Shown here: positions 1-64,000 of the stretch, piece by piece
How the letters are laid out: each line of letters opens with the position of its first letter
How positions within the stretch are numbered: position 1 is the first letter of the stretch
Assembly: GCA_006218035.1 (NCBI GenBank)
Contig: VBWC01000010.1
Location: forward strand, 203,572-267,571
Direction of reading: 5' to 3'
Source of the DNA: Gammaproteobacteria bacterium
Lineage (GTDB): Bacteria > Pseudomonadota > Gammaproteobacteria > VBWC01
DNA: 64,000 nt
The notes under the pieces: generated by a model
Databases searched by the model: none
Told to the model about the DNA's origin: nothing
The model's input: the letters and a program-made list of their open reading frames with translations, nothing else
Program-made: the position numbers and the translations under genes

Positions 1-434
1 CGCGGCCGCTCGGTGAGCCGTTTCAGCTCGACGAGTATCGGCTCGAACACGGACTGCAATTCGGTGCGCCAGTTGAATGCCGTTTCGGTTTTTACACCGA
101 ACAGGCTGAGGTCCGCCCCGCCGGTCGCCATCATTTCCCACGCGGTCTGTAACGATTCCAGATCGAGCTCCAGTTGCTCGACGTCTTTGGCGATGCGCTC
201 GCGCTCCTGCGCATCCCGAGTGGCAGCCAGATCCCGCCGCCGCCCGGAGAGCTCCTGGCTTTTGGCGTTGATGGTGGTGACCAGTACATCGAGATGCGGC
301 CAATTGCCCGGGCTGGCCGCGGTTTCTGCGGTTGGCGCGGCCGCGGTCTCATCGCCGGGCGCGGCGTGCGCGTTGGCCAGCACACCGCTGGCGATGACGG
401 CAAGGAGCAGAATTCGAATCAGTGTGGCGGTCAT
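1..434 (-). CDS. 5' part of a secreted or periplasmic protein. The reverse complement of 1..434 reads MTATLIRILLLAVIASGVLANAHAAPGDETAAAP...ELSGRRRDLAATRDAQERERIAKDVEQLELDLESLQ..., a signal peptide followed by coiled-coil. It may be the N-terminal periplasmic region of an MscK/KefA-type channel. The gene continues upstream beyond the window.
   Basis: I translated it by hand. ATG is at 432-434 on the minus strand, followed by a hydrophobic h-region, AHA and charged coiled-coil-like sequence. It is not in the supplied ORF track because no stop falls inside the window. The listed ORF 13..450 on the plus strand looks like an antisense artefact. Confidence 0.4.
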   Translation of the reverse strand, partial: MTATLIRILLLAVIASGVLANAHAAPGDETAAAPTAETAASPGNWPHLDVLVTTINAKSQELSGRRRDLAATRDAQERERIAKDVEQLELDLESLQTAWEMMATGGADLSLFGVKTETAFNWRTELQSVFEPILVELKRLTERP

Positions 435-483
435 ATATCGTGGCCTTTAATGAATGAGGGAAATCCTGATCAAGTGGCTTCTT

Positions 484-612
484 GTCATTTCGACCGCAGG
501 CGACCGCCATGGATGGCGGAAGGTTGATGCGGTGGACTCGCATCGGAGCGTTTACTACCCGGATTTCTCGCCAGCTCCCTCGCGATGCTCGGGACAGGGC
601 TCGAAATGACAC
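484..612. repeat. MITE-like repeat, family A copy 1, about 129 bp. It is bounded by imperfect terminal inverted repeats: gtcatttcgacc ... ggctcgaaatgacac.
   Basis: Its 5' module gtcatttcgaccgcaggcgaccgccatggatggcgg is nearly identical to 7160-7195. Its 3' module ggatttctcgcc.gc.ccctcgc..tgctcggga.cagggctcgaaat.ac recurs at 7278-7337. Confidence 0.6.
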
Positions 613-772
613 TTAATCAGAGCTTCCTGAGGTGATTCTCGACGATCCGCGCGGTTGTGACAACCGGCACGGCGGGGTTGGTAACAAGAGCGTCATGCCG
701 CGAGCGGCGAACGAGGGCAACGCATGGAGGTACTGCCGGGAACGAGGCGAATTTACCGCAACGATGAATTGA

Positions 773-975
773 CCCCCTCACCCTGAGGGAGAGGGGGTAA
801 AAACAGGATCCGCGATTTGTAGGATGGGTGGAGCCGCAGGCGTAACCCATCAGAACCCGCGACTGTCATTCCGGGCGGCGCGCAGCGTACGAGTCCACGG
901 ATGGGCGAGGTAGAGTCGTGCCGGGAGCAAGGACCGAGACCATGTCTGGAACTAATGGTCGAGACCCGGAATCCA
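773..975. repeat. Mosaic intergenic repeat, family B copy 1. Modules are ccctgagggagagg, aggatccgcgatttgtaggatgggtggagccgcaggcgtaacccatcagaac, gtcattccgggcggcgc and cccggaatccagag.
   Basis: It is near-identical to 2697-2900 in the same orientation, and reverse-complement-similar to parts of 10470-10700. Confidence 0.6.
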
Positions 976-1175
976 GAGGTGGCCGGGGGCGGCTGGATCG
1001 CGCAGGCGATCGCGTCGAGGTTTAGTTGGCCGGCGATTACGCGAGCGACACGCTAATGATATTGCCGACGTGTTAGCTATTGTGTCGTGTTGGGTGTTGG
1101 CAATTGATCGGTCACTGGTGGCGATCGCAGTGCATCGGGTAGCGCATCTGCAATCCATCAGTCCAACCACCCGAA

Positions 1176-1220
1176 CGAGGATCAGAGAAACAGGCGCAAG
1201 GCCTGTTTCTCTGATCCTCG
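1176..1220. repeat. Perfect 20-bp inverted repeat with a 5-nt loop: cgaggatcagagaaacaggc gcaag gcctgtttctctgatcctcg.
   Basis: Read directly from the sequence. There is no T-tract on either side, so it is not a canonical intrinsic terminator. Confidence 0.5.
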
Positions 1221-1280
1221 CGTATGGACCGAACGTTCACATGGCGGTGCGGTCTATACGGCGTGCATTGGCGTCCCGGG

Positions 1281-1568
1281 TCACGCGGCCGCGGTGGCTG
1301 ACTTGGCCTTGATTCCGGGGAAGGCCAGGCTCTTGAACAATGAGTAAGCCGGGTCCCAGCCGATAATCGCACTGATAATCGTCGGTATCGCCAGCAAGGG
1401 CAGGATAACCATCCAACCGGCAAACTCCGGCGCGGCAAGCAGGAACGCCACTATCACTGCCGTCCCGATAAGAAACCGCGCAAACCGGTCCACGTTGCCC
1501 AAATTCGGGTTAAAATTGAAATGCCATTTAATCGTGTTCACGTTCTTTTCTCCATTACGTCTATCCAT
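1281..1568 (-). CDS. Small inner-membrane protein of the DUF2892 (YgaP-like) family.
   Basis: NLGNVDRFARFLIGTAVIVAFLLAAPEFAGWMVILPLLAIPTIISAIIGWDPAYSLFK is the characteristic two-TM DUF2892 core. I chose an internal Met (MDRRNGEK...) as the likely start. The ORF track extends to 1673. Confidence 0.55.
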   Translation of the reverse strand: MDRRNGEKNVNTIKWHFNFNPNLGNVDRFARFLIGTAVIVAFLLAAPEFAGWMVILPLLAIPTIISAIIGWDPAYSLFKSLAFPGIKAKSATAAA

Positions 1569-1713
1569 GAATCGGCTCCTGTCAGGGGCCTGTCCACAGG
1601 CTGCTCGACTGAGCAGGTGAGCACAATGCCCTTTTGCGCGGGCGATATCCAATGACATATTCACATCGGACACATAACCATCAAGCTATGAGTAACAAGG
1701 CAGACCACATCAG

Positions 1714-2652
1714 ATGAATCTCTCACCGCGCAATTTCAAGAATGTTTCCTTTCGCCAACTGCAGGTATTCGAGTGTGTCGCGAACCTCGGTAACTTCACC
1801 GCCGCTTCGCGCGAGCTGCACATCACGCAGCCGACCGTTTCCATGCAGATGAAGAGACTGGAAGAATCGCTGAATACACGCTTGTTCGAACAGGTCGGGC
1901 GTCAGGTGCACCTGACCTACGAGGGCCATGCGTTTCTGACCACGTGTCGCGAGATATTCACAGCGGTGACGCGTTTCGATACGCGTATCGAAAACCGCAT
2001 CGAAACGGTGAGCGGCACACTCAGAATATCCGGCGTGACGACCACCGAATATTTTGTGTCGGTGCTGGTCGGGGCGTTCAAGCAGTTTTATCCGCAGGTA
2101 AATTTTTCCCTGAGCATCCTTGAGCGCGAAAATCTGTTTCGACGCCTGAAAGACAATTCCGACGACCTGTACCTGCTCGATCAGGTGCCGAAAAATATCG
2201 AGGTCGAAGCTATTCCATTTATCAAAAACCCGCTCGTCATCGTCGCTTCCGCCCATCATCCGCTCGCTAAGCGTAAGCATCTGACGATGGATGCGCTGCT
2301 GAACGAGACGTTTCTGCTGCGGGAACCGACGTCCGGTACGCGTATCGCACTGAAAAAGTTTCTGGAGAGCAAGGCCATCACCTTGAACATCGGCATGGAG
2401 CTGAGCAGCAACGAAGCGCTGAAGCAGGCGGTGGCGAGCAATATGGGTCTGTCGGTGCTGTCGCAGTACTGCGTCGCGCGCGAGTGCGCGCGCGGTGAAC
2501 TGGTGATGCTCAATGTGCATGGATTTCCGCTCGTCGATCGCTGGTACATCGTTCACCCGAAAGACCGGCATTTGTCACCGGCCGCGGCGGCATTTCTGCG
2601 CTTCCTGCTGGATGACGGCGCCGGTGTGATCGAGCAGATCGTGCGGGTGTAA
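1714..2652 (+). CDS. LysR-family transcriptional regulator.
   Basis: N-terminal HTH (FRQLQVFECVANLGNFTAASRELHITQPTVSMQMKRLEESL) and a LysR substrate-binding domain. It is transcribed divergently from the DUF2892 gene. Confidence 0.9.
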   Translation: MNLSPRNFKNVSFRQLQVFECVANLGNFTAASRELHITQPTVSMQMKRLEESLNTRLFEQVGRQVHLTYEGHAFLTTCREIFTAVTRFDTRIENRIETVSGTLRISGVTTTEYFVSVLVGAFKQFYPQVNFSLSILERENLFRRLKDNSDDLYLLDQVPKNIEVEAIPFIKNPLVIVASAHHPLAKRKHLTMDALLNETFLLREPTSGTRIALKKFLESKAITLNIGMELSSNEALKQAVASNMGLSVLSQYCVARECARGELVMLNVHGFPLVDRWYIVHPKDRHLSPAAAAFLRFLLDDGAGVIEQIVRV

Positions 2653-2696
2653 GGCCGGCCGGCGAGCATGCAAGGGATAACTACATTATCAAATGA

Positions 2697-2900
2697 CTCC
2701 CTCACCCCAACCCGATACCCGCAAGGCATAAATCCCTGAGGGAGAGCAGGATCCGCGATTTGTAGGATGAGTGGAGCCACAGGCGTAACCCATCAGAACT
2801 CGCAACTGTCATTCCGGGCGGCGCATAGCGCCGACCCGGAATCCAGAGTTTGCTGGTTTGGAAAAAAGCTGGATTCCCGCGTTCGCGGGAATGACGATGG
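2697..2900. repeat. Mosaic intergenic repeat, family B copy 2, plus the hairpin module ggattcccgcgttcgcgggaatgac.
   Basis: Near-identical to 773-975. It ends in the palindrome ggattcccgcg ttcg cgggaatgac. It lies between two convergent genes (the LysR regulator and the GGDEF/EAL sensor). Confidence 0.6.
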
Positions 2901-2972
2901 TCTTTTATTTCTTCGCGGCGACCGTTTTGCGCGCGGCGCTGGCGCGACGGCGGGCCACGGCCCGCTTTTCCA

Positions 2973-5900
2973 TCAACTCTCCAGCAACCGCACAAACTCC
3001 CGTGACGGCACGGCGGGGGAATAGAGGAATCCCTGGGCGTAGTCGCAGCCGAAGGAGGCGAGCAGGTCGTGCTGTGCCTGGGTTTCGATGCCTTCGGCAA
3101 CGGTGCGGATGCCGAGCTTGCGGGCCATGACGATGATGGCCTCGACCAGCGCGATGTCGTTGTCGTTGCCGGGCAGGTAGTGCACGAACGAGCGGTCGAT
3201 CTTGAGGTAGTCGATGTTGAATTGTTTCAGGTACGACAGCGACGAGAAGCCGGTGCCGAAGTCGTCGATCGATACTTCGATACCGTTGTTTCTGAATTCC
3301 AGCAGGCGCTGTTTGACCTTGGGCGATTCCTTGAGCAGCAATCCCTCGGTGATTTCCACGGTGATACTGTCGCCCGGCAGGCCAAGGTCTTCCAGAATTT
3401 TCGACCACTGCTTGACGACGGGAAGCTCGAACTGTACCGGCGATTTGTTGATACTGACCTGGATGATGTCGCCGAACTGCTTGCGCCACTGGTCAATGTT
3501 GACGCAGGCATCCTGAAATACCCATTCGCAGATGTCGGCGATCATCCGGGATTCTTCGGCCAGCGGAATGAACACTTCGGGCTCGATCATGCCGCGCACG
3601 GGATGTTGCCAGCGCAACAGCGCTTCGGCCTTGACGATCTTGCGGTGCTTCATGTCGATGATGGGTTGATAGAACACGCGAAGCTCGCCCTTTGTCAGCG
3701 CGTGCCGCAAATCATCGGTCAGCGCGCGCTTCTCCTGTGCTTCCTGTTGCATCGATGGCGTGAAGTAACCGAAGCGGCTGCGCCCTTCGCCTTTCGCGCG
3801 GTACATAGCCTGGTCGACGTGTTTCATCAGGCTGTCGAAGTCCTGCGCGTCATCGGGGCACAGCGTAATGCCGACGGTCGCGGAGATATAACCGAAGTCT
3901 TTGCTGCCGAGGCAAAAGGGCTTGTTCAGTTCCTGAATGATTTCCTGCGCGACGCGCTCGACGTCGTCCGTGTCGCCGAATTCAGGCAGGATCACCGTGA
4001 ACTCATCACCGCCGAGGCGCGCGACCGTATCGGCATCGCGCACGCAGGCGCTGATGCGGCGTGCGGCCTCGATCAGCAGCACGTCACCCTTGGCGTGTCC
4101 CAGCGTGTCGTTGATTTCCTTGAAGCGATCGAGATCGATCAATAACAGCGCAATTGGCGAACCGGTGCGGTGGGACTTGCGGATCTCCATTTCCAGACGG
4201 TCCTGGAACAACCGGCGGTTGGGCAGGTTGGTCAGCGGATCATAATTGGCCTGCGTCCAGATCAGTTCGTCCTGGCGCTTCTTTTCGGTGATGTCGGAAA
4301 ACTGCGCGATATGGCGGTAGACACTGCCGTCGGCATGGGGGATGACGCTGATGTTGACCCATTTGGCGTACACCTCGCCGTTCTTGCGCCGGTCCCAGAT
4401 TTCGCCCTGCCAGTGGCCGTCGTTGAGAATGCCGCGCCACATCTCACGGTAAAACGCGTCGTCGTGCCGGCCGGACTGCAACAGGCTCGGGTTCTGGCCG
4501 GCGACCTCGGCCAATGTATAGCCGGTGATGCGCGTGAAAGCCGGGTTGATGTCGACGATGCGGTTGCGCTCGTCGGTCACCATGATGGCTTCCATGCTGG
4601 ATTCGTAGATCGACGCCGCCAGCCGCATGTTCTCTTCGGCCTGCTTGCGCTCGGTGATGTCCATGGCCGCGCCAATTGCGTAACGGGGCTTGCCGGCACG
4701 GCCGCGCACGATAACGCCGCGATCGTGTACCCAGAACACCGTGCCGTCGCGACGTATCAGTCGATGCTCTGTGTCATAGGCGCCTGATTCGAGACCCAGA
4801 TCCCAGGCCCGGCGTATCTCCGGCACGTCGTCCGGATGCATATGGGAAAACCAGTCTTCCAGCGGCTGCGTGCTCGGCTCCGCCGGCAGGCCAAGCATGC
4901 GGTTCAACGAGGCATCGCGGGTGTCGATGTTAGTGCGCAAATCGACGCGCCAGGTACCGGTATTGCTCGCGTCCAGCGCCTGTTCGAGTCGCTCGTGACT
5001 TTCGCGCATCGCCGCTTCGATTCGCTTGAGCTCGGTGATGTCCCAGTGGGTGCCGACCAGACGCTGCACGCGGCCATGCTCGTCACACACAATTTCGCCA
5101 TGGGCCTTGATGTGCCGTATTGCGCCGTCCGGCCGGACGATGCGGAACTCGGTATCGAAGGGATTCGGTTCCCGTAGACAGGCCTGTACGTCGGCTTCCG
5201 CCTGCGCAATATCGTCCGGATGCACGCGGCAGCGCCATGCTTCGTAATCGCCCGAGAATTCCTCGCGACGTATGCCGTAGAGCGGAAACATGCTGTCGCC
5301 CCAGATAAGTTTGCCGCTGTCGACATTCCAGTCCCAGATACCGACGCCACCCGCGCGCGTGGCGAGTGCGAGGCGCCCTGCGCTTTCGCGCAGCGCGTTC
5401 TCCATTTGCTTGCGCTCGGTGAGGTCGACGATGGCGCCGACGGTACGCACCAGGCGGCGCGCGGCTCCCTGACCTTCGAACACGGCCTGTGAACGCGCGA
5501 TCACCCAGCGTATCGTGCCGTCGGTGCGCACCAGCCGGAACTCGACGACAAACAGTCCGTCGGCCTCGGCAGTGGCTAGATCGTGGGCATTGCGGATACT
5601 CGTCATGACTCGCTCGCGATCGTCCGGATGAACATGCGCGACAAAGGCATCGAACGTCGCCGGGTCATTGGGCGCGCGGCCGTAGATGTCCCGCAGCTCG
5701 GGAGACCAGTAGAGCGTGCCGGTGACGTGATCATGATCGAAGATGCCGCTGCGGGACGCGCGGGTCGCCTGCCGCAGCCGTTCCTCGCTTTGCTGCAAGG
5801 CCTCCGCGGCCTGCTTGCTCGCGGTGATATCGCGCGCGAATCCAACCGTGCCGAGCACATTGCCGTCCTTGTCGAGGATCGGCGTCTTGTTGGTCTCGAC

Positions 5901-6962
5901 CCAGATGTGGCGGCCCTTATCCACCACGTATTCTTCGATCTGTTTTCGTTTGCGCGTCGCCATGACCTCGGCATCGTCCGCACGGAATTTTTCCGCCAGC
6001 TCCCGCGGCCAGACATCGAGGTCCGTTTTGCCCAGTATTTCCTGCGGATCCGTTCTTCCAGCCGATATCACGTGTGGCATATTGACTGCGATGTAACGCC
6101 CTTCGGTATCCTTCAGCCACAGCAGATGCGGAATATTGTCCAGGATGGCATTCAGGTTAGCCTTTTCCTGCATCAGCGCGCGCTCGGCCTGCTTGAGTGC
6201 GGTGATGTCGTGGAACACACACTGGAAAATGATCTGGCCGTCGGGCAGGGTGATGGTGCGAATTGACACTTTTACGTCGAGAATGCGCCCGCTTTTCGTT
6301 TTGTGCCGGGACATGAAATCCTGCCTGCCGGTCGCCATGAGCCGCTGCATGATTTCCTGTATCTGAGCTTCGTTGAAGGCCAGCGAGTAATCCTTGACCC
6401 GCAGTTGCAGCATCTCCTCGGCCGAGTATTCGTAGACACGCAGCGCCTCGTCGTTGAAGCCGATGACGCGGTAATCGCTATTAATCAGCACGACACTGTC
6501 CGGCAACTGGCTGAAGAGCGTCTGGTAGCGCAGCTCGATCGCCTGTTTGTCGTTTTCGAGCCGCTTGTGAGCCGTGATGTCTTCGACAAGACACAGCAGG
6601 CTGTCGGGGGCGGCGGTGTCTCCTTTGATCGGTATCACGAGCACCGACGCCCAGATAACGGTGTTGTCCTTGCACAGGTAACGTTTCTCAACGCGGTAAC
6701 TGGGGATATTCCCGATTACCAGCTCGCTCAGACCGTCGATGTTGTGACGGATATCGTCAGGATGGGTAATTTCAGTGAAGCTGCGCCCGATCAGCTCGGC
6801 GCGGGGATAACCGAGCATTGCGCAGTAGGATGGATTGACGTCGAGAATCGTGCCGGCCAGATTTCCGTGGACGACCCCCAGCCCGGACGGCGCCAGCGCG
6901 GCAAATATTTCCGTTACCGTCGTATGTGACCGCCTGGACATACCTCTTCCCGGATCGAACAA
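2973..6962 (-). CDS. Multi-PAS/PAC sensor diguanylate cyclase/phosphodiesterase: PAS repeats, then GGDEF, then EAL.
   Basis: GGDEF motif (RLGGDEFTVIL), EAL motif (EALLRWQHP), and multiple PAS/PAC units. 1329 aa. Confidence 0.9.
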   Translation of the reverse strand: MFDPGRGMSRRSHTTVTEIFAALAPSGLGVVHGNLAGTILDVNPSYCAMLGYPRAELIGRSFTEITHPDDIRHNIDGLSELVIGNIPSYRVEKRYLCKDNTVIWASVLVIPIKGDTAAPDSLLCLVEDITAHKRLENDKQAIELRYQTLFSQLPDSVVLINSDYRVIGFNDEALRVYEYSAEEMLQLRVKDYSLAFNEAQIQEIMQRLMATGRQDFMSRHKTKSGRILDVKVSIRTITLPDGQIIFQCVFHDITALKQAERALMQEKANLNAILDNIPHLLWLKDTEGRYIAVNMPHVISAGRTDPQEILGKTDLDVWPRELAEKFRADDAEVMATRKRKQIEEYVVDKGRHIWVETNKTPILDKDGNVLGTVGFARDITASKQAAEALQQSEERLRQATRASRSGIFDHDHVTGTLYWSPELRDIYGRAPNDPATFDAFVAHVHPDDRERVMTSIRNAHDLATAEADGLFVVEFRLVRTDGTIRWVIARSQAVFEGQGAARRLVRTVGAIVDLTERKQMENALRESAGRLALATRAGGVGIWDWNVDSGKLIWGDSMFPLYGIRREEFSGDYEAWRCRVHPDDIAQAEADVQACLREPNPFDTEFRIVRPDGAIRHIKAHGEIVCDEHGRVQRLVGTHWDITELKRIEAAMRESHERLEQALDASNTGTWRVDLRTNIDTRDASLNRMLGLPAEPSTQPLEDWFSHMHPDDVPEIRRAWDLGLESGAYDTEHRLIRRDGTVFWVHDRGVIVRGRAGKPRYAIGAAMDITERKQAEENMRLAASIYESSMEAIMVTDERNRIVDINPAFTRITGYTLAEVAGQNPSLLQSGRHDDAFYREMWRGILNDGHWQGEIWDRRKNGEVYAKWVNISVIPHADGSVYRHIAQFSDITEKKRQDELIWTQANYDPLTNLPNRRLFQDRLEMEIRKSHRTGSPIALLLIDLDRFKEINDTLGHAKGDVLLIEAARRISACVRDADTVARLGGDEFTVILPEFGDTDDVERVAQEIIQELNKPFCLGSKDFGYISATVGITLCPDDAQDFDSLMKHVDQAMYRAKGEGRSRFGYFTPSMQQEAQEKRALTDDLRHALTKGELRVFYQPIIDMKHRKIVKAEALLRWQHPVRGMIEPEVFIPLAEESRMIADICEWVFQDACVNIDQWRKQFGDIIQVSINKSPVQFELPVVKQWSKILEDLGLPGDSITVEITEGLLLKESPKVKQRLLEFRNNGIEVSIDDFGTGFSSLSYLKQFNIDYLKIDRSFVHYLPGNDNDIALVEAIIVMARKLGIRTVAEGIETQAQHDLLASFGCDYAQGFLYSPAVPSREFVRLLES

Positions 6963-7137
6963 CCACTGCCGGCCATATTGGCTTTTCCTGGCCGCCGTGT
7001 AAACCCGGGGAGATCAGGGTGTGAGATATTGGCGGCTGGCACCGGGTTACCGGCCGGGCGTCGCTTAGCTTCGACGCGTTTGGGGAGTGATCACCGTTAT
7101 AAGGCGGGCATCACGGAGTTAACCCAATTTGGGTCGG

Positions 7138-7337
7138 TATCATTCCGACCTGGATCGGTGTCATTTCGACCGCAGGCGACCGCCATGGATGGCGGAGGGT
7201 AGAGCAACGCAGGAGCAGTTGCCGGGAGAAATCCGTGTCTCGAACATCCGTTCGAAAAAAAGGTCTCTCACCTTCGTTCGAGACATGGATTTCTCGCCCG
7301 CCCCCTCGCTGCGCTCGGGACCAGGCTCGAAATAACA
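7138..7337. repeat. MITE-like repeat, family A copy 2, about 178 bp plus a partial upstream half-repeat gtatcattccgacc. It has an extra internal insert carrying a 10-bp inverted repeat tgtctcgaac...gttcgagaca.
   Basis: Its 5' and 3' modules match 484-612. It sits between the GGDEF/EAL start and the 3' end of the E2-E3 gene. It produces spurious ORFs 7129..7335 and 7235..7495. Confidence 0.6.
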
Positions 7338-7398
7338 GGTGGGTAATACCACCGAATCGTCGTTCAAGGCCCGGGCTTTCCCGGCCGTGGACAATCCG

Positions 7399-10300
7399 CT
7401 ATTTCTTCGCCGCAACCTTCTGTGAGCGGCGCAAACGCGACAGCAACCGTCGGGCCATTTCGCCGAAGAGTTCGGTCTGGGTCGGGTGCGGGTGAATGGC
7501 GTGGGCGACCTGGTCGAGCGTCAGTTGGCCCGCAACCATCATGACGGCCTCGCCGATCAGCGTGTCGGCATGGTCGGTGAGGAAATGCACGCCGATGATG
7601 CGGCGGCTGGCCTTGTCGGCGACGAGTTTGATCATGCCGAGCGTTTCTCCGGTGATCATGGCCTTGGCGTCGATGCTCATCGGCATTTTCACTTCGACGG
7701 CGTCGATGTTTTTTGCCTTGGCCTGTTCCACCGACAGGCCGACGAATGCGGCCTGCGGACGCGTGAAGATCACGCCACAATCCTTGTCCTGGTCGTAGCG
7801 CGCGGACTCGCCGCTGATCGTCGCCGCGGCGACGCGGCCCTGCGTGGCGGCGGTATGCGCGAGCATGTAGCCACCGATGACATCGCCGACCGCGAAGATG
7901 TGCGGCACGTTGGTGCGGCACGACGCGTCGGCCTTGATCAGGCCCTTTTCGCTTTGCACGCCGGCGACGTCGAGGTTCAGCGGATCGAGCACCGGGCGCT
8001 TGCCGGTCGCCATGATCACGTAATCACACGCAAGCTTCTTCGCGCGGCCGCCGGCGGGTTTGTAAGTAAGCTCCATCTTGCCCGGCTTGCCGCTGATCTT
8101 CTCGACCTTCGCGGAGGTGTGCACGGTCAGACGCTTGTCGTCGTTGAGTATCTTGGCAAGGTTGGTGGCGATCTCCGGTTCGACCTCGGCGAGCAACCGA
8201 TCCTGCACTTCTATCAATGTGACCTGCGCGCCGAAGTCCTGGAATATCTGCGCCATCTCGACACCGATCGCGCCTCCGCCGACAACGGCGAGTTTTTTCG
8301 GTGCCTTGCTCAGGAACCAGACCGTATCGGATGTCAGCACGCCGCCGGACGCGAGCCCTTCTTTCGCACCGGATACCGGCGGCACGAACGGCGGTGCACC
8401 GGTGGCAATCACGGCCGCGCCGAAGGTGATGCGTTGCCCCTTGTTGCCGTTACCTTGCGGCGCGCGCGCGTGCGGGTCTTTGCGGTTGCCGGAGGTGTCG
8501 ACGAACACGGTGTGGTCGTTTTCAAACCGTGCAAAGCCCTGGATGACTTTGATCTTGACGCCGGTGTCGGTCTTCAGCGCCATGTCGCCGCGCGTTTCGA
8601 GCACGCCACGGCGGGTTTTTTCGAGCACTTTCCAGTCGAGCTTTGCAACGTTGGTGCCTTTCACGCCGAGGCGCGCGTCGTGCGCGCGATCGCGCATGCG
8701 ATCGGCCGCGGCGCGCCACGCCTTGGACGGAATGCAGCCGCGCCACAGACATTCGCCGCCGGGGAACGACGAGTCGTTGATCATCGCGACCTTGAGGCCG
8801 TGCTCGACGAGTTCGCGGGCGCAGTCTTCGCCGCCGGGGCCGCCACCGATGACGACGACGTCATAGTCCCACTTGCCGGCCGGTATCGCCGGACCGCTTG
8901 GGCCCATCCAGCCGTCCGGCTGTTCGATGTACTGCTTGAGTGTGTTCAGATACATGGCCACATCCGCTCCGTTAACGACGCGGTGATCCGCGGTGATCGT
9001 GAGCGGCATGCCCCGCTCGTCGGCTGAAGAGATCGCGAGTATCGCGGCCGTGCCCGGCGTTGGAATTGCATCGAAGTACGTCACACCGAGCATGCCCATG
9101 TTCGATACCATGAACGTCGGATTTTGAAATTCGGCCGGCTTCAGGCGGCGCTTGCGCGCGCGCGGGACGAGGTCACTCCAGTCCGTGTTCAGTTCCTTGA
9201 GCGTGCGCGATTCACAGTTACGCAGTATCGGCACCACCAGGCCGCCATCGTCGGCGGCGACAGCGACGCCGATATCGACGTTGGCGCGCTCGACAAGTTT
9301 GTCGACCGGCTGGTAGGCCCAGTTCATGTTCGGGTGTTTTTGCATGGCCAGCGCGCAGGCTTTGGCGATCGCGACCGAGACCGAGATGCCGGCCTTCTTC
9401 GCCGCGCTGATCAGTGCCGTGGGTTGCGCGTTCAGACTGACGCGGAACGTCGGCATGCTTAGCGCGCCGCTCATGGCCTGCGCAATGTTGCGCTCAAGCG
9501 AGGTCATCGGCCGGCCGGCACCGGGCACTTCAACGACCGGGAACGCCGCGCCCGCCGGCGCGGCCGGCGCAGTGCGTTGCACGTCGGTACCGACGATCAC
9601 GTTGCGCGGGCCGCTGCCGGCCAGCATGTTGAGATCGACGCCCGTCTGGCCGGCGAGTTTGCGCGCGTACGGTGTCGCGAGCTTGCTCTTCGGGCGCGGC
9701 GCGGGACGCGTGCCGGCTGTAGTCGCCGATGATGACGGCGCGGCGGTCTTCTTTTTCTTCTGCGGCTCTGCGGCCACAGCGGCGACGGGCGCCATCGCGC
9801 CGCTCTGCACCTGCGCCTTGGCCTCGACCAGATAACCCATCGCCGCGCCGACCGGAATCACGCTGTCGGCCTCGGCCAGCGGGCCGGACAGAAAACCCTC
9901 GCGAAACACCTCGACGTCCATGATCGCCTTGTCGGTCTCGACGCTGGCGACGATGTCGCCGCGTTCGATCTTGTCGCCAACCTGCTTCTGCCATTCAACG
10001 ACAACACCTTCGGTCATCGTGTCCGACAGCTGCGGCATTTTGATTATGTGGGTGACGCCTGCGGGTTCGGCGGATGCCTGCGGTGCGGCGCTGGCCGGTG
10101 CGACGGCGGGTGCTTCGGATGCTTCTTCATCGCCGGACGCCACCAGCGCCTCGCCGGCTTCCGCGACAACCTCGTTCGCGCTGGCGACCAGATAGGCTAG
10201 CGCGCCACCAACCTGCACGACGCTGTCGACGGCCGCGCGCGGACCAGACAGCCAGCCCTCGCGGAACACCTCGACATCCATGATGGCCTTGTCGGTCTCG

Positions 10301-10422
10301 ACGGTCGCGACGATGTCGCCGCGCTCGATCCTGTCGCCGATGTTCTTCTCCCAGCTCACGACCACACCTTCGGTCATCGTGTCGGAGAGCTGCGGCATTT
10401 TGATGGTGTAGGGTTGAGACAT
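7399..10422 (-). CDS. Fused dihydrolipoyl acyltransferase (E2) and dihydrolipoyl dehydrogenase (E3). It has two lipoyl domains, a peripheral-subunit-binding domain and an E2 catalytic core (aa 1-506), a Pro/Gly linker, then a full FAD/NAD E3 (aa 518-1007).
   Basis: Lipoyl-lysine motif ETDKA occurs twice. PSBD: PYARKLAGQTGVDLNMLAGSGPRNV. E2 active site: DHRVVNGA. E3 motifs: DYDVVVIGGGPGG, the redox disulfide GGECLWRGCIPSK, and the C-terminal HPHPTQTE. There is one uninterrupted frame and the junction is ...QPDGWMGPSGPAIPAGKWDYDVVVIGGGPGG. Confidence 0.85.
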   Translation of the reverse strand: MSQPYTIKMPQLSDTMTEGVVVSWEKNIGDRIERGDIVATVETDKAIMDVEVFREGWLSGPRAAVDSVVQVGGALAYLVASANEVVAEAGEALVASGDEEASEAPAVAPASAAPQASAEPAGVTHIIKMPQLSDTMTEGVVVEWQKQVGDKIERGDIVASVETDKAIMDVEVFREGFLSGPLAEADSVIPVGAAMGYLVEAKAQVQSGAMAPVAAVAAEPQKKKKTAAPSSSATTAGTRPAPRPKSKLATPYARKLAGQTGVDLNMLAGSGPRNVIVGTDVQRTAPAAPAGAAFPVVEVPGAGRPMTSLERNIAQAMSGALSMPTFRVSLNAQPTALISAAKKAGISVSVAIAKACALAMQKHPNMNWAYQPVDKLVERANVDIGVAVAADDGGLVVPILRNCESRTLKELNTDWSDLVPRARKRRLKPAEFQNPTFMVSNMGMLGVTYFDAIPTPGTAAILAISSADERGMPLTITADHRVVNGADVAMYLNTLKQYIEQPDGWMGPSGPAIPAGKWDYDVVVIGGGPGGEDCARELVEHGLKVAMINDSSFPGGECLWRGCIPSKAWRAAADRMRDRAHDARLGVKGTNVAKLDWKVLEKTRRGVLETRGDMALKTDTGVKIKVIQGFARFENDHTVFVDTSGNRKDPHARAPQGNGNKGQRITFGAAVIATGAPPFVPPVSGAKEGLASGGVLTSDTVWFLSKAPKKLAVVGGGAIGVEMAQIFQDFGAQVTLIEVQDRLLAEVEPEIATNLAKILNDDKRLTVHTSAKVEKISGKPGKMELTYKPAGGRAKKLACDYVIMATGKRPVLDPLNLDVAGVQSEKGLIKADASCRTNVPHIFAVGDVIGGYMLAHTAATQGRVAAATISGESARYDQDKDCGVIFTRPQAAFVGLSVEQAKAKNIDAVEVKMPMSIDAKAMITGETLGMIKLVADKASRRIIGVHFLTDHADTLIGEAVMMVAGQLTLDQVAHAIHPHPTQTELFGEMARRLLSRLRRSQKVAAKK

Positions 10423-10439
10423 CGGGTCAGCTAGTTATC

Positions 10440-10860
10440 TTTTTAGTTCTGCCGTTGCTAGTCGTGCCTGCACAAGCAGGAATCCAGTGTTTTGATGGGT
10501 TGCGCCTGCGGCTGCACCCATCCTACGCGTGTTCCCCCTCTCCCTTAGGGATTTATACCCTGGGGGTAGAGGGTCGGGGTGACGGAACAAACTTCTAGTT
10601 AACTCCCTCATCCTCGGCAACTGCTCCTGCGTTGCTCTCGGTCGTTGCTCCCGGCACGACTCTACCTCGCCCATCCATGGGCTCGTACCTCCTGCATCCA
10701 TGCAGTCGTGTCCTTCTCCCCAAAGGAGAAGGGACGCTTTCGAATTATTCACCAATACCAAATTCAGACTGGTTGCGCCCCACCCTGTCTTTCCCCCTCT
10801 CCCACAGGGAGAGGGCGGGGTGAGGGGATCACTATTCAGCCGGCGGTTACTACCGTCACT
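10440..10860. repeat. Block of mosaic repeats: an inverted copy of family B modules plus ccctctccc..agggagagg palindromic modules. It fills the E1-beta to E2-E3 intergenic region.
   Basis: 10490-10520 is the reverse complement of gtaggatgggtggagccgcaggcgtaacccatc. 10650-10690 is the reverse complement of 895-950. 10618-10645 is the reverse complement of 7204-7228. ccccctctcccttagggat and ccccctctcccacagggagagggcgggg resemble 781-800. Confidence 0.6.
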
Positions 10861-10867
10861 AATACCT

Positions 10868-11848
10868 TTACTTCCCCATCATCGCCCGCACCGCCTTCAC
10901 GACATCCTTGGCATGCGGGATCGTGGCTTTTTCGAGGGCGTGGTTGTAGGGGATCGGGATATTGACGGCGGAGACGCGTTTCGGCGCGGCATCGAGTTCG
11001 AAGAAACATTCTTCGTTGATAATCGCCATGACCTCGGCGCCTACACCGACGGCCGGTTCGGCCTCTTCGACGATCACCGCGCGATGCGTCTTCGACACCG
11101 ACTTTTTTATGCCGGCGCGATCCAGCGGGCTTAAGCAGTACAGGTCCACAACTTCGCAATTGATGCCGTGCTTGTCGGCCAGCAGCTTCGCCGCCTCCAG
11201 ACACCAGTGCACCGAGATGTTGTAACCGAACAGTGTCACATCCTTGCCCTCGCGCGCGACCTCCGAGCCTACCAGCGGATGGAAGAATTCGGCGTCGGGC
11301 ACCTCGCCCTTCATGTTGTACATCAGCTCGTGTTCATAGATGAACACCGGGTCGTTGCAGCGCACGGCCGACTTCAGCATGCCATAGGCCTGGCGCGGGT
11401 TCGACGGCGTGACGACGCGCAGACCGGCAATGCCCATGAAGACCTTTTCCATGCGCGCCGAATGCTGCGCGCCCAGCTGATGCGCGGTGCCGCCCGGCGA
11501 GCGGATCACGACCGGCGCCGTCAGCTGGCCGCCGGACATGTAACGCACCTTGACCGCGGAATTGGCAATCTGGTCCAGCGCCAGCCACGCGAAGTTGACG
11601 GACATGATCTCGATAATCGGCCGCACGCCGAGAAACGACGCGCCGATACCGAGGCCGGTGTAGCCATTCTCTGAAATCGGCGTATCGATAATTCTTTCAG
11701 GGCCGTATTTGTCGTACAGGCCTTGCGTCGCCTTGTAGGTACCACCGGCCACACCAATATCTTCACCCATCGCGATCACCAGCGGATCGTTCGCCATCTC
11801 TTCATCGTGGGCACGGCGGATCGCCTCCCAGAAGCGTATCTCGGCCAT
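10868..11848 (-). CDS. 2-oxoacid (pyruvate/acetoin-type) dehydrogenase E1 component beta subunit.
   Basis: Transketolase-like pyrimidine-binding and C-terminal domains, typical of PdhB/AcoB. Its start overlaps the E1-alpha stop at 11848. Confidence 0.9.
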   Translation of the reverse strand: MAEIRFWEAIRRAHDEEMANDPLVIAMGEDIGVAGGTYKATQGLYDKYGPERIIDTPISENGYTGLGIGASFLGVRPIIEIMSVNFAWLALDQIANSAVKVRYMSGGQLTAPVVIRSPGGTAHQLGAQHSARMEKVFMGIAGLRVVTPSNPRQAYGMLKSAVRCNDPVFIYEHELMYNMKGEVPDAEFFHPLVGSEVAREGKDVTLFGYNISVHWCLEAAKLLADKHGINCEVVDLYCLSPLDRAGIKKSVSKTHRAVIVEEAEPAVGVGAEVMAIINEECFFELDAAPKRVSAVNIPIPYNHALEKATIPHAKDVVKAVRAMMGK

Positions 11849-12852
11849 CAGCTCGCCCCTCCCTGTGCACCGCCCGTTACCCAGGGATCGTTCTCGGCGA
11901 ACAGATACTTCTCCAGTTCGGCAACGTCCGGTTCCGGCGACTGTTCGGCGAACGGCACGATTTGGTTGTCTATTTCATCGAGTATTTCTTTGTCCATCGC
12001 CTTGAACTCGGCCATCGTCAGCACCTTGGCCTTGATCAAACGCTCGCGCAGGATATTGATCGGGTCGCGCTCGATCCATTCCTTCTCTTCGTCCTTGGAG
12101 CGGTAGGTGTTGGAATCGGACATCGAGTGGCCGCGATAGCGGTAGGTCATCAGCTCGAGAAAATACGGTCCCTTGCCGGAACGGACATGATCGACCGCTT
12201 TCTGCGCGGCCTTGTAGACGATCTCGATGTCCTGGCCGTCGACCTGTTCGGACGGAATGTTGTAACCGGCGACGCGCTTGTATTGATCCAGCACCGCCGT
12301 CGAACGGTCGATGCGCGTGCCGATGCCGTACAGGTTGTTTTCGCAGACATAGAGCACCGGCAATTTCCAGACCGATGCCATGTTCAGCGCCTCATGAAAG
12401 CTGCCCTGGTTGTTGGCGGCATCGCCGAGAAAGCAGATCGCGATCTCTTCTCCGCCCTTCAGCTTGATGGCCTTGGCCATGCCGGCCGCCAGCGGAAACG
12501 GCCCGCCGACCAGCGCATAGCCGCCCATGAAGCGGTGCTCGACATCAAATATATGCATGGAGCCGCCACGGCCCTTGCAGGTGCCGGTTTCTTTGCCGTA
12601 TAGCTCGGCCATGACCGCCTTGGGGTCGGCGCCGCTCAGCATGGCGTGGACGTGATCCCGGTAGCCGGTAATCACATAATCGAATCCCGGCTTTGCCGCC
12701 GCCATCACGCCATGGGCGCAGGCTTCCTGACCCGGATACAGGTGCAGGAATCCGCCGATTTTGCGCTCGACATAGCCTACGTAACAGTGCTCCTCGAAAC
12801 GCCGGGAAAACAGCATGTCGCGGAGCAGCCGTTTCTTATCAGTGTTATTCAT
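11848..12852 (-). CDS. 2-oxoacid dehydrogenase E1 component alpha subunit (TPP-binding).
   Basis: TPP motif GDAANNQG...NN, and the phosphorylation-loop-like YRYRGHSMSD, typical of PdhA/AcoA. Confidence 0.9.
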   Translation of the reverse strand: MNNTDKKRLLRDMLFSRRFEEHCYVGYVERKIGGFLHLYPGQEACAHGVMAAAKPGFDYVITGYRDHVHAMLSGADPKAVMAELYGKETGTCKGRGGSMHIFDVEHRFMGGYALVGGPFPLAAGMAKAIKLKGGEEIAICFLGDAANNQGSFHEALNMASVWKLPVLYVCENNLYGIGTRIDRSTAVLDQYKRVAGYNIPSEQVDGQDIEIVYKAAQKAVDHVRSGKGPYFLELMTYRYRGHSMSDSNTYRSKDEEKEWIERDPINILRERLIKAKVLTMAEFKAMDKEILDEIDNQIVPFAEQSPEPDVAELEKYLFAENDPWVTGGAQGGAS

Positions 12853-12944
12853 GAGACGGCTTACCTTGGATACAAGAAATCGCGTGAGCGCGATATGATC
12901 TGTGTTTTAATGGCCTTGGTCAAGGCGAACCCGGCATATTCTAA

Positions 12945-14474
12945 ATGAAAATCAAGGTAAAACAGAACCTGAACGCGCCGGCCGAAAAGGCCGTTGATTC
13001 TATTGACGCGTTGATCGTGGTATTGCCGTGTAGCGACGCCAAACCGGCCTGGCCGGTGTTTGCGTACCGAAACATCATTAAGAAGCGTTTTGAGCGCCTC
13101 GGTGACCGGGCGGGTACGACGGAGCCGTTCGTGACGGAGCTGCCGAACGGTACCGGTACCCGGGTGGCGTGCATCTGGCTGGCAGCGGACAGCAGCGCGT
13201 TCCAACGGCTGACACTGGCACGCAAGGCGGTTGCGGCGCTGCTCGGCGCTGACCCCGCCAATATAGATGTGCTGTTCGCCGGGCTGGAATCCGCCGACAC
13301 CGAACACGCGGCGCAGGCGCTGGTGGCGGCGCTACTCGCCGCATCGGCCGAGCTGCCGCAATTCAAAAGCAAGCAACCGAAACCGAAGCGCCTGGCCACG
13401 GTCGCACTGCACGGTGTGAGCAAACAAATCGATCTTGCCCGTACCCTGGCCGAGGCGGCCGGTAATAATCTTGCGCGCGAGCTGACGATACTGCCGTCGA
13501 ACGAGCTGACGCCGGCGATGTATCGCAAACGTATTGCGACACTCGCCCGGCAACACGGCTGGCGCATGCAGTTTCTCGATACCGCCGCATTAAAGCGCAA
13601 AAAGGCCGGCGCATTTCTCGCCGTTGCGCAGGGCAGCGCCGAGGCGGATGCCGGCATCGTGCATCTGCAATACCGGCCGCGCCATGCCAAACGAAAACTG
13701 GCGTTGGTTGGCAAGGGCATTTGTTACGACACCGGCGGGGTCAACGTGAAACCGGCGAAGTTCATGTACGGCATGCACGAAGACATGGCCGGCAGCGCAG
13801 TTGCGCTCGGTACGCTGCTGGCGCTTACCGGGATCAAGGCCGACATCGCCGTCGACTGCTGGCTCGCGCTGGCGCAGAACCACGTCGGCCCCAAGGCCTA
13901 CAAGCCAAACGACATCGTGACGGCGAGTAACGGCACGACGATTGAAGTGGTGCATACCGATGCCGAGGGCCGCATGGTGCTGGCCGATACGCTGGCGATC
14001 GCCTCACAAGCCAAACCGGACCTGATCATCGATTACGCAACGCTGACCGGTTCCTGCGTACATGCGCTGGGCACCGCCTACAGCGGCGCGTTTACCAATC
14101 GCGACGAGATGCTTGTCGACGTGATTGCCGCCGGGCGCGACAGCGGCGAGCGCGTCTGGCCGTTTCCGACCGATGCCGATTACGACAAGGCACTGGACAG
14201 CGACATCGCCGATATCAAGCAATGCGCGCTCGACGGCACGGCGGATCATATACTCGCGACGCGTTTCTTGAGCCGCTTCGTCGGCAACGATATCCCGTGG
14301 CTGCACATCGACCTGAGCGCCAGCAGTAACAAAGGCGGGCTGGCGCACGTGCCGACCGACACCACCGGCTTCGGCATCCGCTACACGCTGAACCTGCTGC
14401 TGGATAAACAGGTGATCAAACCGGCGCGCGCGATCAAAAAGACTGCGGAGCATCAAGCGCGAAAGAAGGCCTAG
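12945..14474 (+). CDS. M17-family aminopeptidase, leucyl aminopeptidase/peptidase B-like.
   Basis: NTDAEGR-type signature (VVHTDAEGRMVLADTL), the GKGICYDTGG motif, and an N-terminal domain resembling PepB. Confidence 0.85.
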   Translation: MKIKVKQNLNAPAEKAVDSIDALIVVLPCSDAKPAWPVFAYRNIIKKRFERLGDRAGTTEPFVTELPNGTGTRVACIWLAADSSAFQRLTLARKAVAALLGADPANIDVLFAGLESADTEHAAQALVAALLAASAELPQFKSKQPKPKRLATVALHGVSKQIDLARTLAEAAGNNLARELTILPSNELTPAMYRKRIATLARQHGWRMQFLDTAALKRKKAGAFLAVAQGSAEADAGIVHLQYRPRHAKRKLALVGKGICYDTGGVNVKPAKFMYGMHEDMAGSAVALGTLLALTGIKADIAVDCWLALAQNHVGPKAYKPNDIVTASNGTTIEVVHTDAEGRMVLADTLAIASQAKPDLIIDYATLTGSCVHALGTAYSGAFTNRDEMLVDVIAAGRDSGERVWPFPTDADYDKALDSDIADIKQCALDGTADHILATRFLSRFVGNDIPWLHIDLSASSNKGGLAHVPTDTTGFGIRYTLNLLLDKQVIKPARAIKKTAEHQARKKA

Positions 14475-14838
14475 CCCGGACGGAATGAAATGGAGTCCGG
14501 GGCATGAGCCCCCTGGCGACCCCGATGTAAACCACCGCACGCAGTTAACAACGCCCGCACACCTTAAGTCGTTGCGGCAAAACAAAAAACTGCGCGGACG
14601 CCGGCTTGCAAGTTACTGGGAAATCAAAACCTTCCCGGCAAAGGCCGCACAAATATCCGAAGTTCGGCGGTTCGTCATCCTCATCGGCCGTTAGCACCGG
14701 ATCGCACCTGGGGCCAACCGGTCGAGCACGCGTTTATTGACGGGAATCCGATCCGCGTTTAGATTGAAACAAGCAGTAGTAACCGTAGCCCTGAAATAAA
14801 AAATACCTACGGGGCGCCAAGGGGGAAATCTGTCAACG

Positions 14839-16026
14839 TTGCTGATCCTCGGCGGATCCATATTCCAGCTGCCGGTAATCTCGCGTGCTCTCAAACTGGG
14901 TCACCGGGTGATCACGGTGGATTATGCGCCGCATAATCCGGGGCATCGGCTCGCGCACGAGTATTATAACGTCAGCACGACAGACCACCGAGCGGTCCTC
15001 GCATTGGCCAGGAAATTGAGGATTGACGGCATTATCGCGTTTGCGTCCGATCCCGCGGCGTGGACTGCGGCGTATGTCGCCGATCAGATGGGCCTTCCCG
15101 GATGCCCTCCGGCCGCAGTCCACGTACTGACGAACAAGGCTCTCTTTCGCGCTTTCTTGCGAGATCACGGCTTTAATACGCCCAGGTTCGCCGTTGCTGC
15201 CGATCTTCCAGAGGCGTGCGAGGTGGCGCGCTCCATGGGGTTTCCGGTGATGGTCAAACCGGCCGATTCATCCGGAAGTAAAGGCGTGAGCCGTGTCGAC
15301 GATGCCGCCGGCATGGGCCAGGCTTTCCGTAACGCGCAGCATTACTCGCGCTGCGCAAGTGTGGTCGTTGAACAGTGGATAGAGCGGGACGGCACTCAGA
15401 TCGCCGGCGATGGCGTGGTTGTCGATGGAAAACTCGCCTTTTCCTGCCTCGGCGATGAGCATTTCGATAGCGAGTGTTCGGCATACGCGCCGGTCGGCGA
15501 GAGCTTCCCGGGCCACCTTGCCGCGGAACGACGGGAGATGCTGCTGGAGCGGCTGCAACAGCTCATGGCGTTACTTGGCATTGACAACCTGGTCTTCAAT
15601 CTCGATGCCATGTTCGATAACAACGGTGACCTGTGGTTGATCGAGATCGGGCCGCGCGCCGGCGGTAACTGCCTGCCGCTACTCATTCAACATCACACGG
15701 GGGTCGACATGGCGGACATCGTCATCCGGCAATCGCTCGGCGCACCGGTGACATTGCCTCTCCGCCCGGAAAAACCACCGGGATTTCACGCCTCGTGGAT
15801 GATTCATTCCAGATCGCCTGGCAAGCTGCGCGGGCTGCGAATGGCGCCACACCTGAATCCCTATACGATCGATATGCAACTGACAACGTCGACCGGCGCG
15901 GCGGTGAGCCGCTTTACATCCTCGAAAGATATATTGGGTTACGCACTATTCACTTTCCCAAGTGCCGCAGAAATGGAGGATAACCTTGCATGCATGGCCA
16001 CGTCACTGGAACCGATCGTCGCATAA
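14839..16026 (+). CDS. ATP-grasp domain protein, a carboxylate-amine ligase-like enzyme.
   Basis: N-terminal LILGGS, then the ATP-grasp core (FPVMVKPADSSGSKGV ... WLIEIGPRAGGN). It has a TTG start 10 nt after a strong SD, AAGGGGGAAA. Confidence 0.75.
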   Translation: MLILGGSIFQLPVISRALKLGHRVITVDYAPHNPGHRLAHEYYNVSTTDHRAVLALARKLRIDGIIAFASDPAAWTAAYVADQMGLPGCPPAAVHVLTNKALFRAFLRDHGFNTPRFAVAADLPEACEVARSMGFPVMVKPADSSGSKGVSRVDDAAGMGQAFRNAQHYSRCASVVVEQWIERDGTQIAGDGVVVDGKLAFSCLGDEHFDSECSAYAPVGESFPGHLAAERREMLLERLQQLMALLGIDNLVFNLDAMFDNNGDLWLIEIGPRAGGNCLPLLIQHHTGVDMADIVIRQSLGAPVTLPLRPEKPPGFHASWMIHSRSPGKLRGLRMAPHLNPYTIDMQLTTSTGAAVSRFTSSKDILGYALFTFPSAAEMEDNLACMATSLEPIVA

Positions 16027-17150
16027 CGACGCCATCAGCAGGCGCGTCAACGCTGATCAACTTGCCGAACCGCGATCGCTTCGAACAGCTGGCGAGGGAG
16101 ATATTTGCGTCCGGCTGGTTGACGAATAACGGGCCGATGGTGCGCGAGCTGGAGGAACGGCTCGCCGACTATCTCGGCGTCGAGTACCTGGTGCTAACCA
16201 GCAGTGGCACGCTGGCACTGCAGGTCGCCCTGCACGCGCTGGGAGTGTCAGGCTCGGTTGTCACGTCACCCTTCTCCTGGGTAACAACCGTCAGCTCACT
16301 CGCCTGGCTCGGGCTCACTCCGCTGTTCGCTGATATCGATGCCCGCACCTATAACATCGATCCGCGCAAAATCGAAGCGGCAATAACCGGGAATACGCGC
16401 GCCATTCTCGCCACCCATACCTTCGGTAACCCGTGCGATATCGAGGCGATCGATCAGATAGCCGCCCGTCGCGGACTGTTGTGCATCTACGACGCGGCAC
16501 ACGCTTTCGGCGTTGATTACCTGGACCGGAGTGTGCTTGCCTGCGGCGATGCGTCGGTACTCAGCCTGCACGCCACCAAGCTTTTTCATACCGTTGAGGG
16601 CGGTGCGGTTGTGCTGCGCGACGCGGAACACTGTCGGCGTGCCCGGTTGGCCGTCAACAATGGCCAGGCGGCCGACGGCCAGGTGCAGGCGCCGGGTATC
16701 AATGGCCGGCTGAGTGAGTTGCACGCGGCAGTGGGATTGTGCCTGCTGGACGATATCGATGCGGTGATGACGCACCGGCGTCAGAGCGCCGAAAAACTGC
16801 GGCTGCTGCTGGCATCCAGCGCAACCGGCCTGCAACAATTCAATCCACTGGCACGGGTGAATCACGCCTTTTTTCCGGTCGTATTTCCAACGCCCGAGCT
16901 GCGCGAAACTGCAATGGCTGCGTTGACCAGCGCGGGATTCATTCCCCATATCTACTTTGATCCGACGCTCAATCGACTGCCGTTCATCGGGTCCGGGCCA
17001 GCCATGCCTGTCGCAGAAGCGCTGAGCAAACGGATTCTCTGCCTGCCATTGCTCACCGCAGTGTCGCAGGAGGAATTGGCAGCCATGGCGGAAATAATTG
17101 CCGGGATCTGCCCGCTCGAAGAATATTCAGCTCGCAAGACCTGTGCATGA
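15990..17150 (+). CDS. DegT/DnrJ/EryC1/StrS-family PLP-dependent sugar aminotransferase.
   Basis: SGWLTNNGPMVRELEERLADYLGVEYLVLTSSGTLAL, then DAAHAFG, then SLHATKLF (the Lys site). The ATG lies inside the 3' end of the ATP-grasp gene, so the true start may be slightly downstream. Confidence 0.85.
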   Translation: MHGHVTGTDRRITTPSAGASTLINLPNRDRFEQLAREIFASGWLTNNGPMVRELEERLADYLGVEYLVLTSSGTLALQVALHALGVSGSVVTSPFSWVTTVSSLAWLGLTPLFADIDARTYNIDPRKIEAAITGNTRAILATHTFGNPCDIEAIDQIAARRGLLCIYDAAHAFGVDYLDRSVLACGDASVLSLHATKLFHTVEGGAVVLRDAEHCRRARLAVNNGQAADGQVQAPGINGRLSELHAAVGLCLLDDIDAVMTHRRQSAEKLRLLLASSATGLQQFNPLARVNHAFFPVVFPTPELRETAMAALTSAGFIPHIYFDPTLNRLPFIGSGPAMPVAEALSKRILCLPLLTAVSQEELAAMAEIIAGICPLEEYSARKTCA

Positions 17151-18415
17151 TGATCCCGCGTCAGTTACGCCCGGCAGGTGAACGCGTACCGTTGCCGGGC
17201 ATCAGTCCGCGGTCGTCCGGGGACAAGGCCGCGTCCGCGGCGGCAAACCTGCAGTTTCCGGGGTATCTCGCCCACTGGTACGGCTCGGGAACAGCGGCGC
17301 TGGCCGCAGCGCTGAAACTTGCGGCAAATCGTGCTACGACGACGCGCCCCGAAGTAGTGATGCCGGCTTATGCGTGTCCGGATGTCGTGAGCGCCGCGGT
17401 CTTCGCCGGCGTGCAGCCGGTGCTCGCGGACACGCTACCGGAGCTACCCTGGCTCGACCCTGTTAGCGTGGAAAGGTCCATCACCCGGCACACGGTTGCC
17501 TTACTGTCGATCAGATTTCTCGGGCTACCGTCGAACGACCAGGCACTGCGCCGCATGCTCGGCAGCGACGGACCGCTACTCATTGAAGACCACGCGCACG
17601 CTTTCCCGCTGGACATGCAAGTCCGCTCCAGCGCCGACCTGGTTGTCATCAGCTTCGGACGTGGCAAGCCGGTATCACTGCGGCGCGGCGGAGTTCTGCT
17701 GCAGACACTTGGCTCAACCGCAGCGAACGCGCTGCCCCCGCAGCCCGCCGATAGACGTGAAACCGGGGTCAGGCGGCTCACGCATCAGGCTAACTGTTTA
17801 CTCTACAACCTCTCGATTCAACCTGCGGTTTACCGGTTTCTTACAGGTGTGGCGAGAGTCCCGGTCGACGCCATTTCCTATCGTGAATTGACGGAACTCG
17901 AGCCGTTTCCGCACCGCCTGCACAGACTCCTGCCACAGGCGATCGACCGCCACAGAAGTACGGGGCGATGGCGCGAAGATACCATCGAGTCAATACTGCG
18001 CGGGCCGGACGTACCCTGGGTTGATGTCGCAACGCACAGCAGGCGCATGGCCGCCGCCGATTGCAGTACGGCCACACGCACCGACCGGCTATGGCGGTAT
18101 CCGTTGCTGCTGCGGTCAGAAACGGAGCGAGATCGATTGTTTGCCGGCCTTTGGCAGCAAGGACTGGGGCCGTCGCGAATGTATCGTCGTTTGCTCTCTG
18201 AGATTCCGGCCACCGCGACTTACGTGCGTTCAGGCGCCCACCCGGCCGCTGGCGACTTTGCCCGACGCTTGCTCACGTTGCCGTTGCATTCGGATGTCCG
18301 GAAGCGCGATTTGCTGGCTATGCGAAATTGCTTGGATCAATTTTCAGAGGTGTTTGACCAGACCGGCCGCACAGCCTTGCACCGATCCCATAAGGGTGCC
18401 AGGGTCGCGGACTGA
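17147..18415 (+). CDS. Second, divergent DegT-like aminotransferase-fold protein with a roughly 150-aa C-terminal extension.
   Basis: YGSGTAALAAAL, DHAHAF, and SFGRGKPVS (an SFxxxK-like Lys motif). There is a 4-bp overlap with the upstream gene. Confidence 0.55.
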   Translation: MMIPRQLRPAGERVPLPGISPRSSGDKAASAAANLQFPGYLAHWYGSGTAALAAALKLAANRATTTRPEVVMPAYACPDVVSAAVFAGVQPVLADTLPELPWLDPVSVERSITRHTVALLSIRFLGLPSNDQALRRMLGSDGPLLIEDHAHAFPLDMQVRSSADLVVISFGRGKPVSLRRGGVLLQTLGSTAANALPPQPADRRETGVRRLTHQANCLLYNLSIQPAVYRFLTGVARVPVDAISYRELTELEPFPHRLHRLLPQAIDRHRSTGRWREDTIESILRGPDVPWVDVATHSRRMAAADCSTATRTDRLWRYPLLLRSETERDRLFAGLWQQGLGPSRMYRRLLSEIPATATYVRSGAHPAAGDFARRLLTLPLHSDVRKRDLLAMRNCLDQFSEVFDQTGRTALHRSHKGARVAD

Positions 18416-18418
18416 CGT

Positions 18419-19177
18419 ATGGAAGCGCTCTCTAGACTTGACCTGCGCAAGCTGGATTCCCCCCTGGATGTCGGTGCGCGTATCACCGCCGCCTGCCGGA
18501 CGGCGCGGCTGGTTGTCGCGCGCACGCATCCGGCGGTGGGTCGCCACCGGGAATTCTGGGACGAGGCGCTGGCAGAACAATGCGAGCGTGTCCCGGTGGA
18601 CGAGGACGTCAAGACCGGCCTCGCGACCGGGAATTTGTGGTCCGACGTTGAATTCAACCCGGAATTCCAGCAATGTTTTCGCCACTCCAGTTCTGCACAA
18701 CCGCTACACACCGATGGCGCCTACCTTTCCGATCCGCCGCCGATCGTATTCCTGGTCTGCCACCGCGCCGCGCCGCGCGGCGGCGCAACCCTGTTCCTGG
18801 ACGGCCCGCAACTACTATCGCTGCTATCCACCGAACAACCCGAACTGTTGGCCATGGTCACTGCGTCACGCGCGCGCTTCAGGAAAGCAGACGTGGATGT
18901 CGAATCGACGATCATCGCTGCGCATCCGGCGGGGCCGTTGCTGCGGTGGAACTATTACGCGATGAGAAATCAGGCGTCGCCCGCTTTGCTCGCCGTCGTG
19001 GAAAAATTTCATTGCTTTCTGCAGGACACCGTCGACCGGTCACTGCCGCTTGCGGTCCGGCTCAATGAAGGCGATGCTGTGTTCTTCCACGACGCTCGTG
19101 TGCTGCATGGACGAGATGGTTTTACGGCCAGCATCACCGGCGATCGATGCTTGTGGAAAGGCGCTCTACGGATTTAA
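18419..19177 (+). CDS. TauD/TfdA-family Fe(II)/2-oxoglutarate-dependent dioxygenase.
   Basis: HTDGAY (HxD) and a distal VLHGRDGF (His...Arg), with spacing typical of the TauD fold. Confidence 0.6.
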   Translation: MEALSRLDLRKLDSPLDVGARITAACRTARLVVARTHPAVGRHREFWDEALAEQCERVPVDEDVKTGLATGNLWSDVEFNPEFQQCFRHSSSAQPLHTDGAYLSDPPPIVFLVCHRAAPRGGATLFLDGPQLLSLLSTEQPELLAMVTASRARFRKADVDVESTIIAAHPAGPLLRWNYYAMRNQASPALLAVVEKFHCFLQDTVDRSLPLAVRLNEGDAVFFHDARVLHGRDGFTASITGDRCLWKGALRI

Positions 19178-20502
19178 CGGCGAACAACGAATGTGTGAAT
19201 AACGGCGTGAAGCGACTCCTCTCGATCAATAACTATCACTACCGCCGCGCCGGCTCCGACGCGTTATTTCTGGATCAGGATCGTTTGTTTCAGGCACGCG
19301 GCTGGCAGACGGCGGTATTCTCCATGAAGCATCGCGACAACCTCGCTACTCCATGGCAGGAATTCTTCGTCGATGAGCTCGAGTTCGGCGGCGACTACTC
19401 GTTGCCCACCCGGCTGCGGCTGGCGGGCAAGGTGCTGTATTCACGCGAGGCCCGCGCCAACATCAGCCGTCTTCTCGATCGTTACAGTCCGGACGTGGTG
19501 CATATTCACAGTATCTATCACCATATTTCTCCCGCGATCCTGCCGGTACTGGGTCGCCGCAGTGTGCCGATCGTGATGACCGCTCACGATTACAAGCTGC
19601 TCTGTCCCGCCTACAAAATGTACGATGGCAACAGCGTGTGCGAAGAATGTCGTGGCGGCCGGGTGTTGCCGCTAATCCGCAAGCGCTGCCTGCATGGTTC
19701 AGCAGCGGTGAGTTCACTGGTCGCGATGGAGTCGGTGTTTCACCGCTGGGCAGGATTTTATGAGCGTCATATCGACAGACTGATATGTCCCAGCCGGTTT
19801 ATGTTTGACAAATTTGTTGCGTGGGGATGGCCGAGCGAACGACTGGTTCATCTCTGTAACTTCTTCGACGAAAGGCTGTGGACACCATCCTTCCAGCCGG
19901 GCAGGTATTTCTTATATTTCGGCCGGCTCGCGCCCGAGAAAGGGCTCGCGACTTTTATACGCGCCGCGGCGCAGGCGAAATCAGCGATCAAGATCGTCGG
20001 CTGGGGAGCGGAACGCAATTTTCTGCAGACACTCGCTGACCAACTGCACGTCGCGGTGGAATTCATCGATCACGTACCGCCGGCCCTGCTGGCCTCATTG
20101 ATCGGCAATGCACGTGCCGTCGTAGTGCCGTCGGAATGGTACGAGAACGCGTCTCTCGCGATTCTGGAGTCGTTTGCCAGCGGCAAACCGGTCATTGCTG
20201 CCGGCATCGGCGGCATTCCGGAAATGGTCATCGACGGCGATAACGGCTGGTTGTTTCCCCCGGGTGATGCCGCAGCGCTGGCCAGCCGTCTGGATGAAGT
20301 GGCTTCAATGCCGGATAGCGAAGTGGAATCCTTCGGCCGCAGGGCGCGCCTGTTTGTTGAACGACATTACAGCGCTGATCGGTATTTTGCGGAGATGACC
20401 CGTCTTTACGCCGACCTTGGCGCCAGGGAGCGCTTGAATACAGGGTATTCCGTGGCGGAACGACTGGAGCCACAGGCGGGCTCCAGTCGAGTGGGTGACT
20501 GA
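19147..20502 (+). CDS. GT4-family glycosyltransferase. It is a paralogue of 43883..45118. The start is probably the GTG at 19207.
   Basis: EWYENASLAILESFASGKPVIAAGIGGIPEMV (the EX7E region) and a Cys4 cluster C-PAYKMYDGNSVCEECRGG...C. Its N-terminus aligns with that of the paralogue from VKRLLSINNYHY onward. Confidence 0.85.
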   Translation: MLVERRSTDLTANNECVNNGVKRLLSINNYHYRRAGSDALFLDQDRLFQARGWQTAVFSMKHRDNLATPWQEFFVDELEFGGDYSLPTRLRLAGKVLYSREARANISRLLDRYSPDVVHIHSIYHHISPAILPVLGRRSVPIVMTAHDYKLLCPAYKMYDGNSVCEECRGGRVLPLIRKRCLHGSAAVSSLVAMESVFHRWAGFYERHIDRLICPSRFMFDKFVAWGWPSERLVHLCNFFDERLWTPSFQPGRYFLYFGRLAPEKGLATFIRAAAQAKSAIKIVGWGAERNFLQTLADQLHVAVEFIDHVPPALLASLIGNARAVVVPSEWYENASLAILESFASGKPVIAAGIGGIPEMVIDGDNGWLFPPGDAAALASRLDEVASMPDSEVESFGRRARLFVERHYSADRYFAEMTRLYADLGARERLNTGYSVAERLEPQAGSSRVGD

Positions 20503-21182
20503 TGAAACAACTCAACAAGTCAACGGGCGTGTTTTCTACCGTATCCGGCAGGACAGGCGGCACCCTGCACGGCGAATATACCAAACGGATTGTCGATCTG
20601 GTCATCGCGATTCCGTTGTCCTTGATGGCGCTGCCGCTAATGCTGCTGTTGATGTTGCTGATACGCCTCGATTCGTCCGGGAGTCCGGTTTTCACGCAAA
20701 CTCGCGTTGGCCGTGGCGGACGGCCGTTTACGATATACAAGCTACGGACCTTTCACACCCGCAGCTTCGGGATCTTTCCGGACGAGGAAATCCGCTGGGG
20801 GGATCCGCGTGTCACCCGGGCAGGCCATTTATTGAGACGCAGCAAGCTTGATGAATTACTACAGCTGGTCAATATCCTGATGGGCGACATGTCGCTCGTC
20901 GGACCACGGCCGGATATCCCCTGTCAGGCCAGCGCTTACGGCGATGTTGAGTCGCGACGACTGGCCTTGCGGCCCGGACTCACGGGAATTGCACAGATCA
21001 GCGGGAACACCTGGCTGGGCTGGTCGCAGCGCATTCAATTGGATCTGTGGTACATCGACAACAGGTCGTTGCTCCTGGATCTCAAGATTCTGTTACTGAC
21101 GATACCCGTGATGCTGCGCGGTGAACGACGCGTCGATGACCCGCTAAACGTATGCAAACTGCTGTCGATCAACTCGCCGTGA
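20502..21182 (+). CDS. Small polyprenyl-phosphate sugar-1-phosphate transferase, PglC/WbaP C-terminal-domain type.
   Basis: Single N-terminal TM, then RPFTIYKLRTF ... MSLVGPRPD ... GLTGIAQISG, the bacterial sugar transferase signature. Confidence 0.85.
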   Translation: MKQLNKSTGVFSTVSGRTGGTLHGEYTKRIVDLVIAIPLSLMALPLMLLLMLLIRLDSSGSPVFTQTRVGRGGRPFTIYKLRTFHTRSFGIFPDEEIRWGDPRVTRAGHLLRRSKLDELLQLVNILMGDMSLVGPRPDIPCQASAYGDVESRRLALRPGLTGIAQISGNTWLGWSQRIQLDLWYIDNRSLLLDLKILLLTIPVMLRGERRVDDPLNVCKLLSINSP

Positions 21183-21750
21183 GACGAAGCGACAGCCGGA
21201 TAATTCATTGATCAGGGCGCCTTGCGCAGGAAAGAAAACCGCCTGGCGCCAAACACGGCGATCCGGACCGGAAAGAGCGTAGCAATCGCTCCCGGATACC
21301 CGCGCAAGGGGGTATCCGGGAGCATCCCACGCACCCGCCATCACCGGCGGGCACCGGTTCTCCCCCGCGACTTTTATGCTTTTTTTGCCGCCCATACGCG
21401 GTAACAGTCGGTTTTTTTAACCGACCGGGCCATTCGACCGCGGATTCGGTATCATAGGCGTCCCTGTCGGGAGGGTCCCTGATGGTTCCGGCGACAAGAA
21501 CAATCCGCGGATAAATGCCATCGCCGTCGATACGCGCCAGCAGCTCGCATCGACGGCGCCGCCTGGCAGTACGCGGTAACATCTGGTGCGAGACGCGGCA
21601 TGGATCGCCAGAGGGTTCCGCGCACTCCCGCTTGTTAACGGAGACGCGGCACGCACACCGGATATCAGGGATATGGGCGCTTGTTGCAGCCGATCCACAG
21701 GGTCAGCTGCGCGGGAATCAACGATTCTTTTTGGGAGCGGGGAGTTACCA

Positions 21751-23082
21751 ATGACGAACAACAAATTACTGGCCGTCTGGGCCTGTGCCTTTCTCGGCCT
21801 GAGTATGGTCGCCACCGCAGACGATCAGACGGAGCGCACGTGGTATCTGGCGCCGGCGCTGGGCTACGTTGTGTCTGACAGCGACCGAGCCGCGGATGAC
21901 GGCTTCAATATGCAGCTGGGCATCGGACGGCTGATCAACGACAAGTGGAATCTCGAGCTGAACGCGACCCACTCGGCGATGGATTTCAGCAACACCAGCG
22001 GTGAATACGATCAGGGCGGCATCGAACTCGACGGTCTGTATTTCTTCAGCCGGGAACGCCGCTGGAATCCCTACGGCCTGCTCGGTATCGGCACGATGGA
22101 TACCGAAGTCCCCGGCAAGAGCGCCGCCAACCTGCTCGCCAGCGCCGGCGGCGGCGTGATGCATACGCTGAACGAACGCGGCATTGCGCTGCGTGTCGAC
22201 GCGCGCTACCGGTATGACGACGACAACTCCAGCCGCGCGGGTCAGAGCAGCTTCGCGGACTGGGTGTTTAACGCCGGTTTGACGATCCCGTTTGGCGGAA
22301 AAATGCAGACAGAAGCGGCGGCGCCGGTCGGTGACAGCGACGGCGACGGCGTCAACGATGCCGACGATCGCTGTGCGGATACGCCGGCAGGAACGCCGGT
22401 CGACGGCACCGGTTGCCTGGTGGATGCCGATCATGACGGCGTCACCGACAGTAAGGACCGCTGCCCGAAGACGCCGGCCGCGCGCAAGGTGAATGCACAA
22501 GGCTGCGAGAACGACAGCGATCGGGACGGCGTCGTGGACGACCTCGACCGCTGCCCCGGCACGCCTGCCGGCATGAAGGTGAGCGCCCTCGGCTGCGAGA
22601 TGGACAGCGATGCCGACGGCATCGTCGACAGCAAGGATCAGTGCGCCGGCTCCAGGGCGGGTGACAAGGTCGACCCGAACGGTTGCCTGAGCGCGATGGA
22701 TCAATCCGTCCCGCCAGGTCTTACGTTCTCGGTTACCGGCGAGACGTTCACGCTACGCGGCGTGACGTTTGAATATGACTCGGCATTGCTGACCAAGGGA
22801 TCCGAAACGGTATTGACGGGCATTGCCGCGACGTTGCGCGACCGTCCGGAACTGCGCATCGAGATCAGCGGCCATACCGATAACCGCGGAACGGAACCCT
22901 ATAACACCGCGCTCTCGCAGCAGCGTGCCGAGGCGGTGCGGGCGTTTCTGATCAAGAACGGTGTTGCGGAGGCGAATGTCGATGCCAAGGGTTACGGCCC
23001 GATCCGGCCGATCGCGGATAACGGCAGCAAGGAAGGTCAGGCCCAGAATCGCCGCGTCGAGCTGCGCGTTCTTGGCAAGTAA
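21751..23082 (+). CDS. OmpA-family outer-membrane protein with thrombospondin type-3 (Asp-rich, Ca-binding) repeats and a C-terminal peptidoglycan-binding OmpA domain.
   Basis: Signal peptide MTNNKLLAVWACAFLGLSMVATA, then a beta-barrel-like N-terminus. Repeats DSDGDGVNDADDRCADTPAG, DADHDGVTDSKDRCPKTPA, DSDRDGVVDDLDRCPGTPAG and DSDADGIVDSKDQC. OmpA_C motif: NTALSQQRAEAVRAFL...NRRVEL. The start is set at an internal ATG after the SD GGAGCGGGGAG. The ORF track starts at 21586. Confidence 0.85.
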   Translation: MTNNKLLAVWACAFLGLSMVATADDQTERTWYLAPALGYVVSDSDRAADDGFNMQLGIGRLINDKWNLELNATHSAMDFSNTSGEYDQGGIELDGLYFFSRERRWNPYGLLGIGTMDTEVPGKSAANLLASAGGGVMHTLNERGIALRVDARYRYDDDNSSRAGQSSFADWVFNAGLTIPFGGKMQTEAAAPVGDSDGDGVNDADDRCADTPAGTPVDGTGCLVDADHDGVTDSKDRCPKTPAARKVNAQGCENDSDRDGVVDDLDRCPGTPAGMKVSALGCEMDSDADGIVDSKDQCAGSRAGDKVDPNGCLSAMDQSVPPGLTFSVTGETFTLRGVTFEYDSALLTKGSETVLTGIAATLRDRPELRIEISGHTDNRGTEPYNTALSQQRAEAVRAFLIKNGVAEANVDAKGYGPIRPIADNGSKEGQAQNRRVELRVLGK

Positions 23083-23097
23083 ACACTGCCACCGGTA

Positions 23098-23143
23098 GAC
23101 CCCGGCAGCGCGATACCGTTCGTGTATCGCGCTGCCGGGGTCA
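23098..23143 (+). terminator. Terminator-like 19-bp perfect stem-loop, gaccccggcagcgcgatac cgttcgtg tatcgcgctgccggggtc, just after the OmpA/TSP3 stop.
   Basis: The perfect inverted repeat is visible in the sequence. The downstream T-tract is weak. Confidence 0.4.
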
Positions 23144-23257
23144 CTGTATTGCCGGTGCGCGTTGGCGATCCCCGCCGGGCGTAACGAGCTGCCGTTACTA
23201 TGCCTGCTGTTTCACCGGCAGCACCCTTGCCCCGCGGATTGGTTATCATAGTCTCCC

Positions 23258-24199
23258 TTGATGCATCCGCTCACCATGACTCCGGCAATCAACATACAGT
23301 CCGTACACAAACGTTTCGGCAGCGTGAACGCGCTCAAGGGCGTGAGTCTTACGATCAACGGCGGCGAGTTTTTCGGCCTGCTCGGCCCGAACGGCGCCGG
23401 CAAGTCCACGCTGATCAATATCATCGCCGGACTGACGCGTGCCGATGAAGGCGACGTCGCCGTGCTCGGCCATCACGTCGTCAGGAATTACCGCCAGTCC
23501 CGGCGCTGCATCGGCGTCGTACCTCAGGAACTGGTCTACGATCCGTTCTTCACAGTGCGCGAGGCGCTGCGTATCCAGGCCGGTTACTTCGGCCTCGGCC
23601 GCGAGAATGACCCGTGGATCGACGAGCTACTCGACGCGCTGATGCTCGGCGACAAGCGCGATACCAATATGCGCGCGCTGTCCGGCGGCATGAAGCGCCG
23701 CGTGTTGATCGCGCAGGCGCTGGTGCACAAACCGGAGGTCGTCGTGCTCGACGAGCCGACTGCGGGCGTCGACGTCGAACTGCGCCAGTCGTTGTGGGCG
23801 TTTGTGAAGCGTTTGCATCGTGACGGCCATACCATCGTATTGACGACGCACTATCTCGAGGAGGCCGAGGCGCTGTGCGACCGCATCGCGATCCTGAATC
23901 ACGGCGAGGTGATCGCGCTCGATACGACCCAGGGCCTGCTGGAGCGCGGCATCGGCCGCACGCTGCGCGTCTGCGTGACGACCGCCGCGCCGGTGACCGG
24001 CCTGACGGGGAAATACGCGGCCAAGATCGTCCGCCAGGCGGGCAACCGCCTTGACCTGCAGCTGGAGCGCAGCAGCGATTCGGTGGTCGACATGCTCGAC
24101 GCCGTACGCCAGTGCGGCGCGACGATCATTGATCTGTCCACCGAGGAGGCGGATCTCGAGGACGTATTTGTCGAACTGACCAGGCGAAAAAAAGCATGA
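23258..24199 (+). CDS. ABC transporter ATP-binding protein, ABC-2 exporter type.
   Basis: Walker A GPNGAGKST, signature LSGGMKRR, Walker B VVVLDEPTAGVD, and the H-loop. Confidence 0.9.
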   Translation: MMHPLTMTPAINIQSVHKRFGSVNALKGVSLTINGGEFFGLLGPNGAGKSTLINIIAGLTRADEGDVAVLGHHVVRNYRQSRRCIGVVPQELVYDPFFTVREALRIQAGYFGLGRENDPWIDELLDALMLGDKRDTNMRALSGGMKRRVLIAQALVHKPEVVVLDEPTAGVDVELRQSLWAFVKRLHRDGHTIVLTTHYLEEAEALCDRIAILNHGEVIALDTTQGLLERGIGRTLRVCVTTAAPVTGLTGKYAAKIVRQAGNRLDLQLERSSDSVVDMLDAVRQCGATIIDLSTEEADLEDVFVELTRRKKA

Positions 24200-24957
24200 A
24201 CTGGCGCGGCATGCAGACGCTGTTTCGCAAGGAGCTGCTGCGCTTCTACAAGGTCGGTCTGCAGACACTGGCCGCACCGGTTATGACGACGCTGTTGTAT
24301 CTGCTGGTGTTCGCCCAGGCGTTGCAGGAGCGTGTCCAGGTGTTCACCGGCGTCGATTACGCGCCGTTTCTGCTGGCCGGGCTGATCATGATGTCGATCA
24401 CGCAGAACGCCTTTGCCAACAGCTCGTCAAGCCTGATCCAGTCCAAGGTCACCGGCAATATCGTGTTCATCCTGCTGACGCCGCTGTCGCACGTCGAGTT
24501 CTTTCTGGCGTTTGTCGCGGCAGCGGTGGTGCGCGGCCTCGCGGTCGGCCTCGGCGTGTACCTGGCCGCCGTGTTGCTGGTGCCGCTGCCGATACACAAC
24601 CCGGGCTGGCTGGTGTTGTTCGCGGTGCTCAACAGCGCCGCGCTCGGCACGGTCGGCGTGATCGCCGGCATCTGGGCGGAAAAGTTCGACCAGCTCGCCG
24701 GCTTCCAGAATTTCATTATCATCCCGCTGTCGTTTCTGAGCGGCGTGTTCTACTCGATCCACGCACTGCCGGATTTCTGGCAACGCGCCTCGCACCTGAA
24801 CCCGTTCTTTTACATGATCGACGGCTTTCGTTACGGCTTCTTCGGCGCATCCGATATCGATCCGTCGATCAGCCTGGCGGTGGTAGTGTCGGTATTCGCG
24901 GCGCTGGTGACACTGACGCTGTGGATGCTGCGCAGCGGCTACAAGCTGCGTAACTAG
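24196..24957 (+). CDS. ABC-2 family transporter permease.
   Basis: Six predicted TM segments. There is a 4-bp overlap with the ATPase gene. Confidence 0.85.
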   Translation: MNWRGMQTLFRKELLRFYKVGLQTLAAPVMTTLLYLLVFAQALQERVQVFTGVDYAPFLLAGLIMMSITQNAFANSSSSLIQSKVTGNIVFILLTPLSHVEFFLAFVAAAVVRGLAVGLGVYLAAVLLVPLPIHNPGWLVLFAVLNSAALGTVGVIAGIWAEKFDQLAGFQNFIIIPLSFLSGVFYSIHALPDFWQRASHLNPFFYMIDGFRYGFFGASDIDPSISLAVVVSVFAALVTLTLWMLRSGYKLRN

Positions 24958-25015
24958 CGCGCATCCATCCTCATGCTGATTTCGTGCCGCCCCGGAAAGC
25001 TGGCATAATGGCCCG

Positions 25016-26047
25016 GTGGATCAACTGACCCTGACACGTCCCGACGACTGGCACATTCATCTGCGTGACGATGCCGCGTTGACCACGACCGTGCCGCATG
25101 TCGCGCGCTGTTTCGGCCGCGCGATCGTCATGCCCAATCTGGTACCGCCGGTCACCACCACCAGACTGGCGCTGGCCTATCGCCAACGCATACTGGCCGC
25201 GGTACCGGCCGGCGCGAAATTCACACCGCTGATGACGCTGTATCTGACCGACGACACGCCAACCGGCGAGATCACGCAGACACTCGGCAGCAGCGTCAGC
25301 GCCGTCAAGCTCTATCCGGTCGGCGCGACGACCAACTCCGCTGCCGGCGTGACCGATATCCGCAAGACCTTCAACGTGCTCGCGGAAATGGAACGCTGCG
25401 GCATGCCGCTGCTGCTGCACGGCGAGTCGGTCGGCAAAGACATCGATATCTTCGACCGGGAGCGCATCTTCATCGACAGGGAGCTGGCGCCGCTGGTCAG
25501 GCAGTTCCCGGAACTGAAGATTGTGTTCGAGCACATTACCACCCGGGCCGCGGTCGATTTCGTGATCTCCGCGCCGGCAACAGTCGCGGCGACAATTACC
25601 GCGCATCATCTGCTGCTCAACAGAAACGCGATGCTGGCCGGCGGTATCCGCCCGCATCATTACTGTCTGCCGGTGCTGAAACGCGAAACCGACCGGCAGG
25701 CGCTGGTGTCTGCCGCGACCGGCGGCAACCCGAAGTTCTTCCTTGGAACCGACAGCGCGCCGCACGCGAAACACACCAAGGAAGCGGCCTGCGGTTGCGC
25801 CGGCATCTATACCGCGCACGCCGCGATCGAGTTGTATGCGCAGGTGTTTGACAAGGCCGGCAAGCTTGACCGGCTGGAGAACTTCGCCAGTCGCTTCGGA
25901 CCCGCGTTCTACGGGCTGCCGATCAACGACGATAGCATCACGCTGCAACGCGCCGACACGCCGGTGGCGCCGGAATTCGCGCTCGGCAAGGACAAGCTCG
26001 TACCGTTCATGGCCGGCGGTACGGTCGGCTGGCAACTGATGGCCTGA
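25016..26047 (+). CDS. pyrC: Dihydroorotase, homodimeric type.
   Basis: [10 protein letters not shown] and colinearity with the E. coli-type PyrC, including the carbamylated-Lys region. Confidence 0.9.
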
Positions 26048-26050
26048 CGC

Positions 26051-26704
26051 ATGACCGCCGACGCTACCGAAACCGTCAACAACCACGCGGGCGCCAGAAT
26101 CGCCGAGCGTTTCCGCGGTTTTCTGCCGGTGGTCGTGGACGTTGAAACCGCCGGCTTTAACGCCCAGACCGATGCGCTGCTCGAGATCGCCGCGGTCATT
26201 CTGACGATGGACGGCGCCGGCCGATTGTCACCCGGCCAGACCATCGCCTGTCATGTCGAGCCGTTTCCCGGCGCGAACCTTGAACAGAGCTCGCTCGCGT
26301 TCAACGGCATCGATCCTCATCATCCGTTCCGTGACGCATTGCCCGAGCGCGAGGCGCTGGATGCCGTATTCGCACCGGTGCGCGAAGCGGTGCGGAAAAC
26401 CAGTTGCTCGCGCGCGATACTGGTCGGCCACAACGCGTTTTTCGATCTCGGCTTTGTCAACGCCGCGATCGCCCGTACCGGGCATAAGAAAAGTCCGTTT
26501 CACCAGTTCAGCAGCCTGGATACGGTGACGCTGGCGGCACTGGTGTACGGCCAGACGGTGCTCGCCCGCGCGGTGCAGGCGGCAGGCCTGGACTGGCAGG
26601 AGGAGGAAGCGCACTCGGCGATCTACGACGCGGAAATCACCGCGGCGCTTTTTTGCCGGATGGTGAACCGGTGGCATGACCTGACCGCCACGACCGGTCT
26701 TTAG
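26051..26704 (+). CDS. rnt: Ribonuclease T (DEDDh 3'-5' exoribonuclease).
   Basis: [30 protein letters not shown] closely matches the RNase T N-terminus, and the H-x4-D motif is near the C-terminus. Confidence 0.9.
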
Positions 26705-26713
26705 CGGTTCGGC

Positions 26714-27034
26714 CTAGGCCGCGGGCTTCGCGCCAGCGACAAGCTTCTGCAGTTCGCCACGCTCGTACAGCTCCTTCATGATGTCGGAACCGCCGATCAG
26801 CTCGCCGTTGATATAGAGCTGCGGAAACGTCGGCCAGTTCGCCACCTGCGGCAGCGTGCGGCGGATGTCAGGCTCTTCGAGTATGTTGACGGTCTCGAAC
26901 TTCGCGCCGCAGGTCCGGAGCAGCTGTGTAGCGAGGCTCGAGAAACCGCATTGCGGGAAATCGGGCGTGCCCTTCATGTAAAGTAAAATCGGATTGCCGG
27001 CTATCTGTTGCTTGATTCGTTCGACCGTGTCCAT
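26714..27034 (-). CDS. grxD: Monothiol glutaredoxin, Grx4 type.
   Basis: CGFS active site and a WPTFPQLYINGELIGG motif. Confidence 0.9.
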   Translation of the reverse strand: MDTVERIKQQIAGNPILLYMKGTPDFPQCGFSSLATQLLRTCGAKFETVNILEEPDIRRTLPQVANWPTFPQLYINGELIGGSDIMKELYERGELQKLVAGAKPAA

Positions 27035-27493
27035 CGCCTTTCTCGCTTATCAGAAAAAACAGCCGGAAGGGCTGTCGCATGGGCGGTTATTGTAGCGGGA
27101 ACGTTAGTCGAAAAAAACGCAAGGTTTTCTGTGGGCTTGTTCAGGCAGATCCGATCCGACGCCGGGACACCGTCAGTAGCCGTCCGTCGCCTGTCCATCC
27201 ACGCGACGGACGGCTTTGGCAGCGATATCAATGCACAGGAAAAATCGCCGCGATCCTGGACGCGTCGCGGCAACGCTGCACTGGCAGGCGCGCCATTCCC
27301 TCGCGATCGCGACGGCCCCGGCAGCTGTCGCCATGAGTGCCTCCGCGGACAGCGGTTAATCCGGCCGTTTGCGCCGTGAAACCAGTGCCATACGGCTGGC
27401 CAAACTACCATCTTGCGTTAAAACTTAGTATAGTAGTCGGCCTTTCGACGGGTAACGTCGTTGCATCAACAAGACAGGTTTGCAGGAGGCGAT

Positions 27494-27589
27494 ATGAATC
27501 CACTTGATTCCATTCCGGGCACGATAATCTCCGGTGTGATACTGACCGTGATTCTCGCGTTAGTGATCAAGGTGCTGGCGGGCGCGTAA
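27494..27589 (+). CDS. Putative 31-aa hydrophobic microprotein, MNPLDSIPGTIISGVILTVILALVIKVLAGA.
   Basis: A canonical AGGAGG SD sits 5 nt upstream of the ATG. It has one predicted TM helix. It lies 61 bp upstream of a membrane-protein gene on the same strand. It is not in the ORF track because it is too short. Confidence 0.35.
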   Translation: MNPLDSIPGTIISGVILTVILALVIKVLAGA

Positions 27590-27650
27590 CACCGTATTGG
27601 TCCACGACTGCGGCAGGGTTCCGACAAGCGTAATCGACGAGGTAATTAAT

Positions 27651-28157
27651 ATGGATTTTCTACCGATAGACCGATGGCTGCATTTCCTGGCAGGCATCAC
27701 CTGGATTGGGCTGCTTTACTATTTCAACTTCATTCAGGGTCCGGCGGTCGCCAGGGCGGCGGCCGACAAGGACGGTCCGGGACCGGCCGCCATCAGCAAG
27801 TATATCGCGCGACCGGCACTGCTGTGGTTTCGCTGGGCGGCGGTTGTGACATGGTTGACCGGCGCGGCCTATCTGGGCGGCGATATCAGCAAGGCGTTTA
27901 CGCTGGGGCTGACCGAGGGCGGCACGCTTTATCACACGACGATCGGCATGGGCGCCTGGCTGGGCACGATCATGCTGTTTAACGTCTGGGTGCTGATCTG
28001 GCCCAACCAGAAGAAGCTGCTTGGCATCGTGCCGGCCACCGACCAGGAGAAGGCCAGTGCGAAGCGCGTGGCGTTCCTGGCATCGCGTACCAACACCTTG
28101 CTATCGATCCCCATGCTGATGTTTATGGGCGGCGCGAGCCACGGCCTGCCGTTCTAG
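27651..28157 (+). CDS. Integral membrane protein of uncertain family, about 4 TM.
   Basis: WLHFLAGITWIGLLYYFNFIQGP..., with a GAGGT SD before the internal ATG. The ORF track starts at 27597. Confidence 0.55.
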   Translation: MDFLPIDRWLHFLAGITWIGLLYYFNFIQGPAVARAAADKDGPGPAAISKYIARPALLWFRWAAVVTWLTGAAYLGGDISKAFTLGLTEGGTLYHTTIGMGAWLGTIMLFNVWVLIWPNQKKLLGIVPATDQEKASAKRVAFLASRTNTLLSIPMLMFMGGASHGLPF

Positions 28158-28298
28158 TCGCCACGCGGACGTAATTGCGCGGAAAGGGGAAACCGCTTCC
28201 GCGCAACTGTTTCCTGCACTTGCTTCCTCTCCCCCGGATCAGCGGCCAGCACGCCGGGTTTGTCAACACGGCATCAAAACCTTATTATTCCGCTCTTC

Positions 28299-28326
28299 GG
28301 CAGACGCTGCCTTTTGTTTTTTTAAG
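28299..28326 (+). terminator. Candidate intrinsic terminator, ggcagacgctgcc followed by ttttgttttttt, only about 15 nt upstream of the argD ATG.
   Basis: A short GC stem with a 12-nt T-rich tract. A second 10-bp stem-loop, ttgcgcggaa...ttccgcgcaa, is at 28176-28207. Confidence 0.4.
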
Positions 28327-28340
28327 TAGAAGTTTCGATC

Positions 28341-29513
28341 ATGCCGGAGCCATTGATGTCGAATTACGCCCGCTTGCCGGTCACGTTTGAACGGGGCGAA
28401 GGCGCCTGGTTATGGGACGAGCACGGGCGCAAGTACCTGGACGCGCTCAGTGGCGTCGCTGTCTGCGGGCTGGGGCACGCGCATCCTGCGGTCACGCAGG
28501 CGATCTGCGATCAGGCCAACCAGCTGGTGCACACGTCCAATCTCTACAGCATCAAGCATCAGCAGCGGCTGGCCGAGGAGCTGACCGCGCTGTCTCGCAT
28601 GCAGAGCAGCTTTTTCTGTAACTCCGGCGCGGAAGCCAACGAGGCGGCGCTCAAGATCGCCCGGCTGGTCGGGCATGCGCGGGGCATCGGGATTCCGACG
28701 ATAGTCGTGACCGAAAACAGTTTCCACGGCCGCACATTGGCGACGCTGACGGCCACTGGTAATCTGAAAATCCAGCAGGGCTTTGAACCGCTAATGCCGG
28801 GATTCGTCCGCGTGCCTTATAACGATGTTGCGGCGCTGCGCGCGCTAGCGAAATCCGATCAGAATATTGTCGCGGTGCTGCTGGAACCGATCCAGGGCGA
28901 GAGCGGCGTGAATATCCCCGACGACGACTACCTGAACCAGGTACGCGCGATTTGTGATACGCATGACTGGCTGATGATGCTCGATGAGGTACAGACCGGC
29001 ATGGGCCGCACCGGCAGGTGGTTCGCGTTTCAGCATCACGGGATACAACCGGACGTCATGACGCTGGCGAAAGGACTGGGCAACGGCGTGCCGATAGGTG
29101 CGTGCCTGGCGAGTGGCGTCGCGGCGGCCGCGTTCACGCCGGGCAGCCACGGCTCGACGTTCGGCGGTAATCCGCTGGCGTGCCGTGCGGCGCTCGCGGT
29201 GGTCGATACGATGCGGCGTCATGAGCTGGTGGAACGCGCCGCGTATCTCGGCAACCGGATACTGACGACGCTGCAACGCGAACTGGCGGGATGCGGTCAT
29301 GTGAAAGCCGTGCGCGGCAAGGGATTGATGATCGGCGTCGAGCTGGACCGGCCGTGCGCCGCGCTGGTAAAGCAGGCGCTGGAACACGGGGTCTTGATCA
29401 ATGTCACGGCGGAAAAGGTGATCCGGCTGCTGCCGCCGCTGATCCTGACCGATGCCGAGGCCGACCAGATCTCGGGCACCGTCAGCCGGCTGGTCACCGG
29501 CTTCACGCATTAA
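28341..29513 (+). CDS. argD: Acetylornithine/succinyl-diaminopimelate aminotransferase, class III PLP.
   Basis: Class-III aminotransferase motifs, including the Lys in [12 protein letters not shown]...TLAKGLGNG. It sits directly upstream of argF. Confidence 0.9.
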
Positions 29514-29544
29514 GCGGAACGCAGCCGACAATCACGAGCGAGCC

Positions 29545-30462
29545 ATGGCAAAACGGCATTTCCTGACACTGATGGACCTGAGTCCGGCGGAATTGCGCGG
29601 ACTGGTCGCGCGCGCGATCGAGCTGAAGCAAATGCAGCGCGACGGCAAGACCTACGAGCCACTGAAAAACAAGGTGCTCGCGATGGTGTTCGAGAAATCG
29701 TCGACGCGTACGCGTGTGTCGTTCGAGGTCGCGATGAGCCAGTTCGGCGGCACTGCGATCTTCCTGTCGCCACGCGATACCCAGCTGGGTCGCGGTGAAC
29801 CCGTGGAGGACACGGCACGCGTGCTGTCGCGCATGGTCGACGTCATCATGATACGCACCTACGAGCACGAAAAGGCCGAGAGCTTTGCCGCCAATTCAGG
29901 AGTGCCGGTGATCAATGCCCTGACCGACCGGCATCACCCGTGCCAGTTGCTTGCCGACATGCAGACGTTCTACGAGCACCGCGGCGACATCCGCGGCAAA
30001 ACCGTCGCCTGGATCGGCGACGGCAACAACATGTGCCATTCGTATATCGATGCCGCCCGGCAATTTGCCTTTCAGCTGCGGATCGCGACGCCAGCGGAAC
30101 ATCAGCCGGACCCGGATACCCTCGCGCAGGCCGGCAACCACGCGCGTCTCGTGTCCAATCCACAAGAAGCGGTACGCGGCGCACATCTGGTCGTGACAGA
30201 CGTCTGGGCCAGCATGGGCCAGGAAGATGAACAGGGCAACCGCCGCCAGGTGTTCCAGCCGTTCCAGGTAAACGGCGAGCTGATGGCGGCAGCCAGCGCG
30301 GATGCGATCTTCATGCATTGCCTGCCGGCGCACCGCGGTGAGGAAGTAACTGCGGAAGTGATCGACGGAGGCCAGAGCGTGGTGTGGGATGAAGCCGAGA
30401 ACCGCCTGCATTCCCAGAAGGCTCTGCTTGAACTACTCCTGTGCCAGGGAAGCTCTGATTAA
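29545..30462 (+). CDS. argF: Ornithine carbamoyltransferase.
   Basis: STRTR carbamoyl-phosphate motif, the HCLP motif, and an [13 protein letters not shown] start. The ORF track starts at 29452, inside the argD 3' end. Confidence 0.9.
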
Positions 30463-30477
30463 TCATTTTGTTGCCAT

Positions 30478-30602
30478 TCCCGTACCCTCCGGGCATAAAC
30501 TTCGCGGGAATCCAGTAACACCCTGTTTCGAAAAGTAACACCCTGTTTCGAAAGCACTGGATTCCGGGTCTCCGCTACGCTTCGCCCGGAATGACGACAC
30601 AT
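30478..30602. repeat. Intergenic repeat element, family D. It contains the tandem direct repeat taacaccctgtttcgaaa twice, flanked by the inverted repeats gggaatccagt...cactggattcc and cgcgggaat...cccggaatgac.
   Basis: It shares the (c)gggaatgac(ga) end-module with 2870-2895 and the gtcattccgg modules of family B. Confidence 0.55.
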
Positions 30603-30633
30603 CAGAGCTCCCCTGGCTGCGCGGCCATTAACA

Positions 30634-30664
30634 AAAAAGCGGGCTGATGCCCGCTTTTTTTTCT
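30634..30664. terminator. Bidirectional rho-independent terminator, aaaaaagcgggc tgat gcccgcttttttttt. It lies between argF (plus strand) and the cytochrome c4 gene (minus strand).
   Basis: A 7-bp GC-rich stem with a 4-nt loop, flanked by an A-tract upstream and a T-tract downstream. Confidence 0.75.
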
Positions 30665-30679
30665 GAATCCAAAATCTTT

Positions 30680-31318
30680 TTAATGTTGCGTTGACAGGTA
30701 CTCTGCAACCGCCTTGATCTCGTCATCCGACAGTTTCTTCGCGATCGCCCCCATCATGCCGGCCGGATCGTTCGCTCGCACGCCGCCCTTGAGATCGGTA
30801 AGCTCCTTGATTATGTAGTCGCGGTGCTGACCGCCGATCACCGGAAAGACCGCGATGTTCGGCGCCTTGCCCTTGCCGCGTTCGCCATGGCAATTGATAC
30901 AGCCATAAAGACCGGACTGAATATTGCCTTCGCGGAATAACTTTTCACCCGCTGCCAACAGACTCCGGTCCGGGGTCGTCAACGACGCGTCCTTCATCTT
31001 CTGTTGGGAGAAGTAGGCGGCGATATCCCTCGCGTCCTCAACTGACGCCACCGTTGCCGCCATTGCAGCCATCGTCTCGTTGTTGGCGCGATGACCACTT
31101 TGAAAGTCCCGGATCTGCTTGACGATGTAATCGGCATATTGACCGGCCAGCCGCGGAAACGTCGCATCCTCACTGTTGCCGTCAGCACCATGGCAACCAG
31201 CACAAAGCCCGGACTTCTCCAGACCGGCGGCCGGATCTCCCTCAGCGTACGCCACACCCGCCAGCAGCACGATTGCGAGCGGTAGACAAGAACCGAAACC
31301 CTTGATTATTTTTCGCAT
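30680..31318 (-). CDS. Diheme cytochrome c4.
   Basis: Signal peptide and two CxxCH haem-binding sites (CAGCHG and CINCHG), with Met ligands, in two cytochrome c domains. Confidence 0.9.
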   Translation of the reverse strand: MRKIIKGFGSCLPLAIVLLAGVAYAEGDPAAGLEKSGLCAGCHGADGNSEDATFPRLAGQYADYIVKQIRDFQSGHRANNETMAAMAATVASVEDARDIAAYFSQQKMKDASLTTPDRSLLAAGEKLFREGNIQSGLYGCINCHGERGKGKAPNIAVFPVIGGQHRDYIIKELTDLKGGVRANDPAGMMGAIAKKLSDDEIKAVAEYLSTQH

Positions 31319-31460
31319 ACATACACCCCTTTCTCACCGGTGACTGTCGCCGCCCGACCGTCCTGGGCCGCCCCGATTTCGCAGCGTAGACCAGTCTTTA
31401 TATATCAGCCGCTTAAGCTGTCGTCAAACGCGCACCGCTTGCCCGTACGCAAAACGACCA

Positions 31461-33008
31461 CTAATACGCGTTCTTGCTGGAAAACCCCCTGAACACGGTC
31501 AGCAAAATGATTTTTATGTCGAGCCCAAGCGACCAGTTACTGATATAGCCAAGATCGTGCTCCACACGCTTTTGCATTTTTTCAATGGCGTCTGTTTCGC
31601 CGCGCCAGCCATTGATCTGCGCGAGACCCGTGATTCCAGGCTTGACCTTGTGACGCAGCATGTAGCCGCTGATCAGCTTCCGGTACTGCTCATTATGCGC
31701 CACCGCGTGAGGCCTCGGGCCGACGATGGACATCGTCCCTTGCAGCACATTGATAAATTGCGGAAGCTCATCAAGGGAAGTGCGCCGTAAAAACGCGCCA
31801 AAAGGCGTAATGCGGGGATCATTCTTCTTCGCCTGCGTTACTTCCGAGCCATCCTCACTGACCAGCATGGTTCTGAACTTCCAGACATCAATCATATGGC
31901 CATTCATGCCGTACCGCCGCTGCTTGAAAAACACCGATCCCGCCGAAGTTCGCTTGATCTCCAGCGCTATAAGAAGCATCGGAACGGCAATAATTAACAG
32001 GATAATCGACCCGGCCACCACATCGAGCGCGCGCTTGAGCCAGCCGTCGACACCGTAGAACGGGGTATCAAAAATGCTTATAACCGGCAAGTCGCCGATG
32101 TTGCCCCATTTTGAATGGAGCAATTCGTACATGAACACATCGGGCACCAAATAGACTGAAACCGTGCTATCCGACAATTTGTTAATCAACCGCTTGATGC
32201 GCGCCTCGGCGAACATCGGTAACGTTATATAGATGAGATCGACGTCCCCCTTGCGGGCCGCCTCGACGAGATCATCCAGATCACCGGCCAATTCGCCCGA
32301 TACTCGTCGTGATCCGGCCAGTTTCCGATCGTCGTAAAAACCGACCGGCATCAAGCCCATCGACGGTGTTCTCAATATTGTCTGCGCCAGGTTGGCACCG
32401 AGTTCACGAGCGCCGACAATCGCAACGCGACGCGTGTTAAACCCGTGCCGTCGAATGATAGCAAGCAACATATGGAGCCCGGCGTGTGCCGCAGTCAGCA
32501 CAAACGGGGTGGCGACAAACCACGTCAAGATGACAGCACGCGTGTATTCTCCGCCTGACCCTGTGACATACGCGATCAACGCCAGTCCCAGTACCACGAG
32601 TATCCATGCCGCCACCATGCGCAGAAGGTCTCCGATCAGAGACGCGCCATGCCAGGAGCGATAAAGATCTATCGACTCGGCAAATAACATGAACAGCCCT
32701 ATCGCGCAGGCAACCGCAAGGGTGTAGTGGTCGGCCCACCCATCAATATAAAGGCGATCTACCGCCCACAGCGTAACGGCGATCCAGAATGCGTCCATCA
32801 GGCGGGTACCCGCGCGGACTACCGAATCGCCCGAAGAACCCGTTGAACGCTTGGAAAAACCCATTCTGTCAGACCCAAAAACAGCCGTAGCGGCGCCGGA
32901 ATTCCGGATAATCTCTTCAAATGCCAATGATAGTTCCTCCTTGCCAATATGCAAGTGATTGAAAATTCCGAGGAAAGCAAACGCATTTCGCCCGTCGGGT
33001 CGGTTCAC
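31461..33008 (-). CDS. Undecaprenyl-phosphate hexose-1-phosphate transferase, WbaP/WcaJ-like priming glycosyltransferase.
   Basis: N-terminal TM bundle, a CoA-binding-like domain, and the C-terminal bacterial sugar transferase signature (SIVGPRPH...GITGLAQINGWRGET). Confidence 0.85.
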   Translation of the reverse strand: MNRPDGRNAFAFLGIFNHLHIGKEELSLAFEEIIRNSGAATAVFGSDRMGFSKRSTGSSGDSVVRAGTRLMDAFWIAVTLWAVDRLYIDGWADHYTLAVACAIGLFMLFAESIDLYRSWHGASLIGDLLRMVAAWILVVLGLALIAYVTGSGGEYTRAVILTWFVATPFVLTAAHAGLHMLLAIIRRHGFNTRRVAIVGARELGANLAQTILRTPSMGLMPVGFYDDRKLAGSRRVSGELAGDLDDLVEAARKGDVDLIYITLPMFAEARIKRLINKLSDSTVSVYLVPDVFMYELLHSKWGNIGDLPVISIFDTPFYGVDGWLKRALDVVAGSIILLIIAVPMLLIALEIKRTSAGSVFFKQRRYGMNGHMIDVWKFRTMLVSEDGSEVTQAKKNDPRITPFGAFLRRTSLDELPQFINVLQGTMSIVGPRPHAVAHNEQYRKLISGYMLRHKVKPGITGLAQINGWRGETDAIEKMQKRVEHDLGYISNWSLGLDIKIILLTVFRGFSSKNAY

Positions 33009-33403
33009 CCGAGTATAGGAATAGTGTTAAGCATGTTGCATACCAACCAACTTCGCTCACGCGAAGATTGATCTTTTCTCAATTAATACAGAATGTTATA
33101 AAGCGCCGCCGGATGACCCGGAAGGACACAGCGAGGAAACGCGGGTCTAACCGTTAAATATCCCGACAGAGCGGAGGTTCACATATTACATGCTCGACCA
33201 CGGCGAAAACCTGCGGGTGGACACGAATGTCTCGACACCAATATCAATACAATTCAGCCACACGGAAGTGATGTTGAGCGGAGGAAACAAAGCGGCATAC
33301 CGAACGAACACCGCGATTCCAGACCATGGTCAATACTATCAGGTCAATCGGAACGACTCAAAAATGTCCCACCACCTGGAAAACACGCTTCGTGAAGCAC
33401 CGT

Positions 33404-35560
33404 CTATTTATAACTGTGAAACATCTCCGTGAATACTACGCCTCCTGGCCGGCTCTCCACGAGAAAGGTGATCGTTCCCGAAACGTTCTTGGTATCCCTG
33501 TCGCCCTTGTAGCGAATTTCTACATTGAATTTTCCCTGGCCAGCCGCTGATGTCTCCATGAGGTTCCAGTGCATATCCGATAAGACAAATTCCCGCACAT
33601 CGGTTTCGCCAAAAAAATTCTGATAGTCCTGGCGTATGCCACCAAGATCGTTTCGGCCGTTAGTACGCACATCGCCGGAAAACAGGCGCAAAAACCCGGC
33701 GACATCCCCGTTGCGGTAGGTCGAAATAAACGTCTCGAGAAGCGCATCCACATCCGTTTGTGAGATTGCATGCGACGTTCCCGTATCGACGACCGGGCGG
33801 GCACTATTACCGCGCACTTGCGGAACAGAAGCATCTGCGCGCGTTACGGGCGCAACCTCGGTGTCTGCTTGCACTCGCTCTTCAGGAGGTGTCAAAGCCG
33901 CTGCGGATGAAGTCACCGGTTCGCTGGTGATGGTGTTCTCCATCTGATTTACTTCAGCCCTGCCGGACGACTCGGACTGTTTTTTTTCCAGCGGTGCATC
34001 GACGGCTTCTCGTTGCGCCGAGCTCTGACTTTTTGCCGGCGAAGACGGAGGTGCAGTTAAAGCCGGCGGCGCCGCACCCGCTCGAGGGGTCTTGACGTCG
34101 ATCGATGTCACGCGGGACGCAATCGACGCCTTATCCTGCTCCCGAGCCCGGCTACCTGTTGTTACCGCTGGTCGTACGATACCGGAGGTCGTTGCGGGTG
34201 GTTCAACTGCCTTGATCGACCCAGGAGGGTTGGACGAGGGCACCGGTGGCGCGAAATCAGTGGTTGGCGTCGAATCGTCTCCCGGCGCCGTGTCGGGTGC
34301 CATTCCGGCGCTTGCGGCAGCGGACTCTCCCGCGGCGGGATCGAGCAGCAATTGCCCGTGGTCAGGTGGTGATCCTGCCGTCCCGGATTCCGGAGTCGCC
34401 TGATCGGCTGTCTCTGCCGCGGCCTTGGTCACGGCATCCACGGCGTCGGCATCGACAATGGCCTCGCTGCCCGGTTTGACCAGCGATTGATCACTGTCAC
34501 GATCCGGTAGCCCTGTGAGGACCGAATACTTGCTATAGATGACAATGGCCAACAACACCGCGAGCGAGACGCTCACGATGACAAGCGGGCCAATCCGCGC
34601 AGACTTGGCGCTCGCTGCCTCGTTGTTGATCCGTGCCGCGTGATCGCTCAAATCAGGCAGGATGACTTCTTCTGAGGCATGGTCTTCAACTCCACCACCA
34701 GAACGTTCAGCAGTAGAATTTTCTTGATTACGAACCTGAAGATATTCCAGGCGACGCAGCTCCTCTTCCGTCAAGGCAGATTCGGCTCGATTAAAATGCG
34801 AATCCAAAAACTTCTGGAACGGCTTTTCTGATTCGGAGTCCACCGCGGCCTGCTTTTCATCAGTGCGTGCGTCAGTTACCGGACGAACATCCGGCCTTCG
34901 CTCCTGCGAAGAAGTATCCTGCGGCATATCAGACCGGACGTTTAACGATCCATTGGCGGGCTCGCGTTTGGCGTTCTGTTCGACAAGATGCTTCGCCAAA
35001 AAAGAACCGCCGACGGGCTTATTTCTTGGCGCGGGCACTGTTGGTTCGAGACGCGATTTGGGCGTTTGGCTGTCGAGACCATATTCGACGCTTTTCGCCG
35101 CCGGAGCACTCGGTGCCGACGGATTCGCGTCGTAGGCGCGCCGCTTGTCGGGCTGTCGCAGAACACTATAGGCTTCATTGATACGAATAGCGGAATTCTC
35201 ATCCCAATTCGATTTGTCATCTGACGCGCCAATCGTCAATAAACCGGTTAACGCATGAAAATGTCTTCGTATGTCATCGCCGGTAGCGTTCCGATCCAAT
35301 CCTAAGCAGCGATAGTAGTCACCGCCTTGCGCGAGCAAAACGTTTTTCACAAAAAATACCGTCGCTGAACGCCGCTCTTCCGTAACGCTAGACGACCATA
35401 TCTCGGGCGCGCCCTCAGGGGAGGTATTTGCTTCATTGACCGCCATTTCAAGAAAAGCGCTTACGCCGTCAGGCAACGGGCAATTCACGTTAGCAAGGTC
35501 CGGAAAAAGATGCGGCTCCCTGAAATACTTGATAACAAGTTCGAAGATTTGGTTGTCCAC
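33404..35560 (-). CDS. Membrane-anchored protein with a degenerate N-terminal J-like domain (no HPD), a long Pro/Ala/Ser/Asp-rich low-complexity segment, one TM helix, and a C-terminal NTF2/SnoaL-like domain.
   Basis: J-like region: DYYRCLGLDRNATGDDIRRHFHALTGLL...INEAYSVLRQPDKRRAYD. TM: IGPLVIVSVSLAVLLAIVIY. C-terminus: FLRLFSGDVRTNGRNDLGGIRQDYQNFFGETDVREFVLSDMHWN. Confidence 0.5.
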   Translation of the reverse strand: MDNQIFELVIKYFREPHLFPDLANVNCPLPDGVSAFLEMAVNEANTSPEGAPEIWSSSVTEERRSATVFFVKNVLLAQGGDYYRCLGLDRNATGDDIRRHFHALTGLLTIGASDDKSNWDENSAIRINEAYSVLRQPDKRRAYDANPSAPSAPAAKSVEYGLDSQTPKSRLEPTVPAPRNKPVGGSFLAKHLVEQNAKREPANGSLNVRSDMPQDTSSQERRPDVRPVTDARTDEKQAAVDSESEKPFQKFLDSHFNRAESALTEEELRRLEYLQVRNQENSTAERSGGGVEDHASEEVILPDLSDHAARINNEAASAKSARIGPLVIVSVSLAVLLAIVIYSKYSVLTGLPDRDSDQSLVKPGSEAIVDADAVDAVTKAAAETADQATPESGTAGSPPDHGQLLLDPAAGESAAASAGMAPDTAPGDDSTPTTDFAPPVPSSNPPGSIKAVEPPATTSGIVRPAVTTGSRAREQDKASIASRVTSIDVKTPRAGAAPPALTAPPSSPAKSQSSAQREAVDAPLEKKQSESSGRAEVNQMENTITSEPVTSSAAALTPPEERVQADTEVAPVTRADASVPQVRGNSARPVVDTGTSHAISQTDVDALLETFISTYRNGDVAGFLRLFSGDVRTNGRNDLGGIRQDYQNFFGETDVREFVLSDMHWNLMETSAAGQGKFNVEIRYKGDRDTKNVSGTITFLVESRPGGVVFTEMFHSYK

Positions 35561-35945
35561 GACGTCTAGAAATCAATAAGATTAGGTCACAAAGATCGAA
35601 CCAAGATAACAACCCGCCATAAAATCAAAAGGTTATCAAATTTGGCGTCCACAAGGAAGGAAATCTATCGTGATGGCGGCATGCACTATCGCATTTTTTG
35701 AAAAAATGTACCCGTGAATATTTACCCGGATTAATATTCTACCCGCCTTAAAGAAAGAAATAGTCATGACCGATACTGTCAGGCAGGCCAGCGATACCGG
35801 GTTGCTTCTTCGGGTACAGTCGACTACCCTACCCGCGGCGAACAATGTATTCGGAAATATTCGCGTTGCCCAGCGCAATTTCGCAGCTTAGTTGGTTTCG
35901 ATTTCACCCGTTGCTTGGTTACAACAGGGAATACCTCTAGGACTC

Positions 35946-36617
35946 ATGGATAGAACAAAAAGGCACTGTAACCCAGGTTTTTTACTAAAGAAAATCGTAA
36001 TTCGATTGTTGTATTTTGGCATGGTCGTTGGTGTTATTTCGGGCTGCAACTTAGCGACTCGAAACTCTGCCGACAACGCGGTTCAAACAAGCAATAACGT
36101 TGTAACCAGTGTCAATATTCCGGTCACGATAGATATCGCTTCCCAGGCTATTGCGAAACGATCCCCTACATCACCGGGCAATGTCGTTGTGTCGATCGAG
36201 TCTAGCCCCCAGAACGGCTCGACTGAGGTGCTCGGCGATAACAAAATCGTGTACACGCCATCAGCTGGTTACCATGGGCAGGACACCTTCGTTTACAAGA
36301 TTTCGGATCTGAATGGCCCGTTTGAAGTAGGAACGATTTCCATCGGCGTAATTTGCGAATACTGTGTGCCGGAAGCCAAACTAGTGACGTTGTCGTGGAA
36401 TCCGATTCCCGACAATAGCCTGATCTACATGGTCTATTTTGGATCTTCTCCGACGAACGCAACTACCTTGGCCTCGGAAACCGCTCAATCGCGGGTAGAG
36501 CTTAGTGTGGTCGCCGATTTGGGGGCAAGCGTGGGCGAGACGCTGTGTTTCCGGCTCCGGGCGCGCAATGATGCCGGAATCTCCGGGTTCTCCGCTCCCG
36601 TCTGCATGGTCGCCTGA
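35946..36617 (+). CDS. Lipoprotein with a cadherin-like/Ig-like domain and a C-terminal Cys-pair FN3-like domain.
   Basis: Lipobox VISGC. The motif IVYTPSAGYHGQDTFVYKISDLNG is typical of cadherin-like/VCBS repeats. The C-terminus ...CFRLRARNDAGISGFSAPVC is homologous to the C-terminus of the protein encoded at 37968..40355. Confidence 0.55.
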   Translation: MDRTKRHCNPGFLLKKIVIRLLYFGMVVGVISGCNLATRNSADNAVQTSNNVVTSVNIPVTIDIASQAIAKRSPTSPGNVVVSIESSPQNGSTEVLGDNKIVYTPSAGYHGQDTFVYKISDLNGPFEVGTISIGVICEYCVPEAKLVTLSWNPIPDNSLIYMVYFGSSPTNATTLASETAQSRVELSVVADLGASVGETLCFRLRARNDAGISGFSAPVCMVA

Positions 36618-36651
36618 TACCTCTGGAACCGCTCTCGCTGTCTTCTCAACT

Positions 36652-37605
36652 TCACGTCGGACGACGGGATTTCAGATAAGAAATCAATTGGATTAATCCG
36701 TCTTCCATATTAATGTTCGGTCGCCAATCGAGAACCTCCTTGGCACGCGTAATATTTGCCCAGGAGTCCCGTATATCCCCCTCTCTCGAACCCTTATAAT
36801 TTGCGTTAACTGGGGTATTCATAATTTCCCCGAGCATTCTCAACAGCCGATTCAAGGTCACGCCAGTTCCTGTGCCGATATTCAGCACCGTACCCGGGGC
36901 CTGCCGGCTTTCTGCCGCCTTTATATTCGCTTCAATAACATCCGAAATATATACAAAATCGCGCGTCTGCTCTCCGTCCCCAAAAATCACTGGTATTTCC
37001 TTTCGGAGCAGCGTGTCAACGAAAATAGAAATCACGCCGGAATAAGGTGAAGAAGGATCCTGGCGTGGTCCGAAAACGTTGAAATATCGCAACCCCACCG
37101 CCTCCAGACCGAATAGCTGAAAGTATACTTTGCAGCAATATTCAGATGACAGCTTGTCAATCGCGTAGGGCGAGAGCGGATTGGCCGGCATATCTTCGTT
37201 TAAAGGTGGTGTACTCATATCGCCATATGCAGCTGCCGATGCGGCAAACACCACACGGCTGACACAATTATACTTAGCTGCTTCGAGAACATTTAACGTG
37301 CCCAGATAATTGGTATGGTGGCTACCTATCGGGTCATCTATTGTCCTCGGCACCGAAGCGATCGCCGCCTGATGAAAAATCCACGCTACGCTCTCGCTTG
37401 CTCGAACGACCGTGTCGTAATCCCCCACATCTCCATGAATGAACTCAAGAGATCCATGGCTGGGTAAGTTTTCCAGTTTTCCAGTCGACAAATTATCAAG
37501 CACCCGCACCTTCCAGCCATCCATCAGCAAACGTTCCACGAGATGCGATCCGATAAACCCGGCCCCTCCCGTTACTAATGCAATTCCTCTTTCAGTCATA
37601 ACCAA
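36652..37605 (-). CDS. NAD-dependent nucleotide-sugar epimerase of the extended SDR type (GalE/WbpP-like).
   Basis: GGAGFIGSH Rossmann motif and a YxxxK catalytic dyad (YAIDK). Confidence 0.85.
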   Translation of the reverse strand: MVMTERGIALVTGGAGFIGSHLVERLLMDGWKVRVLDNLSTGKLENLPSHGSLEFIHGDVGDYDTVVRASESVAWIFHQAAIASVPRTIDDPIGSHHTNYLGTLNVLEAAKYNCVSRVVFAASAAAYGDMSTPPLNEDMPANPLSPYAIDKLSSEYCCKVYFQLFGLEAVGLRYFNVFGPRQDPSSPYSGVISIFVDTLLRKEIPVIFGDGEQTRDFVYISDVIEANIKAAESRQAPGTVLNIGTGTGVTLNRLLRMLGEIMNTPVNANYKGSREGDIRDSWANITRAKEVLDWRPNINMEDGLIQLISYLKSRRPT

Positions 37606-37967
37606 ATCTCTTCAGGACTGACACCAAGAATACTGCAATTGGATTCCATAATCCCCGATCCTGACATACCGCGTTCATCGCACCAGCACCAAATCAGTCA
37701 CATGGCGGGTTATACAGTAACTTTCCGGCGCGACAATAGTATGTTTCGACCTTCGCCGCAACCAGCCCGTTCTTATCCGCATTGCAGCAGTGTTTCGCGT
37801 TACGGGGCGACGCTCGCGCCAAGATATCCGCTCACAGCCACGTTATTACAGATTTTGTGACCGCCTTCACATCGGATTGGTGACCCGCCGCCCGGGGAAT
37901 CGCCAGGCGCGGTCCGATGTTATCCGTACAGCAAGTTGAATTACCTATCCGCAGGCGAGGACGTCAA

Positions 37968-40355
37968 ATGTATCAACTCAACGCCCAGCATCTCCGTGAA
38001 ATCGTTACTTCGATCGCGATACCACTTATCCTGGCCGCATGCGGCGGAGAGTCCTCGAAAGGTGACGTTTCCTCGTCCACATCAGGCGTAAGCATCGCCT
38101 ACGTCACCGTCAGCGGAAGCGTCGGCGACGGCCCGGTCACCGGGGCCCAGCTAACCATTTACGATGCCAACGGCAGACTTGTCACCTCGACTACCAGCGA
38201 CCAGATGGCCAACTATTCTGTAACCTTCGGTATTGACGCGAACTTCCCGCTGACAGTGATTTCGCGCGGTGGAGTTGATATGGTAACCGGCACTGAGCCA
38301 ACGTTCGATATGATATCCGTCATTCCGTCGCCAGTCGTCCGTGTTGCAAACGTCAACCCGTTTTCTACGCTGATTACCAAGATGGCCGCCGCCATGCCAA
38401 ACGGCGTCTCTGACGCTACTCTTAAACTCGCACGAGATATCATCTTTGATACCTTCAGTTTCGGCCTTGATCCGACGTCAATTGCGGATCCGGTTACCTC
38501 GGCGGTAACAGAGCGGAATGCGGCTTCCATGGTCAAGGCATCGGAAGTGCTGGCCGAGATGATTCGCCGCGTGCATGCCGTGCTTCACCCCCTGAACAAA
38601 TCCGCGACAGAAACCGAGGTTCTTAACACCCTGGCAGCCGACCTGACCGATGGCTATCTCGATGGCGAGGGAACCGCTGGATCAAATTCCCTGGCCGCCG
38701 CTGTTGCAAAAATTGTCGAGGCCGAGGTTCTCGTCGAAGCCTTGACTAATAATCTCAAGGTAAATGGCGCCTGGTCGACCGGCGCGCTGGATAACGCGCT
38801 CAATCTGATTATGCCGGGCAGCCTGTTAACCACATCGAATGTCGACATCTCGAATGCGATTCTCAGTCAGACCAGCACCGCGTTAACGGCAGTGAATTCC
38901 TTGATAGCGAGCGCGAATGTCGACGCAGTCCGGGCAGTCGTCACTGATGCGCTCGCTTCTGAATTGAGCTCTTTGGTAATGGGCATTAAGCCGGTGAAAC
39001 TTGAACTGCAACTAACTTACGACCTCTCGCCAGACTTCCAGAATGCGCTGAATATAGTAACGTCCGACACCACTTCCTCGAGCACGATCAACAGTACCGC
39101 GAAGGGTCAGAAGGCGAACTCGACGCCGAAGGTCAATCTGTTCAGCCGTGATTCTGCTGTCGAGCAAGGCTCGGCCACGATGCTCACCTGGGCAGCATCC
39201 AACTCCGCCGCGTGTACCGCTTCAGGCGGTTGGTCTGGCGTAAAGACCACCTCCGGCAACGAAGGAACCGCTACGATCGCGTCACGAACAGATTTTGTCC
39301 TGACATGTTTCGGCACCAATGGTAGAACCGCTGCTGCGTCCGTATCGGTTGACGTTATCGCGCCCCAGGCGCCGGTCAGCGGCGGTGGAACCGTCGATGC
39401 GACTCCGACTCTCGATGGCGGCTCCACTACTACACCAAGCAGCGGCGGAACCGTCGAGGTCATTCCGACACCGGATACGGGTACTGCTACAACTCCGAGC
39501 AGCGGTGGAACCGTCGAGGTCACTCCGATACCGGATACGGGCACTATTACCACGCCGAGCAACTTGATCATTCGCGTAAACGCTGGCGGCAGCGACTACA
39601 CGGACACCGCGGGAAATCTGTGGAAGGCCGATTATGGATACAACACCGGAAGCGCATTTTCAGTGGCTGATCCAGTGGCCGGAACAGGTGATGACGTGCT
39701 TTACCAGAGCGAGCGCTGGGATGACCCGACCGGTGACGAGCTGGAGTACACATTTACCGTACCGAACGGACACTATCTGGTGAACCTCCGTTTCATGGAT
39801 CAGGCATCGCGTATCGGCTGGCGCGTGTTTGATGTGCAGATCGAGGGCCGGATCGCGCTTGATAAGCTGGATATCTACGCTGAAGTCGGGCAGCTTGCCG
39901 CATTAACCAAGGGAATGGCGGTCGACGTGACGGACGGGCAGATGAATATCCGCTTCCTGCACGTGCTACAGAACCCGAAAATTGATGCCATAGAGATTAT
40001 TCAACTTGAGCAATTACCCACTACCACGACACAGACGGTAATCAGCCCGAATACCGGCATCGTGTCGGCCGCACCGATGAAGCTGTCCTGGAACTCCAAC
40101 CCTTCGCTGGACAACGTGGTGGGCTACAGCGTGTACTATGGAGGCGACGAAAATTCTGTTAGTATTCCGCTTGGCGATATTCGTACTGACTCCGTGGGGT
40201 TCTCCCCCGCAGCGCCATCTGTAACATACAACCCCGAAACGGATTTGGGTTTGCAGGCAGGTAATCGCGTCTGCTTCAAAATTCGCGCCTACAATGCCGA
40301 TGGCTTCTCAGGCTGGTCGACCCCGGTATGCAGCCTGATTGCACAGGCAATATAA
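37968..40355 (+). CDS. Large surface lipoprotein with Ig-like domains, a triple Thr/Ser/Gly-rich tandem repeat, a malectin-like carbohydrate-binding domain, and a C-terminal Cys-pair FN3-like domain.
   Basis: Lipobox LILAAC. The malectin-like region is IRVNAGGSDYTDTAGNLWKADYGYNTG...YQSERW. The C-terminus ...CFKIRAYNADGFSGWSTPVC is shared with the lipoprotein encoded at 35946..36617. The ORF track starts at 37917. Confidence 0.6.
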   Translation: MYQLNAQHLREIVTSIAIPLILAACGGESSKGDVSSSTSGVSIAYVTVSGSVGDGPVTGAQLTIYDANGRLVTSTTSDQMANYSVTFGIDANFPLTVISRGGVDMVTGTEPTFDMISVIPSPVVRVANVNPFSTLITKMAAAMPNGVSDATLKLARDIIFDTFSFGLDPTSIADPVTSAVTERNAASMVKASEVLAEMIRRVHAVLHPLNKSATETEVLNTLAADLTDGYLDGEGTAGSNSLAAAVAKIVEAEVLVEALTNNLKVNGAWSTGALDNALNLIMPGSLLTTSNVDISNAILSQTSTALTAVNSLIASANVDAVRAVVTDALASELSSLVMGIKPVKLELQLTYDLSPDFQNALNIVTSDTTSSSTINSTAKGQKANSTPKVNLFSRDSAVEQGSATMLTWAASNSAACTASGGWSGVKTTSGNEGTATIASRTDFVLTCFGTNGRTAAASVSVDVIAPQAPVSGGGTVDATPTLDGGSTTTPSSGGTVEVIPTPDTGTATTPSSGGTVEVTPIPDTGTITTPSNLIIRVNAGGSDYTDTAGNLWKADYGYNTGSAFSVADPVAGTGDDVLYQSERWDDPTGDELEYTFTVPNGHYLVNLRFMDQASRIGWRVFDVQIEGRIALDKLDIYAEVGQLAALTKGMAVDVTDGQMNIRFLHVLQNPKIDAIEIIQLEQLPTTTTQTVISPNTGIVSAAPMKLSWNSNPSLDNVVGYSVYYGGDENSVSIPLGDIRTDSVGFSPAAPSVTYNPETDLGLQAGNRVCFKIRAYNADGFSGWSTPVCSLIAQAI
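39363..39570 (+). repeat. Three tandem copies of a roughly 60-nt coding repeat, encoding (S)GGTVE/DV.P.PDTGT.TTPS, inside the malectin lipoprotein gene.
   Basis: The near-identical units ggcggaaccgtcgaggtcattccgacaccggatacgggtactgctacaactccgagcagc and ggtggaaccgtcgaggtcactccgataccggatacgggcactattaccacgccgagc are visible directly. Confidence 0.7.
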
Positions 40356-40361
40356 GAGGGA

Positions 40362-41585
40362 TTGGAAGTGACTAACCGTCATCAACCCATTGAAATGAAA
40401 GCAACCAAGCAACCAACTTCGGTGATGCACATTATGACTCGACACTACCAATATATCCTGGCATTCGCGCTCCTGTTTACCACCAGTTTCCCGGCGGTTT
40501 CGTTCGCCGCCGCCCCTGTCGTCCCGGGTGGCCTGTGTATTGAAACGCCCGAAGGGATTCAGTGCGCGGTGGCCGCACCCGTCGTAGCGAACCCAACTAT
40601 CATCGCTCCAAAGACCGTGAATCCCCAAAATTTTCACCCGGGATATTACATGCTGGTAGGACCGAACGATGGAACATTTACCTTTGACAGAATCAAAGGT
40701 AACCCGGACTTTTTAGGGGTAAAAAAAGTATACACTTGGAAAAAACTCGAGCCTGCAGAAGGCCAATATGATTTTTCACAAATCGAAAGTGATCTAGCCT
40801 ACCTGCAGTCCATAGGCAAGCGCTTGTGGATCGAAATACGATGGACAACGTGGACCTCGGCTTACCCGCCTGAGAGCCCTTCATATATGTGGCGCAATTC
40901 AAAATACGGCTGCGATTCTGGGTACTACGGCAGCTATGCGCGCTCGGTGGCACTAGGCGGATGGCTGTTATGCTCATGGAACGCCAATGTACAGGCAAGG
41001 GTTGCCGCCCTATACAATGCATTGGGCAGCCGGTTCAACAGCGAGCCATATTTTGAGGGTCTTAACGTTGGAGAAACGTCGACCGGCTATCCCGGGGACA
41101 CTAACGCTGCGGTATGGGGTTATAGCGCGACGAACGAAGCGAATGCCTTTAAAGCTAACGCGCTTGCAGCGAAACGCGCATTTCCGAGCAAAACCGTCGT
41201 TCAGCAAATTAACTACGCTGCATTTGATCTCACGGCATTTGCCTCTTGGCTTGTCGCTAACGGCATAGGTCTTGGCACTCCCGACGTCTACACGAACAAG
41301 CCGACAAATTCCGTAGTTACTGTCATCTATCCACTCATGAAGGCATCTCAAGGCGCCGTGCCAATTGCGCCTGATGTACAGTGGAGCAATTATGTAGACA
41401 ATAGTACTGCGCTAGGTGATAGCAACGTGGCCGAAACTACTCTTAAAGGCGCGATAACCATGATAACTCCGCATTACTTGTTTTGGGAGAACAGAGAGCC
41501 TTTCCTTACTGACATGGTGGTCCCGTCAGTAAGGAACTACGGAATGCTTCCAGCCGCGAAAGCATTTTATAATTCTAATAAATAG
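40362..41585 (+). CDS. Secreted protein, possibly a TIM-barrel glycoside-hydrolase-like enzyme acting on the polysaccharide.
   Basis: Signal peptide ...ILAFALLFTTSFPAVSFAA. A pattern resembling the start of a (beta/alpha)8 GH fold: VYTWKKLEPAEGQYDFSQIESDLAYLQSIGKRLWIEI. The start is uncertain: a GTG at 40368 follows the SD AAGAGGGA. Confidence 0.4.
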   Translation: MEVTNRHQPIEMKATKQPTSVMHIMTRHYQYILAFALLFTTSFPAVSFAAAPVVPGGLCIETPEGIQCAVAAPVVANPTIIAPKTVNPQNFHPGYYMLVGPNDGTFTFDRIKGNPDFLGVKKVYTWKKLEPAEGQYDFSQIESDLAYLQSIGKRLWIEIRWTTWTSAYPPESPSYMWRNSKYGCDSGYYGSYARSVALGGWLLCSWNANVQARVAALYNALGSRFNSEPYFEGLNVGETSTGYPGDTNAAVWGYSATNEANAFKANALAAKRAFPSKTVVQQINYAAFDLTAFASWLVANGIGLGTPDVYTNKPTNSVVTVIYPLMKASQGAVPIAPDVQWSNYVDNSTALGDSNVAETTLKGAITMITPHYLFWENREPFLTDMVVPSVRNYGMLPAAKAFYNSNK

Positions 41586-41672
41586 GGATCAACTCGGAAA
41601 CGTGTGAATGATTTTCCGTAGTATTGGCCTGGTTCGAAGCTGTAGGATAGAGTTTTTCATGAGTCTGTATCC

Positions 41673-41912
41673 TTGCTGAATGGGAACGCTGATGAGGCGT
41701 GCGCGTGCCCAGATCATGCAAAAATCACCCTCACGATTACGCGAAGATCCATAAAAGAAGCCATCACCGACGTGAAGGCGTTGCGAGAGAAATTACAGCA
41801 ACCGTCACTGGTGGAGGATAAGACAGCATTGAAAATATATGCACTTGGTTATCAGCCAGAAGATTACGGCAAGCCGGAGATTACAGTAGTGCGGCTGGCT
41901 GGTCTTGCATAA
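41673..41912 (+). CDS. Hypothetical small protein of 79 aa with a non-ATG start.
   Basis: It is the only ORF in the 350-bp gap, and its K/E-rich composition is plausible. I recognise no motif. Confidence 0.2.
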   Translation: MLNGNADEACACPDHAKITLTITRRSIKEAITDVKALREKLQQPSLVEDKTALKIYALGYQPEDYGKPEITVVRLAGLA

Positions 41913-41935
41913 GCAGCGCTCGGCGGAGACTAGAC

Positions 41936-42748
41936 ATGCAAACAACATCGCAATTGCGCGAACATTACGAGATAGAACGGCAGCTCGCTGACCGCCTTAG
42001 ATCAGCTTCTAAAGATGAACGAAAAACCCTGTACACATCGCTCTACGATGAGCTTTTCAAACGTGTGCCACATCACCCGCAACTGAGCAAACGAACCGAG
42101 AAAACAACAAAGGCGACACAGCGGCAGGCACGTTTCCTAGGAAAACTCTGCAAACAACGTAAGCCAGTATTTCTGGAAGTCGGGCCGGGTGATTGCGCTA
42201 TCTCCCTAGAAATGGCGAAGTATGACGCACAGGTTTACGCAGTTGATGTCTCCAATGAGATCACCAATCACATAGCGCCTCCGCGTAACTTTTCCCTGAT
42301 CCTGTCAGACGGGTGCAGCGTCGACGTACCGAAAGAGTCTGTTGATCTGGCGTTCTCGAATCAACTCATGGAACATCTGCATCCTGATGATGCTATCGCA
42401 CAATTACACAATATCTATTCTGCCCTGAAGCCTGGCGGTAAGTACTTCATCGTCACTCCGTCACGCTTTAGTGGCCCGCACGATGTCAGCCAACATTTCG
42501 ACGATGTGGCAACAGGGTTCCACCTGCATGAATACTCATTGGATGAACTGATGGAGGAATGTCGGAACGTTGGTTTCAGCAAGTTTACCACCTACATCGG
42601 CAAGGATGGATCCTATCTATCTGTTCCGATCTGGGTTGTACGATTCACAGAGAAAATAGCCGGCCATCTGCCGAAAAAATGGCGTAAGTTCTCGCCGCTT
42701 CGGCTTTTGCTTGGGATCAGGCTTATGGCGGAGCGTGGGATGTTATGA
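41936..42748 (+). CDS. Class I SAM-dependent methyltransferase.
   Basis: Motif I LEVGPGDCAIS and post-I/II motifs (...LKPGGKYFIVTP). Confidence 0.75.
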   Translation: MQTTSQLREHYEIERQLADRLRSASKDERKTLYTSLYDELFKRVPHHPQLSKRTEKTTKATQRQARFLGKLCKQRKPVFLEVGPGDCAISLEMAKYDAQVYAVDVSNEITNHIAPPRNFSLILSDGCSVDVPKESVDLAFSNQLMEHLHPDDAIAQLHNIYSALKPGGKYFIVTPSRFSGPHDVSQHFDDVATGFHLHEYSLDELMEECRNVGFSKFTTYIGKDGSYLSVPIWVVRFTEKIAGHLPKKWRKFSPLRLLLGIRLMAERGML

Positions 42749-42791
42749 CTAAAAACTTCTGACCTCAGCTAACAATGGGAAGTTTACCATG

Positions 42792-43886
42792 TCATAATCT
42801 ATAGACCTCCAAAGTTTTCTTCGCGACCGTTTCCCAATTATACTTATCGCGCAACCACGCGCGAGTGGTTTCATGCGCAATATTTGATTGCTGAACGGAG
42901 GAAAATCGCTTTATAAGCTCCTCAAGTTCAGAAATATTCCCCAACGGAAAATAATTCTCTTTCGGCAACCCGATTTCCAGGTTAGCGGGAATATCGCTGG
43001 CGATCACGGGAACCCCATAACTTAACGCCTCCAGCATCGCAATAGGCAGCCCCTCATGCGACGAAGGAAGGACGAAAAGGCCGGCATGTGCGTAAAGTTC
43101 GCGTAGCGCCAGACCGCTCTGATAGCCAGTGAGTACAATGCCCGGAACCTTGTTCGCTTCGGCGCGCATTGTTCTTGAATATTCGTCCGGGTGATCCGCG
43201 TCGCCCACCAATACAAGCTTCCATTCAGGAAGGCTGGCTTTGCTGAACGCGCGCATCAGATCCAGATGCCTTTTCTCCGGAACGAAACGACTTACCAGGA
43301 GGACATATCGCCGCCTTTCGATACCATATTTATCCAGGGCGTTCGTAGTCTCGGGAATCTCGGGCAAATCAACACCGTTGGGAATGACGACCGAGTCAAC
43401 GCCGTGTTGCTCTTTTACAAGCCCTCTGATGACCTCGGAAATCGCGATACGCTGATTGGCATAACGCATTCCCCATTTCTCACCCAGACGCAATAACCAA
43501 CGCGCGAAGCGACCCCACTTTTCGCGATCATAATCCGGGCCATGATGCGTCACGACCACTCGCAGCCCCAGCAATCTGGCCAATGGCGTCATGATTGCCG
43601 GCCCTATCGCATGCATATGCAGAACATCCGGTCGGGCAACCGCCGCGTAAAGCACTCCCAGAAAGGTGTGAACAAAGGCCTCGATACCGTTTATACGCGG
43701 CGCCCACAATATTATAAACCTGACCCCGCTCCATTCCCGTGTTTCACGGGGCATGTAAGGTGACCGGACGATCACATCAACCTCGCAACCCAGACGGACC
43801 AACAACGGATATAGATGTTCCGCATGTTTTTCGACGCCGCCCTGTACATCCGGAAATCCGCGCAGTCCCAGCGCCATTACCCTCAC
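42792..43886 (-). CDS. GT4-family glycosyltransferase with a DUF1972-like N-terminus.
   Basis: SSHEGLPIAMLEALSYGVPVIASDIP (the EX7E region). Confidence 0.8.
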   Translation of the reverse strand: MRVMALGLRGFPDVQGGVEKHAEHLYPLLVRLGCEVDVIVRSPYMPRETREWSGVRFIILWAPRINGIEAFVHTFLGVLYAAVARPDVLHMHAIGPAIMTPLARLLGLRVVVTHHGPDYDREKWGRFARWLLRLGEKWGMRYANQRIAISEVIRGLVKEQHGVDSVVIPNGVDLPEIPETTNALDKYGIERRRYVLLVSRFVPEKRHLDLMRAFSKASLPEWKLVLVGDADHPDEYSRTMRAEANKVPGIVLTGYQSGLALRELYAHAGLFVLPSSHEGLPIAMLEALSYGVPVIASDIPANLEIGLPKENYFPLGNISELEELIKRFSSVQQSNIAHETTRAWLRDKYNWETVAKKTLEVYRL

Positions 43887-45118
43887 GACCGCGCACCCGC
43901 GACGCCCAGCTCACGATATATCTCCAGCATGCGGCCCAGGTAATGTTTCTCGCTAAACTCTCTCTCCATCCATGATCGTCCATAGCGGCCCATATCCGAT
44001 ATTTGCGTGTCTTTGTATGCTGAAAACTCGGCCAGGACCGCGGCCAGCCCCTCTACAGACCCGGATTCAAAAGTCGCCCCGGACTTCCCCTCATGAATCA
44101 ACTCAGGAATTCCGCCGATGGAGGCGCCGATTACGGGCTTGCCCAACGCGTAACCTTCCATGACAGTTAACGGCGCATTTTCATATAGCTCTGAAGGCAA
44201 AACCACAGCTCTTGATAAACGCACAACCTCATGCAACGCATCACCTCTTAAGTACCCAAGAAAATCAACTTTCGCTTTCATATTTTCGGCAAGCTTACGC
44301 AACGCGGCTTCTTCTGGTCCAACCCCTACGATCTGCAACGCTGCCCCAGCAATAGCCGCCGCCTTAATTAGCGTTGCGACACCTTTTTCGGAATTTAATC
44401 TACCGAAGTATACAAATGTCTTTCCTGGCCGATACTCGGGGGAAAAAGAATGAGTATCTATAAAATTGGGTATGTATTTAAAGCGACTGCGGTCCCATCC
44501 CCACTCAACCATTTTTTCTAGATGGAATCGGCTTGGTACCACAAATCGGTCAACGTATTTCGAATAGCTTCCCAACAACGAATGTAAAATGGTTTCAATC
44601 GCTACCAGAGTACTAAGCGCATAAGACTGCTTGACACATCGATGAACGACGACATTGTAAACCCTGCCGCCCTTACATCGTTCACAGATACCATCATGGG
44701 TAAGCATCTTGTAGGCTGGACAGGCCAGCTTCAAATCATGAAGCGTCAATACCACCGGAACACCATTTCTCTTCAAAAGACCAAGTATGGAAGGAGAAAT
44801 ATGATGGTAGATGTTATGCAGATGGCAGATATCCGGCCTGGCCCGGGTTAACAACCGCGAGAGGTTACGCCGGGCCTCCAGAGAATATATTGTCTTCGGA
44901 ACACGCCGGAGCTTGCCCAGAATATTGTATTGCTCCCCATATTCAATTTCGTCTACGAAATACTCTGACCAGGGCGTTTCGATATTCTTTGGATGATGCA
45001 TGGCAAACGGAATTACCTGCCATCCGCTATGCTCGAACAGCTTGTTATGCTCGAGAAATACCACCTCTGCTCCGCCACGGGGATAATAATAGTTGTTAAC
45101 AGACAGCAATATGGGCAT
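43883..45118 (-). CDS. GT4-family glycosyltransferase, a paralogue of 19147..20502.
   Basis: It is colinear with the other gene over its whole length: MPILLSVNNYYYPRGGAE... versus KRLLSINNYHYRRAGSD.... It has the same Cys4 cluster (C-PAYKMLTHDGICERCKGG...C) and PSELYENAPLTVMEGYALGKPVIGASIGGIPE. Confidence 0.85.
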   Translation of the reverse strand: MPILLSVNNYYYPRGGAEVVFLEHNKLFEHSGWQVIPFAMHHPKNIETPWSEYFVDEIEYGEQYNILGKLRRVPKTIYSLEARRNLSRLLTRARPDICHLHNIYHHISPSILGLLKRNGVPVVLTLHDLKLACPAYKMLTHDGICERCKGGRVYNVVVHRCVKQSYALSTLVAIETILHSLLGSYSKYVDRFVVPSRFHLEKMVEWGWDRSRFKYIPNFIDTHSFSPEYRPGKTFVYFGRLNSEKGVATLIKAAAIAGAALQIVGVGPEEAALRKLAENMKAKVDFLGYLRGDALHEVVRLSRAVVLPSELYENAPLTVMEGYALGKPVIGASIGGIPELIHEGKSGATFESGSVEGLAAVLAEFSAYKDTQISDMGRYGRSWMEREFSEKHYLGRMLEIYRELGVAGARS

Positions 45119-45156
45119 TAATCTTGTCCTTCTAACCTTTTTCGCAGGTACACCAG

Positions 45157-46503
45157 CTAACTATGCAAGGTTGTTCTTACAGGGTTATATTGCGCCCACC
45201 GACGTTCCGCGGAGATATATCCCGATATATACGCGAACAGGAAGACCAATACATTCGCGTAAAACAGATTCAAATACGGCACGGTAAGCAGCACGATAAC
45301 CAACACGCCGAACCAACCGGCTGCCAATACGCCTAGTGTATTTTTTTCTTTCCCGATCTTATAGGTGTCATACATTAGAATTATCAGAAATGTAAACAAA
45401 ATAATTATGCCACCGACGCCGACTTCCCATAGTAAAAAGCTAGACAACGTTTCGCTGCTGATTTTTCCGATGCGGCCAGAATACGTGCCCGAGAATACGT
45501 TAATAATCGACGGCGATGCATTACCCACCCCTAAACCCACCCATAACCTCAGCGGGTTATCCGACAGATTTTTTAAAGGCAGCAACAGCTTTTCTACTCG
45601 CCCCCCTCCTTCATCCGGCGTAATCAGCTCCTCTGGCAGCTGCAATCCGCTTCCTATCCTGTTTTTCTCCAGCAAATTTTCCCGGGTTGCGTCCGACTCA
45701 CTGTATAAATAGCTATCTGCCTCCTTATCAACGAATTCACTGATTCCTCTCGCCCCCCACATACTACCCGCATAGTCGTAAATGACCACAAAGCCAGTGG
45801 TTAACAAAGCCCCCAACACAGGAATAACCACTAATTGCGCCATCGATAGACGATTTGAGGCAACAATATAGGGAACCACGATCGCCAGCGGTAACAACAG
45901 CAATGTTACTTTGGTTTCATTAATCGTCGTTGGCAAGAATAGTGCTAACGTTAATAGCAACATCTGCGGAAATCGAAGGCGGCCTCTGACATAAAAGGCT
46001 ATCACTACCGCAATCACCGAAAGTAAGAAAATTGAAAGCACCCCGGACGCGCTTTCTCCGAGCGTTCCCGTCACAAAGTCTCCGGTCGCGGCGTCCCTGT
46101 ATTGAACAAATCTTTGAAAAAACGCCAGTGGCGATTGCATTAATCCCAAAATCAATATGAGCTTGATCTGCCCGCTGATTTCCTGTTCAGAAAATCGGTA
46201 CACTGCAGGCAGTAAAAAAAGCGGTATCCATTTTAGGTAAGGCCGCAATCCGGTGACAATCGTGCCGGGATCTACTGTATTTAAAATCATCCCCGATACC
46301 GCGTGCAGCACTGCCAGCACCCCTAACACCAGATATTTCGGACTCAAGCATAGAGAACGATATGTCGCTATCCTCGCCAGAATTACCACGAGGACAATAC
46401 CTGACAGAATCTCCGGAACCAGATTAAAGGCGCGGTGAATGCCTGATGCGAGATACGATGAAAAAAATACCGCGAGAATTATCGAATATACTAATTTGTT
46501 CAT
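45157..46503 (-). CDS. Polytopic membrane protein of the O-antigen ligase/polymerase (Wzy-like) type.
   Basis: Ten or more predicted TM helices and a large periplasmic loop, within a GT-rich polysaccharide locus. There is no diagnostic motif, so this is a context-based call. Confidence 0.55.
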   Translation of the reverse strand: MNKLVYSIILAVFFSSYLASGIHRAFNLVPEILSGIVLVVILARIATYRSLCLSPKYLVLGVLAVLHAVSGMILNTVDPGTIVTGLRPYLKWIPLFLLPAVYRFSEQEISGQIKLILILGLMQSPLAFFQRFVQYRDAATGDFVTGTLGESASGVLSIFLLSVIAVVIAFYVRGRLRFPQMLLLTLALFLPTTINETKVTLLLLPLAIVVPYIVASNRLSMAQLVVIPVLGALLTTGFVVIYDYAGSMWGARGISEFVDKEADSYLYSESDATRENLLEKNRIGSGLQLPEELITPDEGGGRVEKLLLPLKNLSDNPLRLWVGLGVGNASPSIINVFSGTYSGRIGKISSETLSSFLLWEVGVGGIIILFTFLIILMYDTYKIGKEKNTLGVLAAGWFGVLVIVLLTVPYLNLFYANVLVFLFAYISGYISAERRWAQYNPVRTTLHS

Positions 46504-46512
46504 CTCAACACG

Positions 46513-47691
46513 TCACGACAGTTCCCGACGATATCTGCCGCCAAGATAATCGGCGAAGTGACGTCCCTGGATTGTCCAGTCGTACGTGTCCCGCATAAAA
46601 TCACGCGCCGCTCTCGCCGCGTCGGTAAGCTGACCCCGATGATCGAACGCATATTCGATGGCTACTCGAATATCACTGGCCTCGTATCCCGTCGTCCACA
46701 CTACAAAATCCTGCCCGTCGGCGACATCCTTATGGGCTGGAATCGGGGTCAGAATAACAGGCTTCTCACATGCCATATATTCAAACACCTTAAGCGGGCT
46801 TGAAACGTTCCACTCGAGCAGATCCGGTAGCGGACAAATACAACAATCGGCCTGTGCGATTCTATTTGGAATATCTTCATACGGAACGTACCCGGCAAGC
46901 GTGACGCTATCGGTGACTCCGTGCCGACGAACGATATCCTGCAGCGCGATCTTTCCTGAATCCGGCCCGACAATCACAAACCGTATATGGCCTCGATAAG
47001 CCGGCGACAGCAGCGACATCGCTTCAATGACCTTATCTATTCCACGAGTTCCATAAATACTTCCGTGGTAAAAAACGGTGAATAGTTTTCTGCTTATTCC
47101 ACGATCCGGCGCTTCCACAGGTCGGAAGACGCTCATATTCACACTGGACTGCCAGATGACATAATCCTCGAATACGGCACGAAACTCCTGTTCTATTGCG
47201 GATTTCAATCGTTCAGTGATAAACGAATAGCTCGACGCGTATTTTCGCAATTTTCCGATCGTAAAAGTCCAAAACACCCAATGGTCTACCTTGCCTTTGA
47301 AAGAGCTTAGCGCTCTCAACGGCAGTGTCCGCACATCGAGATGCAGTTTATGGAAGCCGCGTCTCTTTAGGCTGGGGGCAATAAGCAACGATTCCGGTTT
47401 TAATATAATAATATCGTCTCTGCCGGCATTCCTAAGTACCCATGAGAGCATCCTGATCAATAACGCTATACGAAAGATAAACGGAATGTCCCATACCCGC
47501 AGCGATACAACATCCAGATTTTCATTCTCGTATGGCGCATTTTCATAGCCTGTGACAAGCGTAACGTCGAACCCATGCGCCTGAAGTACCTTCGACATTT
47601 CAATCCACGGACTTTTATTGGGCTTGGTATCGAAGCGATCTGCGTCCAACCATATGACTCTCCGATTATTAGTTTTTCCCACGCGCATCAT
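46513..47691 (-). CDS. Glycosyltransferase, GT4-like.
   Basis: C-terminal FEYMACEKPVILTPIPAHKD resembles the GT-B donor-binding region. Confidence 0.6.
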   Translation of the reverse strand: MMRVGKTNNRRVIWLDADRFDTKPNKSPWIEMSKVLQAHGFDVTLVTGYENAPYENENLDVVSLRVWDIPFIFRIALLIRMLSWVLRNAGRDDIIILKPESLLIAPSLKRRGFHKLHLDVRTLPLRALSSFKGKVDHWVFWTFTIGKLRKYASSYSFITERLKSAIEQEFRAVFEDYVIWQSSVNMSVFRPVEAPDRGISRKLFTVFYHGSIYGTRGIDKVIEAMSLLSPAYRGHIRFVIVGPDSGKIALQDIVRRHGVTDSVTLAGYVPYEDIPNRIAQADCCICPLPDLLEWNVSSPLKVFEYMACEKPVILTPIPAHKDVADGQDFVVWTTGYEASDIRVAIEYAFDHRGQLTDAARAARDFMRDTYDWTIQGRHFADYLGGRYRRELS

Positions 47692-48797
47692 CCGACTAAT
47701 TCCTTCACGACGCTCTCAATATTCTTTTCCGAGTGATTTTCTATCGCATAGCCTCTTGCGGAGCTTCCCATCGACTGGCGAAGTTGCCTGTCGCCAATCA
47801 GTTTCTCAATGTCCCGGCAAAGGGCGGTGAATGATCCTGAGCAGTACCCGATGCTGCGGGATGACAGAATATTATCGGGATCGACATCAAGACTAACCAC
47901 CGGAACCTCGCGCATCCAGGCTTGAATAAAAGTGTTAGGGAAGCCTTCATAACTGCTGGTATTCACGAAAATGTGCGATTGCGCCAGAACGGCGTTTACC
48001 TCTTCCTGAGCAAGCTCTCCAACATAGTCCAGCGAACGTACTTCCTTGATTTTCTGAATAAGCTGTCTACACCACGGCGAATTGTCCGCGCGGCCAATCA
48101 TTATAAATTTTACGTCGACATCTGACTGATATTTCTTGGCGAGATCGATGAATAACTCCGGTCTTTTCATCGGTTTTAAATTGGACACCCATACTACCTT
48201 GACAGGGGTATCCTGTTTTTTCGGTTCGACGGGTACCGGCTGGAAGTTGGGGACGATCCGCGCGGCGGTAACTCCGTAGTGCTTTTTAAGCAACCCTGCT
48301 TGTTGTTCCGTCTGTGCAATAATGCTGGTGCTGTTACGAATGCCGTACTCCAGCGCCTTCTTTTCTATATACCGCGATACGGTATTCGAAGACCTGTTTT
48401 TGTCCATTCGAAACGGCAATACATTCATCTCACTCGAGATATGCCACACCAACTTGCAGTTATTTCTTTTAGCATAGTAAGCCGCTATTCCTGTATAAGC
48501 ACCGCCGACGCGCTGATAAATAACGTGCGGTCGTATTTTATGCAGCGCCGCTAACAATGGTCGCGCATCAAGCAAATTACCAACACGCATGGAAAAGGGG
48601 CTGACATTAATCTGCTCCACCTTGTACCCAGCCGGTTGGAACGCCGGATCGGCTTGTCGAGCAACGTAGGTGATATCGAATCGTGTCTGAGCCACAAGTA
48701 CATCCAGCAATAGTGATATCTGTTGCTCCGACCCGCCAAAACCACCTGTCCAATGACACGGAGACACAATACACAATCGCCTCTCGCCAGACCTCAC
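47688..48797 (-). CDS. Glycosyltransferase, GT4-like.
   Basis: NTSSYEGFPNTFIQAWMREVPVVS (E...G...PVV). There is a 4-bp overlap with the downstream gene. Confidence 0.7.
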   Translation of the reverse strand: MRSGERRLCIVSPCHWTGGFGGSEQQISLLLDVLVAQTRFDITYVARQADPAFQPAGYKVEQINVSPFSMRVGNLLDARPLLAALHKIRPHVIYQRVGGAYTGIAAYYAKRNNCKLVWHISSEMNVLPFRMDKNRSSNTVSRYIEKKALEYGIRNSTSIIAQTEQQAGLLKKHYGVTAARIVPNFQPVPVEPKKQDTPVKVVWVSNLKPMKRPELFIDLAKKYQSDVDVKFIMIGRADNSPWCRQLIQKIKEVRSLDYVGELAQEEVNAVLAQSHIFVNTSSYEGFPNTFIQAWMREVPVVSLDVDPDNILSSRSIGYCSGSFTALCRDIEKLIGDRQLRQSMGSSARGYAIENHSEKNIESVVKELVG

Positions 48798-49193
48798 GGA
48801 TAGCTTCTCCTTAAGTACCTATTTGCCAGTTGAATAAATGCCATTAGGCTTTGAACGGTGTCTGCGACGATACCTAAGCGGGCAGGTTTCAGCGACTAAC
48901 CTGGTCCGGGCGAACCAGAACCAAACATCGCTGCAAGCCGCTAATTTGAAACTTTATGTGGAAAATTATACTACACAGACACTCTTTGTTTATACTTATA
49001 AACAACGGCTTACAGTCATTCGTGGCATCCGGCAACCCGGCTAGGATGGGCGCCAAGGCCTTAATCCTCAAGAACGCCACCGAAGTGACGGACATTTTCC
49101 GTGGACAGCGGGTTCGATATGGCGATAACTGTATTGTCGATCTTGTTGGCTGGCACGAAGATTGCGATGCGACGTAACGTCACATTGCTCCAC

Positions 49194-50912
49194 TTATTGA
49201 TCTCCTAATGCGGTCCTGGAGAACGCGCTCGCGTCGCCATCCAGTATTTCGTGCATTCGACGAATAATGTATACGCGGAATGCCAACAGATAAGGGTCCA
49301 ATAACAAACCCTGATTCCTGATAGAAAGCATCGATCTAATCCGGCGAATAATTCTCTCCCCTTTGTTGCTCGATAGCTTCCCTGACAAGGAGGATTCTTT
49401 CGCCAACAACTCGAGAGCGAACCGACTCAGGACGTCGATACGCTTACTCCCGGCATGCTCCTGACGCAGGCCATTGCGAATGGCAGACGCGACTGTGTCG
49501 CTGCGTAGAATATCGTCTCGCGATTCGATCGCAGCACCTGTCGCGTATCGTATACCCGGACCATTATGCGTGACCATGTGTTTAAACGCGCTCTTATTCG
49601 TCCGCAAACTGTCCGGCATACATCGTACCTGTGTAATGATTTTCCTGGACAGCAGAGGTGCGCTGATTTCGACATAAGAAAGCTTAAGATCGCTGAGCGC
49701 CGCAAATACAAAAGGAAACTCGAATAACGTATTTGCTCTGTCCCGCCATGTTTCGCGACTTTCATCCGGTTGCCTTTCGATATTATGTGGCCATACCTGA
49801 ACGCCCGCCCCGAATTCCTTTTGAAGCATCCCGACATTTTCGAAATCGGATAGCACCTGCATGCCCATGTTTTTGTAGACCTGCCGATCACTTCGTATAG
49901 CGCGACATCCGAAAGCCTCATCACCACGGATAATACCTTGATAACCCCTCTCATATAGAGCTTTCCAAATCGCGAATCCGTCCATATATCCGGAGATGTG
50001 GTCAATTCTCCCTTCGCCAGCGACGAGAAATCGCGTAAAGAGATATTCCACATTCTCATCGGACAAGTCCGTATAGAAGTACTGATGAGGAACGCGATAA
50101 TGACTAGCCAGATCCCTCGCCACACATGCATCGCCGTTCTCATCTGACAGCGCCGCCTTGACGCCCCATGTGACTGTCTTCAGACCAGGCCTGTCCTTCA
50201 ACATCTGGAGTATCGCCCGGCTATCGTAACCGCCAGACAATGGCAGCACCCATCGATCAAAATCCAGATCCAGCCCATCAAAAGTATCCTGGATTGAGTC
50301 TCTGAGACGTTTCTCATGCTCATTCTGCGAACTGCTATCCGCACGGAAAGCAACCGGCGCTCTGTCGAGCTTGAGCTCCCAGCTCTCCCTATCCAGGATG
50401 AGGCGCGCATCCCCTGGAAGACACCGTATTCTTTTGTCCCAGGATAGCTCGGGCCCCAAGGTACCGGACGACAGCATCCAGGGGTAGGCAGTCTCATTTG
50501 GTTGGTAGCTTTGCAGAAAATAAACGATGGCCCGCTGCGAGGTAGCGGCGATAAACAAGTCGTCAGTCTTTACATACCAGATCGTACGCGACGCAAGGAT
50601 ATCCGTCAGAAGCTCGACCGTCTTCTCAGCCCCCCTAAACAACGCGTAGCTGCCATCCGGCGCGTCCGATTCCGGCCGCCACCAGTCGGGGCTGTGACCA
50701 AACAATGTCCCCATGCAAACACTGCATCCCTGGATCCTTAAAGAGTCTGTCGGATTAATAATCCCAAGCAGGATGCCGTCACCTTCAATAACCCTGGGCG
50801 GTACCGGCTTAATATTATCCGGCGTCAACCGCGCCGATAGCGCCGTGATGTGGCGGCCGCCAAACTTGACCGGCGCCCCAATTCGGGTCGTGACAAAAAC
50901 CGCTTTCGACAT
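49194..50912 (-). CDS. Asparagine-synthetase-B-like amidotransferase paralogue without the N-terminal Cys nucleophile.
   Basis: PP-loop LPLSGGYDSRAILQML. The N-terminus is MSKAV... rather than MCG.... Confidence 0.7.
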   Translation of the reverse strand: MSKAVFVTTRIGAPVKFGGRHITALSARLTPDNIKPVPPRVIEGDGILLGIINPTDSLRIQGCSVCMGTLFGHSPDWWRPESDAPDGSYALFRGAEKTVELLTDILASRTIWYVKTDDLFIAATSQRAIVYFLQSYQPNETAYPWMLSSGTLGPELSWDKRIRCLPGDARLILDRESWELKLDRAPVAFRADSSSQNEHEKRLRDSIQDTFDGLDLDFDRWVLPLSGGYDSRAILQMLKDRPGLKTVTWGVKAALSDENGDACVARDLASHYRVPHQYFYTDLSDENVEYLFTRFLVAGEGRIDHISGYMDGFAIWKALYERGYQGIIRGDEAFGCRAIRSDRQVYKNMGMQVLSDFENVGMLQKEFGAGVQVWPHNIERQPDESRETWRDRANTLFEFPFVFAALSDLKLSYVEISAPLLSRKIITQVRCMPDSLRTNKSAFKHMVTHNGPGIRYATGAAIESRDDILRSDTVASAIRNGLRQEHAGSKRIDVLSRFALELLAKESSLSGKLSSNKGERIIRRIRSMLSIRNQGLLLDPYLLAFRVYIIRRMHEILDGDASAFSRTALGDQ

Positions 50913-50988
50913 AAAACTCCCACACGCTCCGATTCCCCCTCGGCATCAAAGGTATCGACAACCGCGAGGTATTCTTAAACATCGACGG

Positions 50989-52755
50989 CTAGGTCTTGAG
51001 GGACTTCGCTGTTTTGTCTACGACCAGAGCACCTGCATCTTCACACAACATGCGATCCATCTCGCAAATTATGTACGCCCGAAACGCCAGCTTGTATAAA
51101 TCCAGCTCGATACTCGACGACGGGCGCCAAAAGCCGGCTACAACGGGCCTTACCGCATCGATAGCCTTTTTGGGCAGAATATTCTTGAGGATCGCCTTCA
51201 AATTCGTATTGGCAGGCCTATAGGGGGAGGCGAGTTGACCATCGCCGAAAATATGATTTTTCAACAGCTGAATTAAATCGGGGGGAAACAGCTTCTCGGC
51301 GCGCGCGCTGAGTAATGTCCCCATGATATGGTCGATCACTCTTGTATCTTTCAAGATATTTGACGACATTTCTATTGCTGGATATTCCGCAAACGGAATG
51401 TCCCTGTTTGCAGCGACAACGATTTTCTTGAACAACATTCTGTCTGTCCGGAGACGATCCGGCATCTTTCGAACGGCGCGAACTATCCTCCTGGACAAGA
51501 GCGGGTTAACAATTTCGACGTAGGAGTTTTTCAAATCATTCAGCGCTGCCATCACGACGGGTATGCGGTAACTTTGATATAAACGATCTCGCCATGCCTC
51601 TAACGACTCCATGTCCCGTCTATCAAATATCGTGGGAAGGTGCTGTTCAAACTGCTCATGCAACGGAACCTTTCCAAGGTTCCGATAATCGCTCAAAAGT
51701 AACAACTCAACGGAACGCCTTACGTCGATCGGATTTGCTACCGGTATCCAGCCGAATACTGAATCTCCGCGGATTACGCCGTAATTACCAGACTCAAAAA
51801 GATGCTTCCATATCGAAAACCCATCCATGTATCCCGATATGTGATCCACGCGACCTTCGCCGGCAACAAGAAATCGCTTGAATATTTCATTCACCGGCTC
51901 ATCAGATAAATCCGTTTCCAAATACTCATGAGGCATCCCGTACTTCTGTGCGAGATCGCGCGCGACGCAGGCATCGCTTTTCTTGTTCGCGAGCGCGGAC
52001 CGCAGGCCCCATGTGATTGCTTTCAGCCCTGACCGACCCCTCAGCATCTGCAGGATCGCGCGGCTGTCGTAACCGCCCGACAACGGCAATATCCACTTAT
52101 CTAAATCCAGATCGAGATGATCGAATGTCTCGCTTATCGCTTTCCGCAGGTTTCTTTCGTGACCTCTATCAGGAAGATTCTCAGCAAAGAAGTTAACCGG
52201 CTCGGCTGATAACTTTGCTGTCCAGGTAATTCGATCGAACATCAGGCGCGCGTCCGGCGGCACGCTTTGAATTCTCTTGTCCCACGACAATCCGGGGCCG
52301 AGAGTTCCCGACGACAACATCCATGTATAAGCGCTGGTGTTCGGCTCGTAGCTTTGAAGAAAATAAACGATGGCGCGTTGCGACGTGGAGGCGATAAACA
52401 GTTCATCCGTTTTCGCATACCAGATCGTCCGAGACGCAACGGTATCGCTCACCAGTTCTACTTGGTATTCGCCACTTCGAAACAACGCGTAGTTACCGTC
52501 TGGCGCATCGGCTCCGGGCATCCACCAATCATCATCTGCGCCGAAGAATGTTCCCAGACATACGCTGCTATTGTTTATTGGTAACGACGCGACCGGATTT
52601 ATGACACAGATCGCGATACCGTGCCCCTCTACCACTAGAGGCTGACGAGCGGTGATATTACCGGGGGTCAGTCGCTTCGATATTTCTTTGATCGCTTGCC
52701 CCATCCGAGGCATTTGATCCGCCGATCGAGAGCATAAAAGTACCAGTTTAGACAT
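50989..52755 (-). CDS. Second AsnB-like amidotransferase paralogue, also without an N-terminal Cys. It is a tandem duplicate of 49194..50912.
   Basis: PP-loop ILPLSGGYDSRAILQML. Strong colinearity with the neighbouring paralogue, for example LFRSGEYQVELVSDTVASRTIWYAKTDELFIASTSQRAIVYFLQSY. Confidence 0.7.
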   Translation of the reverse strand: MSKLVLLCSRSADQMPRMGQAIKEISKRLTPGNITARQPLVVEGHGIAICVINPVASLPINNSSVCLGTFFGADDDWWMPGADAPDGNYALFRSGEYQVELVSDTVASRTIWYAKTDELFIASTSQRAIVYFLQSYEPNTSAYTWMLSSGTLGPGLSWDKRIQSVPPDARLMFDRITWTAKLSAEPVNFFAENLPDRGHERNLRKAISETFDHLDLDLDKWILPLSGGYDSRAILQMLRGRSGLKAITWGLRSALANKKSDACVARDLAQKYGMPHEYLETDLSDEPVNEIFKRFLVAGEGRVDHISGYMDGFSIWKHLFESGNYGVIRGDSVFGWIPVANPIDVRRSVELLLLSDYRNLGKVPLHEQFEQHLPTIFDRRDMESLEAWRDRLYQSYRIPVVMAALNDLKNSYVEIVNPLLSRRIVRAVRKMPDRLRTDRMLFKKIVVAANRDIPFAEYPAIEMSSNILKDTRVIDHIMGTLLSARAEKLFPPDLIQLLKNHIFGDGQLASPYRPANTNLKAILKNILPKKAIDAVRPVVAGFWRPSSSIELDLYKLAFRAYIICEMDRMLCEDAGALVVDKTAKSLKT

Positions 52756-52805
52756 TACGTAACATCGAACACCTGATAATTATCGTTGAATTGCTCCATC
52801 GCCTT

Positions 52806-54737
52806 TTAAGTAATCATTTCGCCTTCGTCTTTGATCCACTTCTGATACCACATCTGAAACACCAGAATCGTCCACACGATGTTGTATTCGGAACCGTCCT
52901 TGAGATATCTGTTCTTCAGGTAAGTCACATATTCCACGTCAAAAAAGCCGTGCTCTCTCAGTCGCGGTTCTTCAAGATGATACAAAAGCAGTTTTGACAA
53001 ATCGCCACGAAGCCATTTGTAAACAGGGACGCCAAACCCCTTCTTGGGCCTGTCCATCATCGCCGAGGGGACGTGCCTATGTACGATTTTCTTTAAAATC
53101 TTTTTCCGGTTCCCGCGACCATACTTATACGATAAAGGTAACCGCGCCGCGAACTCGATGATCCTGTGATCCAGAAGTGGTTCGCGGCCTTCCAGGCTCA
53201 CCGACATCGTGGCCCGATCAACCTTGGTCAATACGTCATCTACCATGTAGTTCTGATAGTCGATCGCCAGACTCTTGGTGATATCATCGATACCGCCGCT
53301 TAATTTGGTGGCGTTATTAAAGAACGCGTTTTTCGTATCTACCGTTGTATTGAGTAATCGATAGATCCGGTAATCCGTGCATCTCCCTTGTAGAAAGATA
53401 TCGATTAACTGATCGACAGAGCAGCGCGATCTGAGCTTCCAGAATTGGTTTAATAGAATCTGAACGTGCTTGTTGTAACCACGGTACGATTTGGAGACGT
53501 TCGATAAATAACCTGTGGATGCGTTAAATGATCGCCTTAGCCAGGGCGGATACCTGCGTATCTTATGGTAGTCGTCAACATATTCTTCTGTATGGTCATA
53601 TCCGACGAAGGTCTCATCTCCGCCATCAGCGGATAATGCCACCGTTACGTTCTCTCTCGCCATACGACTAACAAGCATCGTTGGAATGGCAGAGGTATCG
53701 ATAAACGGCTCATCATAGTAATACGGCAGCGTCGACACGATCTCTTTTGCGTCCGCCTCGGAACAGTAATATTCGGTATGATCAGTACCGAGATAGGCGG
53801 CGATGGCCTTCGCCTCGTTTGCCTCGTTGTGGCGCTTGTCGTCAAATCCAATCGTAAAGGTCTTCAGCCGGTCGGTCATGTCAGTCTGCAACAACGCAGT
53901 CACCGCAGTGCTGTCATAACCACCGCTCAGGAAAACGCCTACCGGAACGTCTGCGACCATGCGATACCGAAAGGCCGATACCAGCAACTTTTCCATTTCA
54001 TCAACCGCGTCGGGCTCCGAAATATCGAGCAGCGGCATATTGTAATAATCGATAACATCCCAGTATTTTTCTTCTTTTAGGTCCCGGGAATTCAAATCGA
54101 TCGTTAAGTAATGGCCCGGCTTGAGCTTGTAGGTATTCTTGAAGATCGTGTACGGAGCAGGCACGTATCCGAACCTGAAAAACAACGGCAACGCGTCAGC
54201 GTCGATTTCTTTTTTAAAAGCCGCGGTTTGATGAAAGGCCTTGAGCTCCGAAGCGAACAGAAATAAACCGTCTTTATAACTGTAATATAGCGGCTTTACG
54301 CCCGCCCGGTCCCTGAAAAGATACAGCTTCTCTTTTTTTTTGTCGTAGATGATGAATGCGAACATGCCGATCAGCTTATGTACCGCGTCGACCCCCCATC
54401 TTATATAAGCCTTCAACAACACCTCAGTGTCGGAGGAAGTGAAAAACGTAAAGCCCTCCTTTTTAAGCTCTTCCCGTATTTCAACGTAGTTATATATTTC
54501 GCCATTAAACGCGATTACGTGGTCGCCGCTCTCATCCTTCAACGGCTGCGCAGCACCGGCGGACAAATCGATAATCGACAATCTCCGGTGCCCCAGACCG
54601 ATATGTGCGTTGTCCACTGGGTAGAACTCGTAACCGGAACCGTCAGGCCCGCGATGCCATAAAACATCGGTCATGCGCCTTAGCTCGTCACGAGTCAGGC
54701 GCTTTCGGAAATCACAGAAACCGGCTATACCGCACAC
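52806..54737 (-). CDS. Asparagine synthetase B-type glutamine-hydrolysing amidotransferase. It is probably an amidotransferase for a sugar or uronic acid, given the context.
   Basis: Canonical MCGIAGF N-terminal nucleophile (class II GATase) and the SGGYDS PP-loop. Confidence 0.85.
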   Translation of the reverse strand: MCGIAGFCDFRKRLTRDELRRMTDVLWHRGPDGSGYEFYPVDNAHIGLGHRRLSIIDLSAGAAQPLKDESGDHVIAFNGEIYNYVEIREELKKEGFTFFTSSDTEVLLKAYIRWGVDAVHKLIGMFAFIIYDKKKEKLYLFRDRAGVKPLYYSYKDGLFLFASELKAFHQTAAFKKEIDADALPLFFRFGYVPAPYTIFKNTYKLKPGHYLTIDLNSRDLKEEKYWDVIDYYNMPLLDISEPDAVDEMEKLLVSAFRYRMVADVPVGVFLSGGYDSTAVTALLQTDMTDRLKTFTIGFDDKRHNEANEAKAIAAYLGTDHTEYYCSEADAKEIVSTLPYYYDEPFIDTSAIPTMLVSRMARENVTVALSADGGDETFVGYDHTEEYVDDYHKIRRYPPWLRRSFNASTGYLSNVSKSYRGYNKHVQILLNQFWKLRSRCSVDQLIDIFLQGRCTDYRIYRLLNTTVDTKNAFFNNATKLSGGIDDITKSLAIDYQNYMVDDVLTKVDRATMSVSLEGREPLLDHRIIEFAARLPLSYKYGRGNRKKILKKIVHRHVPSAMMDRPKKGFGVPVYKWLRGDLSKLLLYHLEEPRLREHGFFDVEYVTYLKNRYLKDGSEYNIVWTILVFQMWYQKWIKDEGEMIT

Positions 54738-54857
54738 AGATAATCCCTTTCAAATATTGACTACACCGGCACTCCGGACTATCCGAAGCGACATGAGAGC
54801 GCCCGCAATATCGCTCAAGAACCAGACGCCTCTATAGGCAAACTTCTGGAACTACCA

Positions 54858-56078
54858 CTACTTACGCCTCAGGCATTCGATGGCATCCCGGTAGACATCC
54901 ACATATTGACGAGCCACGTTTACCCAATCGTATTGTGATGCCACTATCCGCGCTGCCGTGGCCATGTCGCTCCGAACATCACGACGCGCAAACACTTTTA
55001 AGACCGCATCGGCCAACTCCGCCTCATTCGATGGCGCGACCAGGTACCCGTTCTTACCGTCGCTGACAACATCCTTGTTTCCGGAAATATTAGTGGCCAC
55101 GACGGGGATCCCTGCTCCCATCGCTTCAAGTACCGCCAGTGACAGCCCTTCGGAATTGTCATCGGTACCCGCGGATACATAAAGTTCGCTGCTGCATAAC
55201 AATTCGGCAAGATAATCCGGCTCAGCTTGCTGAAGCGATGTTTTTGTTACGCGATTTAGAATATTTTGCGACGGGTTAATTCCCCCGGTAAGAATAACCT
55301 TGCCTTCCATGCCGGCCTCCTTAATCAGGGGCCTCAACACTTCTGTCTTCTCACCAACAATCACCAATCTTGCATGCTGGTCTTGCGCGAGTATTCGTGG
55401 CATCGCCCGAACCAGGTATTCCTGCCCTTTGCGCGGATTATAACGTCCTATCGTCACTATCAGCCGCGCGTCCGGTTCGACTCCGAGCCACTCACGCACA
55501 TTCAGCGTGGCTGCTTGACCGAATCGTTTTAAATCCACGCCGTTCGGCACCAGCCGGATTTTATCAGCGGCGGCTCCTGCCTCGATTAATACATCTCTTA
55601 TCTTCGTACTGATCGCGGTAATACGTTCTGCGGTTTTCAACGCCAGAACAATTTTCTGTCGGAGGCCCGGATCGAGCATGAGGCCGTAGCCGATCTCCGG
55701 AATCGTCTGTATGTCCTCCCCGTGCGGCGTAATGACCAGCGGAATACTCCTGGTTCGTTTTAAACGCGCTGCGGTGTACCCGGTCGGATAGGTGTTGTGC
55801 GCGTGAACGACATCACAGGACCAAAGCGCAGCATCCAGCGCCAGATGCGCCATTGCTACCTGCTCAGGGAACATGCCCCTGAGCGTTGGCCATCGATGGA
55901 CCGGGTAGTTAAACCGCAGCTGGCGGTGCTTCCAGAACCCCGCGGGCCCGACAACCCTGACCTTGTGTCCCAGCGTTAATAATGCATCCGCCAGATAGTG
56001 GATGACGAACTCCCTTCCTCCCAGGGCCGGGAGAAAACTATTCACATATAAAACAATATTGAGTTGACTGCCGTTCAT
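54858..56078 (-). CDS. GT4-family glycosyltransferase.
   Basis: GLSLAVLEAMGAGIPVVATNISGNKDVV. Confidence 0.8.
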   Translation of the reverse strand: MNGSQLNIVLYVNSFLPALGGREFVIHYLADALLTLGHKVRVVGPAGFWKHRQLRFNYPVHRWPTLRGMFPEQVAMAHLALDAALWSCDVVHAHNTYPTGYTAARLKRTRSIPLVITPHGEDIQTIPEIGYGLMLDPGLRQKIVLALKTAERITAISTKIRDVLIEAGAAADKIRLVPNGVDLKRFGQAATLNVREWLGVEPDARLIVTIGRYNPRKGQEYLVRAMPRILAQDQHARLVIVGEKTEVLRPLIKEAGMEGKVILTGGINPSQNILNRVTKTSLQQAEPDYLAELLCSSELYVSAGTDDNSEGLSLAVLEAMGAGIPVVATNISGNKDVVSDGKNGYLVAPSNEAELADAVLKVFARRDVRSDMATAARIVASQYDWVNVARQYVDVYRDAIECLRRK

Positions 56079-56124
56079 CGATACGTCCTTTCACGCCGCG
56101 TTCCATAGTGACACGTGAACAAAA

Positions 56125-57207
56125 CTAAATTAACCTGCCATATAGCGTCGTAACCTGATCCGCAACCCGCTCCCAACTGAGCGCAAGCGCACGTTCGCGG
56201 GCAGCACGCCCCATATCCATTCGTCGAGAATCGTTACCGTACAGGTAATTTATTCCATCAACAAACGAAGAGACGTCCCCTCGTTTCGTCAGAACAGCCG
56301 CGGACTCGTCCACGTAATCGCGTATCCCGACAATGTCGGTCATTATGGTCGGCAGTCCGCACGCCATCGCCTCAAGCAGCGCATTATTAGTAGTTGCATC
56401 CGTTACCGGCATGACAAACAGCTGGGACGATTGATACAACGCCAATAGTTCCTTGTCACTTACCCCATTCAAAAGCGTCACATTATCGAGCCCGGAGAAA
56501 CGACCATACTCGGATGGAGACGTTACCACGACAAACTCTATTTCCTTGCCGCGCAAGATCCTGGCCGCCGCAGTTAAAACGTCAAAATCCCTGAGATGCG
56601 ACCCCACAAACAGGCAGCGAAACTTGTTGCTCTTGGCGGGGGTCGTGGGTGGCTGGAAGTATTGAACGTCGACTCCATGTGGAATATAGTGAATCCGGTC
56701 CTGGCCTACGAGATCTGAAAATATATCCCGCTGCACCGTGGATACTACGACTACCGCGTCCAGTCGTCTGATCGGCCTGGTGTCATAAACGATTCTACGA
56801 AACTTTTCCTGAGGCAAATGGTACGTGCAAACTATCGGCTTCGGTTTGCCAAACTTCTTTAACCGGCCGAGATAGCAATATGAATTCTCCCCGTAGAGAA
56901 AATGAAACACCTGTCCCGCATCTCGCCACCATCGTGCGCCAGCCGCCAACTCACAGATCAAATTACCCCGCTGGTACCACTGCGACCCGGCCTTCCTGAT
57001 AAGTGGCTTTAAGACTTTTGCTACCGCCCGTTGACTGAAAGACCAGTTGACTGGTGGTCTAATGACGTTACAAGGAAGGTAGTCAACCAGCCGGTCATAG
57101 CCGGACGGTCCTGCATGACCGCTCATCCGCATCGAGATTACAACCGCCGAGGGTTCAGCGCGTTGTTGCCTGGCGGGCAATTCATCGCCACTCCGTTCGA
57201 AAGTCAT
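56125..57207 (-). CDS. GT4-family glycosyltransferase.
   Basis: NNALLEAMACGLPTIMTDIVGIRDYV. Confidence 0.75.
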   Translation of the reverse strand: MTFERSGDELPARQQRAEPSAVVISMRMSGHAGPSGYDRLVDYLPCNVIRPPVNWSFSQRAVAKVLKPLIRKAGSQWYQRGNLICELAAGARWWRDAGQVFHFLYGENSYCYLGRLKKFGKPKPIVCTYHLPQEKFRRIVYDTRPIRRLDAVVVVSTVQRDIFSDLVGQDRIHYIPHGVDVQYFQPPTTPAKSNKFRCLFVGSHLRDFDVLTAAARILRGKEIEFVVVTSPSEYGRFSGLDNVTLLNGVSDKELLALYQSSQLFVMPVTDATTNNALLEAMACGLPTIMTDIVGIRDYVDESAAVLTKRGDVSSFVDGINYLYGNDSRRMDMGRAARERALALSWERVADQVTTLYGRLI

Positions 57208-57350
57208 TGTCTTAGAATCGGCATATAAACATTGTCAGCCAATGGTCCGTACGATCCGGACCAACGGCCGAGAAAACCCGTAACATACCGCGCGCCATAT
57301 CCCGACCCAAACCGCGCGGACCTTGCGAGGGGCCGCAAATACATCACGCA

Positions 57351-60300
57351 TTACGAGACCAGCCTGGAAACGAGCCCGCTATGCACATGCGGTTTAATCT
57401 TCCTCCAGTTTTTGTGGTACCAGTCGACTATCAGCTCCCTGACCATCGCAATCGACCCCTGGGTTATTGAGCTACAAACCGGCGCCACATCCTCCAACAG
57501 AAACGGCAGCTCCAGAATCTGCGAGTACTGAAAATATTGATCCGGATTTTTTTCAATATCCTCCACGGCCTCCTCCAGCGTGCGCGCAATGGACTCACGG
57601 TCGCTGCCTGGCCCTTCCGTGACCATGGCGAGATAAACGACGCCGGACCACAACATCCTGGTACCGCCTTGCAATCTATGTATTAGGCCGATGAAGACCT
57701 GATCGTTTCTGGCAAGAATTTCGTTGACGCGATCAACATATATCTGCGGATCAATGCCAGCGCTGACGAGCCACTTCACCGTGAACGACAGAATAAACGG
57801 CAAATCTTCCAGATCTCCACGATCATGCTGAAGAAATACACCCTGCGCGGCCCCTGTCTCCTTCAGGTTGCGTCGCCGCCATAGCCAACGCCCCATGACG
57901 ATATTTTTTGCCACCTTGAAACACGCGAACACCCGGACGATTTCGTCCTCCAGCTCAGCAAATACAGGCTGAAGCACATCCTTCCTGAATGCGGCAAATG
58001 CGTGAGGATTATCCTGCACCTGAATCAACGCCACGAGAATATCCCGAAAATCGGGATTTTCCACAACACCGGCCCGCAAGAACGCTACCGCTGAATTTAC
58101 ATTGTCGCTTAATAGCTGCGCTGACGCGGCATTCGAATCAGCGTTGCTCCGGCCATACAATGTCATCAATTCATCAACGACCCGCGAATCAAGAAACCGG
58201 CGGTCAAGTTTCGAAATAGCACGAAATCGCGTAATTGCTTCCGCCTCTTCTCGCTCTCCCGCCGCGGTCAGATACCCGCCAATCGCATGATACAGACAGA
58301 GCTTGTTCAGCAAATCGGCGCCCGTTTCCGAAAGCGCAACCGATCCGCCAACAAGAGCCTTTGCCAGCGTCCCAACATCGATCAAATGCTCGACCAGTCT
58401 GGGATCCTCTGCCTGCTTTTTCATTAAGACATTGAAGTCGTTGTCATGCAGCGCAGGATATGTCCCATTGACGATACGCAGCCCTCTCTTGTTACGCCGA
58501 ATGGACAACTTCTCTTTTATGTTATAGGCAAAGACCAAACCGAAATCTGAATTTGCGCTGACATCGGGACTTTTCTCAACGAATGTCGTCGGGTCAGCGA
58601 CCAATGCCTTGGGCCCTCCTTCAATAAACGCCTCGTAGCGCTTCGATCCGGAGAACAATCGATACAGATTTGGCAAATGCCGGACCTCTTCAATCGGCAT
58701 GACAACGGCCGTGTTGGTCATCGCATTGTCGATAACAACATGGTTTCGAAGACCGATTATCTCGATCGGCAGGTCATCCGAAATCACCAGATTATCGGCA
58801 CAGGAAAGCAGCTTCACCTTTTCCGGCTGACCCAGACAAACATTTCCATCGCCGCGATCGAATCTGTCGTGTCCCTGATAAAACCGCTTTACGCTTGTTC
58901 CCGGGACACCAAAATCCTCGAAGCGTGCTTCAGGATCGAGAATCGACGTCGCCAGCCTGACTTGACCATCGTCGTCCCGTTTCCATGGCGCGGCGCGGGA
59001 AAGAAGATTCTCAGCGAGATTTCCGGATTGCGGCTTGCCAGGCACCAACTTTCGATAGTAGAACTCGTTGAATACAATCGCACCGCATTCCCACGCGAGG
59101 CTCCCAGGCGCATTTCTGACTTCTTCAAAGTCTTCCTGACCGGGCTTTTCAATAAACCGGGGTACCTCATAGGACCGATAGGAGTGTAATTTTCTGGTAT
59201 ATAAGTGGTGCCCGAATCGAATATCGATAATCGCGTTCTTGTCCGCGGGTTTCCCTATGCTGACTATGCAACTGTTCTCGCGCGCGGTAATCAAGGCGCA
59301 GGCTACTGCATCCTGAAATCGCGCATAGGGGGCGATCACATTATCGCCCATGGAGATAATCACCATGCGATTTTGCTGATCACCGTCGATGGGCAGACCA
59401 TCCAGCGCAAGGCCCACCGCCGGGATAGTTCCCTTGGGTTCCTTTTCAATAACGCAGTTCTCTATCGGAACCCCTTCTTGCCCCGCCTGATCGGACACTT
59501 TATCCAGCGCGTTTGCACTGCACAAAATAAATATACGATCCGGCCTGATGAAGTAATCGTAGGTGAATCGTCGAATGGTCTCCTGCAATAACGAACGGTC
59601 GCCAAGCAAGGAATAGGACACCGGCTTCGGACGGTTTTCGCAGGAGATAGGCCAAACCCTCGACCCGATCCCGCCGGCCAGTATCGCCACATAGGTATCG
59701 TTCAGAATTGACGACAGGTAGTATTTACTCAGACCACGCAAACAGAACATGTTGGTCCAGTAGCTTTGCGTGTCGGCCTCCAGCTTGCCCTGAAATTCCC
59801 TCTCGTAGAAACCATACTGAAAATAGCCATCGCCGCCCTTTTTCATCTCGAGCAGCTTGGCCGCCAACCGGTCCATCACCGGCTGCCAGGCAGAATCGAG
59901 TCGCCCCATCTGCATCAGATCGGCGGCAAGGGCCAGAACCTGGGAAAGCGCATCGGTTCTGAAACGTGCCAGCGGTACGTCTTCTGACGAGTCGATGACC
60001 TGGGGAATCTCACCCTCTTTACAGTGCCCCAGAGCCCACTCGGTCGCTCGCCTGGCCGACTCGATAAGAACGTCGTTATTGGTCTTGCGTCCCACATGCA
60101 ACAGGCCTTCGGTAGCGTAGCAATGGGGATGCAATTCGGTTCGACCGCTGGATGTCTCGAAGTTGCCCCGTAGCGACTGGAACTGCAGCACGTTCCGACA
60201 GATGGATTCGGCTGCGGAGAAGTATTTCTCCTGATTCGTGGCTTCGTACAGATCGATAAGTGCTTCGGCGACTTTGGAATGAAATGCGCCAAAGCGCCTC

Positions 60301-60845
60301 GACCACTTGGCCTGCTCGGCGGGTACCGGTTCACCCATGGCGGCATCATAGATGGCATCGACCTCGCCTTTCGGGCTGATGACCCGCTCTACCAGGTAAT
60401 CGCCCATGCGAATGGCAGAGCGTAGTACCGGTTCGTCACCGGCAAACCGGTAGAGCGCCACCATGCCACGCAAACAGATCGCGACATCAAAGGAGAATAT
60501 CCGTCGCCCGGCAAACGACTTGTCGGCTAGATCCGGCTCGCCATCCCGCTCAAAATAGTATCGGGTCAGCACGCCACCGGAGGGGTCCTGGGCGTGGCTC
60601 ATGATCCACTCGGCGCTTTTTTTTGCCTTGGCGAGATATCGCCGGTTGCCCGTCAGCGACAGCAATGTCAAGTCATCGAGAATTGCATACCCGGTGACCT
60701 CGGTAAAAAGAAACCTCGGCGTGCCGTCTTCACGGCCCGGCTCGACAACCGCCCCGGTGTCCGGATCGAAAAAGACACCCAGATTTTTCTCATAGTCCCC
60801 AAGAACGCTCTTATAGAAGTTCTTAATTGTCATTTCGCTACCCAT
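57351..60845 (-). CDS. 1164-aa three-module protein: an N-terminal AGE-like (alpha/alpha)6 six-hairpin domain, a central sugar-1-phosphate nucleotidyltransferase (mannose-1-P guanylyltransferase-like) domain, and a C-terminal helical domain of unknown function of about 330 aa.
   Basis: The nucleotidyltransferase signature is YVAILAGGIGSRVWPISCENRPKPVSYSLLGDRSLLQETIRR. The N-terminal roughly 380 aa has AGE/YihS-like composition. No recognisable motif was found in the C-terminal third. Confidence 0.6.
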   Translation of the reverse strand: MGSEMTIKNFYKSVLGDYEKNLGVFFDPDTGAVVEPGREDGTPRFLFTEVTGYAILDDLTLLSLTGNRRYLAKAKKSAEWIMSHAQDPSGGVLTRYYFERDGEPDLADKSFAGRRIFSFDVAICLRGMVALYRFAGDEPVLRSAIRMGDYLVERVISPKGEVDAIYDAAMGEPVPAEQAKWSRRFGAFHSKVAEALIDLYEATNQEKYFSAAESICRNVLQFQSLRGNFETSSGRTELHPHCYATEGLLHVGRKTNNDVLIESARRATEWALGHCKEGEIPQVIDSSEDVPLARFRTDALSQVLALAADLMQMGRLDSAWQPVMDRLAAKLLEMKKGGDGYFQYGFYEREFQGKLEADTQSYWTNMFCLRGLSKYYLSSILNDTYVAILAGGIGSRVWPISCENRPKPVSYSLLGDRSLLQETIRRFTYDYFIRPDRIFILCSANALDKVSDQAGQEGVPIENCVIEKEPKGTIPAVGLALDGLPIDGDQQNRMVIISMGDNVIAPYARFQDAVACALITARENSCIVSIGKPADKNAIIDIRFGHHLYTRKLHSYRSYEVPRFIEKPGQEDFEEVRNAPGSLAWECGAIVFNEFYYRKLVPGKPQSGNLAENLLSRAAPWKRDDDGQVRLATSILDPEARFEDFGVPGTSVKRFYQGHDRFDRGDGNVCLGQPEKVKLLSCADNLVISDDLPIEIIGLRNHVVIDNAMTNTAVVMPIEEVRHLPNLYRLFSGSKRYEAFIEGGPKALVADPTTFVEKSPDVSANSDFGLVFAYNIKEKLSIRRNKRGLRIVNGTYPALHDNDFNVLMKKQAEDPRLVEHLIDVGTLAKALVGGSVALSETGADLLNKLCLYHAIGGYLTAAGEREEAEAITRFRAISKLDRRFLDSRVVDELMTLYGRSNADSNAASAQLLSDNVNSAVAFLRAGVVENPDFRDILVALIQVQDNPHAFAAFRKDVLQPVFAELEDEIVRVFACFKVAKNIVMGRWLWRRRNLKETGAAQGVFLQHDRGDLEDLPFILSFTVKWLVSAGIDPQIYVDRVNEILARNDQVFIGLIHRLQGGTRMLWSGVVYLAMVTEGPGSDRESIARTLEEAVEDIEKNPDQYFQYSQILELPFLLEDVAPVCSSITQGSIAMVRELIVDWYHKNWRKIKPHVHSGLVSRLVS

Positions 60846-60892
60846 TATCCCGATTCGCCAATTGTCCCCGTATAAAACTATTCAGATCAAAC

Positions 60893-62017
60893 TTAAAGTT
60901 TGTGAGCTTGAATCGTGCTGTTAACGATTCTTGAACCGGCCTTTCCGTCACCATACGGGTTGTGAGCGAAACTCATCGCTTTATAAGCCTGGTCATCGTC
61001 CAGCAATCGCTCTGCCTCCGTCACCATCAGTTTCTCGTCGGTACCGACGAGACGCACCGTACCCGCCTGAACCGCTTCGGGCCGCTCCGTGGTGTCTCTC
61101 ATCACCAGCACCGGCTTCCCCAACGACGGCGCCTCTTCCTGGATACCTCCCGAATCGGTCAGTATCAGGTATGACCGGGTCATCAGATAAACAAATGGAA
61201 GATAATCCAGAGGGCTTATCAAATAAACATTACCGGTGCTACCCAGTATTCGATTGACCGGCTCCTGCACGTTGGGATTCAAGTGTACCGGGTAGACAAT
61301 CTGCACATCATTGCGCGCGGCCAGGGTAGCAAGCGCCCGGCATATGCGCTCGAAACCACCGCCGAAACTTTCGCGCCGATGACCCGTCACAAGAATCAGG
61401 CGCTTGCTCGGGTCAAGAAACGGGAAAAGCCCTGACATCTCCCGGTTAAGTCCGTCGTTGCTCTCAAGATAACCCGCCACTTCCAGCAGTGCATCTATGA
61501 CGGTATTTCCGGTGACATGAATCGACGATTCCGGAACACCCTCGCGCAACAGATTGTCCCGCGCCCAACTGGTAGGGGCGAAATGAAGGTCCGCAATTCC
61601 GGATGTCAGCTTGCGATTGATCTCCTCTGGCCACGGAGAATAAATATTCCACGTCCGAAGCCCTGCCTCGACGTGGCCGACCGGAACTTTGTGATAATAC
61701 GCCGCCAGAGTAGCAGCGAGCGTCGTCGTCGTGTCGCCATGCACCAGTATTCTGTCAGGCTTCAACGCCGAGATCACGTCCTGCATACCTTCCAGTACGG
61801 CACAATTGATCGCTGTAAGATCCTGCCCCTTCTTCATGATATTCAGATCGTAATCGGGCGTTATCTTGAACAAACGCAGTACGGAATCGAGCATCTCACG
61901 ATGCTGGGCAGTGATACAAACGGAAGTGCTTATGCGTCCGTCGGCCCGCAAGGCCTTAATGACGGGGGCCATCTTGATCGCTTCTGGCCGCGTACCAAAA
62001 ACGGTTAACAATTTCAT
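60893..62017 (-). CDS. wecB: UDP-N-acetylglucosamine 2-epimerase, non-hydrolysing.
   Basis: [19 protein letters not shown]..., HVEAGLRT, and colinearity with WecB/MnaA over the whole length. Confidence 0.9.
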
Positions 62018-62065
62018 ACGGGATACGTTCTCTCGTGCTTCTATTATTGAATTCTGGAATCGGAA

Positions 62066-63223
62066 TCAGGCCAGAATATCGCCGAGCTGTCTTATCGTTT
62101 TGCGATTCCACGCCGAGGCATATTCATAAGCGCCTCTCGCAAGGCGTGACGCGTGATCACTATCGCTGAGACATTTTATTATATGTTCTGAAAAATCACC
62201 CGGGCTGTCAGCCAGAAGAAAGGCGCTGCCCGCCCCGTCCTCCAGTCCTTCTGCTCCGGTAGGCGAAGTCACGAGGGGTTTCGAATACCCCAGGGCCTCG
62301 AGATTCTTGATACTCAGCCCGGTATTAAACCGCACCGGATTTATTACCACCGCAGCGGCCTCATATACGGGCACAAGATCATCAACTCGCCCCAGCTTCA
62401 CAACCCCGGGCTGGTCATTCACGGCCTTGCAGACGCTTCCAGCCAGCGCGAGCTCGGCTCCCGGAACTTCGTTTCTGATCGCCGGAAACGCGTCAGCAAT
62501 AAACTGATTGATGCCATCGCTGTTAATCGGATTGTCTGAAGCGACAAACAGTATCTGTTTTCCTGCGTCTCGTTTTAACGCTTCGCGCAGCGCAACAATG
62601 TGTCCGATCGTGATCACTTTTCTGGACGTCAAACCTGAGAAAAAATCGCGCTCCAGATCCTGGATGGCGATGACCACGTCGGCCCTGTCGAGCGCCTTCG
62701 CTTCCTCTTGACGAGTCGTCGAATACCACTGTGGCACCTGACCGTTTTTGAGATATTTGAGATGGCGGTCGGTAAATACGTCGTGCGTATCGACGATCTT
62801 AAGCACATCATTGCCAAACAGCTCGAGGATTCGGGAAAAGAAAACATATTCGACGATAACCACATCGAATCGGAACCTCTCATTGAGATCGGTTATAGCG
62901 CCGTCAATCGACGGGTCATACCATTCATCAATGGAATAGACGTACCTGGCATCCGGCTTAAAAATTGACTGGATTTTTCTTTTCCAGCGCGCGCCCGGGC
63001 TGTGCGGACGATGATACGGTACCGAAAAAAATCGATCGCCCCATACTTTTCTCATCGCTTCTTCGTCACCCGGCTCACTTTGAACGTGACAGAAATACAC
63101 GTCGTGCCCGAGTTGCTGAAGGCCGGACAACAAACCATCAATTCTTGTTCTGTTACCAGCCGTTTGTGGATGGGTGGGCGTGGGAGAAACAAGCAGAATC
63201 TTTTTCATCGACATGATATCCAA
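62066..63223 (-). CDS. Glycosyltransferase, GT-B/GT4-like.
   Basis: C-terminal ...INPVRFNTGLSIKNLEALGYSKPLVTSPTGAEG resembles the GT4 donor-binding region. Confidence 0.55.
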   Translation of the reverse strand: MDIMSMKKILLVSPTPTHPQTAGNRTRIDGLLSGLQQLGHDVYFCHVQSEPGDEEAMRKVWGDRFFSVPYHRPHSPGARWKRKIQSIFKPDARYVYSIDEWYDPSIDGAITDLNERFRFDVVIVEYVFFSRILELFGNDVLKIVDTHDVFTDRHLKYLKNGQVPQWYSTTRQEEAKALDRADVVIAIQDLERDFFSGLTSRKVITIGHIVALREALKRDAGKQILFVASDNPINSDGINQFIADAFPAIRNEVPGAELALAGSVCKAVNDQPGVVKLGRVDDLVPVYEAAAVVINPVRFNTGLSIKNLEALGYSKPLVTSPTGAEGLEDGAGSAFLLADSPGDFSEHIIKCLSDSDHASRLARGAYEYASAWNRKTIRQLGDILA

Positions 63224-63279
63224 CTGGGACTACAGGAAACTTTCATAGGTGACTATTCAATACCGAAAAACGCTGGCGC

Positions 63280-63987
63280 TTATCGTTTATCGGCAACATC
63301 GCCGACGCCGTGATCCGCATCGCCTCTGTAGCGGATCACGCGAGCCGGAATACCGACTGCAATCGCGTTGTCCGGAATTTTCCCGGTTACCACAGACCCC
63401 GCCCCGATAACGGCGCCATTACCGATTTCAACACCATCCAGCACTATCACACCATATCCAAGCCAGACGTCATCGCCAACGGATATGCCTCCCGCCGTAT
63501 ATATAGGTTGCTCGCGAATGGAACGGCGCGAATCCACGGCGTGATTGTACGGATAAAACGCACAACCAGGCGCAATTTCTACACGCTTGCCGATCCGCAG
63601 ACACCCCTTGTAGGCGGAAATCTGGCAGCGTGGCTGAACATGGGTATCGTCGCCGATAATCACGCTACCGCCGACCCCGGTTTGAATCACGCTCTCGCGA
63701 TGCAAATGCACCCCGTTGCCGAGAGTCACCGGGCCGCCATCGTCATCCTGATAAATCAGAACACGCTCACCAATAAAACAATGTTGTCCCAATACCAGTC
63801 CGGCATGATGAATGGTTGCTCCGGGCGCAGTAAATCCGCGTTCGTCCAGATTCGCAAGCGCGATCTGCCCGTAAAATGGCGGGACGAGCCAGGTTGCCAG
63901 GAAAGCCGCGATACGCCCGCCGGGGCGAGCGTGCGATCGTTTCACCCAGAAACGCGTCCATACCTTCCGGAAACGATAAAAACGCAT
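63280..63987 (-). CDS. Left-handed beta-helix (hexapeptide-repeat) acyl/acetyltransferase, likely a sugar O- or N-acetyltransferase.
   Basis: Hexapeptide repeats: VGDDVWLGYGVIVLDGVEIGNGAVIGAGSVVTGKIPDNAIAVGIPAR. Confidence 0.75.
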   Translation of the reverse strand: MRFYRFRKVWTRFWVKRSHARPGGRIAAFLATWLVPPFYGQIALANLDERGFTAPGATIHHAGLVLGQHCFIGERVLIYQDDDGGPVTLGNGVHLHRESVIQTGVGGSVIIGDDTHVQPRCQISAYKGCLRIGKRVEIAPGCAFYPYNHAVDSRRSIREQPIYTAGGISVGDDVWLGYGVIVLDGVEIGNGAVIGAGSVVTGKIPDNAIAVGIPARVIRYRGDADHGVGDVADKR

Positions 63988-64000
63988 TAGCCCTGTTTCC

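Follow-up and report, generated by a model that had tools for sequence, protein, structure and literature searches.

Five intergenic regions of the gammaproteobacterial DNA analysed here (a stretch of 64 kb, hereafter the window) are, at a probability that we put at roughly 80% and that includes the mobilising enzymes inferred for them, nested pile-ups of non-coding, hairpin-forming mobile DNA. Four kinds are layered in these piles, namely CGTC-tagged palindromes, GTAG-tagged palindromes, MITEs and a two-hairpin unit of 47-49 nt. The basis for this explanation is the recurrence of the modules, their dispersal across genomes, covariation in their stems, orthologous sites that are filled in one genome and empty in another, and exact-length interruptions of genes. 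The mosaic is made mostly of known kinds of repeat, and its 47-nt piece looks recently mobile.

Recurrence and layout of the modules

All the modules that a sequence-only reading of the window had listed were found at or near the positions it gave, and five intergenic regions carry them repeatedly, either way round and variously combined, far above chance expectation. For example, the 25-mer of module A has two matches in the window (0.00 expected from shuffles). Self-BLASTN and repeat searches of the window matched 483-524 to 7159-7200 (98%), 561-611 to 7287-7337 (84%) and 804-881 to 2747-2824 (95%), and found reverse-complement matches of 819-856 to 10489-10526 (92%), 887-939 to 10636-10688 (94%), 7201-7224 to 10615-10638 (100%), 2808-2846 to 30557-30595 (87%) and 2698-2799 to 10489-10586 (79% over 103 nt). 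A covariance model of the 47-nt unit matched the window only at 500-532, 888-937, 7176-7225, 10614-10662 and 10683-10710, and this family is thus limited to the intergenic regions picked out by that reading. Its placement of the elements at gene ends and in convergent or divergent gaps stood for the convergent arrangement (two of the five regions) and failed for the divergent one (none of five), the other three regions lying between co-directional genes. One of these three is a 445-nt pile inside the pyruvate dehydrogenase operon, where it possibly stabilises or terminates transcripts. The host is a sulfur-oxidiser-like gammaproteobacterium; copy counts cover the 64-kb window and the fetched loci. 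Orthologous sites were read in a related genome (L140, 84-95% DNA identity to the window). The features are as follows.

459-627 (+), MITE-1, 169 nt, with terminal inverted repeats (TIRs) GGAAATCCTGATCAAG... and ...CTTAATCAGAGCTTCC; aligned with its L140 orthologue, L006 and an extra copy in L140
483-612 (+), family A copy 1, an inverted CGTC-like pair (TGTCATTTCGACCGCAGG ... GCTCGAAATGACA) within MITE-1
771-800 (unstranded), palindromic module CCCTCACCC-TGAGGGAGAGGGGG, with related copies at 2697-2746, 10531-10586 and 10780-10828
804-887 (+), 84-nt composite, direct-repeat copy 1, 93% identical to 2747-2830
864-976 (+), CGTC palindrome TGTC-ATTCCGGG ... CCCGGAAT-CCAG, with its empty form at 2807-2846
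2697-2746 (+), palindromic module CTCCCTCACCCCAACCC...CCCTGAGGGAGAG, matched by self-BLASTN to 10489-10586 in reverse
2747-2830 (+), 84-nt composite, direct-repeat copy 2, including a GTAG palindrome at 2762-2794
2807-2896 (unstranded), CGTC head-to-head dimer, TGTCATTCCGGG..CCCGGAATCCAG (2807-2846, +) and CGTCATTCCCGCGAACGCGGGAATCCAG (2869-2896, -)
7159-7337 (+), family A copy 2, two inverted 26-nt CGTC-like units that hold nested inserts; outer MITE ends absent
7176-7224 (+), 49-nt unit (GCGACCGCCATGGATGGCGGAGGGTAGAGCAACGCAGGAGCAGTTGCCG) within the left 26-nt unit, in its loop; covariance model 63 bits, E 3e-15
7226-7295 (unstranded), inner hairpin of small GAnCGnAGnGA-loop units, holding a 26-nt segment missing in L140
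10461-10586 (-), degenerate CGTC-like palindrome (10461-10488), GTAG palindrome (10494-10526) and CCCTC...GAGGG module (10531-10586)
10615-10710 (-), split unit: outer hairpin 2 (10615-10638), nested 48-nt variant (10639-10686) and outer hairpin 1 (10687-10710)
10709-10828 (unstranded), palindromic modules TCCTTCTCCCCAAAGGAGAAGGGA and CCCCTCTCCCACAGGGAGAGGG
30448-30611 (+), MITE-2, 164 nt, with outer TIRs GGAAGCTCTGAT...ATCAGAGCTCC as in MITE-1; 30444-30615 with flanks

CGTC- and GTAG-tagged palindromes

Each CGTC-tagged palindrome runs from a (C/T)GTC tag through a stem that opens with AT to a CCA tail, and most of them stand as head-to-head inverted pairs. CGTC REPs have been defined by an unpaired (C/T)GTC tag, an 8-9-bp stem starting with AT, a 4-5-nt loop and a CCA tail; they occur mainly as head-to-head dimers in many copies across the genome, and no transposase is known to be dedicated to them (Di Nocera et al. 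2013, PMC3733652). In the window, the tag reads TGTC at 864, 2807, 483 and 7159 and CGTC at 2896 and 30596 (reverse strand), while the tail, ...GGAAT-CCAG, ends at 2843-2846 and 973-976 and, in reverse, at 2869-2872 and 30557-30560. The stem and loop at 2869-2896 (ATTCCCGC-GAAC-GCGGGAAT) fit the definition; at 2807-2846 and 30557-30596 the stem fits, with a loop of 16 nt against the defined 4-5 nt, and the 26-nt ATTTC/GAAAT unit (5-bp stem, 11-nt loop) falls outside the definition of stem and loop. Head-to-head dimers lie at 2807-2896, 483-612, 7159-7337 and inside 30448-30611, the first of which (22-nt spacer; DNA fold -27.8 kcal/mol, z -5.4) broadly fits the published definition. The loop of the 864-976 palindrome holds a variant two-hairpin unit at 888-937 (covariance model E 8e-4), copied at 94% in the reverse complement of 10636-10688, together with another small hairpin.

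The inverted repeats gtcatttcga...tcgaaatgac of family A are present as had been described, but they are not termini: they are two inverted CGTC-like palindromic units of 26 nt, i.e., a head-to-head REP dimer. The element boundaries drawn from the sequence alone had also missed the true MITE ends of copy 1, which lie further out (459-627, with a different TIR and a TGAG duplication), and the nested 47-49-nt unit: the conserved middle of module A is this separate two-hairpin unit, set in the left arm. Copy 1 retains a hairpin-1-only fragment of the unit at 500-524 (covariance-model match 500-532), which in the L140 orthologue is replaced by GAAAAATCC. The extra inserts noticed in copy 2 (DNA fold -46.7 kcal/mol, z -5.4) are real, one of them, of 49 nt, being missing from the orthologous L140 site.

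The GTAG-tagged palindromes belong to the class that REP-associated tyrosine transposases recognise, a type of REP reportedly described by Nunvar in 2010. GTAG stands 5' of a palindrome at 819-851, 2762-2794 and 10494-10526 (reverse), as well as in hairpin 2 of the 47-nt unit. The composite at 804-887 consists of a linker, the GTAG palindrome 819-851 (GTAG-G-ATGGGT...ACCCAT-C) and the opening part of a CGTC one, and 10489-10586, with its GTAG palindrome and CCCTC...GAGGG module, is the composite of 2698-2799 in reverse orientation. The window's GTAG palindrome had no matches in viral contigs.

The likeness to CGTC REPs and Neisseria dRS3 (PMC3733652) extends from the tag, the AT-starting stem (ATTCCCGC/ATTCCGGG) and the CCA tail to the predominance of head-to-head dimers in the window, the mosaic intergenic clusters with other families and the lack of a linked transposase. 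Unlike the published families, several copies in the window have structured loops of 16 nt, or of 100 nt with inserts, the stem of the 26-nt ATTTC...GAAAT unit is only 5 bp long and its loop is of the GAnCGnAGnGA type, true MITE ends enclose some dimers, and the host is of the sulfur-oxidiser-like kind. Mosaic arrays are also a feature of the neisserial NIMEs, known from the N. meningitidis genomes, and the clusters and dimers of the window resemble these too.

MITEs

The MITEs of the window share GGAAGCTCTGAT terminal inverted repeats, a length of 160-170 nt, 4-bp target duplications and a CGTC palindrome pair inside. MITE-1 (GGAAATCCTGAT...ATCAGAGCTTCC; DNA fold -33 kcal/mol, z -2.7) is flanked by TGAG at 455-458 and 628-631. 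MITE-2 encloses a head-to-head CGTC palindrome pair and a spacer with a 20-nt tandem duplication, and its flanks are imperfect (CCAG and CCTG); the ornithine carbamoyltransferase gene takes its stop and its last four codons from the left end of this element. Perfect 4-bp duplications surround copies in the window (TGAG), L006 (TTTA) and L140 (CTAG), the last being an extra copy of the MITE-2 element at a site where the window has an empty CTAG. The two elements at 459-627 and 30448-30611 qualify as MITEs by their terminal inverted repeats, and the family does so by the perfect target duplications and by the empty window site opposite the L140 copy; family A copy 2 and the 47-nt unit have no such terminal repeats.

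The GGAAG... ends and 4-bp duplications presumably recall IS5-family MITEs, which the window elements resemble in starting with GGAAG, in their duplications (CTAG, TGAG, TTTA), in their length of 160-170 nt and in a presence that varies between related genomes. They differ in that no parent IS, i.e., no full-length IS with these ends, was found in the plasmid collection or the 143 fetched loci (plasmid BLAST with the MITE end gave only 20-nt chance matches, E = 1), and in that the interior, which in typical MITEs is deleted IS sequence, is a CGTC palindrome pair. The MITEs would be mobilised by a DDE transposase encoded elsewhere.

It could be argued that ordinary DDE-transposase MITE biology accounts for everything, with the palindromes and the 47-nt unit as mere passengers that never moved by themselves. 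The true TIRs and 4-bp duplications at 459-627 and 30448-30611, with CGTC pairs inside, would agree with this, as would the similar terminal repeats that flank units in L097, L084 and L006. We nevertheless find it very improbable, because outer ends of this kind are missing around the GTAG palindromes, the 2807-2896 dimer and family A copy 2, because an otherwise conserved element can have or lack the 47-49-nt unit by itself, and because bare 47-nt inserts in genes carry neither terminal repeats nor a target duplication.

A two-hairpin unit of 47-49 nt

The unit reads, in order, (A)CGAC, stem 1, the loop NGGA, stem 1', GAGGTAGA, GCAAC, GCAGGAGCA, GTTGC and CG. It sits in the loops of other repeats, without terminal repeats or target duplication, and at 10615-10710 one unit is nested in another, as also in L064, L096 and L128. 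REPINs are two inverted copies of one REP that form one long hairpin (Bertels & Rainey 2011, PMC3116915). That inverted-pair layout is present in the family A elements and the 2807-2896 dimer and is not that of the 47-nt unit, whose two hairpins are unlike in stem, loop and flanks and stand in tandem. Hairpin 1 covaries: 76 cells had changes on both sides, where shuffles gave 22.7 +/- 3.9 and none of 500 came as high, and the hairpin is 82% paired, a figure that fell below 50% when partners were slid. Variants with compensatory changes exist for hairpin 2. DNA folds gave z scores of -3.7 to -5.4.

Such conservation could also be expected if the unit, and perhaps other hairpins, were a structured RNA (small RNA, attenuator, terminator or stabiliser) maintained through selection at the transcript level instead of through mobility. 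Both hairpins keep pairing through compensatory changes, the loops and linker are highly conserved (the invariance of the 24-mer core being partly an artefact, as copies were gathered by an exact-match scan), copies lie near gene ends and within an operon, and REPs affect mRNA stability (PMC3733652). We consider this reading unlikely, given that orientation relative to flanking genes is unbiased (6 sense, 5 antisense), that units lie inside coding genes both ways round and break the frame, that they nest in other repeats and build tandem arrays, and that their presence varies between related genomes. G-T pairs (18) are not above A-C mismatches (26), so neither strand is favoured. Rfam gave nothing at gathering score in the window, and nothing relevant at E <= 1 or even E <= 10 in the unit-bearing loci and window positions 400-11000. 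By inspection, we also rejected a sigma-54 promoter, an attC or dif/Xer site, a tRNA-derived, SRP or tmRNA fragment, a CRISPR repeat and a translational-bypass element, as defining motifs were lacking or the unit works in both orientations. A full-text literature search by module sequence and peptide strings returned chance matches only, and the unit is absent from the supplements of PMC3733652.

Filled and empty sites and dispersal across genomes

Mobility of the repeats shows where orthologous sites differ. The L140 site orthologous to the 49-nt unit at 7176-7224 is empty, TGTCATTTCGACCGCAGG|GAGAAATCC, with a 2-nt GG ambiguity, and a paralogous element without the unit lies at L004:4767-4868; likewise, a single uninterrupted unit stands in L140 where the window has the nested 48-nt unit of 10615-10710. 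In addition, L140 lacks the 1.94-kb two-gene segment between the 84-nt repeats (804-887/2747-2830), with the junction within the repeat, which we infer to be repeat-mediated recombination, a side effect on the host of which altered gene 3' ends would be another example.

Beyond the window, module A was found in four other gammaproteobacterial MAGs, with six exact copies in one of them, and its 22-mer was located at 9 loci, several of them at the ends of contigs, in 4 MAG species. The matches listed for the 24-nt core include more than 120 metagenome contigs and 6 viral contigs; the core is also present in Pseudoalteromonas chromids, and the GC content of its hosts ranges from 37% to 67%. These external copies bear out a dispersed family of mosaic, non-coding REP/MITE-type repeats, and they are at odds with unique local duplications, the finding that the sequence-only reading had named as fatal to itself. 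They also weigh on a broader version of that idea, in which local duplication, gene conversion or illegitimate recombination among a few ancestral palindromes built the mosaic without transposition. The 84-nt direct repeat that brackets the segment missing in L140, and the position of all window copies within 31 kb (most within 11 kb), would be in keeping with such a history. With modules in other species and unrelated genomic contexts, exact-length insertions in unrelated genes and textbook target duplications around a MITE, we leave it only a very small chance: the external copies, gene insertions and L140 comparison already largely refute it.

Gene interruptions and target preference

The 47-nt unit interrupts genes of five families (IS91, IS66, IS21, IS4-like and DUF222). 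Exact deletion of 47 nt restores each ORF, with one Pfam domain spanning the junction (Y2_Tnp, DDE_Tnp_IS66, rve, DUF222; DDE_Tnp_1 across the restored junction was marginal only), and the exact insertions in the IS66, IS21, IS91 and DUF222 genes have no duplicated flanks. A restored 877-aa ORF in L033 and those of high-GC loci (L058, L123, L136) were discarded as read-through artefacts. Most insertions in genes break the frame, the exception being a decayed in-frame copy in pglX.

The 3' flank of the unit begins with AG in 88 of 129 copies (about 68%), i.e., CT on the opposite strand, and at gene interruptions this AG belongs to the host gene. Flank complementarity over at least 9 nt was seen in 12 of 136 copies, whereas shuffled pairings gave about 1 of 136, and in L105 the 47-nt unit is repeated 5.5 times in tandem. 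The unit would insert mostly directly 5' of AG, often in palindrome loops and inside or beside its own copies, and insertion beside itself would yield tandem arrays. In a survey of gene neighbours across 792 kb of unit-bearing loci, no protein family lay next to the unit consistently; those that recurred were the interrupted transposases themselves.

A proposed mobilising enzyme and comparison with known systems

The window holds no RAYT, IS200/IS605, IS91 or DDE gene that could serve as the cognate transposase, and no transposase flanked by 47-nt units was found among the fetched unit-bearing loci. Using an E. coli RayT sequence as query, we found RAYT-like genes in L059 (Y1_Tnp by Pfam) and L086 (a RAYT-like candidate). 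Both lie 6-7 kb away from a unit, have other palindromes at their sides and are unlinked to the unit. An HUH-type tyrosine enzyme acting in trans would cut and rejoin the palindromes and the 47-nt unit as folded single strands, and a RAYT/IS200-like or possibly an IS91-like protein is a candidate for this role. Purified TnpA-REP enzymes cut single-stranded REP DNA at CT, and cleavage and strand transfer have been obtained in vitro (Corneloup et al. 2021, PMC8266576). Against an HUH enzyme, the unit's GTAG and preferred CT are on opposite strands, which also sets it apart from REP/RAYT systems, and its hairpins lie only 2-4 nt from its ends; this combination does not match the geometry of IS608. 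We propose only tentatively, with the odds somewhat against us, that the 47-nt unit is mobile in its own right and ranks with the smallest known elements of this sort. An HUH enzyme acting in trans would move it in folded single-stranded form, and it would insert without duplication beside CT with a preference for hairpin loops, itself and transposase genes, and be common, nearly unchanged, to gammaproteobacteria of 37-67% GC.

The 47-nt unit and the GTAG palindromes share with GTAG REPs and REPtrons a GTAG 0-1 nt 5' of a short perfect palindrome (GTAG-G-ATGGGT..ACCCAT; GTAG-A-GCAAC..GTTGC in hairpin 2), covarying stems, and elements that cluster, nest and form tandem arrays; the insertion preference beside CT equals the TnpA-REP cleavage site, and a Marinomonas REP likewise has a 5-bp stem near its GTAG. 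In contrast to the inverted pair of a REPIN, the unit has two different hairpins in tandem, and its sequence is common to hosts of widely differing GC content (37-67%), as opposed to the lineage specificity and vertical inheritance attributed to REPINs. Unlike REP/RAYT systems, moreover, it interrupts genes and breaks their frame, and a RAYT flanked by the unit was not found in the loci searched.

The ends of IS200/IS605 elements and of their miniature derivatives (PATEs) have hairpins 10-19 nt from the termini. The 47-nt unit resembles them in lacking TIRs and target duplication, in having a subterminal hairpin near each end, in inserting beside a short preferred sequence and in favouring hairpin-forming or single-stranded targets. 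It differs in being roughly two- to eight-fold smaller, in hairpins that lie closer to the ends (2-4 nt) and are mutually different, and in a loose target, an AG/CT dinucleotide preference and not the fixed tetra- or pentanucleotide of IS200/IS605. Small dispersed repeats of heterocystous cyanobacteria, said to have been described by Elhai and colleagues in 2008, and Rickettsia palindromic elements are similar as tiny units that insert into each other, MITEs and genes; they are distinct in sequence, host and architecture, and proteins tolerate the Rickettsia elements, which lie in frame, whereas most gene insertions here break the frame.

Implications

How REP-type palindromes spread is still unsettled, and the studies of REPIN excision footprints (PMC3116915) and of TnpA-REP (PMC8266576) contain little direct evidence of insertion for GTAG REPs. 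The window, its relative and the metagenome copies supply orthologous sites that are cleanly filled or empty, five gene families interrupted by exactly 47 nt and a target preference that matches the CT cleavage site of TnpA-REP, which together make the question of dissemination testable on a defined 47-nt substrate. For the genome, the mosaics mean a two-gene segment that lies between 84-nt repeats and is absent from a relative, and an arginine-pathway gene whose 3' end was rewritten by a MITE; assemblies also break at these repeats, which is relevant to MAG quality. If the proposal for the 47-nt unit is true, its natural filled and empty sites and gene interruptions would be direct insertion evidence for a REP-like element, hitherto scarce, and the unit might be a widespread disruptor or regulator of insertion-sequence transposases.

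Recurrence and genomic setting of the repeats

The window's repeats are non-coding elements that form hairpins and have recently been gained or lost. Every pairing in the table below was recovered by repeat search and sensitive self-BLASTN, and the modules recur where the sequence-only reading had placed them. The 25-mer of module A (copy 1, 483-612; copy 2, 7159-7337) gave two matches in the window against 0.00 expected.

Table. Pairings between repeat copies in the window
483-524 and 7159-7200, direct, 98% identity
561-611 and 7287-7337, direct, 84%
804-881 and 2747-2824, direct, 95%
819-856 and 10489-10526, reverse complement, 92%
887-939 and 10636-10688, reverse complement, 94%
7201-7224 and 10615-10638, reverse complement, 100%
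2808-2846 and 30557-30595, reverse complement, 87%
2698-2799 and 10489-10586, reverse complement, 79%

All repeats fall within five intergenic regions (435-1283, 2653-2972, 6963-7398, 10423-10867 and 30463-30679). Gene ends and convergent or divergent spacers had been proposed as preferred locations; the convergent part holds (two regions), but no region is divergent and the other three are co-directional, one of them within the E1-E2 operon. The adjoining genes are as follows:

3-434, minus, secreted protein of no known family
1284-1568, minus, YgaP-like membrane protein
1714-2652, plus, LysR regulator
2973-6962, minus, PAS x5-GGDEF-EAL protein
7399-10422, minus, fused E2-E3 dehydrogenase component
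10868-12852, minus, E1-beta and E1-alpha
29452-30462, plus, ornithine carbamoyltransferase
30680-31318, minus, di-haem cytochrome c

The gene content is that of an ordinary gammaproteobacterial chromosome (56% GC), and apart from the repeat neighbours it is largely devoted to polysaccharide biosynthesis; the nearest named relatives of the E1-beta protein are from Thiohalobacter, Thiogranum and Ectothiorhodospiraceae (~85-86% protein identity). A cognate transposase, envisaged in the sequence-only reading, was not found in the window: the 45 ORFs tested with Pfam include no transposase or RAYT, and a RayT search of every ORF of at least 70 aa returned no RAYT.

Several other sequence features were observed. 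E2 and E3 are fused in one 1007-aa protein (7399-10422), as also in L140, the syntenic contig of a related genome, and in L141, from a more distant relative; its two lipoyl domains account for a 228-nt internal DNA repeat (9825-10052 and 10185-10412, 80% identical). Downstream of the ygaP-like gene, two perfectly matching 20-bp arms form an inverted repeat around a 5-nt loop (1176-1220); it has no T run and no relation to the repeat families. A 60-nt repeat occurs three times in tandem (39378-39561) within the gene for an 812-aa malectin-domain protein. Two adjacent genes of the polysaccharide locus (49194-52755; 572 and 588 aa, neither with a Pfam match) have a 297-nt stretch in common at 70% identity (50391-50687 and 52234-52530), and their products are probably paralogues, to which no function was assigned.

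CGTC- and GTAG-tagged palindromes and MITEs

CGTC-tagged REPs, to which Neisseria dRS3 belongs, are defined by a (C/T)GTC tag, an 8-9-bp stem whose first bases are AT, and a CCA tail; they form mostly head-to-head dimers, occur in mosaic clusters and have no known dedicated transposase (PMC3733652). The following window hairpins fit this definition in tag, stem and tail:

864-976, TGTC-ATTCCGGG...CCCGGAAT-CCAG
2807-2846, TGTC-ATTCCGGG...CCCGGAAT-CCAG
30557-30596, reversed, TGTC-ATTCCGGG...CCCGGAAT-CCAG
2869-2896, reversed, CGTC-ATTCCCGC-GAAC-GCGGGAAT-CCAG

What had been taken for terminal inverted repeats of family A is an inverted pair of a 26-nt CGTC-related unit (TGTC-ATTTC-GACCGCAGGGA-GAAAT-CC), inside which are smaller relatives with different stems and the same loop pattern, GAnCGnAGnGA. 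The palindrome GTAG-G-ATGGGT(15-nt loop)ACCCAT-C is present three times (819-851, 2762-2794 and, reversed, 10494-10526), twice joined to a CGTC palindrome in an 84-nt composite. In the external locus L059 (9560-10320), two copies of another palindrome, GTAGGGCGGTTTCGCGCCAGCAAACCGCC, lie ahead of a Y1_Tnp (RAYT-like) gene.

Alignment of module A copy 1 with 30448-30611 (MITE-2) revealed common outer terminal inverted repeats, GGAAGCTCTGATTAAG.../...ATCAGAGCTTCC, around interiors that are different CGTC dimers. The element around copy 1 (MITE-1) spans 459-627 with TGAG on either side, a copy in locus L006 is flanked by TTTA, and L140 holds an extra copy between CTAG duplicates, the corresponding window site being a single CTAG. 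These shared terminal repeats and 4-bp duplications are textbook MITE signatures. The MITEs would be moved by a DDE transposase encoded elsewhere; we take their GGAAG ends and 4-bp duplications to recall IS5-family elements, and no parent IS with these ends was found in the plasmid collection or in 143 fetched loci. At its 3' end the ornithine carbamoyltransferase ORF runs into the left terminal repeat of MITE-2 (30448-30462), which provides the final four codons (GSSD) and TAA stop of the gene. Just outside MITE-2, separating the convergent carbamoyltransferase and cytochrome c genes, a GC-rich hairpin between A and T runs (30628-30668, AAAAAAGCGGGC...GCCCGCTTTTTTTT) looks like a bidirectional intrinsic terminator.

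A 47-nt two-hairpin unit

In the nine copies of module A from outside the window, ~75 nearly invariant nucleotides are followed by a variable hairpin and then by a closing stem. One paralogue (L004:4767-4868) is 'empty': just the central 49 nt are missing from it. This conserved central part is therefore a segment inserted into the loop of the left 26-nt unit. The consensus of its metagenome copies, ACGACTGCATGGATGCAGGAGGTAGAGCAACGCAGGAGCAGTTGCCG, comprises hairpin 1 (variable stem, conserved NGGA loop), a linker containing GTAG, and hairpin 2 (GCAAC-GCAGGAGCA-GTTGC). In an alignment of 109 distinct copies built without structural information, hairpin 1 gave 76 cells changed on both sides versus 22.7 +/- 3.9 when shuffled (0 of 500 shuffles as high), with 82% pairing that collapses once the partners are slid. 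The scan had fixed hairpin 2 in these copies, and its compensatory evidence was taken from variants at the same loci (GCAAT/ATTGC, GTAAC/GTTAC, ACAAT/ATTGT and ATAAC/GTTAT) and in the window (GTCGT/ACGAC). Both hairpins form in the predicted single-stranded DNA fold (-10.1 kcal/mol, z -3.7), and neither strand is favoured, since G-T pairs (18) do not exceed A-C mismatches (26). A covariance-model search matched the window only at:

500-532, unit fragment, hairpin 1 only
888-937, variant unit nested in a CGTC palindrome
7176-7225, full unit
10614-10662 and 10683-10710, unit split by another unit

Copies beyond the window bear out a dispersed family rather than local duplicates. Exact matches to the leading 22 nt of module A lie at nine loci spread over four other gammaproteobacterial MAG species (six of the loci in one MAG), and the 24-nt core AGAGCAAYGCAGGAGCAGTTGCCG is present in at least 120 metagenome contigs and six viral contigs. 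These copy numbers are lower bounds, and the invariance of hairpin 2 is partly ascertainment, because the genome collection and the metagenomes were each scanned once, for exact matches. At 94-96% identity the unit is also present in six Pseudoalteromonas chromids (1-5 copies apiece). The GC of unit-bearing contigs spans 37% to 67%. A Moellerella plasmid (NZ_CP093250.1; L138:3001-3037) has a decayed copy (97% across 37 nt) embedded in frame in an annotated intact BREX pglX methyltransferase gene, where it encodes ...DDCMDAGGRATQ..., a peptide also found in an IS91-like ORF of locus L089; Salmonella NZ_CP133280.1 has the same match.

Evidence that the unit moves

Comparison of insertion sites with L140 (84-95% DNA identity), as the sequence-only reading had suggested, revealed filled/empty differences at two unit sites and one MITE site. 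Family A copy 2 does carry extra inserts, as noted earlier; one of them is the 49-nt unit at 7176-7224, where L140 has the empty site TGTCATTTCGACCGCAGG|GAGAAATCC. At 10639-10686 a 48-nt variant unit is nested between GGAGGT and AGAGCAAC, and the L140 unit is uninterrupted there. In metagenome loci, the unit interrupts genes for IS91-family, IS66, IS21 and IS4-like transposases and DUF222/HNH proteins. Removal of exactly 47 nt restores the ORFs, with a single Pfam domain crossing the junction (only marginally for DDE_Tnp_1 in the IS4-like case), and no duplicated flank was found at these genes. The unit has neither the terminal repeats nor the duplications of the MITEs.

Unit flanks are complementary to each other over at least 9 nt in 12 of 136 copies, versus ~1 of 136 in shuffled pairings; the unit therefore often sits within the loop of another palindrome. 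In L079 it lies exactly in the loop of GTAGGGCGGTTTCGCGCCAGCAAACCGCC, the REP whose empty form flanks the RAYT gene in L059. Tandem arrays with a 47-nt period also occur, as in L105, where 5.5 copies are 99% identical. AG directly follows the unit in 88 of 129 copies, and in gene interruptions this AG is host-gene sequence. Such a preference explains why the unit nests at its own GGT|AGAG junction and grows in tandem at its GCCG|AGG end, and why hosts of the ...GGGAG|AGAG... type are frequent.

Transposase genes of the IS91 family, whose products are likewise HUH enzymes (HUH Y2), make up 7 of the ~125 unit-bearing loci, with units at two recurrent sites, GSSIT|YRIAVGP (L040, L102, L089 and L096) and a second one (L068 and L080). 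Their stem-1 variants differ, some are nested doubles, both ORF halves are still open, and roughly a third of the adjacent coding positions differ between homologues (by eye). The recurrence may reflect a hot spot, a functional link or an insertion that is old and has been tolerated.

Proposed processing and place among known systems

The unit would be processed as a folded single strand by an HUH tyrosine enzyme acting in trans, and the palindromes probably in the same way. Suggestive of this are the lack of terminal repeat and duplication together with a hairpin near each end, a GTAG separated by a single base from the 5-bp palindrome that follows it, and the preferred AG flank, which on the complementary strand is CT, the TnpA-REP cleavage dinucleotide. 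Purified TnpA-REP enzymes cut at CT (PMC8266576), and the Marinomonas REP cut by its RAYT has a 5-bp palindrome two bases from GTAG. Against HUH processing, the GTAG and CT of the unit are on opposite strands, its hairpins come within 2-4 nt of the unit ends, and no enzyme was linked to it in the window or the unit-bearing loci.

Taken as a whole, the mosaic adds one more instance to types already described (CGTC and GTAG REP superfamilies, NIME/BIME-like mosaics, REPIN-like dimers and MITEs), and agrees with the REP/MITE-type elements first proposed. The 47-nt unit fits no named family that we could find: Rfam gave no match, nor did open-access full text searched by sequence. It was rejected as a REPIN, having two unlike hairpins in tandem; moreover, hosts that differ widely in GC share it with hardly any change, whereas REPINs as described in the literature are not so shared.

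Consequences for the genome

Independent short-read assemblies end inside the repeats, which therefore fragment assemblies of these MAGs. Public assemblies of the LysR region (L001 and L002; Logan SRR8863435 and SRR8863439) end within repeats at window ~900 and 2895, and several of the nine external module A loci sit at contig ends (L004, L007 and L009 at the start), as expected since repeats break assemblies.

The 84-nt composite forms a direct repeat (804-887 and 2747-2830, 93% identical) bracketing 1.94 kb with the ygaP-like and lysR genes. Exactly this segment is absent from L140, with the junction inside the 84-nt repeat: either L140 has lost it through deletion between the repeats, or the window has gained it by insertion.

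In L141, a ~200-nt repeat (…TTTCTTTTCTTTGCC…AAAGAAAAG…CTCGCCGCTCCGCGG…) occupies the E1-beta/E2 spacer and the spacer after E2 (7080-7330 and 10560-11160), in at least two copies, one of them inverted. The E1-beta/E2 spacer holds 445 nt of the present repeats in the window, 541 nt in L140 and, in L141, 475 nt with a different repeat; this spacer seems to be a hot spot, a general landing place for repeats.

Follow-up and report, generated by a model that had tools for sequence, protein, structure and literature searches.

A conserved E2-E3 fusion subunit of a probable pyruvate dehydrogenase complex in sulfur-cycle Gammaproteobacteria

Introduction

In the textbook 2-oxoacid dehydrogenase complex, the C-terminus of E2 is free for core assembly, and E3 is bound non-covalently and in sub-stoichiometric amounts. 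A departure from this plan was reportedly described by Powles and Rawlings in 1997 for the pyruvate dehydrogenase (PDH) of Thiobacillus (Acidithiobacillus) ferrooxidans, which is said to have an "unusual E2-E3 subunit fusion", with pdhA and pdhB followed by the E2-E3 gene. We know of no structure or stoichiometry for that fusion. The PDH of this chemolithoautotrophic proteobacterium would thus resemble the locus studied here in having E1 alpha and beta genes followed by a fused E2-E3 gene. The A. ferrooxidans genome paper gives PDH as three genes, AFE3068-70 (PMC2621215). Three genes would be consistent with the order pdhA-pdhB-fusion.

Another related system is the actinobacterial "two-in-one" E2o-E1o enzyme, OdhA/KGD (PDB 8P5R, 8P5S), in which an E2 domain and a dimeric enzyme in cis form a homohexamer and remodelling affects the inner beta-hairpin immediately upstream of the catalytic His (PMC10415282). 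Like OdhA, the protein described here has an E2 acyltransferase domain followed by an obligately dimeric enzyme in one chain; the OdhA particle has been solved. The helix at the C-terminal boundary of E2 doubles as the domain junction in OdhA, and the connector of our fusion likewise starts at the E2 C-terminal helix. The two proteins differ in the partner enzyme, which is E1o in OdhA and E3 here, and in the linker, which has 17 residues in OdhA compared to about 5-13 here. OdhA also lacks lipoyl domains and a peripheral-subunit-binding domain (PSBD) and borrows both from AceF, and its sequence kinship to the fusion is limited to the E2 fold.

Extra 2-oxoacid dehydrogenase modules N-terminal to E3 are found in Neisseria P64k (PDB 1bhy/1ojt), Ralstonia PdhL and the E3 of Mycoplasma and Clostridium, as in our fusion, and the E3 of P64k aligns to that of the fusion at E = 1e-56. 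In these P64k-type proteins, however, the lipoyl domain alone is attached on a flexible linker. They contain neither a PSBD nor a core-forming catalytic domain and, therefore, put no constraint on core architecture. An archaeal fusion survey mentions lipoyl/biotinyl-LpdA fusions only (PMC11237513). Classical PDH complexes with an alpha/beta E1, as in Geobacillus stearothermophilus and mitochondria, have a 60-mer E2 core and a PSBD that binds E1 or E3. The sequences at our locus are of the same type and in the same gene order, with 1ebd (E3) and 3b8k and 7uom (E2 60-mer) as the best solved matches. In contrast to the classical complexes, E3 is covalently attached at the E2 knob, the E2 core is ~22 residues shorter and without the hairpin before DHR, and E3 has a family-specific insertion (residues 643-661) and a CLWRGC disulfide motif.

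Results

The DNA analysed was a 64-kb stretch, which is referred to as the window. The fused E2-E3 gene lies on the minus strand at 7399..10422 and encodes 1007 aa (106.3 kDa), with an ATG start and a stop codon at 7399-7401. An earlier note, made from the sequence alone, had described a single uninterrupted frame in which an E2 with two lipoyl domains, a PSBD and a catalytic core precedes a complete E3. ORF analysis confirmed the frame, with no internal stops across the 1007-aa ORF, and the HMM search that the note had proposed recovered E2 and E3, each of them complete. Pfam matched Biotin_lipoyl twice (residues 6-77 and ~126-197), E3_binding (248-282) and 2-oxoacid_dh (305-506), followed in the C-terminal half by Pyr_redox_2 (520-862) and Pyr_redox_dim (883-989). 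The motifs that had been quoted were each located in the translated ORF: DHRVVNGA at residues 479-486, GGGPGG at 526-531, CLWRGCIPSK at 558-567, HPHPTQTE at 977-984 and the junction QPDGWM-GPSGPAIPAGK-WDYDVVVIGGGPGG at 501-531 (about nt 8830-8922). The start codon is right, since the N-terminus agrees with the family consensus, MxEPYxIKMPQLSDTMTEG, in the homologue alignment. Third-position GC was 0.72-0.88 in the fusion frame and stayed high straight across the junction. K45, K165, S440, H480, C558, C563, K567, H979 and E984 were invariant in 66 aligned sequences, and dN/dS against the nearest relative came to 0.05 in the E2 core, 0.13 in E3 and 0.24 in the connector. Both halves are complete, their catalytic residues are intact and they are under purifying selection.

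The E2 half begins with lipoyl domain 1 (residues 6-77; 10192..10407, minus strand), a Biotin_lipoyl match with its lipoyl-lysine, K45, in ETDKA. The second Biotin_lipoyl stretch, lipoyl domain 2 (residues about 126-197; 9832..10047, minus strand), carries the lipoyl-lysine K165, and the AF2 model has a beta-barrel at 123-199 in this region. The PSBD (residues 248-282; 9577..9681, minus strand) matched E3_binding at 2.4e-10 (PF02817; score 40.9 bits, cut-off 23.7), and P251, R254, A257, G271 and D280 were invariant in the family alignment. The E2 acyltransferase catalytic domain (residues 305-506; 8905..9510, minus strand) matched 2-oxoacid_dh at 1.6e-47 (PF00198, 162 bits). Its catalytic residues S440 and H480 were invariant and N484 nearly invariant in the same alignment; the N variant at this position of the DHRxx(D/N)G motif also occurs in A. 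vinelandii E2p. The best NCBIfam model for this half was the PDH acetyltransferase TIGR01349, with a score under the equivalog cut-off. The domain terminates in ...IEQPDGWM at the "knob" position, where the alignment to human E2 reaches to within 5 residues of the human C-terminus, and the knob residues W505 and M/L506 are conserved in the family.

Sequence comparison showed that the E2 core is without a 13-aa hairpin preceding DHR that other E2s have. By sequence position, it may correspond to the hairpin before the catalytic His that is altered in OdhA. The deletion was first considered as an adaptation to the fusion, and this idea was downgraded because an unfused E2 (P0218), which has no adjacent E3 in its operon, has the same deletion.

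The E3 dihydrolipoyl dehydrogenase (residues 520-989; 7456..8865, minus strand) matched Pyr_redox_2 at 1.4e-65 and Pyr_redox_dim at 2.4e-25, and PF07992, PF00070 and PF02852 all match this half. Its catalytic set was invariant, comprising the FAD motif GGGPGG (526-531), the redox pair C558/C563, the NAD motif GGGAIG (715-720) with E738 and the H979/E984 dyad. Foldseek comparison with solved E3 structures gave a TM of 0.86. TIGR01350 scored 380.3 bits, under its trusted equivalog cut-off of 408.8, and was still the top model, above MerA, glutathione reductase and others. Judged by its sequence, the E3 half is a divergent E3 subfamily, with CLWRGC replacing CLNxGC, and the same subfamily was found in other contexts (P0122 and P0124). 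The protein ends in an Arg-rich C-terminal helix, ARRLLSRLRRSQKVAAKK (7402..7455, minus strand), in which A990, R991, R992, L993, R996 and R999 are invariant; the AF2 model has a helix at 980-1006.

Between the two halves lies the connector GPSGPAIPAGKWD (residues 507-519; 8866..8904, minus strand), which was near-invariant in length and sequence in 81 sequences. The spacing from DHR to GxGPGG was 47 aa in 73 of the 81 and 46-48 aa in 79. The AIPxGxWD stretch of the connector is the N-terminus of this E3 subfamily and also opens the stand-alone E3 P0122; from these comparisons, the true E2-E3 linker is ~GPxGP, about 5 residues. In monomer AF2 models, the connector had a pLDDT of 70-86, compared to <50 in true flexible linkers, and the E2core-E3 construct had a pTM of 0.75. 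The models thus predict an ordered connector.

Two genes on the minus strand lie upstream of the fusion. The first, pdhA (11848..12852), encodes a 334-aa E1 alpha subunit that matched E1_dh at 7.7e-88 and scored 418.5 bits with NCBIfam TIGR03182 (PDH_E1_alph_y), exceeding the cut-off of 393.85. The second, pdhB (10868..11848), encodes a 326-aa E1 beta subunit that matched Transket_pyr and Transketolase_C and scored 368.9 bits with NCBIfam NF006667, above the cut-off of 321. The proposal that E1 alpha, E1 beta and the fusion make up a complex of three polypeptides agrees with the content of the operon, which encodes E1 alpha, E1 beta and E2-E3 only. No paralogous E2 or E3 was found elsewhere in the 64-kb window. 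Among related loci, E1 alpha was upstream of the fusion in 70/80 and E1 beta in 74/80, and the order E1 alpha-E1 beta-fusion was kept in all those having upstream DNA. Distant fused lineages showed the identical operon order.

A structured spacer of 445 nt (10423..10867, minus strand) separates pdhB from the fusion gene and contains two REP-like palindromic copies (10532-10585 and 10791-10826), with an RNA fold z of -4.0. No Rfam families were found in the window, spacer included. A 108-aa ORF in the spacer (10435-10761) was rejected as a gene; it had no Pfam match and was kept only in the nearest MAG. A 259-aa ORF at 12941-13720 was likewise rejected as an upstream gene, being an antisense shadow of pepA. 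A sigma-70-like promoter match upstream of pdhA (12895..12923, minus strand; 9/12 matches) is weak evidence, with two sites in the region against 1.3 expected by chance.

The search for homologues gave 1559 matches, with more than 120 full-length homologues among the matches listed, and a search of a genome collection found family matches in 411 GTDB species. An uninterrupted frame with both the DHR and CxxxxC motifs was seen at 80/80 species-representative loci examined. The related genomes examined are, therefore, fused and not split, which refutes for the family the worry that an indel or frameshift had merged two genes. Isolates that bear the fusion include Sulfuriflexus mobilis and Ectothiorhodospiraceae bacterium 2226, with complete genomes among them, and the hosts are mostly sulfur-oxidising lineages. 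Two proteins considered as split E2 orthologues, P0121 and P0127, were rejected as truncated or frameshifted fragments that still hold the connector. These alignments show the fusion and its junction to be kept across hundreds of sulfur-cycle gammaproteobacterial species. Other fused lineages, archaeal ones included, were found at 29-35% identity and number about seven at the least, in a grouping that rests on an NJ tree and is indicative only. These have a normal-length E2 core and longer, variable linkers. Lipoyl-E3 proteins were also numerous among the distant matches.

The suggestion in the earlier note that a fusion of a whole E2 to E3 was undescribed fails because the architecture is common, as the number of matching species shows, and is already deposited under the generic names "FAD-dependent oxidoreductase", "pyruvate dehydrogenase" and "dihydrolipoamide dehydrogenase". 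Full-text searches of a literature library found no paper in it describing a PDH E2-E3 fusion, and the matches to "E2-E3 fusion" all concerned ubiquitin. The architecture is real and under-studied, and it is not new.

Discussion

We consider it highly likely, with a probability of roughly 0.9, that the gene is genuine and vertically conserved and that its product is the bifunctional E2-E3 subunit of a PDH complex with a heterodimeric (alpha/beta) E1, encoded by the operon pdhA-pdhB-pdhC(E2E3). E3 is fixed at 1:1 with E2, as had been claimed, since this ratio follows by construction from a single polypeptide. A reaction scheme can be drawn from established knowledge of 2-oxoacid dehydrogenase complexes. 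E1(alpha2beta2) would dock onto the retained PSBD, and the pair of lipoyl domains, tethered by flexible Ala/Pro-rich linkers, would pick up acetyl groups at E1 and deliver them to the active site of E2, which would arise solely at the E2 trimer interface. The covalently attached E3 would then re-oxidise the lipoyl domains and pass the electrons to NAD+, and E3 would be active solely as a dimer because the His-Glu dyad is supplied by the partner subunit.

Our reading of the quaternary architecture is more tentative. An obligate E2 trimer domain would be tied to an obligate E3 dimer domain by a short, ordered and length-invariant connector, which would begin at the C-terminal helix that normally gives the "knob-into-hole" contact. 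In E2 cores, trimers meet on the 2-fold axis chiefly through this helix (PMC8421416). With trimer and dimer joined in this way at the knob, E3 dimers would most likely bridge E2 trimers. The product would be a non-canonical particle, for example an E3-edged cage or a D3 hexamer of the kind formed by actinobacterial OdhA, instead of a 24- or 60-mer with peripheral E3. The short ordered connector at the C-terminal knob argues for such a non-canonical assembly. We give somewhat less than even odds to the full proposal, in which there is no classical cubic or dodecahedral E2 core, E3 dimers rigidly fused at the knob serve as 2-fold connectors between E2 trimers in an OdhA-like 0.64-MDa hexamer or E3-edged cage, and E1 binds via a PSBD dedicated to E1. 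The modelling was monomer AF2 only, and the quaternary structure is one that we infer entirely; no solved structure covering both the E2 and E3 halves was found.

Another possible explanation, although a less likely one, is that a canonical 24- or 60-mer core is kept via the conserved W-M knob and E3 is displayed outside, with the fusion replacing PSBD-mediated recruitment of E3 and fixing the 1:1 ratio. The conservation of the hydrophobic C-terminal W505 and M/L506 would fit with this, as would the closest solved E2 relatives, which are 60-meric mitochondrial-type PDH cores. However, extensions at the C-terminus of the E2p 60-mer are located within the shell, and engineered C-terminal fusions on it make an inner layer (PMC7978432; cf. 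8eqn). The E3 domains could not fit inside a canonical core because, by calculation, 24 or 60 of them (1.28 or 3.2 MDa) would make a solid sphere with a diameter of 144 or 195 A. The normal-length E2 core and longer, variable linkers of the other fused lineages would also suit an outside position, but the linker of ~5 residues and the E3 N-terminal strand are predicted to be ordered here, and E3 dimerisation sets tight geometric limits on any outside arrangement.

It is improbable that the complex acts on a non-pyruvate 2-oxoacid (acetoin, branched-chain), or that its E3 mainly serves glycine cleavage, OGDH or the LbpA of sulfur oxidation. Such roles could be in keeping with the predominance of sulfur-oxidising hosts and with the presence of the E3 subfamily in other contexts. 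Although neither the E2 half nor the E3 half reaches the equivalog cut-off of its best NCBIfam model, the best model for E2 is a PDH acetyltransferase, E1 alpha passes the PDH-specific equivalog TIGR03182, E1 beta passes NF006667 and the operon is kept as a unit. A sequencing or assembly artefact, in which a one-base indel joined separate E2 and lpd genes, is hardly credible: E2 and lpdA very commonly stand next to each other in this order, so that loss of one stop codon would be enough for a fusion, and several plasmid records have one tblastn segment spanning both genes, but the same open frame occurs in 80/80 independent genomes, complete isolate genomes included, the junction is conserved in length and sequence, and GC3 and dN/dS are coding-like through it.

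The gene in the window belongs, as an ordinary member, to a large family that has already been sequenced, and it is of value because it points to a structural question. Unlike in the textbook complex, hundreds of sulfur-cycle bacteria that are abundant in the environment have E3 covalently joined to the E2 C-terminus, and similar fusions arose repeatedly, archaea included. Annotation would gain from attention to such proteins, which are now deposited as "FAD-dependent oxidoreductase". If true, an E3-bridged assembly would add a third structural solution to those of the 2-oxoacid dehydrogenase complexes, and it would be a trimer-dimer fusion assembly that occurs in nature. One solved member would tell if the actinobacterial exception, with its trimeric E2 and OdhA hexamer, fits a wider pattern.

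The fusion gene and its operon

The E2-E3 fusion is encoded on the minus strand (7399..10422; ATG start, 1007 aa in the ORF list). All the motifs quoted in the earlier note were present in one stop-free frame when this interval was translated, and the strand is the sole addition. The claim of a complete E2 followed by a complete E3 was borne out by Pfam, which resolved two lipoyl domains (residues 6-77 and about 126-197), the E3-binding domain or PSBD (248-282), the 2-oxoacid dehydrogenase acyltransferase catalytic domain (305-506) and, 13 residues past the E2 domain, a complete class-I pyridine-nucleotide-disulfide oxidoreductase (Pyr_redox_2, 520-862; Pyr_redox_dim, 883-989). In NCBIfam, the N-terminal half was best matched by PDH acetyltransferase TIGR01349 and the C-terminal half by dihydrolipoyl dehydrogenase TIGR01350, in both cases with a score below the equivalog cut-off. 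E1beta (10868-11848) and E1alpha (11848-12852) adjoin upstream on the minus strand, as had been proposed, and both passed curated PDH models (NF006667, 368.9 > 321; TIGR03182, 418.5 > 393.85).

On the minus strand, pdhB and the fusion gene are separated by an unusually long spacer of 445 nt (10423-10867), unlike in most relatives, in which pdhB nearly abuts the fusion gene. The spacer holds two REP-like palindromic copies of ~50 nt (10532-10585 and 10791-10826; core CCCTCTCCC...GGGAGAGGG) and additional hairpins (RNA fold z = -4.0), and a search of Rfam gave no match. This region may be a mobile REP insertion; alternatively, it may serve as an element for mRNA processing or stability that lets E1 and E2E3 be expressed independently.

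A 259-aa ORF upstream of pdhA (12941-13720, minus strand) was rejected as a gene. It is the antisense shadow of the leucyl aminopeptidase gene pepA (12945-14474, plus strand; Peptidase_M17, E = 9e-102), which is transcribed divergently from pdhA, and its apparent conservation in 23 loci is due to pepA on the opposite strand. Directly downstream of the operon, 2973-6962 (minus strand) encodes a 1329-aa signalling protein with at least five PAS domains followed by GGDEF and EAL (c-di-GMP turnover). A cluster for polysaccharide or amino-sugar biosynthesis, of ordinary gene content, lies at 14839-21200 and 31461-33008 (ATP-grasp, two DegT/DnrJ aminotransferases, a GT4 glycosyltransferase and a Bac_transf priming sugar transferase).

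Conservation of the fusion

A search of about 5.8 billion proteins (E <= 1e-30) gave 1559 matches, the best 120 of which were all about 1000-1140 aa with 96-100% query coverage, 65-92% identity and an identical Pfam set. One genome per GTDB species was scanned; 411 loci encoded a relative, and 80 of these were kept. All 80 are from Gammaproteobacteria (Sulfuriflexus, Thiohalobacter, Thiogranum, Thiohalomonadaceae, Granulosicoccaceae, Chromatiales, Thiotrichales and one MAG labelled Thiobacillus). As to whether orthologues are split or fused, every one of these loci has a single stop-free frame of ~1000 aa, with the E2 DHR and E3 CxxxxC motifs ~79 residues apart. Isolates with complete genomes are among the matches, namely Sulfuriflexus mobilis (3.1-Mb contig) and Ectothiorhodospiraceae bacterium 2226 (2.96-Mb contig). 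The nearest relative is the groundwater MAG nzgw581 (fusion, 92% identity; E1alpha, 98.8%; E1beta, 99.4%), and dN/dS against it was 0.05 in the E2 core, 0.13 in E3 and 0.24 around the connector. Third-position GC in this frame stayed at 0.72-0.88 across the junction. The GC3 continuity, the uniformly fused loci, the complete-genome isolates and the dN/dS values exclude an indel artefact that merged two genes. The fusion is a real feature and was correctly read.

Recurrence of E2-E3 fusions

In a protein library clustered at 50% identity, the single cluster P0008 holds the entire window family. Twelve further clusters (29-35% identity) aligned over both halves in a single stretch (P0128, P0129, P0130, P0134, P0137, P0153, P0162, P0166, P0211, P0177, P0151 and P0174). 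Pfam confirmed the order lipoyl-PSBD-catalytic-E3 in 8/10 representatives scanned (P0128 to P0177 in this list); in P0177, the PSBD was below the stretch threshold and the lipoyl domain was absent. P0166 and P0211 are complete lipoyl-PSBD-E2-E3 fusions of ~915 aa from Bathyarchaeota and Promethearchaeota (Asgard) MAGs; in the databases they are called "hypothetical protein" and "2-oxo acid dehydrogenase subunit E2". Deposited names are generic overall, and also include "FAD-dependent oxidoreductase", "pyruvate dehydrogenase" and "dihydrolipoamide dehydrogenase". The linkers of the distant clusters differ in sequence and in length (~5 to 35 residues), and the two lineages looked up also have the fusion gene behind E1alpha-E1beta. 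A rough NJ tree built from E3 domains scatters these clusters among unfused E3s, at seven or more separate positions. Since E2 directly followed by lpdA is very common, one lost stop codon suffices for fusion. The separate placements and this common gene order therefore indicate that E2-E3 fusion is recurrent.

The divergent E3 subfamily signature (GGEDCAR, CLWRGCIPSK, HPHPTQTE and an Arg-rich tail) is also found in two other proteins. P0122 (487 aa; locus L086) is a stand-alone E3 encoded beside, and in divergent orientation to, a complete canonical E1alpha-E1beta-E2-E3 operon that has its own E3. P0124 (797 aa) is a lipoyl-E3 protein with a C-terminal domain of ~200 aa and a CxxC motif (CEYC); our guess from its sequence is that this domain resembles AhpD/carboxymuconolactone decarboxylase.

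Catalytic competence

Among 66 family members, the lipoyl lysines (K45, K165), E2 residues S440 and H480, the E3 redox pair C558/C563, K567, the NAD-site glycines, E738 and the E3 dyad H979/E984 are invariant, and N484 is nearly so. The E3 half superposed on solved E3s with a TM of 0.86; no chain covering both halves was found among solved structures. Given the invariant residues and the fold match, both activities are expected in the fusion protein, and the chemistry would follow the standard cycle E1 -> lipoyl-E2 -> CoA -> E3 -> NAD+. The PSBD is kept, and its conserved Arg is intact. E1 and E3 are alternative ligands of the PSBD in complexes of the alpha/beta-E1 type, as established for G. 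stearothermophilus; the best E3 match among solved structures is 1ebd. Because E3 is covalently attached, the simplest expectation is that the PSBD would now serve E1.

Two features mark the E3 half. Residues 643-661 (8467-8523) form an insertion in the FAD domain, with D642, N646, P650, H651 and R653 conserved, that is present in the fused family and not in P0122 or ordinary E3s; E3 may contact the E2 core through this surface. Residues 990-1007 (7402-7455) form an invariant Arg-rich amphipathic C-terminal helix (ARRLLSRLRRS...) common to P0122.

The junction and the assembly of the complex

Length variation is almost nil across 81 junctions (consensus ...IEQPExWM-GPx-GPAIPEGxWDYDVVVIGGGPGGEDCAR...): the DHR-to-GxGPGG spacing is 47 residues in 73 and 46-48 in 79. 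W505, P514, G516, W518 and Y520 are invariant in the 66-sequence alignment. Alignment with human E2 ends at YLEKP, five residues short of the human C-terminus, so the whole E2 domain is retained, including the terminal hydrophobic knob position (DGWM versus ITMLL in human E2). P0122, at 58% identity, begins MGSSAKTTVIPEGDWD..., so AIPEGxWD belongs to the N-terminus of E3 itself, which leaves roughly GPxGP as the true linker. The flexible linkers (90-116, 212-237 and 286-303) had pLDDT < 50 in the AF2 model, against 70-83 for the junction; a model of residues 295-1007 gave 74-94 at the junction (overall pTM 0.75). The models thus lend modest support to an ordered, fixed junction.

An active site requires a trimer in E2 and a dimer in E3 (PMC10415282). 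When the E2p 60-mer of G. stearothermophilus is engineered to carry C-terminal domains, these form "an inner layer" (PMC7978432), and 8eqn has 79 extra C-terminal residues on E2. The E3 part is 53.3 kDa, and 24 or 60 copies (1.28 or 3.2 MDa) would fill a solid-protein sphere 144 or 195 A across. Spheres of this size come close to, or are larger than, the outer dimensions of the E2 cores themselves. With an ordered linker of ~5 residues, E3 could hardly reach the outside of the core, and its bulk means that it cannot sit inside a canonical one.

The closest solved precedent is OdhA, the actinobacterial E2o-E1o enzyme, which also joins an E2 domain to a dimeric enzyme in one chain. There, E2o is followed by 17 residues and dimeric E1o, and two E2 trimers and three dimers form a D3 homohexamer (PMC10415282). 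The inner C-terminus, the bulk of E3, the short linker and this precedent together favor an assembly in which E3 dimers would bridge E2 trimers, either in a hexamer or in a cage with E3 along its edges, to which we give a probability of about 45-50%. The E2 core of the window family also has a 13-residue beta-hairpin deletion, 10-14 residues before H480 (nt 9010-9030 region, around residues 465-471), corresponding by sequence position to the inner hairpin that is altered in OdhA, and is without ~10 residues after AAKK. All other E2s in that alignment, fused or unfused, retain both segments. However, the hairpin deletion is shared by P0218, an unfused 389-aa E2 (locus L084; E1alpha-E1beta-E2 operon without an adjacent E3). 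E2s without the hairpin thus form a subfamily that is independent of fusion, and the deletion cannot be claimed as an adaptation to it. Conservation of the W-M knob in the fused family is a further caveat on E3 bridging.

Relation to known complexes

The earlier note raised the possibility that the architecture was undescribed, but this did not hold, since the fusion is common in databases and already deposited (1559 matches, 411 loci), an outcome that the note itself had named as refuting. Full-text searches found no report of a PDH E2-E3 fusion among the papers covered. Powles and Rawlings (Microbiology 1997, 143:2189) reportedly described the PDH complex of Thiobacillus ferrooxidans as one that "has an unusual E2-E3 subunit fusion". 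This fits the A. ferrooxidans genome paper, in which PDH is just three genes, AFE3068-70 (PMC2621215). The window fusion thus belongs to a large, conserved, already sequenced family, is not novel in architecture and is probably of the type published in 1997. Its quaternary structure poses a legitimate question, tractable and moderately interesting.

What the first reader, a model, noticed from the sequence alone, without database searches (positions are those of the whole stretch)
14839..21182. Tightly coupled cassette of ATP-grasp, two DegT-type aminotransferases, a TauD-like dioxygenase, GT4 and a PglC-like transferase, which is a candidate pathway for an unusual decorated amino sugar
Six same-strand genes have overlapping or abutting stops and starts (16026/15990, 17150/17147, 18415/18419, 19177/19147, 20502/20502), so they are probably translationally coupled. 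Together they supply two sugar transamination steps, an ATP-dependent carboxylate-amine ligation (a candidate for amide-linking an amino acid or acyl group to an amino sugar), an Fe/2OG hydroxylation, a glycosyl transfer and a phosphosugar transfer to a polyprenyl phosphate. I do not recognise this combination as any standard nucleotide-sugar pathway, and the TauD-family member is atypical in glycan clusters. It is followed by an OmpA/TSP3 protein and an ABC-2 exporter. The high GC content indicates it is native to this genome rather than recently acquired.
Basis: partly seen in the sequence, partly recalled or inferred. Interest (0 to 1): 0.7.

Follow-up and report, generated by a model that had tools for sequence, protein, structure and literature searches.

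The report
Conserved six-gene amino-sugar tailoring operon
This is a real, tightly packed six-gene operon, conserved in a handful of uncultured proteobacteria, that most likely builds a lipid-linked sugar carrying an unusual acylated and oxidised/aminated amino sugar; two of its enzymes belong to small families that nobody has characterised.

Summary
Six same-strand ORFs sit at exactly the stated coordinates, with overlapping or abutting junctions. They encode an ATP-grasp ligase, a DesI-like DegT aminotransferase (AT1), a divergent DegT-like PLP enzyme (AT2), a small TauD-like Fe/2OG oxygenase, a GT4 and a PglC-sized phosphoglycosyl transferase (PGT).

The block recurs in the same order in at least eight metagenomic loci or MAGs (41-66% identity outside close relatives). 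Its flanks are unrelated in each, so it is a self-contained unit. The downstream OmpA and ABC-2 genes are not part of it.

AT1 plus ATP-grasp is a widespread two-gene module of glycan loci. Its only characterised analogue is Pat/Pyl of Bacillus cereus UDP-yelosamine synthesis, which also lies next to a small PGT. AT2 and the TauD-like protein are rare and uncharacterised. More distant TauD-like homologues lie beside small PGT genes across several phyla, usually followed by an aldo-keto reductase. No copy of the block encodes an NAD(P)-dependent keto-sugar-forming enzyme.

My inference is that the oxygenase makes a carbonyl which AT2 aminates (LipL- or KanJ/KanK-like logic).

Verdict: a new variant of a known kind, of moderate to high interest. 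The chemistry is unresolved.

The parts
14475..14838 (+). 364-bp leader between pepA and the first cassette gene; probable promoter region
   Evidence: It holds the only sigma-70-like match in 14300-23400, at 14737-14765 (TTGACG-17-TAGATT, 9/12); this is a consensus match only. No Rfam family matches. An AGGGGG motif lies 13 nt before the TTG start.
14839..16026 (+). ATP-grasp carboxylate-amine ligase, 395 aa (L-amino-acid-ligase/PurT-like); predicted to N-acylate the amino sugar made by AT1
   Evidence: Pfam ATP-grasp_4, Dala_Dala_lig_C, CPSase_L_D2 and LAL_C2. PDB best hits are 4dim (full length, 2.7e-20) and the L-amino acid ligase 3vot. More than 2,600 homologues exist. At 41-48% identity the gene lies directly downstream of a DegT gene in Pseudomonas, Marinobacter and Desulfogranum loci.
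15990..17150 (+). AT1: DegT/DesI-like nucleotide-sugar aminotransferase, 386 aa (probably acts at C4)
   Evidence: Pfam DegT 283 bits, full length. NCBIfam best is DesI at 258 bits, below the 650 cutoff. PDB best is DesI 2po3 at 4e-60, then WbpE. It is 44% identical to the DegT that precedes the ATP-grasp in L083 and L084.
17147..18415 (+). AT2: divergent DegT-like PLP enzyme, 422 aa
   Evidence: Pfam DegT 74.6 bits over residues 46-186 only. The PLP lysine K174 ('SFGRGKPVS'), D148 and S169 are invariant across the family. AlphaFold pLDDT is 92.4. The nearest folds are sugar aminotransferases (WecE, WbpE, perosamine synthase, DesV) at TM 0.55-0.63. The family is small: 115 hits, in two tiers.
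18419..19177 (+). Small TauD/TfdA-family Fe(II)/2-oxoglutarate oxygenase, 252 aa
   Evidence: Pfam TauD 77.2 bits. H97, D99, T124, H230 and R243 are invariant in 25 homologues. Model pLDDT is 94. The nearest folds are TmpA, BBOX, DfmD, CsiD/GlaH, clavaminate synthase and AsnO/VioC, all at 21% identity or less. Only 141 50%-identity clusters score E<=1e-10 among 1.84 billion representatives.
19147..20502 (+). GT4 (GT-B, retaining) glycosyltransferase, 451 aa; adds a second sugar; dispensable in one lineage
   Evidence: Pfam Glycos_transf_1 and Glyco_transf_4. Only generic PDB matches. It is 50-62% identical in L004, L005, L007, L091 and L092, and absent from L006.
20502..21182 (+). Small monotopic phosphoglycosyl transferase (PglC-sized), 226 aa
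   Evidence: Bac_transf 185.7 bits over the full-length profile. PglC 2.2e-33 and the WbaP catalytic domain 4.6e-33 score equally. The Asp-Glu dyad 'LDEL', the GPRP motif and the helix-breaking Pro are kept.
21183..21585 (+). 403-bp gap that ends the unit
   Evidence: Read directly. The downstream OmpA and ABC-2 genes are not co-conserved with the block outside L003. No canonical intrinsic terminator was found here.

Best explanation
The six genes form one operon that makes a polyprenyl-diphosphate-linked glycan primer whose key residue is a heavily tailored amino sugar.

Proposed steps:
1. AT1 converts an NDP-4-keto-6-deoxyhexose into the 4-amino sugar. The keto-sugar would be supplied by a housekeeping 4,6-dehydratase encoded elsewhere.
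2. The ATP-grasp enzyme activates a carboxylic acid (an amino acid or a 2-oxo/dicarboxylic acid) as an acyl phosphate and amide-links it to that amine, as Pat and Pyl do for UDP-yelosamine.
3. The TauD-like Fe/2OG oxygenase hydroxylates a carbon that bears a heteroatom, on the sugar or on its acyl arm. The product collapses to a carbonyl, and AT2 transaminates that carbonyl to a second amine.
4. The small PGT transfers the finished sugar-1-phosphate to undecaprenyl phosphate.
5. The GT4 adds one more sugar.

Status of each part. Shown: gene structure, domain identities, intact catalytic residues, and co-conservation. Inferred from context and precedent: the substrates, the order of steps, and the oxygenase-to-AT2 carbonyl hand-off.
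For: Unit and coupling:
- Exact overlapping or abutting junctions.
- Same gene order in eight loci with unrelated flanks.

AT1 + ATP-grasp:
- A conserved adjacent pair in bona fide glycan loci: a Pseudomonas flagellin glycosylation island, and a Marinobacter locus with RmlB-RmlA ... DegT-ATP-grasp-GNAT-Wzx.
- AT1 is 44% identical to those DegTs.
- AT1's best matches are C4 aminotransferases.

PGT as consumer of the tailored sugar:
- L006 keeps ATP-grasp, AT1, AT2, TauD and PGT but lacks GT4.
- The PGT keeps the catalytic dyad.

Oxygenase and AT2 are competent enzymes:
- Fe and 2OG ligands are invariant.
- The PLP Lys and Asp are invariant.

Carbonyl hand-off:
- In 38 of 60 loci the TauD homologue is immediately flanked by an aldo-keto reductase, which consumes carbonyls. 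In 43 of 60 a small PGT lies within two genes.
- In the window's subclade the reductase is replaced by AT2, 3 nt upstream of TauD.
- L008 and L011 show a further TauD-then-DegT-domain adjacency.
- No SDR dehydratase/dehydrogenase, PglF, UDP-Glc dehydrogenase or AKR lies within about 10 kb of any of the eight blocks.
- Precedents for 2OG oxygenase to carbonyl: LipL converts UMP to uridine-5'-aldehyde; KanJ/KanK convert an amino sugar to a 2'-oxo sugar and then an alcohol.
- From my own knowledge of E. coli TauD: K247 (at least 90% conserved) sits four residues after the 2OG-binding Arg, where TauD's Arg270 binds the substrate's anionic group.
Against: - No substrate is established for any of the six enzymes, and none reaches an equivalog cutoff.
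- I could not compare the ATP-grasp with Pyl at the sequence level, because the yelosamine paper and its sequences are not held.
- The structural neighbours of the TauD-like protein are small-molecule and amino-acid hydroxylases, not sugar enzymes. Simple hydroxylation of the acyl arm is therefore equally compatible.
- DegT genes are common in glycan loci, so TauD-DegT adjacency alone is weak evidence.
- PGTs are known to use UDP-sugars, whereas AT1's best match (DesI) uses a dTDP-sugar, so the nucleotide carrier is unclear.
- No flippase, polymerase or ligase accompanies the block, so the fate of the product is unknown.
- Co-transcription is not shown.
Confidence: 0.5

Rival explanations
1. 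Same operon and same AT1/ATP-grasp/PGT logic, but the last two enzymes act on the acyl arm in a yelosamine-like way. The ATP-grasp ligates 2-oxoglutarate (or glutarate or an amino acid). AT2 converts the free 2-oxo acid to an amino acid (a gamma-glutamyl-type arm). The TauD-like enzyme simply hydroxylates that arm, possibly creating the attachment point for the GT4 sugar.
For: [quoted passage not shown]
- From my memory of Hwang et al. 2014: the B. cereus polymer carries a 2-hydroxyglutaryl amide whose hydroxyl is glycosylated.
- The fold neighbours of the TauD-like protein include glutarate 2-hydroxylase CsiD/GlaH and the amino-acid hydroxylases AsnO, VioC and KDO1.
- This route gives AT2 a carbonyl without needing a sugar dehydrogenase.
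Against: - It does not explain why most TauD homologues are paired with an aldo-keto reductase and a PGT in loci that have no ATP-grasp at all.
- AT2's nearest folds are nucleotide-sugar aminotransferases, not amino-acid transaminases.
- The acyl donor of this ATP-grasp is unknown.
Confidence: 0.27
2. The cassette makes a soluble or lipid-anchored small molecule rather than a cell-surface glycan. Candidates are an aminoglycoside- or nucleoside-like metabolite, or a mycothiol/bacillithiol-type glycoside whose amine is ligated to an amino acid. The PGT would serve only as an anchor or export step.
For: - No flippase, polymerase, chain-length regulator or ligase lies near any copy of the block.
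- The GT4's closest solved relatives include BshA, MshA, PimA and a tetrahydrobiopterin glucosyltransferase, which use small or lipid acceptors.
- The TauD-like fold neighbours act on small molecules.
- The LipL and KanJ precedents come from antibiotic pathways.
Against: - The PGT is the one partner kept even when GT4 is lost, and it has an intact catalytic dyad.
- The TauD-like family is embedded in ordinary polysaccharide loci with Wzx/Wzy, many GTs and PglD/E/F-type genes.
- The AT1/ATP-grasp pair is found in O-antigen/capsule-type and flagellin-glycosylation loci.
- No resistance, regulator or exporter gene is conserved with the block.
Confidence: 0.1
3. It is an ordinary member of an already characterised pathway (bacillosamine, legionaminic or pseudaminic acid, viosamine or Ara4N), merely divergent in sequence.
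For: AT1 hits DesI, PseC, LegC, ArnB and WecE models. The PGT is as similar to PglC as to anything else.
Against: - All hits are far below the equivalog cutoffs.
- There is no PglF/PseB/LegB-type dehydratase, no PglD-type acetyltransferase, no NeuB-like synthase, no CMP-transferase and no ArnA/C/T in or near any copy.
- None of these pathways contains an ATP-grasp, a second DegT and a TauD-type oxygenase.
Confidence: 0.04

Closest known systems
UDP-yelosamine pathway of Bacillus cereus ATCC 14579 (Pat aminotransferase, Pyl ATP-grasp ligase, adjacent small PGT Q814Z7; Hwang et al. 2014, as cited in PMC11257628)
   Same: A DegT-family aminotransferase and an ATP-grasp carboxylate-amine ligase are encoded next to a small monotopic PGT. 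The ligase puts an acid onto the 4-amino group of a nucleotide sugar, and the tailored sugar is the predicted PGT substrate.
   Different: The gene order is ATP-grasp then DegT here. No 4,6-dehydratase lies in or near the block. There are two extra enzymes, AT2 and the TauD-like oxygenase, plus a GT4. The host is an uncultured Gram-negative proteobacterium. Sequence relatedness of the ATP-grasp to Pyl, and the identity of the acid, could not be tested.
N,N'-diacetylbacillosamine module PglC/PglD/PglE/PglF (Campylobacter, Neisseria, Acinetobacter ItrA-Qhb-Gdr)
   Same: A small PGT with the same fold and catalytic dyad, and a DegT aminotransferase that makes a 4-amino sugar for the reducing end. 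More distant TauD-like homologues actually sit inside such PGT-acetyltransferase-DegT-PglF modules.
   Different: The window cassette has no PglD-type hexapeptide acetyltransferase and no PglF-type dehydratase. Acylation is ATP-dependent (ATP-grasp) rather than acetyl-CoA-dependent.
2OG-oxygenase-to-carbonyl pairs: LipL (TauD-type UMP dioxygenase giving uridine-5'-aldehyde, followed by PLP enzymes) and KanJ/KanK (amino sugar to 2'-oxo sugar to alcohol)
   Same: The logic is the same: an Fe/2OG oxygenase hydroxylates a carbon bearing a leaving group, and the resulting carbonyl is taken by a PLP enzyme or a reductase. This matches the AT2-TauD pairing here and the TauD-AKR pairing in relatives.
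   Different: The resemblance is mechanistic only. KanJ is a PhyH-type enzyme. LipL is not among the listed sequence or fold matches. Those pathways make antibiotics, not polyprenyl-linked glycans. That an aminotransferase (LipO) follows LipL is from my memory and was not verified here.
Uncharacterised TauD-like / aldo-keto reductase / small-PGT triad in polysaccharide loci of Cyanobacteria, Sphingomonadales, Psychrobacter, Brevundimonas, Flavobacteriia and Myxococcota
   Same: The same TauD-like family (30-46% identity) with all Fe/2OG ligands conserved, lying beside a homologous small PGT.
   Different: Those loci carry an AKR instead of AT2 and usually lack the ATP-grasp. They are embedded in large glycan clusters, whereas the window block stands alone among housekeeping genes.

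Membership tests
UDP-yelosamine-type pathway (Pat/Pyl/small PGT) | A DegT aminotransferase and an ATP-grasp carboxylate-amine ligase encoded side by side | tested here: met
   The ORFs overlap by 37 nt. The pair is conserved at 36-48% identity in L083-L086.
UDP-yelosamine-type pathway (Pat/Pyl/small PGT) | A small monotopic PGT in the same operon | tested here: met
   A 226-aa Bac_transf protein is the last gene of the block. It is kept in L003-L006, L091 and L092; the L007 contig ends after GT4.
UDP-yelosamine-type pathway (Pat/Pyl/small PGT) | The ATP-grasp is an orthologue of Pyl (Bc5272) and uses 2-oxoglutarate | not testable with these tools
   The Pyl sequence and the original paper are not held. 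Substrate choice needs an enzyme assay.
UDP-yelosamine-type pathway (Pat/Pyl/small PGT) | A UDP-GlcNAc 4,6-dehydratase supplies the 4-keto sugar | tested here: not met
   tblastn with SDR and PglF queries finds nothing within about 10 kb of eight block loci. A dehydratase elsewhere in the genome cannot be excluded.
diNAcBac pathway (PglC/D/E/F) | A PglF-type dehydratase and a PglD-type hexapeptide N-acetyltransferase | tested here: not met
   No Polysacc_synt_2 or Hexapep homologue lies in or near any block.
Pseudaminic/legionaminic acid pathways | The aminotransferase reaches the PseC or LegC equivalog score; a NeuB-like synthase and a CMP-transferase are present | tested here: not met
   PseC scores 174.7 bits against a 423.5 cutoff, and LegC 158.9 against 420. 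No synthase or cytidylyltransferase lies in the locus.
TauD/TfdA Fe(II)/2-oxoglutarate oxygenase superfamily | HxD...H iron triad, the 2OG-binding Arg/Thr, and the double-stranded beta-helix fold | tested here: met
   H97, D99, H230, T124 and R243 are invariant. Pfam TauD scores 77.2 bits against a 27 cutoff. Model pLDDT is 94, with TmpA/BBOX/CsiD-type folds as top matches.
Taurine dioxygenase proper, or any named TauD-family enzyme (BBOX, TmpA, AsnO and so on) | Reaches an equivalog-level score against a characterised enzyme | tested here: not met
   The best NCBIfam hit is gamma-butyrobetaine dioxygenase at 57.7 bits against a 414.75 cutoff. PDB sequence hits are E>=2e-7, and fold matches are at 21% identity or less.
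DegT/DnrJ/EryC1 sugar aminotransferases (for AT2) | Fold-type I PLP fold with the Schiff-base Lys and the pyridine-N Asp | tested here: met
   K174 and D148 are invariant. Pfam scores 74.6 bits against a 19.8 cutoff, but the match is partial. The nearest folds are WecE, WbpE, Per and DesV, loosely at TM 0.55-0.63. Whether it acts as a transaminase, dehydratase or decarboxylase is not determinable.
Small monotopic phosphoglycosyl transferases (PglC-like) | About 200 aa, one re-entrant N-terminal helix with a Pro break, the Asp-Glu catalytic dyad, and a full Bac_transf domain | tested here: met
   226 aa, with Bac_transf matched over profile positions 1-178 of 179. The alignment to PglC keeps 'LDEL', 'GPRP' and the helix Pro. 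Sugar specificity is not assignable, because PglC and WbaP score equally.
GT4 retaining glycosyltransferases | GT-B fold with Glyco_transf_4 N-terminal and Glycos_transf_1 C-terminal domains | tested here: met
   Both domains score above their cutoffs. Donor and acceptor are unknown.

The most novel reading that the evidence does not exclude
The TauD-like enzymes that sit beside small PGT genes are a previously unrecognised, oxygen-dependent way to install a carbonyl on a nucleotide- or lipid-linked sugar (or on its acyl arm). They would take the place of the usual NAD(P)-dependent dehydratase or dehydrogenase. The carbonyl is then reduced by an aldo-keto reductase in most lineages. In this cassette it is instead transaminated by a dedicated divergent DegT enzyme (AT2), giving a new class of di-amino or otherwise re-functionalised sugars at the reducing end of bacterial glycans.
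Probability: 0.25. Interest if true: 0.8.

Novelty: new variant of a known kind. Interest (0 to 1): 0.55.

Why it matters
Reducing-end sugars chosen by small PGTs define whole classes of bacterial surface glycans, and they are targets for inhibitors and glyco-engineering. This cassette is compact and self-contained, which makes it a tractable six-gene unit for heterologous reconstitution. It combines the little-studied ATP-grasp route for N-acylating amino sugars with two uncharacterised enzyme families.

Working out what the TauD-like enzyme does would also annotate its relatives. Those lie beside PGT genes in cyanobacteria, sphingomonads, Psychrobacter, flavobacteria and myxobacteria. It could also reveal a new oxygen-dependent step in nucleotide-sugar chemistry. 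If the enzyme only hydroxylates an acyl side chain, the result is a new decorated sugar, which would be useful but incremental.

Tried and rejected
- **OmpA/TSP3 and ABC-2 genes as part of the system: rejected.** They are conserved only in the near-identical L003. They follow a 403-bp gap. The permease matches a general ABC-2 family, not KpsM.
- **Link to the large EPS island at 31-64 kb: rejected as a single unit.** It lies 10 kb away across arg and housekeeping genes. It has a lower GC and its own WcaJ-equivalog PGT. Its one SDR is TviC/GalE-like, not a dehydratase.
- **A sugar-tethered 2-oxoglutaryl group as the oxygenase's own co-substrate: rejected.** The residues that bind the free C5 carboxylate of 2OG (T124, R243) are invariant (the TauD numbering is from my own knowledge).
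- **Campylobacter jejuni HS:2 Cj1436/1437/1438** (two DegT-family enzymes acting on small phosphates, plus an ATP-grasp amidoligase). I recalled this from memory as a lead, but could not test it because no sequences or papers were retrievable. It remains a formal possibility for AT2.
- **Riboswitch or known RNA in the leader or trailer:** none found.
- **Intrinsic terminator after the PGT:** none by consensus scan.
- **Plasmid-borne annotated homologues of the TauD-like protein:** none.
- **Literature searches** for TauD-type enzymes in O-antigen or capsule loci, and for ATP-grasp enzymes with viosamine or amino sugars, gave nothing relevant.
- **The yelosamine paper itself is not held**, and the Imperiali paper's supplements are not held.
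- **My crude ORF caller mis-called genes in several high-GC loci** (L004, L007 and others). For those I relied on tblastn.

Full report
**1. Observation**

The ORF list shows six + strand ORFs at exactly the reported coordinates. I read the junctions directly:
- The AT1 ATG at 15990 lies 37 nt inside the ATP-grasp ORF and is preceded by GGAGG.
- AT1 and AT2 share an ATGA.
- AT2 and the TauD-like gene are 3 nt apart.
- The GT4 ATG lies 31 nt inside the TauD-like ORF (an alternative GTG start exists at 19195).
- GT4 and the PGT share TGATG.

A 364-bp leader precedes the block. It contains the only sigma-70-like match in the 9-kb scan. No convincing internal terminator was found, and no Rfam element is present. 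A 403-bp gap follows the PGT.

GC content is 0.59-0.62, like the flanks, and unlike the 0.47-0.55 island further downstream.

**2. What the proteins are**

Pfam confirms all six domain calls above gathering thresholds. NCBIfam places none of them in a characterised equivalog. AT1 scores DesI 258 bits against a 650 cutoff, PseC 175 against 424, and LegC 159 against 420. The PGT scores EPS_sugtrans 229 against 296. The oxygenase's best hit is gamma-butyrobetaine dioxygenase at 58 against 415.

| Protein | Best matches among solved structures |
|---|---|
| ATP-grasp | A full-length structural-genomics protein (4dim) and an L-amino-acid ligase (3vot) |
| AT1 | DesI (4e-60), then WbpE |
| AT2 | Weak sequence matches, but the PLP lysine aligns with those of DesI and DesV |
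| TauD-like | E>=2e-7 to DfmD, BBOX and TmpA |
| PGT | PglC and the WbaP catalytic domain equally (about 1e-33); keeps the Asp-Glu dyad |
| GT4 | Generic matches only |

In an alignment of 25 TauD-like homologues, H97, D99, T124, H230 and R243 are invariant. These have the spacing of the iron triad and 2OG ligands of E. coli TauD (my own knowledge). In 29 AT2-family sequences, D148, S169 and K174 are invariant.

AlphaFold models are confident: pLDDT 94 for the oxygenase and 92 for AT2.
- The oxygenase's nearest folds are small-molecule and amino-acid 2OG oxygenases: TmpA, BBOX, DfmD, IsnB/PvcB, CsiD/GlaH, clavaminate synthase, KDO1, AsnO and VioC. All are at 21% identity or less.
- AT2's nearest folds are nucleotide-sugar aminotransferases, but the fit is loose, at TM 0.55-0.63.

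**3. Context in the window**

The cassette lies among housekeeping genes. Upstream are 2-oxoacid dehydrogenase E1 alpha, E1 beta and an E2-E3 fusion, then leucyl aminopeptidase. Downstream are an OmpA/TSP3 protein, a DrrA-type ABC-2 transporter, an RNase T-like exonuclease, and argD- and argF-type genes (class-III aminotransferase, ornithine/aspartate carbamoyltransferase).

A separate low-GC EPS island occupies about 31-64 kb. It has its own WcaJ-equivalog PGT, many GT4s, an XrtA/PEP-CTERM-type amidotransferase and WecB.

The source is a MAG labelled Gammaproteobacteria bacterium.

**4. Conservation**

The identical TauD-like protein is found on seven assembled contigs; the two loci shown carry the same gene order over their extent. 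A pattern scan of 185,579 reference genomes returned 70 loci (L003-L072) with substantial matches to the TauD-like protein.

tblastn of all cassette proteins shows the following:
- The full block, in order, occurs in L003 (87-98% identity).
- The full block also occurs in L004 (a betaproteobacterial MAG) and L005 (a gammaproteobacterial MAG).
- L007 (Burkholderiales) has the block as far as GT4, where the contig ends.
- L006 has the block without GT4.
- Identities in L004-L007 are 41-66%.

Two more metagenomic contigs (L091, L092) have the same six genes in the same order at 46-62% identity, next to unrelated genes such as RND efflux pumps.

Hit lists for the three rarer proteins share many 'longest contig' lengths (130505, 156108, 94688, 275669, 39633, 13561, 8239, 9609, 15244, 23207, 249947). 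This implies about a dozen independent co-occurrences (my inference).

None of the carriers is cultured. pepA, OmpA and the ABC-2 genes are conserved only in L003.

**5. Two modules with different histories**

*(a) AT1 + ATP-grasp.* The ATP-grasp family is large, with more than 2,600 hits at E<=1e-10. At 41-48% identity it lies directly downstream of a DegT that is 36-44% identical to AT1. Examples are:
- a Pseudomonas citronellolis flagellin glycosylation island;
- a Marinobacter locus with RmlB-RmlA ... DegT-ATP-grasp-GNAT-Wzx;
- a Desulfogranum locus.

The only biochemically characterised analogue I could find is B. cereus Pat/Pyl. [quoted passage not shown] It is encoded directly upstream of a small PGT.

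*(b) AT2 + TauD-like.* Both families are small.
- An exhaustive phmmer search of 1.84 billion cluster representatives finds 141 TauD-like clusters at E<=1e-10 and 37 at E<=1e-30.
- AT2 has 115 hits in two tiers. The closer tier (42-96%) shares contigs with the TauD-like hits, including the fetched block loci. The 31-40% tier is a translationally coupled GT2-DegT pair in EPS loci.

*Partners of the TauD-like family.* I clustered crude gene calls around 60 TauD-like loci. A small PGT lies within two genes in 43. An aldo-keto reductase lies immediately adjacent in 38. Both are present in 33. These loci often sit inside PGT-hexapeptide acetyltransferase-DegT-PglF (bacillosamine-type) modules. They come from Cyanobacteria, Sphingomonadales, Psychrobacter, Brevundimonas, Flavobacteriia and Myxococcota.

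In the window's subclade the reductase is absent. AT2 sits 3 nt upstream of the oxygenase. In L008 and L011, a protein of about 680 aa immediately follows (L008) or lies one gene downstream of (L011) the TauD-like gene. Its C-terminal half is a DegT domain with the PLP lysine.

**6. The missing enzyme**

I ran tblastn with SDR epimerase/dehydratase, PglF/CapD, short-chain SDR, UDP-Glc dehydrogenase, AKR and hexapeptide acetyltransferase queries. Nothing is found within about 10 kb of the block in any of eight loci.

So the operon carries two PLP aminotransferase-type enzymes and no NAD(P)-dependent enzyme that could create a carbonyl.

**7. Mechanism**

The best-supported reading is as follows.
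- AT1 and the ATP-grasp make an N-acylated 4-amino-6-deoxyhexose nucleotide, in the Pat/Pyl manner. They use a keto-sugar from a housekeeping dehydratase, as the Pseudomonas island must also do.
- The TauD-like oxygenase and AT2 form a carbonyl-making and carbonyl-aminating pair.
- The small PGT loads the product onto undecaprenyl phosphate. This is supported by L006, which keeps the PGT but not GT4.
- GT4 then adds a second sugar.

The carbonyl idea rests on four points:
- the family-wide pairing with a reductase;
- the replacement of that reductase by a PLP enzyme in this subclade;
- the absence of any other carbonyl source;
- precedents. LipL is a TauD-type enzyme that converts UMP to uridine-5'-aldehyde. 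KanJ/KanK oxidise an amino sugar to a 2'-oxo sugar and then reduce it.

The main rival keeps everything else the same. In it, the oxygenase simply hydroxylates the acyl arm, and AT2 transaminates a ligated 2-oxo acid. This fits the CsiD/AsnO-like fold neighbours but not the reductase pairing. I could not discriminate between the two readings computationally.

**8. Comparison and novelty**

The cassette works like a yelosamine- or bacillosamine-type reducing-end sugar pathway. It fails the membership tests for every characterised one: no PglD or PglF, no dehydratase, and sub-threshold equivalog scores. It also adds two uncharacterised enzyme families.

I found no paper describing a TauD-type enzyme in glycan assembly, or this gene combination.

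I rate it a new variant of a known kind.

**9. Limits**

- All functional statements beyond domain identity and conserved residues are inference.
- Co-transcription is not shown.
- The nucleotide carrier (UDP or dTDP), the acid that is ligated, the oxygenase substrate and the fate of the lipid-linked product are all unknown.
- The Pyl comparison could not be made at the sequence level.

Noticed in passing
window 7399-10422 (-), with 10868-11848 (-) and 11848-12852 (-): A 1007-aa single polypeptide fuses a complete E2 (two lipoyl domains, an E3-binding domain and the acyltransferase core) to a complete E3 dihydrolipoamide dehydrogenase. It lies downstream of the E1 alpha and E1 beta genes. This is an unusual E2-E3 fusion in a 2-oxoacid dehydrogenase operon.
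   Followed up: no
window about 31000-64000, mostly - strand: A low-GC (0.47-0.55) EPS island with strongly negative GC skew. It contains a WcaJ-equivalog PGT (31461-33008), eight GT4-type genes, an XrtA/PEP-CTERM-type amidotransferase homologue (52806-54737), WecB (60893-62017), a 1164-aa NTP-transferase/GH127-like fusion (57351-60845) and a malectin-domain protein (37917-40355). Three large ORFs have no Pfam or NCBIfam hit (45157-46503, 49194-50912, 50989-52755).
   Followed up: partly
L009, L012-L022, L024-L027, L030-L033, L038-L047, L051-L053, L060-L069 and others (TauD-like match at about 10001 in most): An uncharacterised triad of TauD-like oxygenase, aldo-keto reductase and small PGT recurs in polysaccharide loci of Cyanobacteria, Alpha- and Gammaproteobacteria, Bacteroidota and Myxococcota. 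The AKR is adjacent in 38 of 60 loci and a PGT lies within two genes in 43 of 60. Several cyanobacterial versions add a PhyH-family oxygenase and an Acetyltransf_6 protein.
   Followed up: partly
L087 7865-10131; L089/L090 7850-10173: The more distant AT2 relatives (31-40% identity) form a translationally coupled GT2-then-DegT pair in Wzx/Wzy-type EPS loci (Thiohalomonas denitrificans and 'Proteobacteria bacterium 005FR1'). In L089/L090 an Acetyltransf_6 gene and a Cupin_8/JmjC-type oxygenase gene lie next door.
   Followed up: no
L008 6503-8524; L011 11690-13738: Proteins of about 680 aa in which an unknown N-terminal half is fused to a divergent DegT domain (26% identity to AT1, PLP lysine present). 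They lie just downstream of TauD-like genes (directly in L008, one gene further in L011).
   Followed up: partly
L083 4360-10773: A Pseudomonas citronellolis flagellin glycosylation island carries a 1173-aa multi-GT2 protein followed by DegT, ATP-grasp and a hexapeptide protein, between fliC and flgA. This suggests an ATP-grasp-acylated amino sugar on flagellin.
   Followed up: no
window 2973-6962 (-): A 1329-aa protein with five PAS domains followed by GGDEF and EAL domains (c-di-GMP turnover), upstream of the dehydrogenase operon.
   Followed up: no
window 24971-26086 (-) / 25016-26047 (+): Two long ORFs overlap almost completely on opposite strands. The minus-strand ORF (371 aa) has no Pfam hit, so it is unclear which strand is coding.
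   Followed up: no
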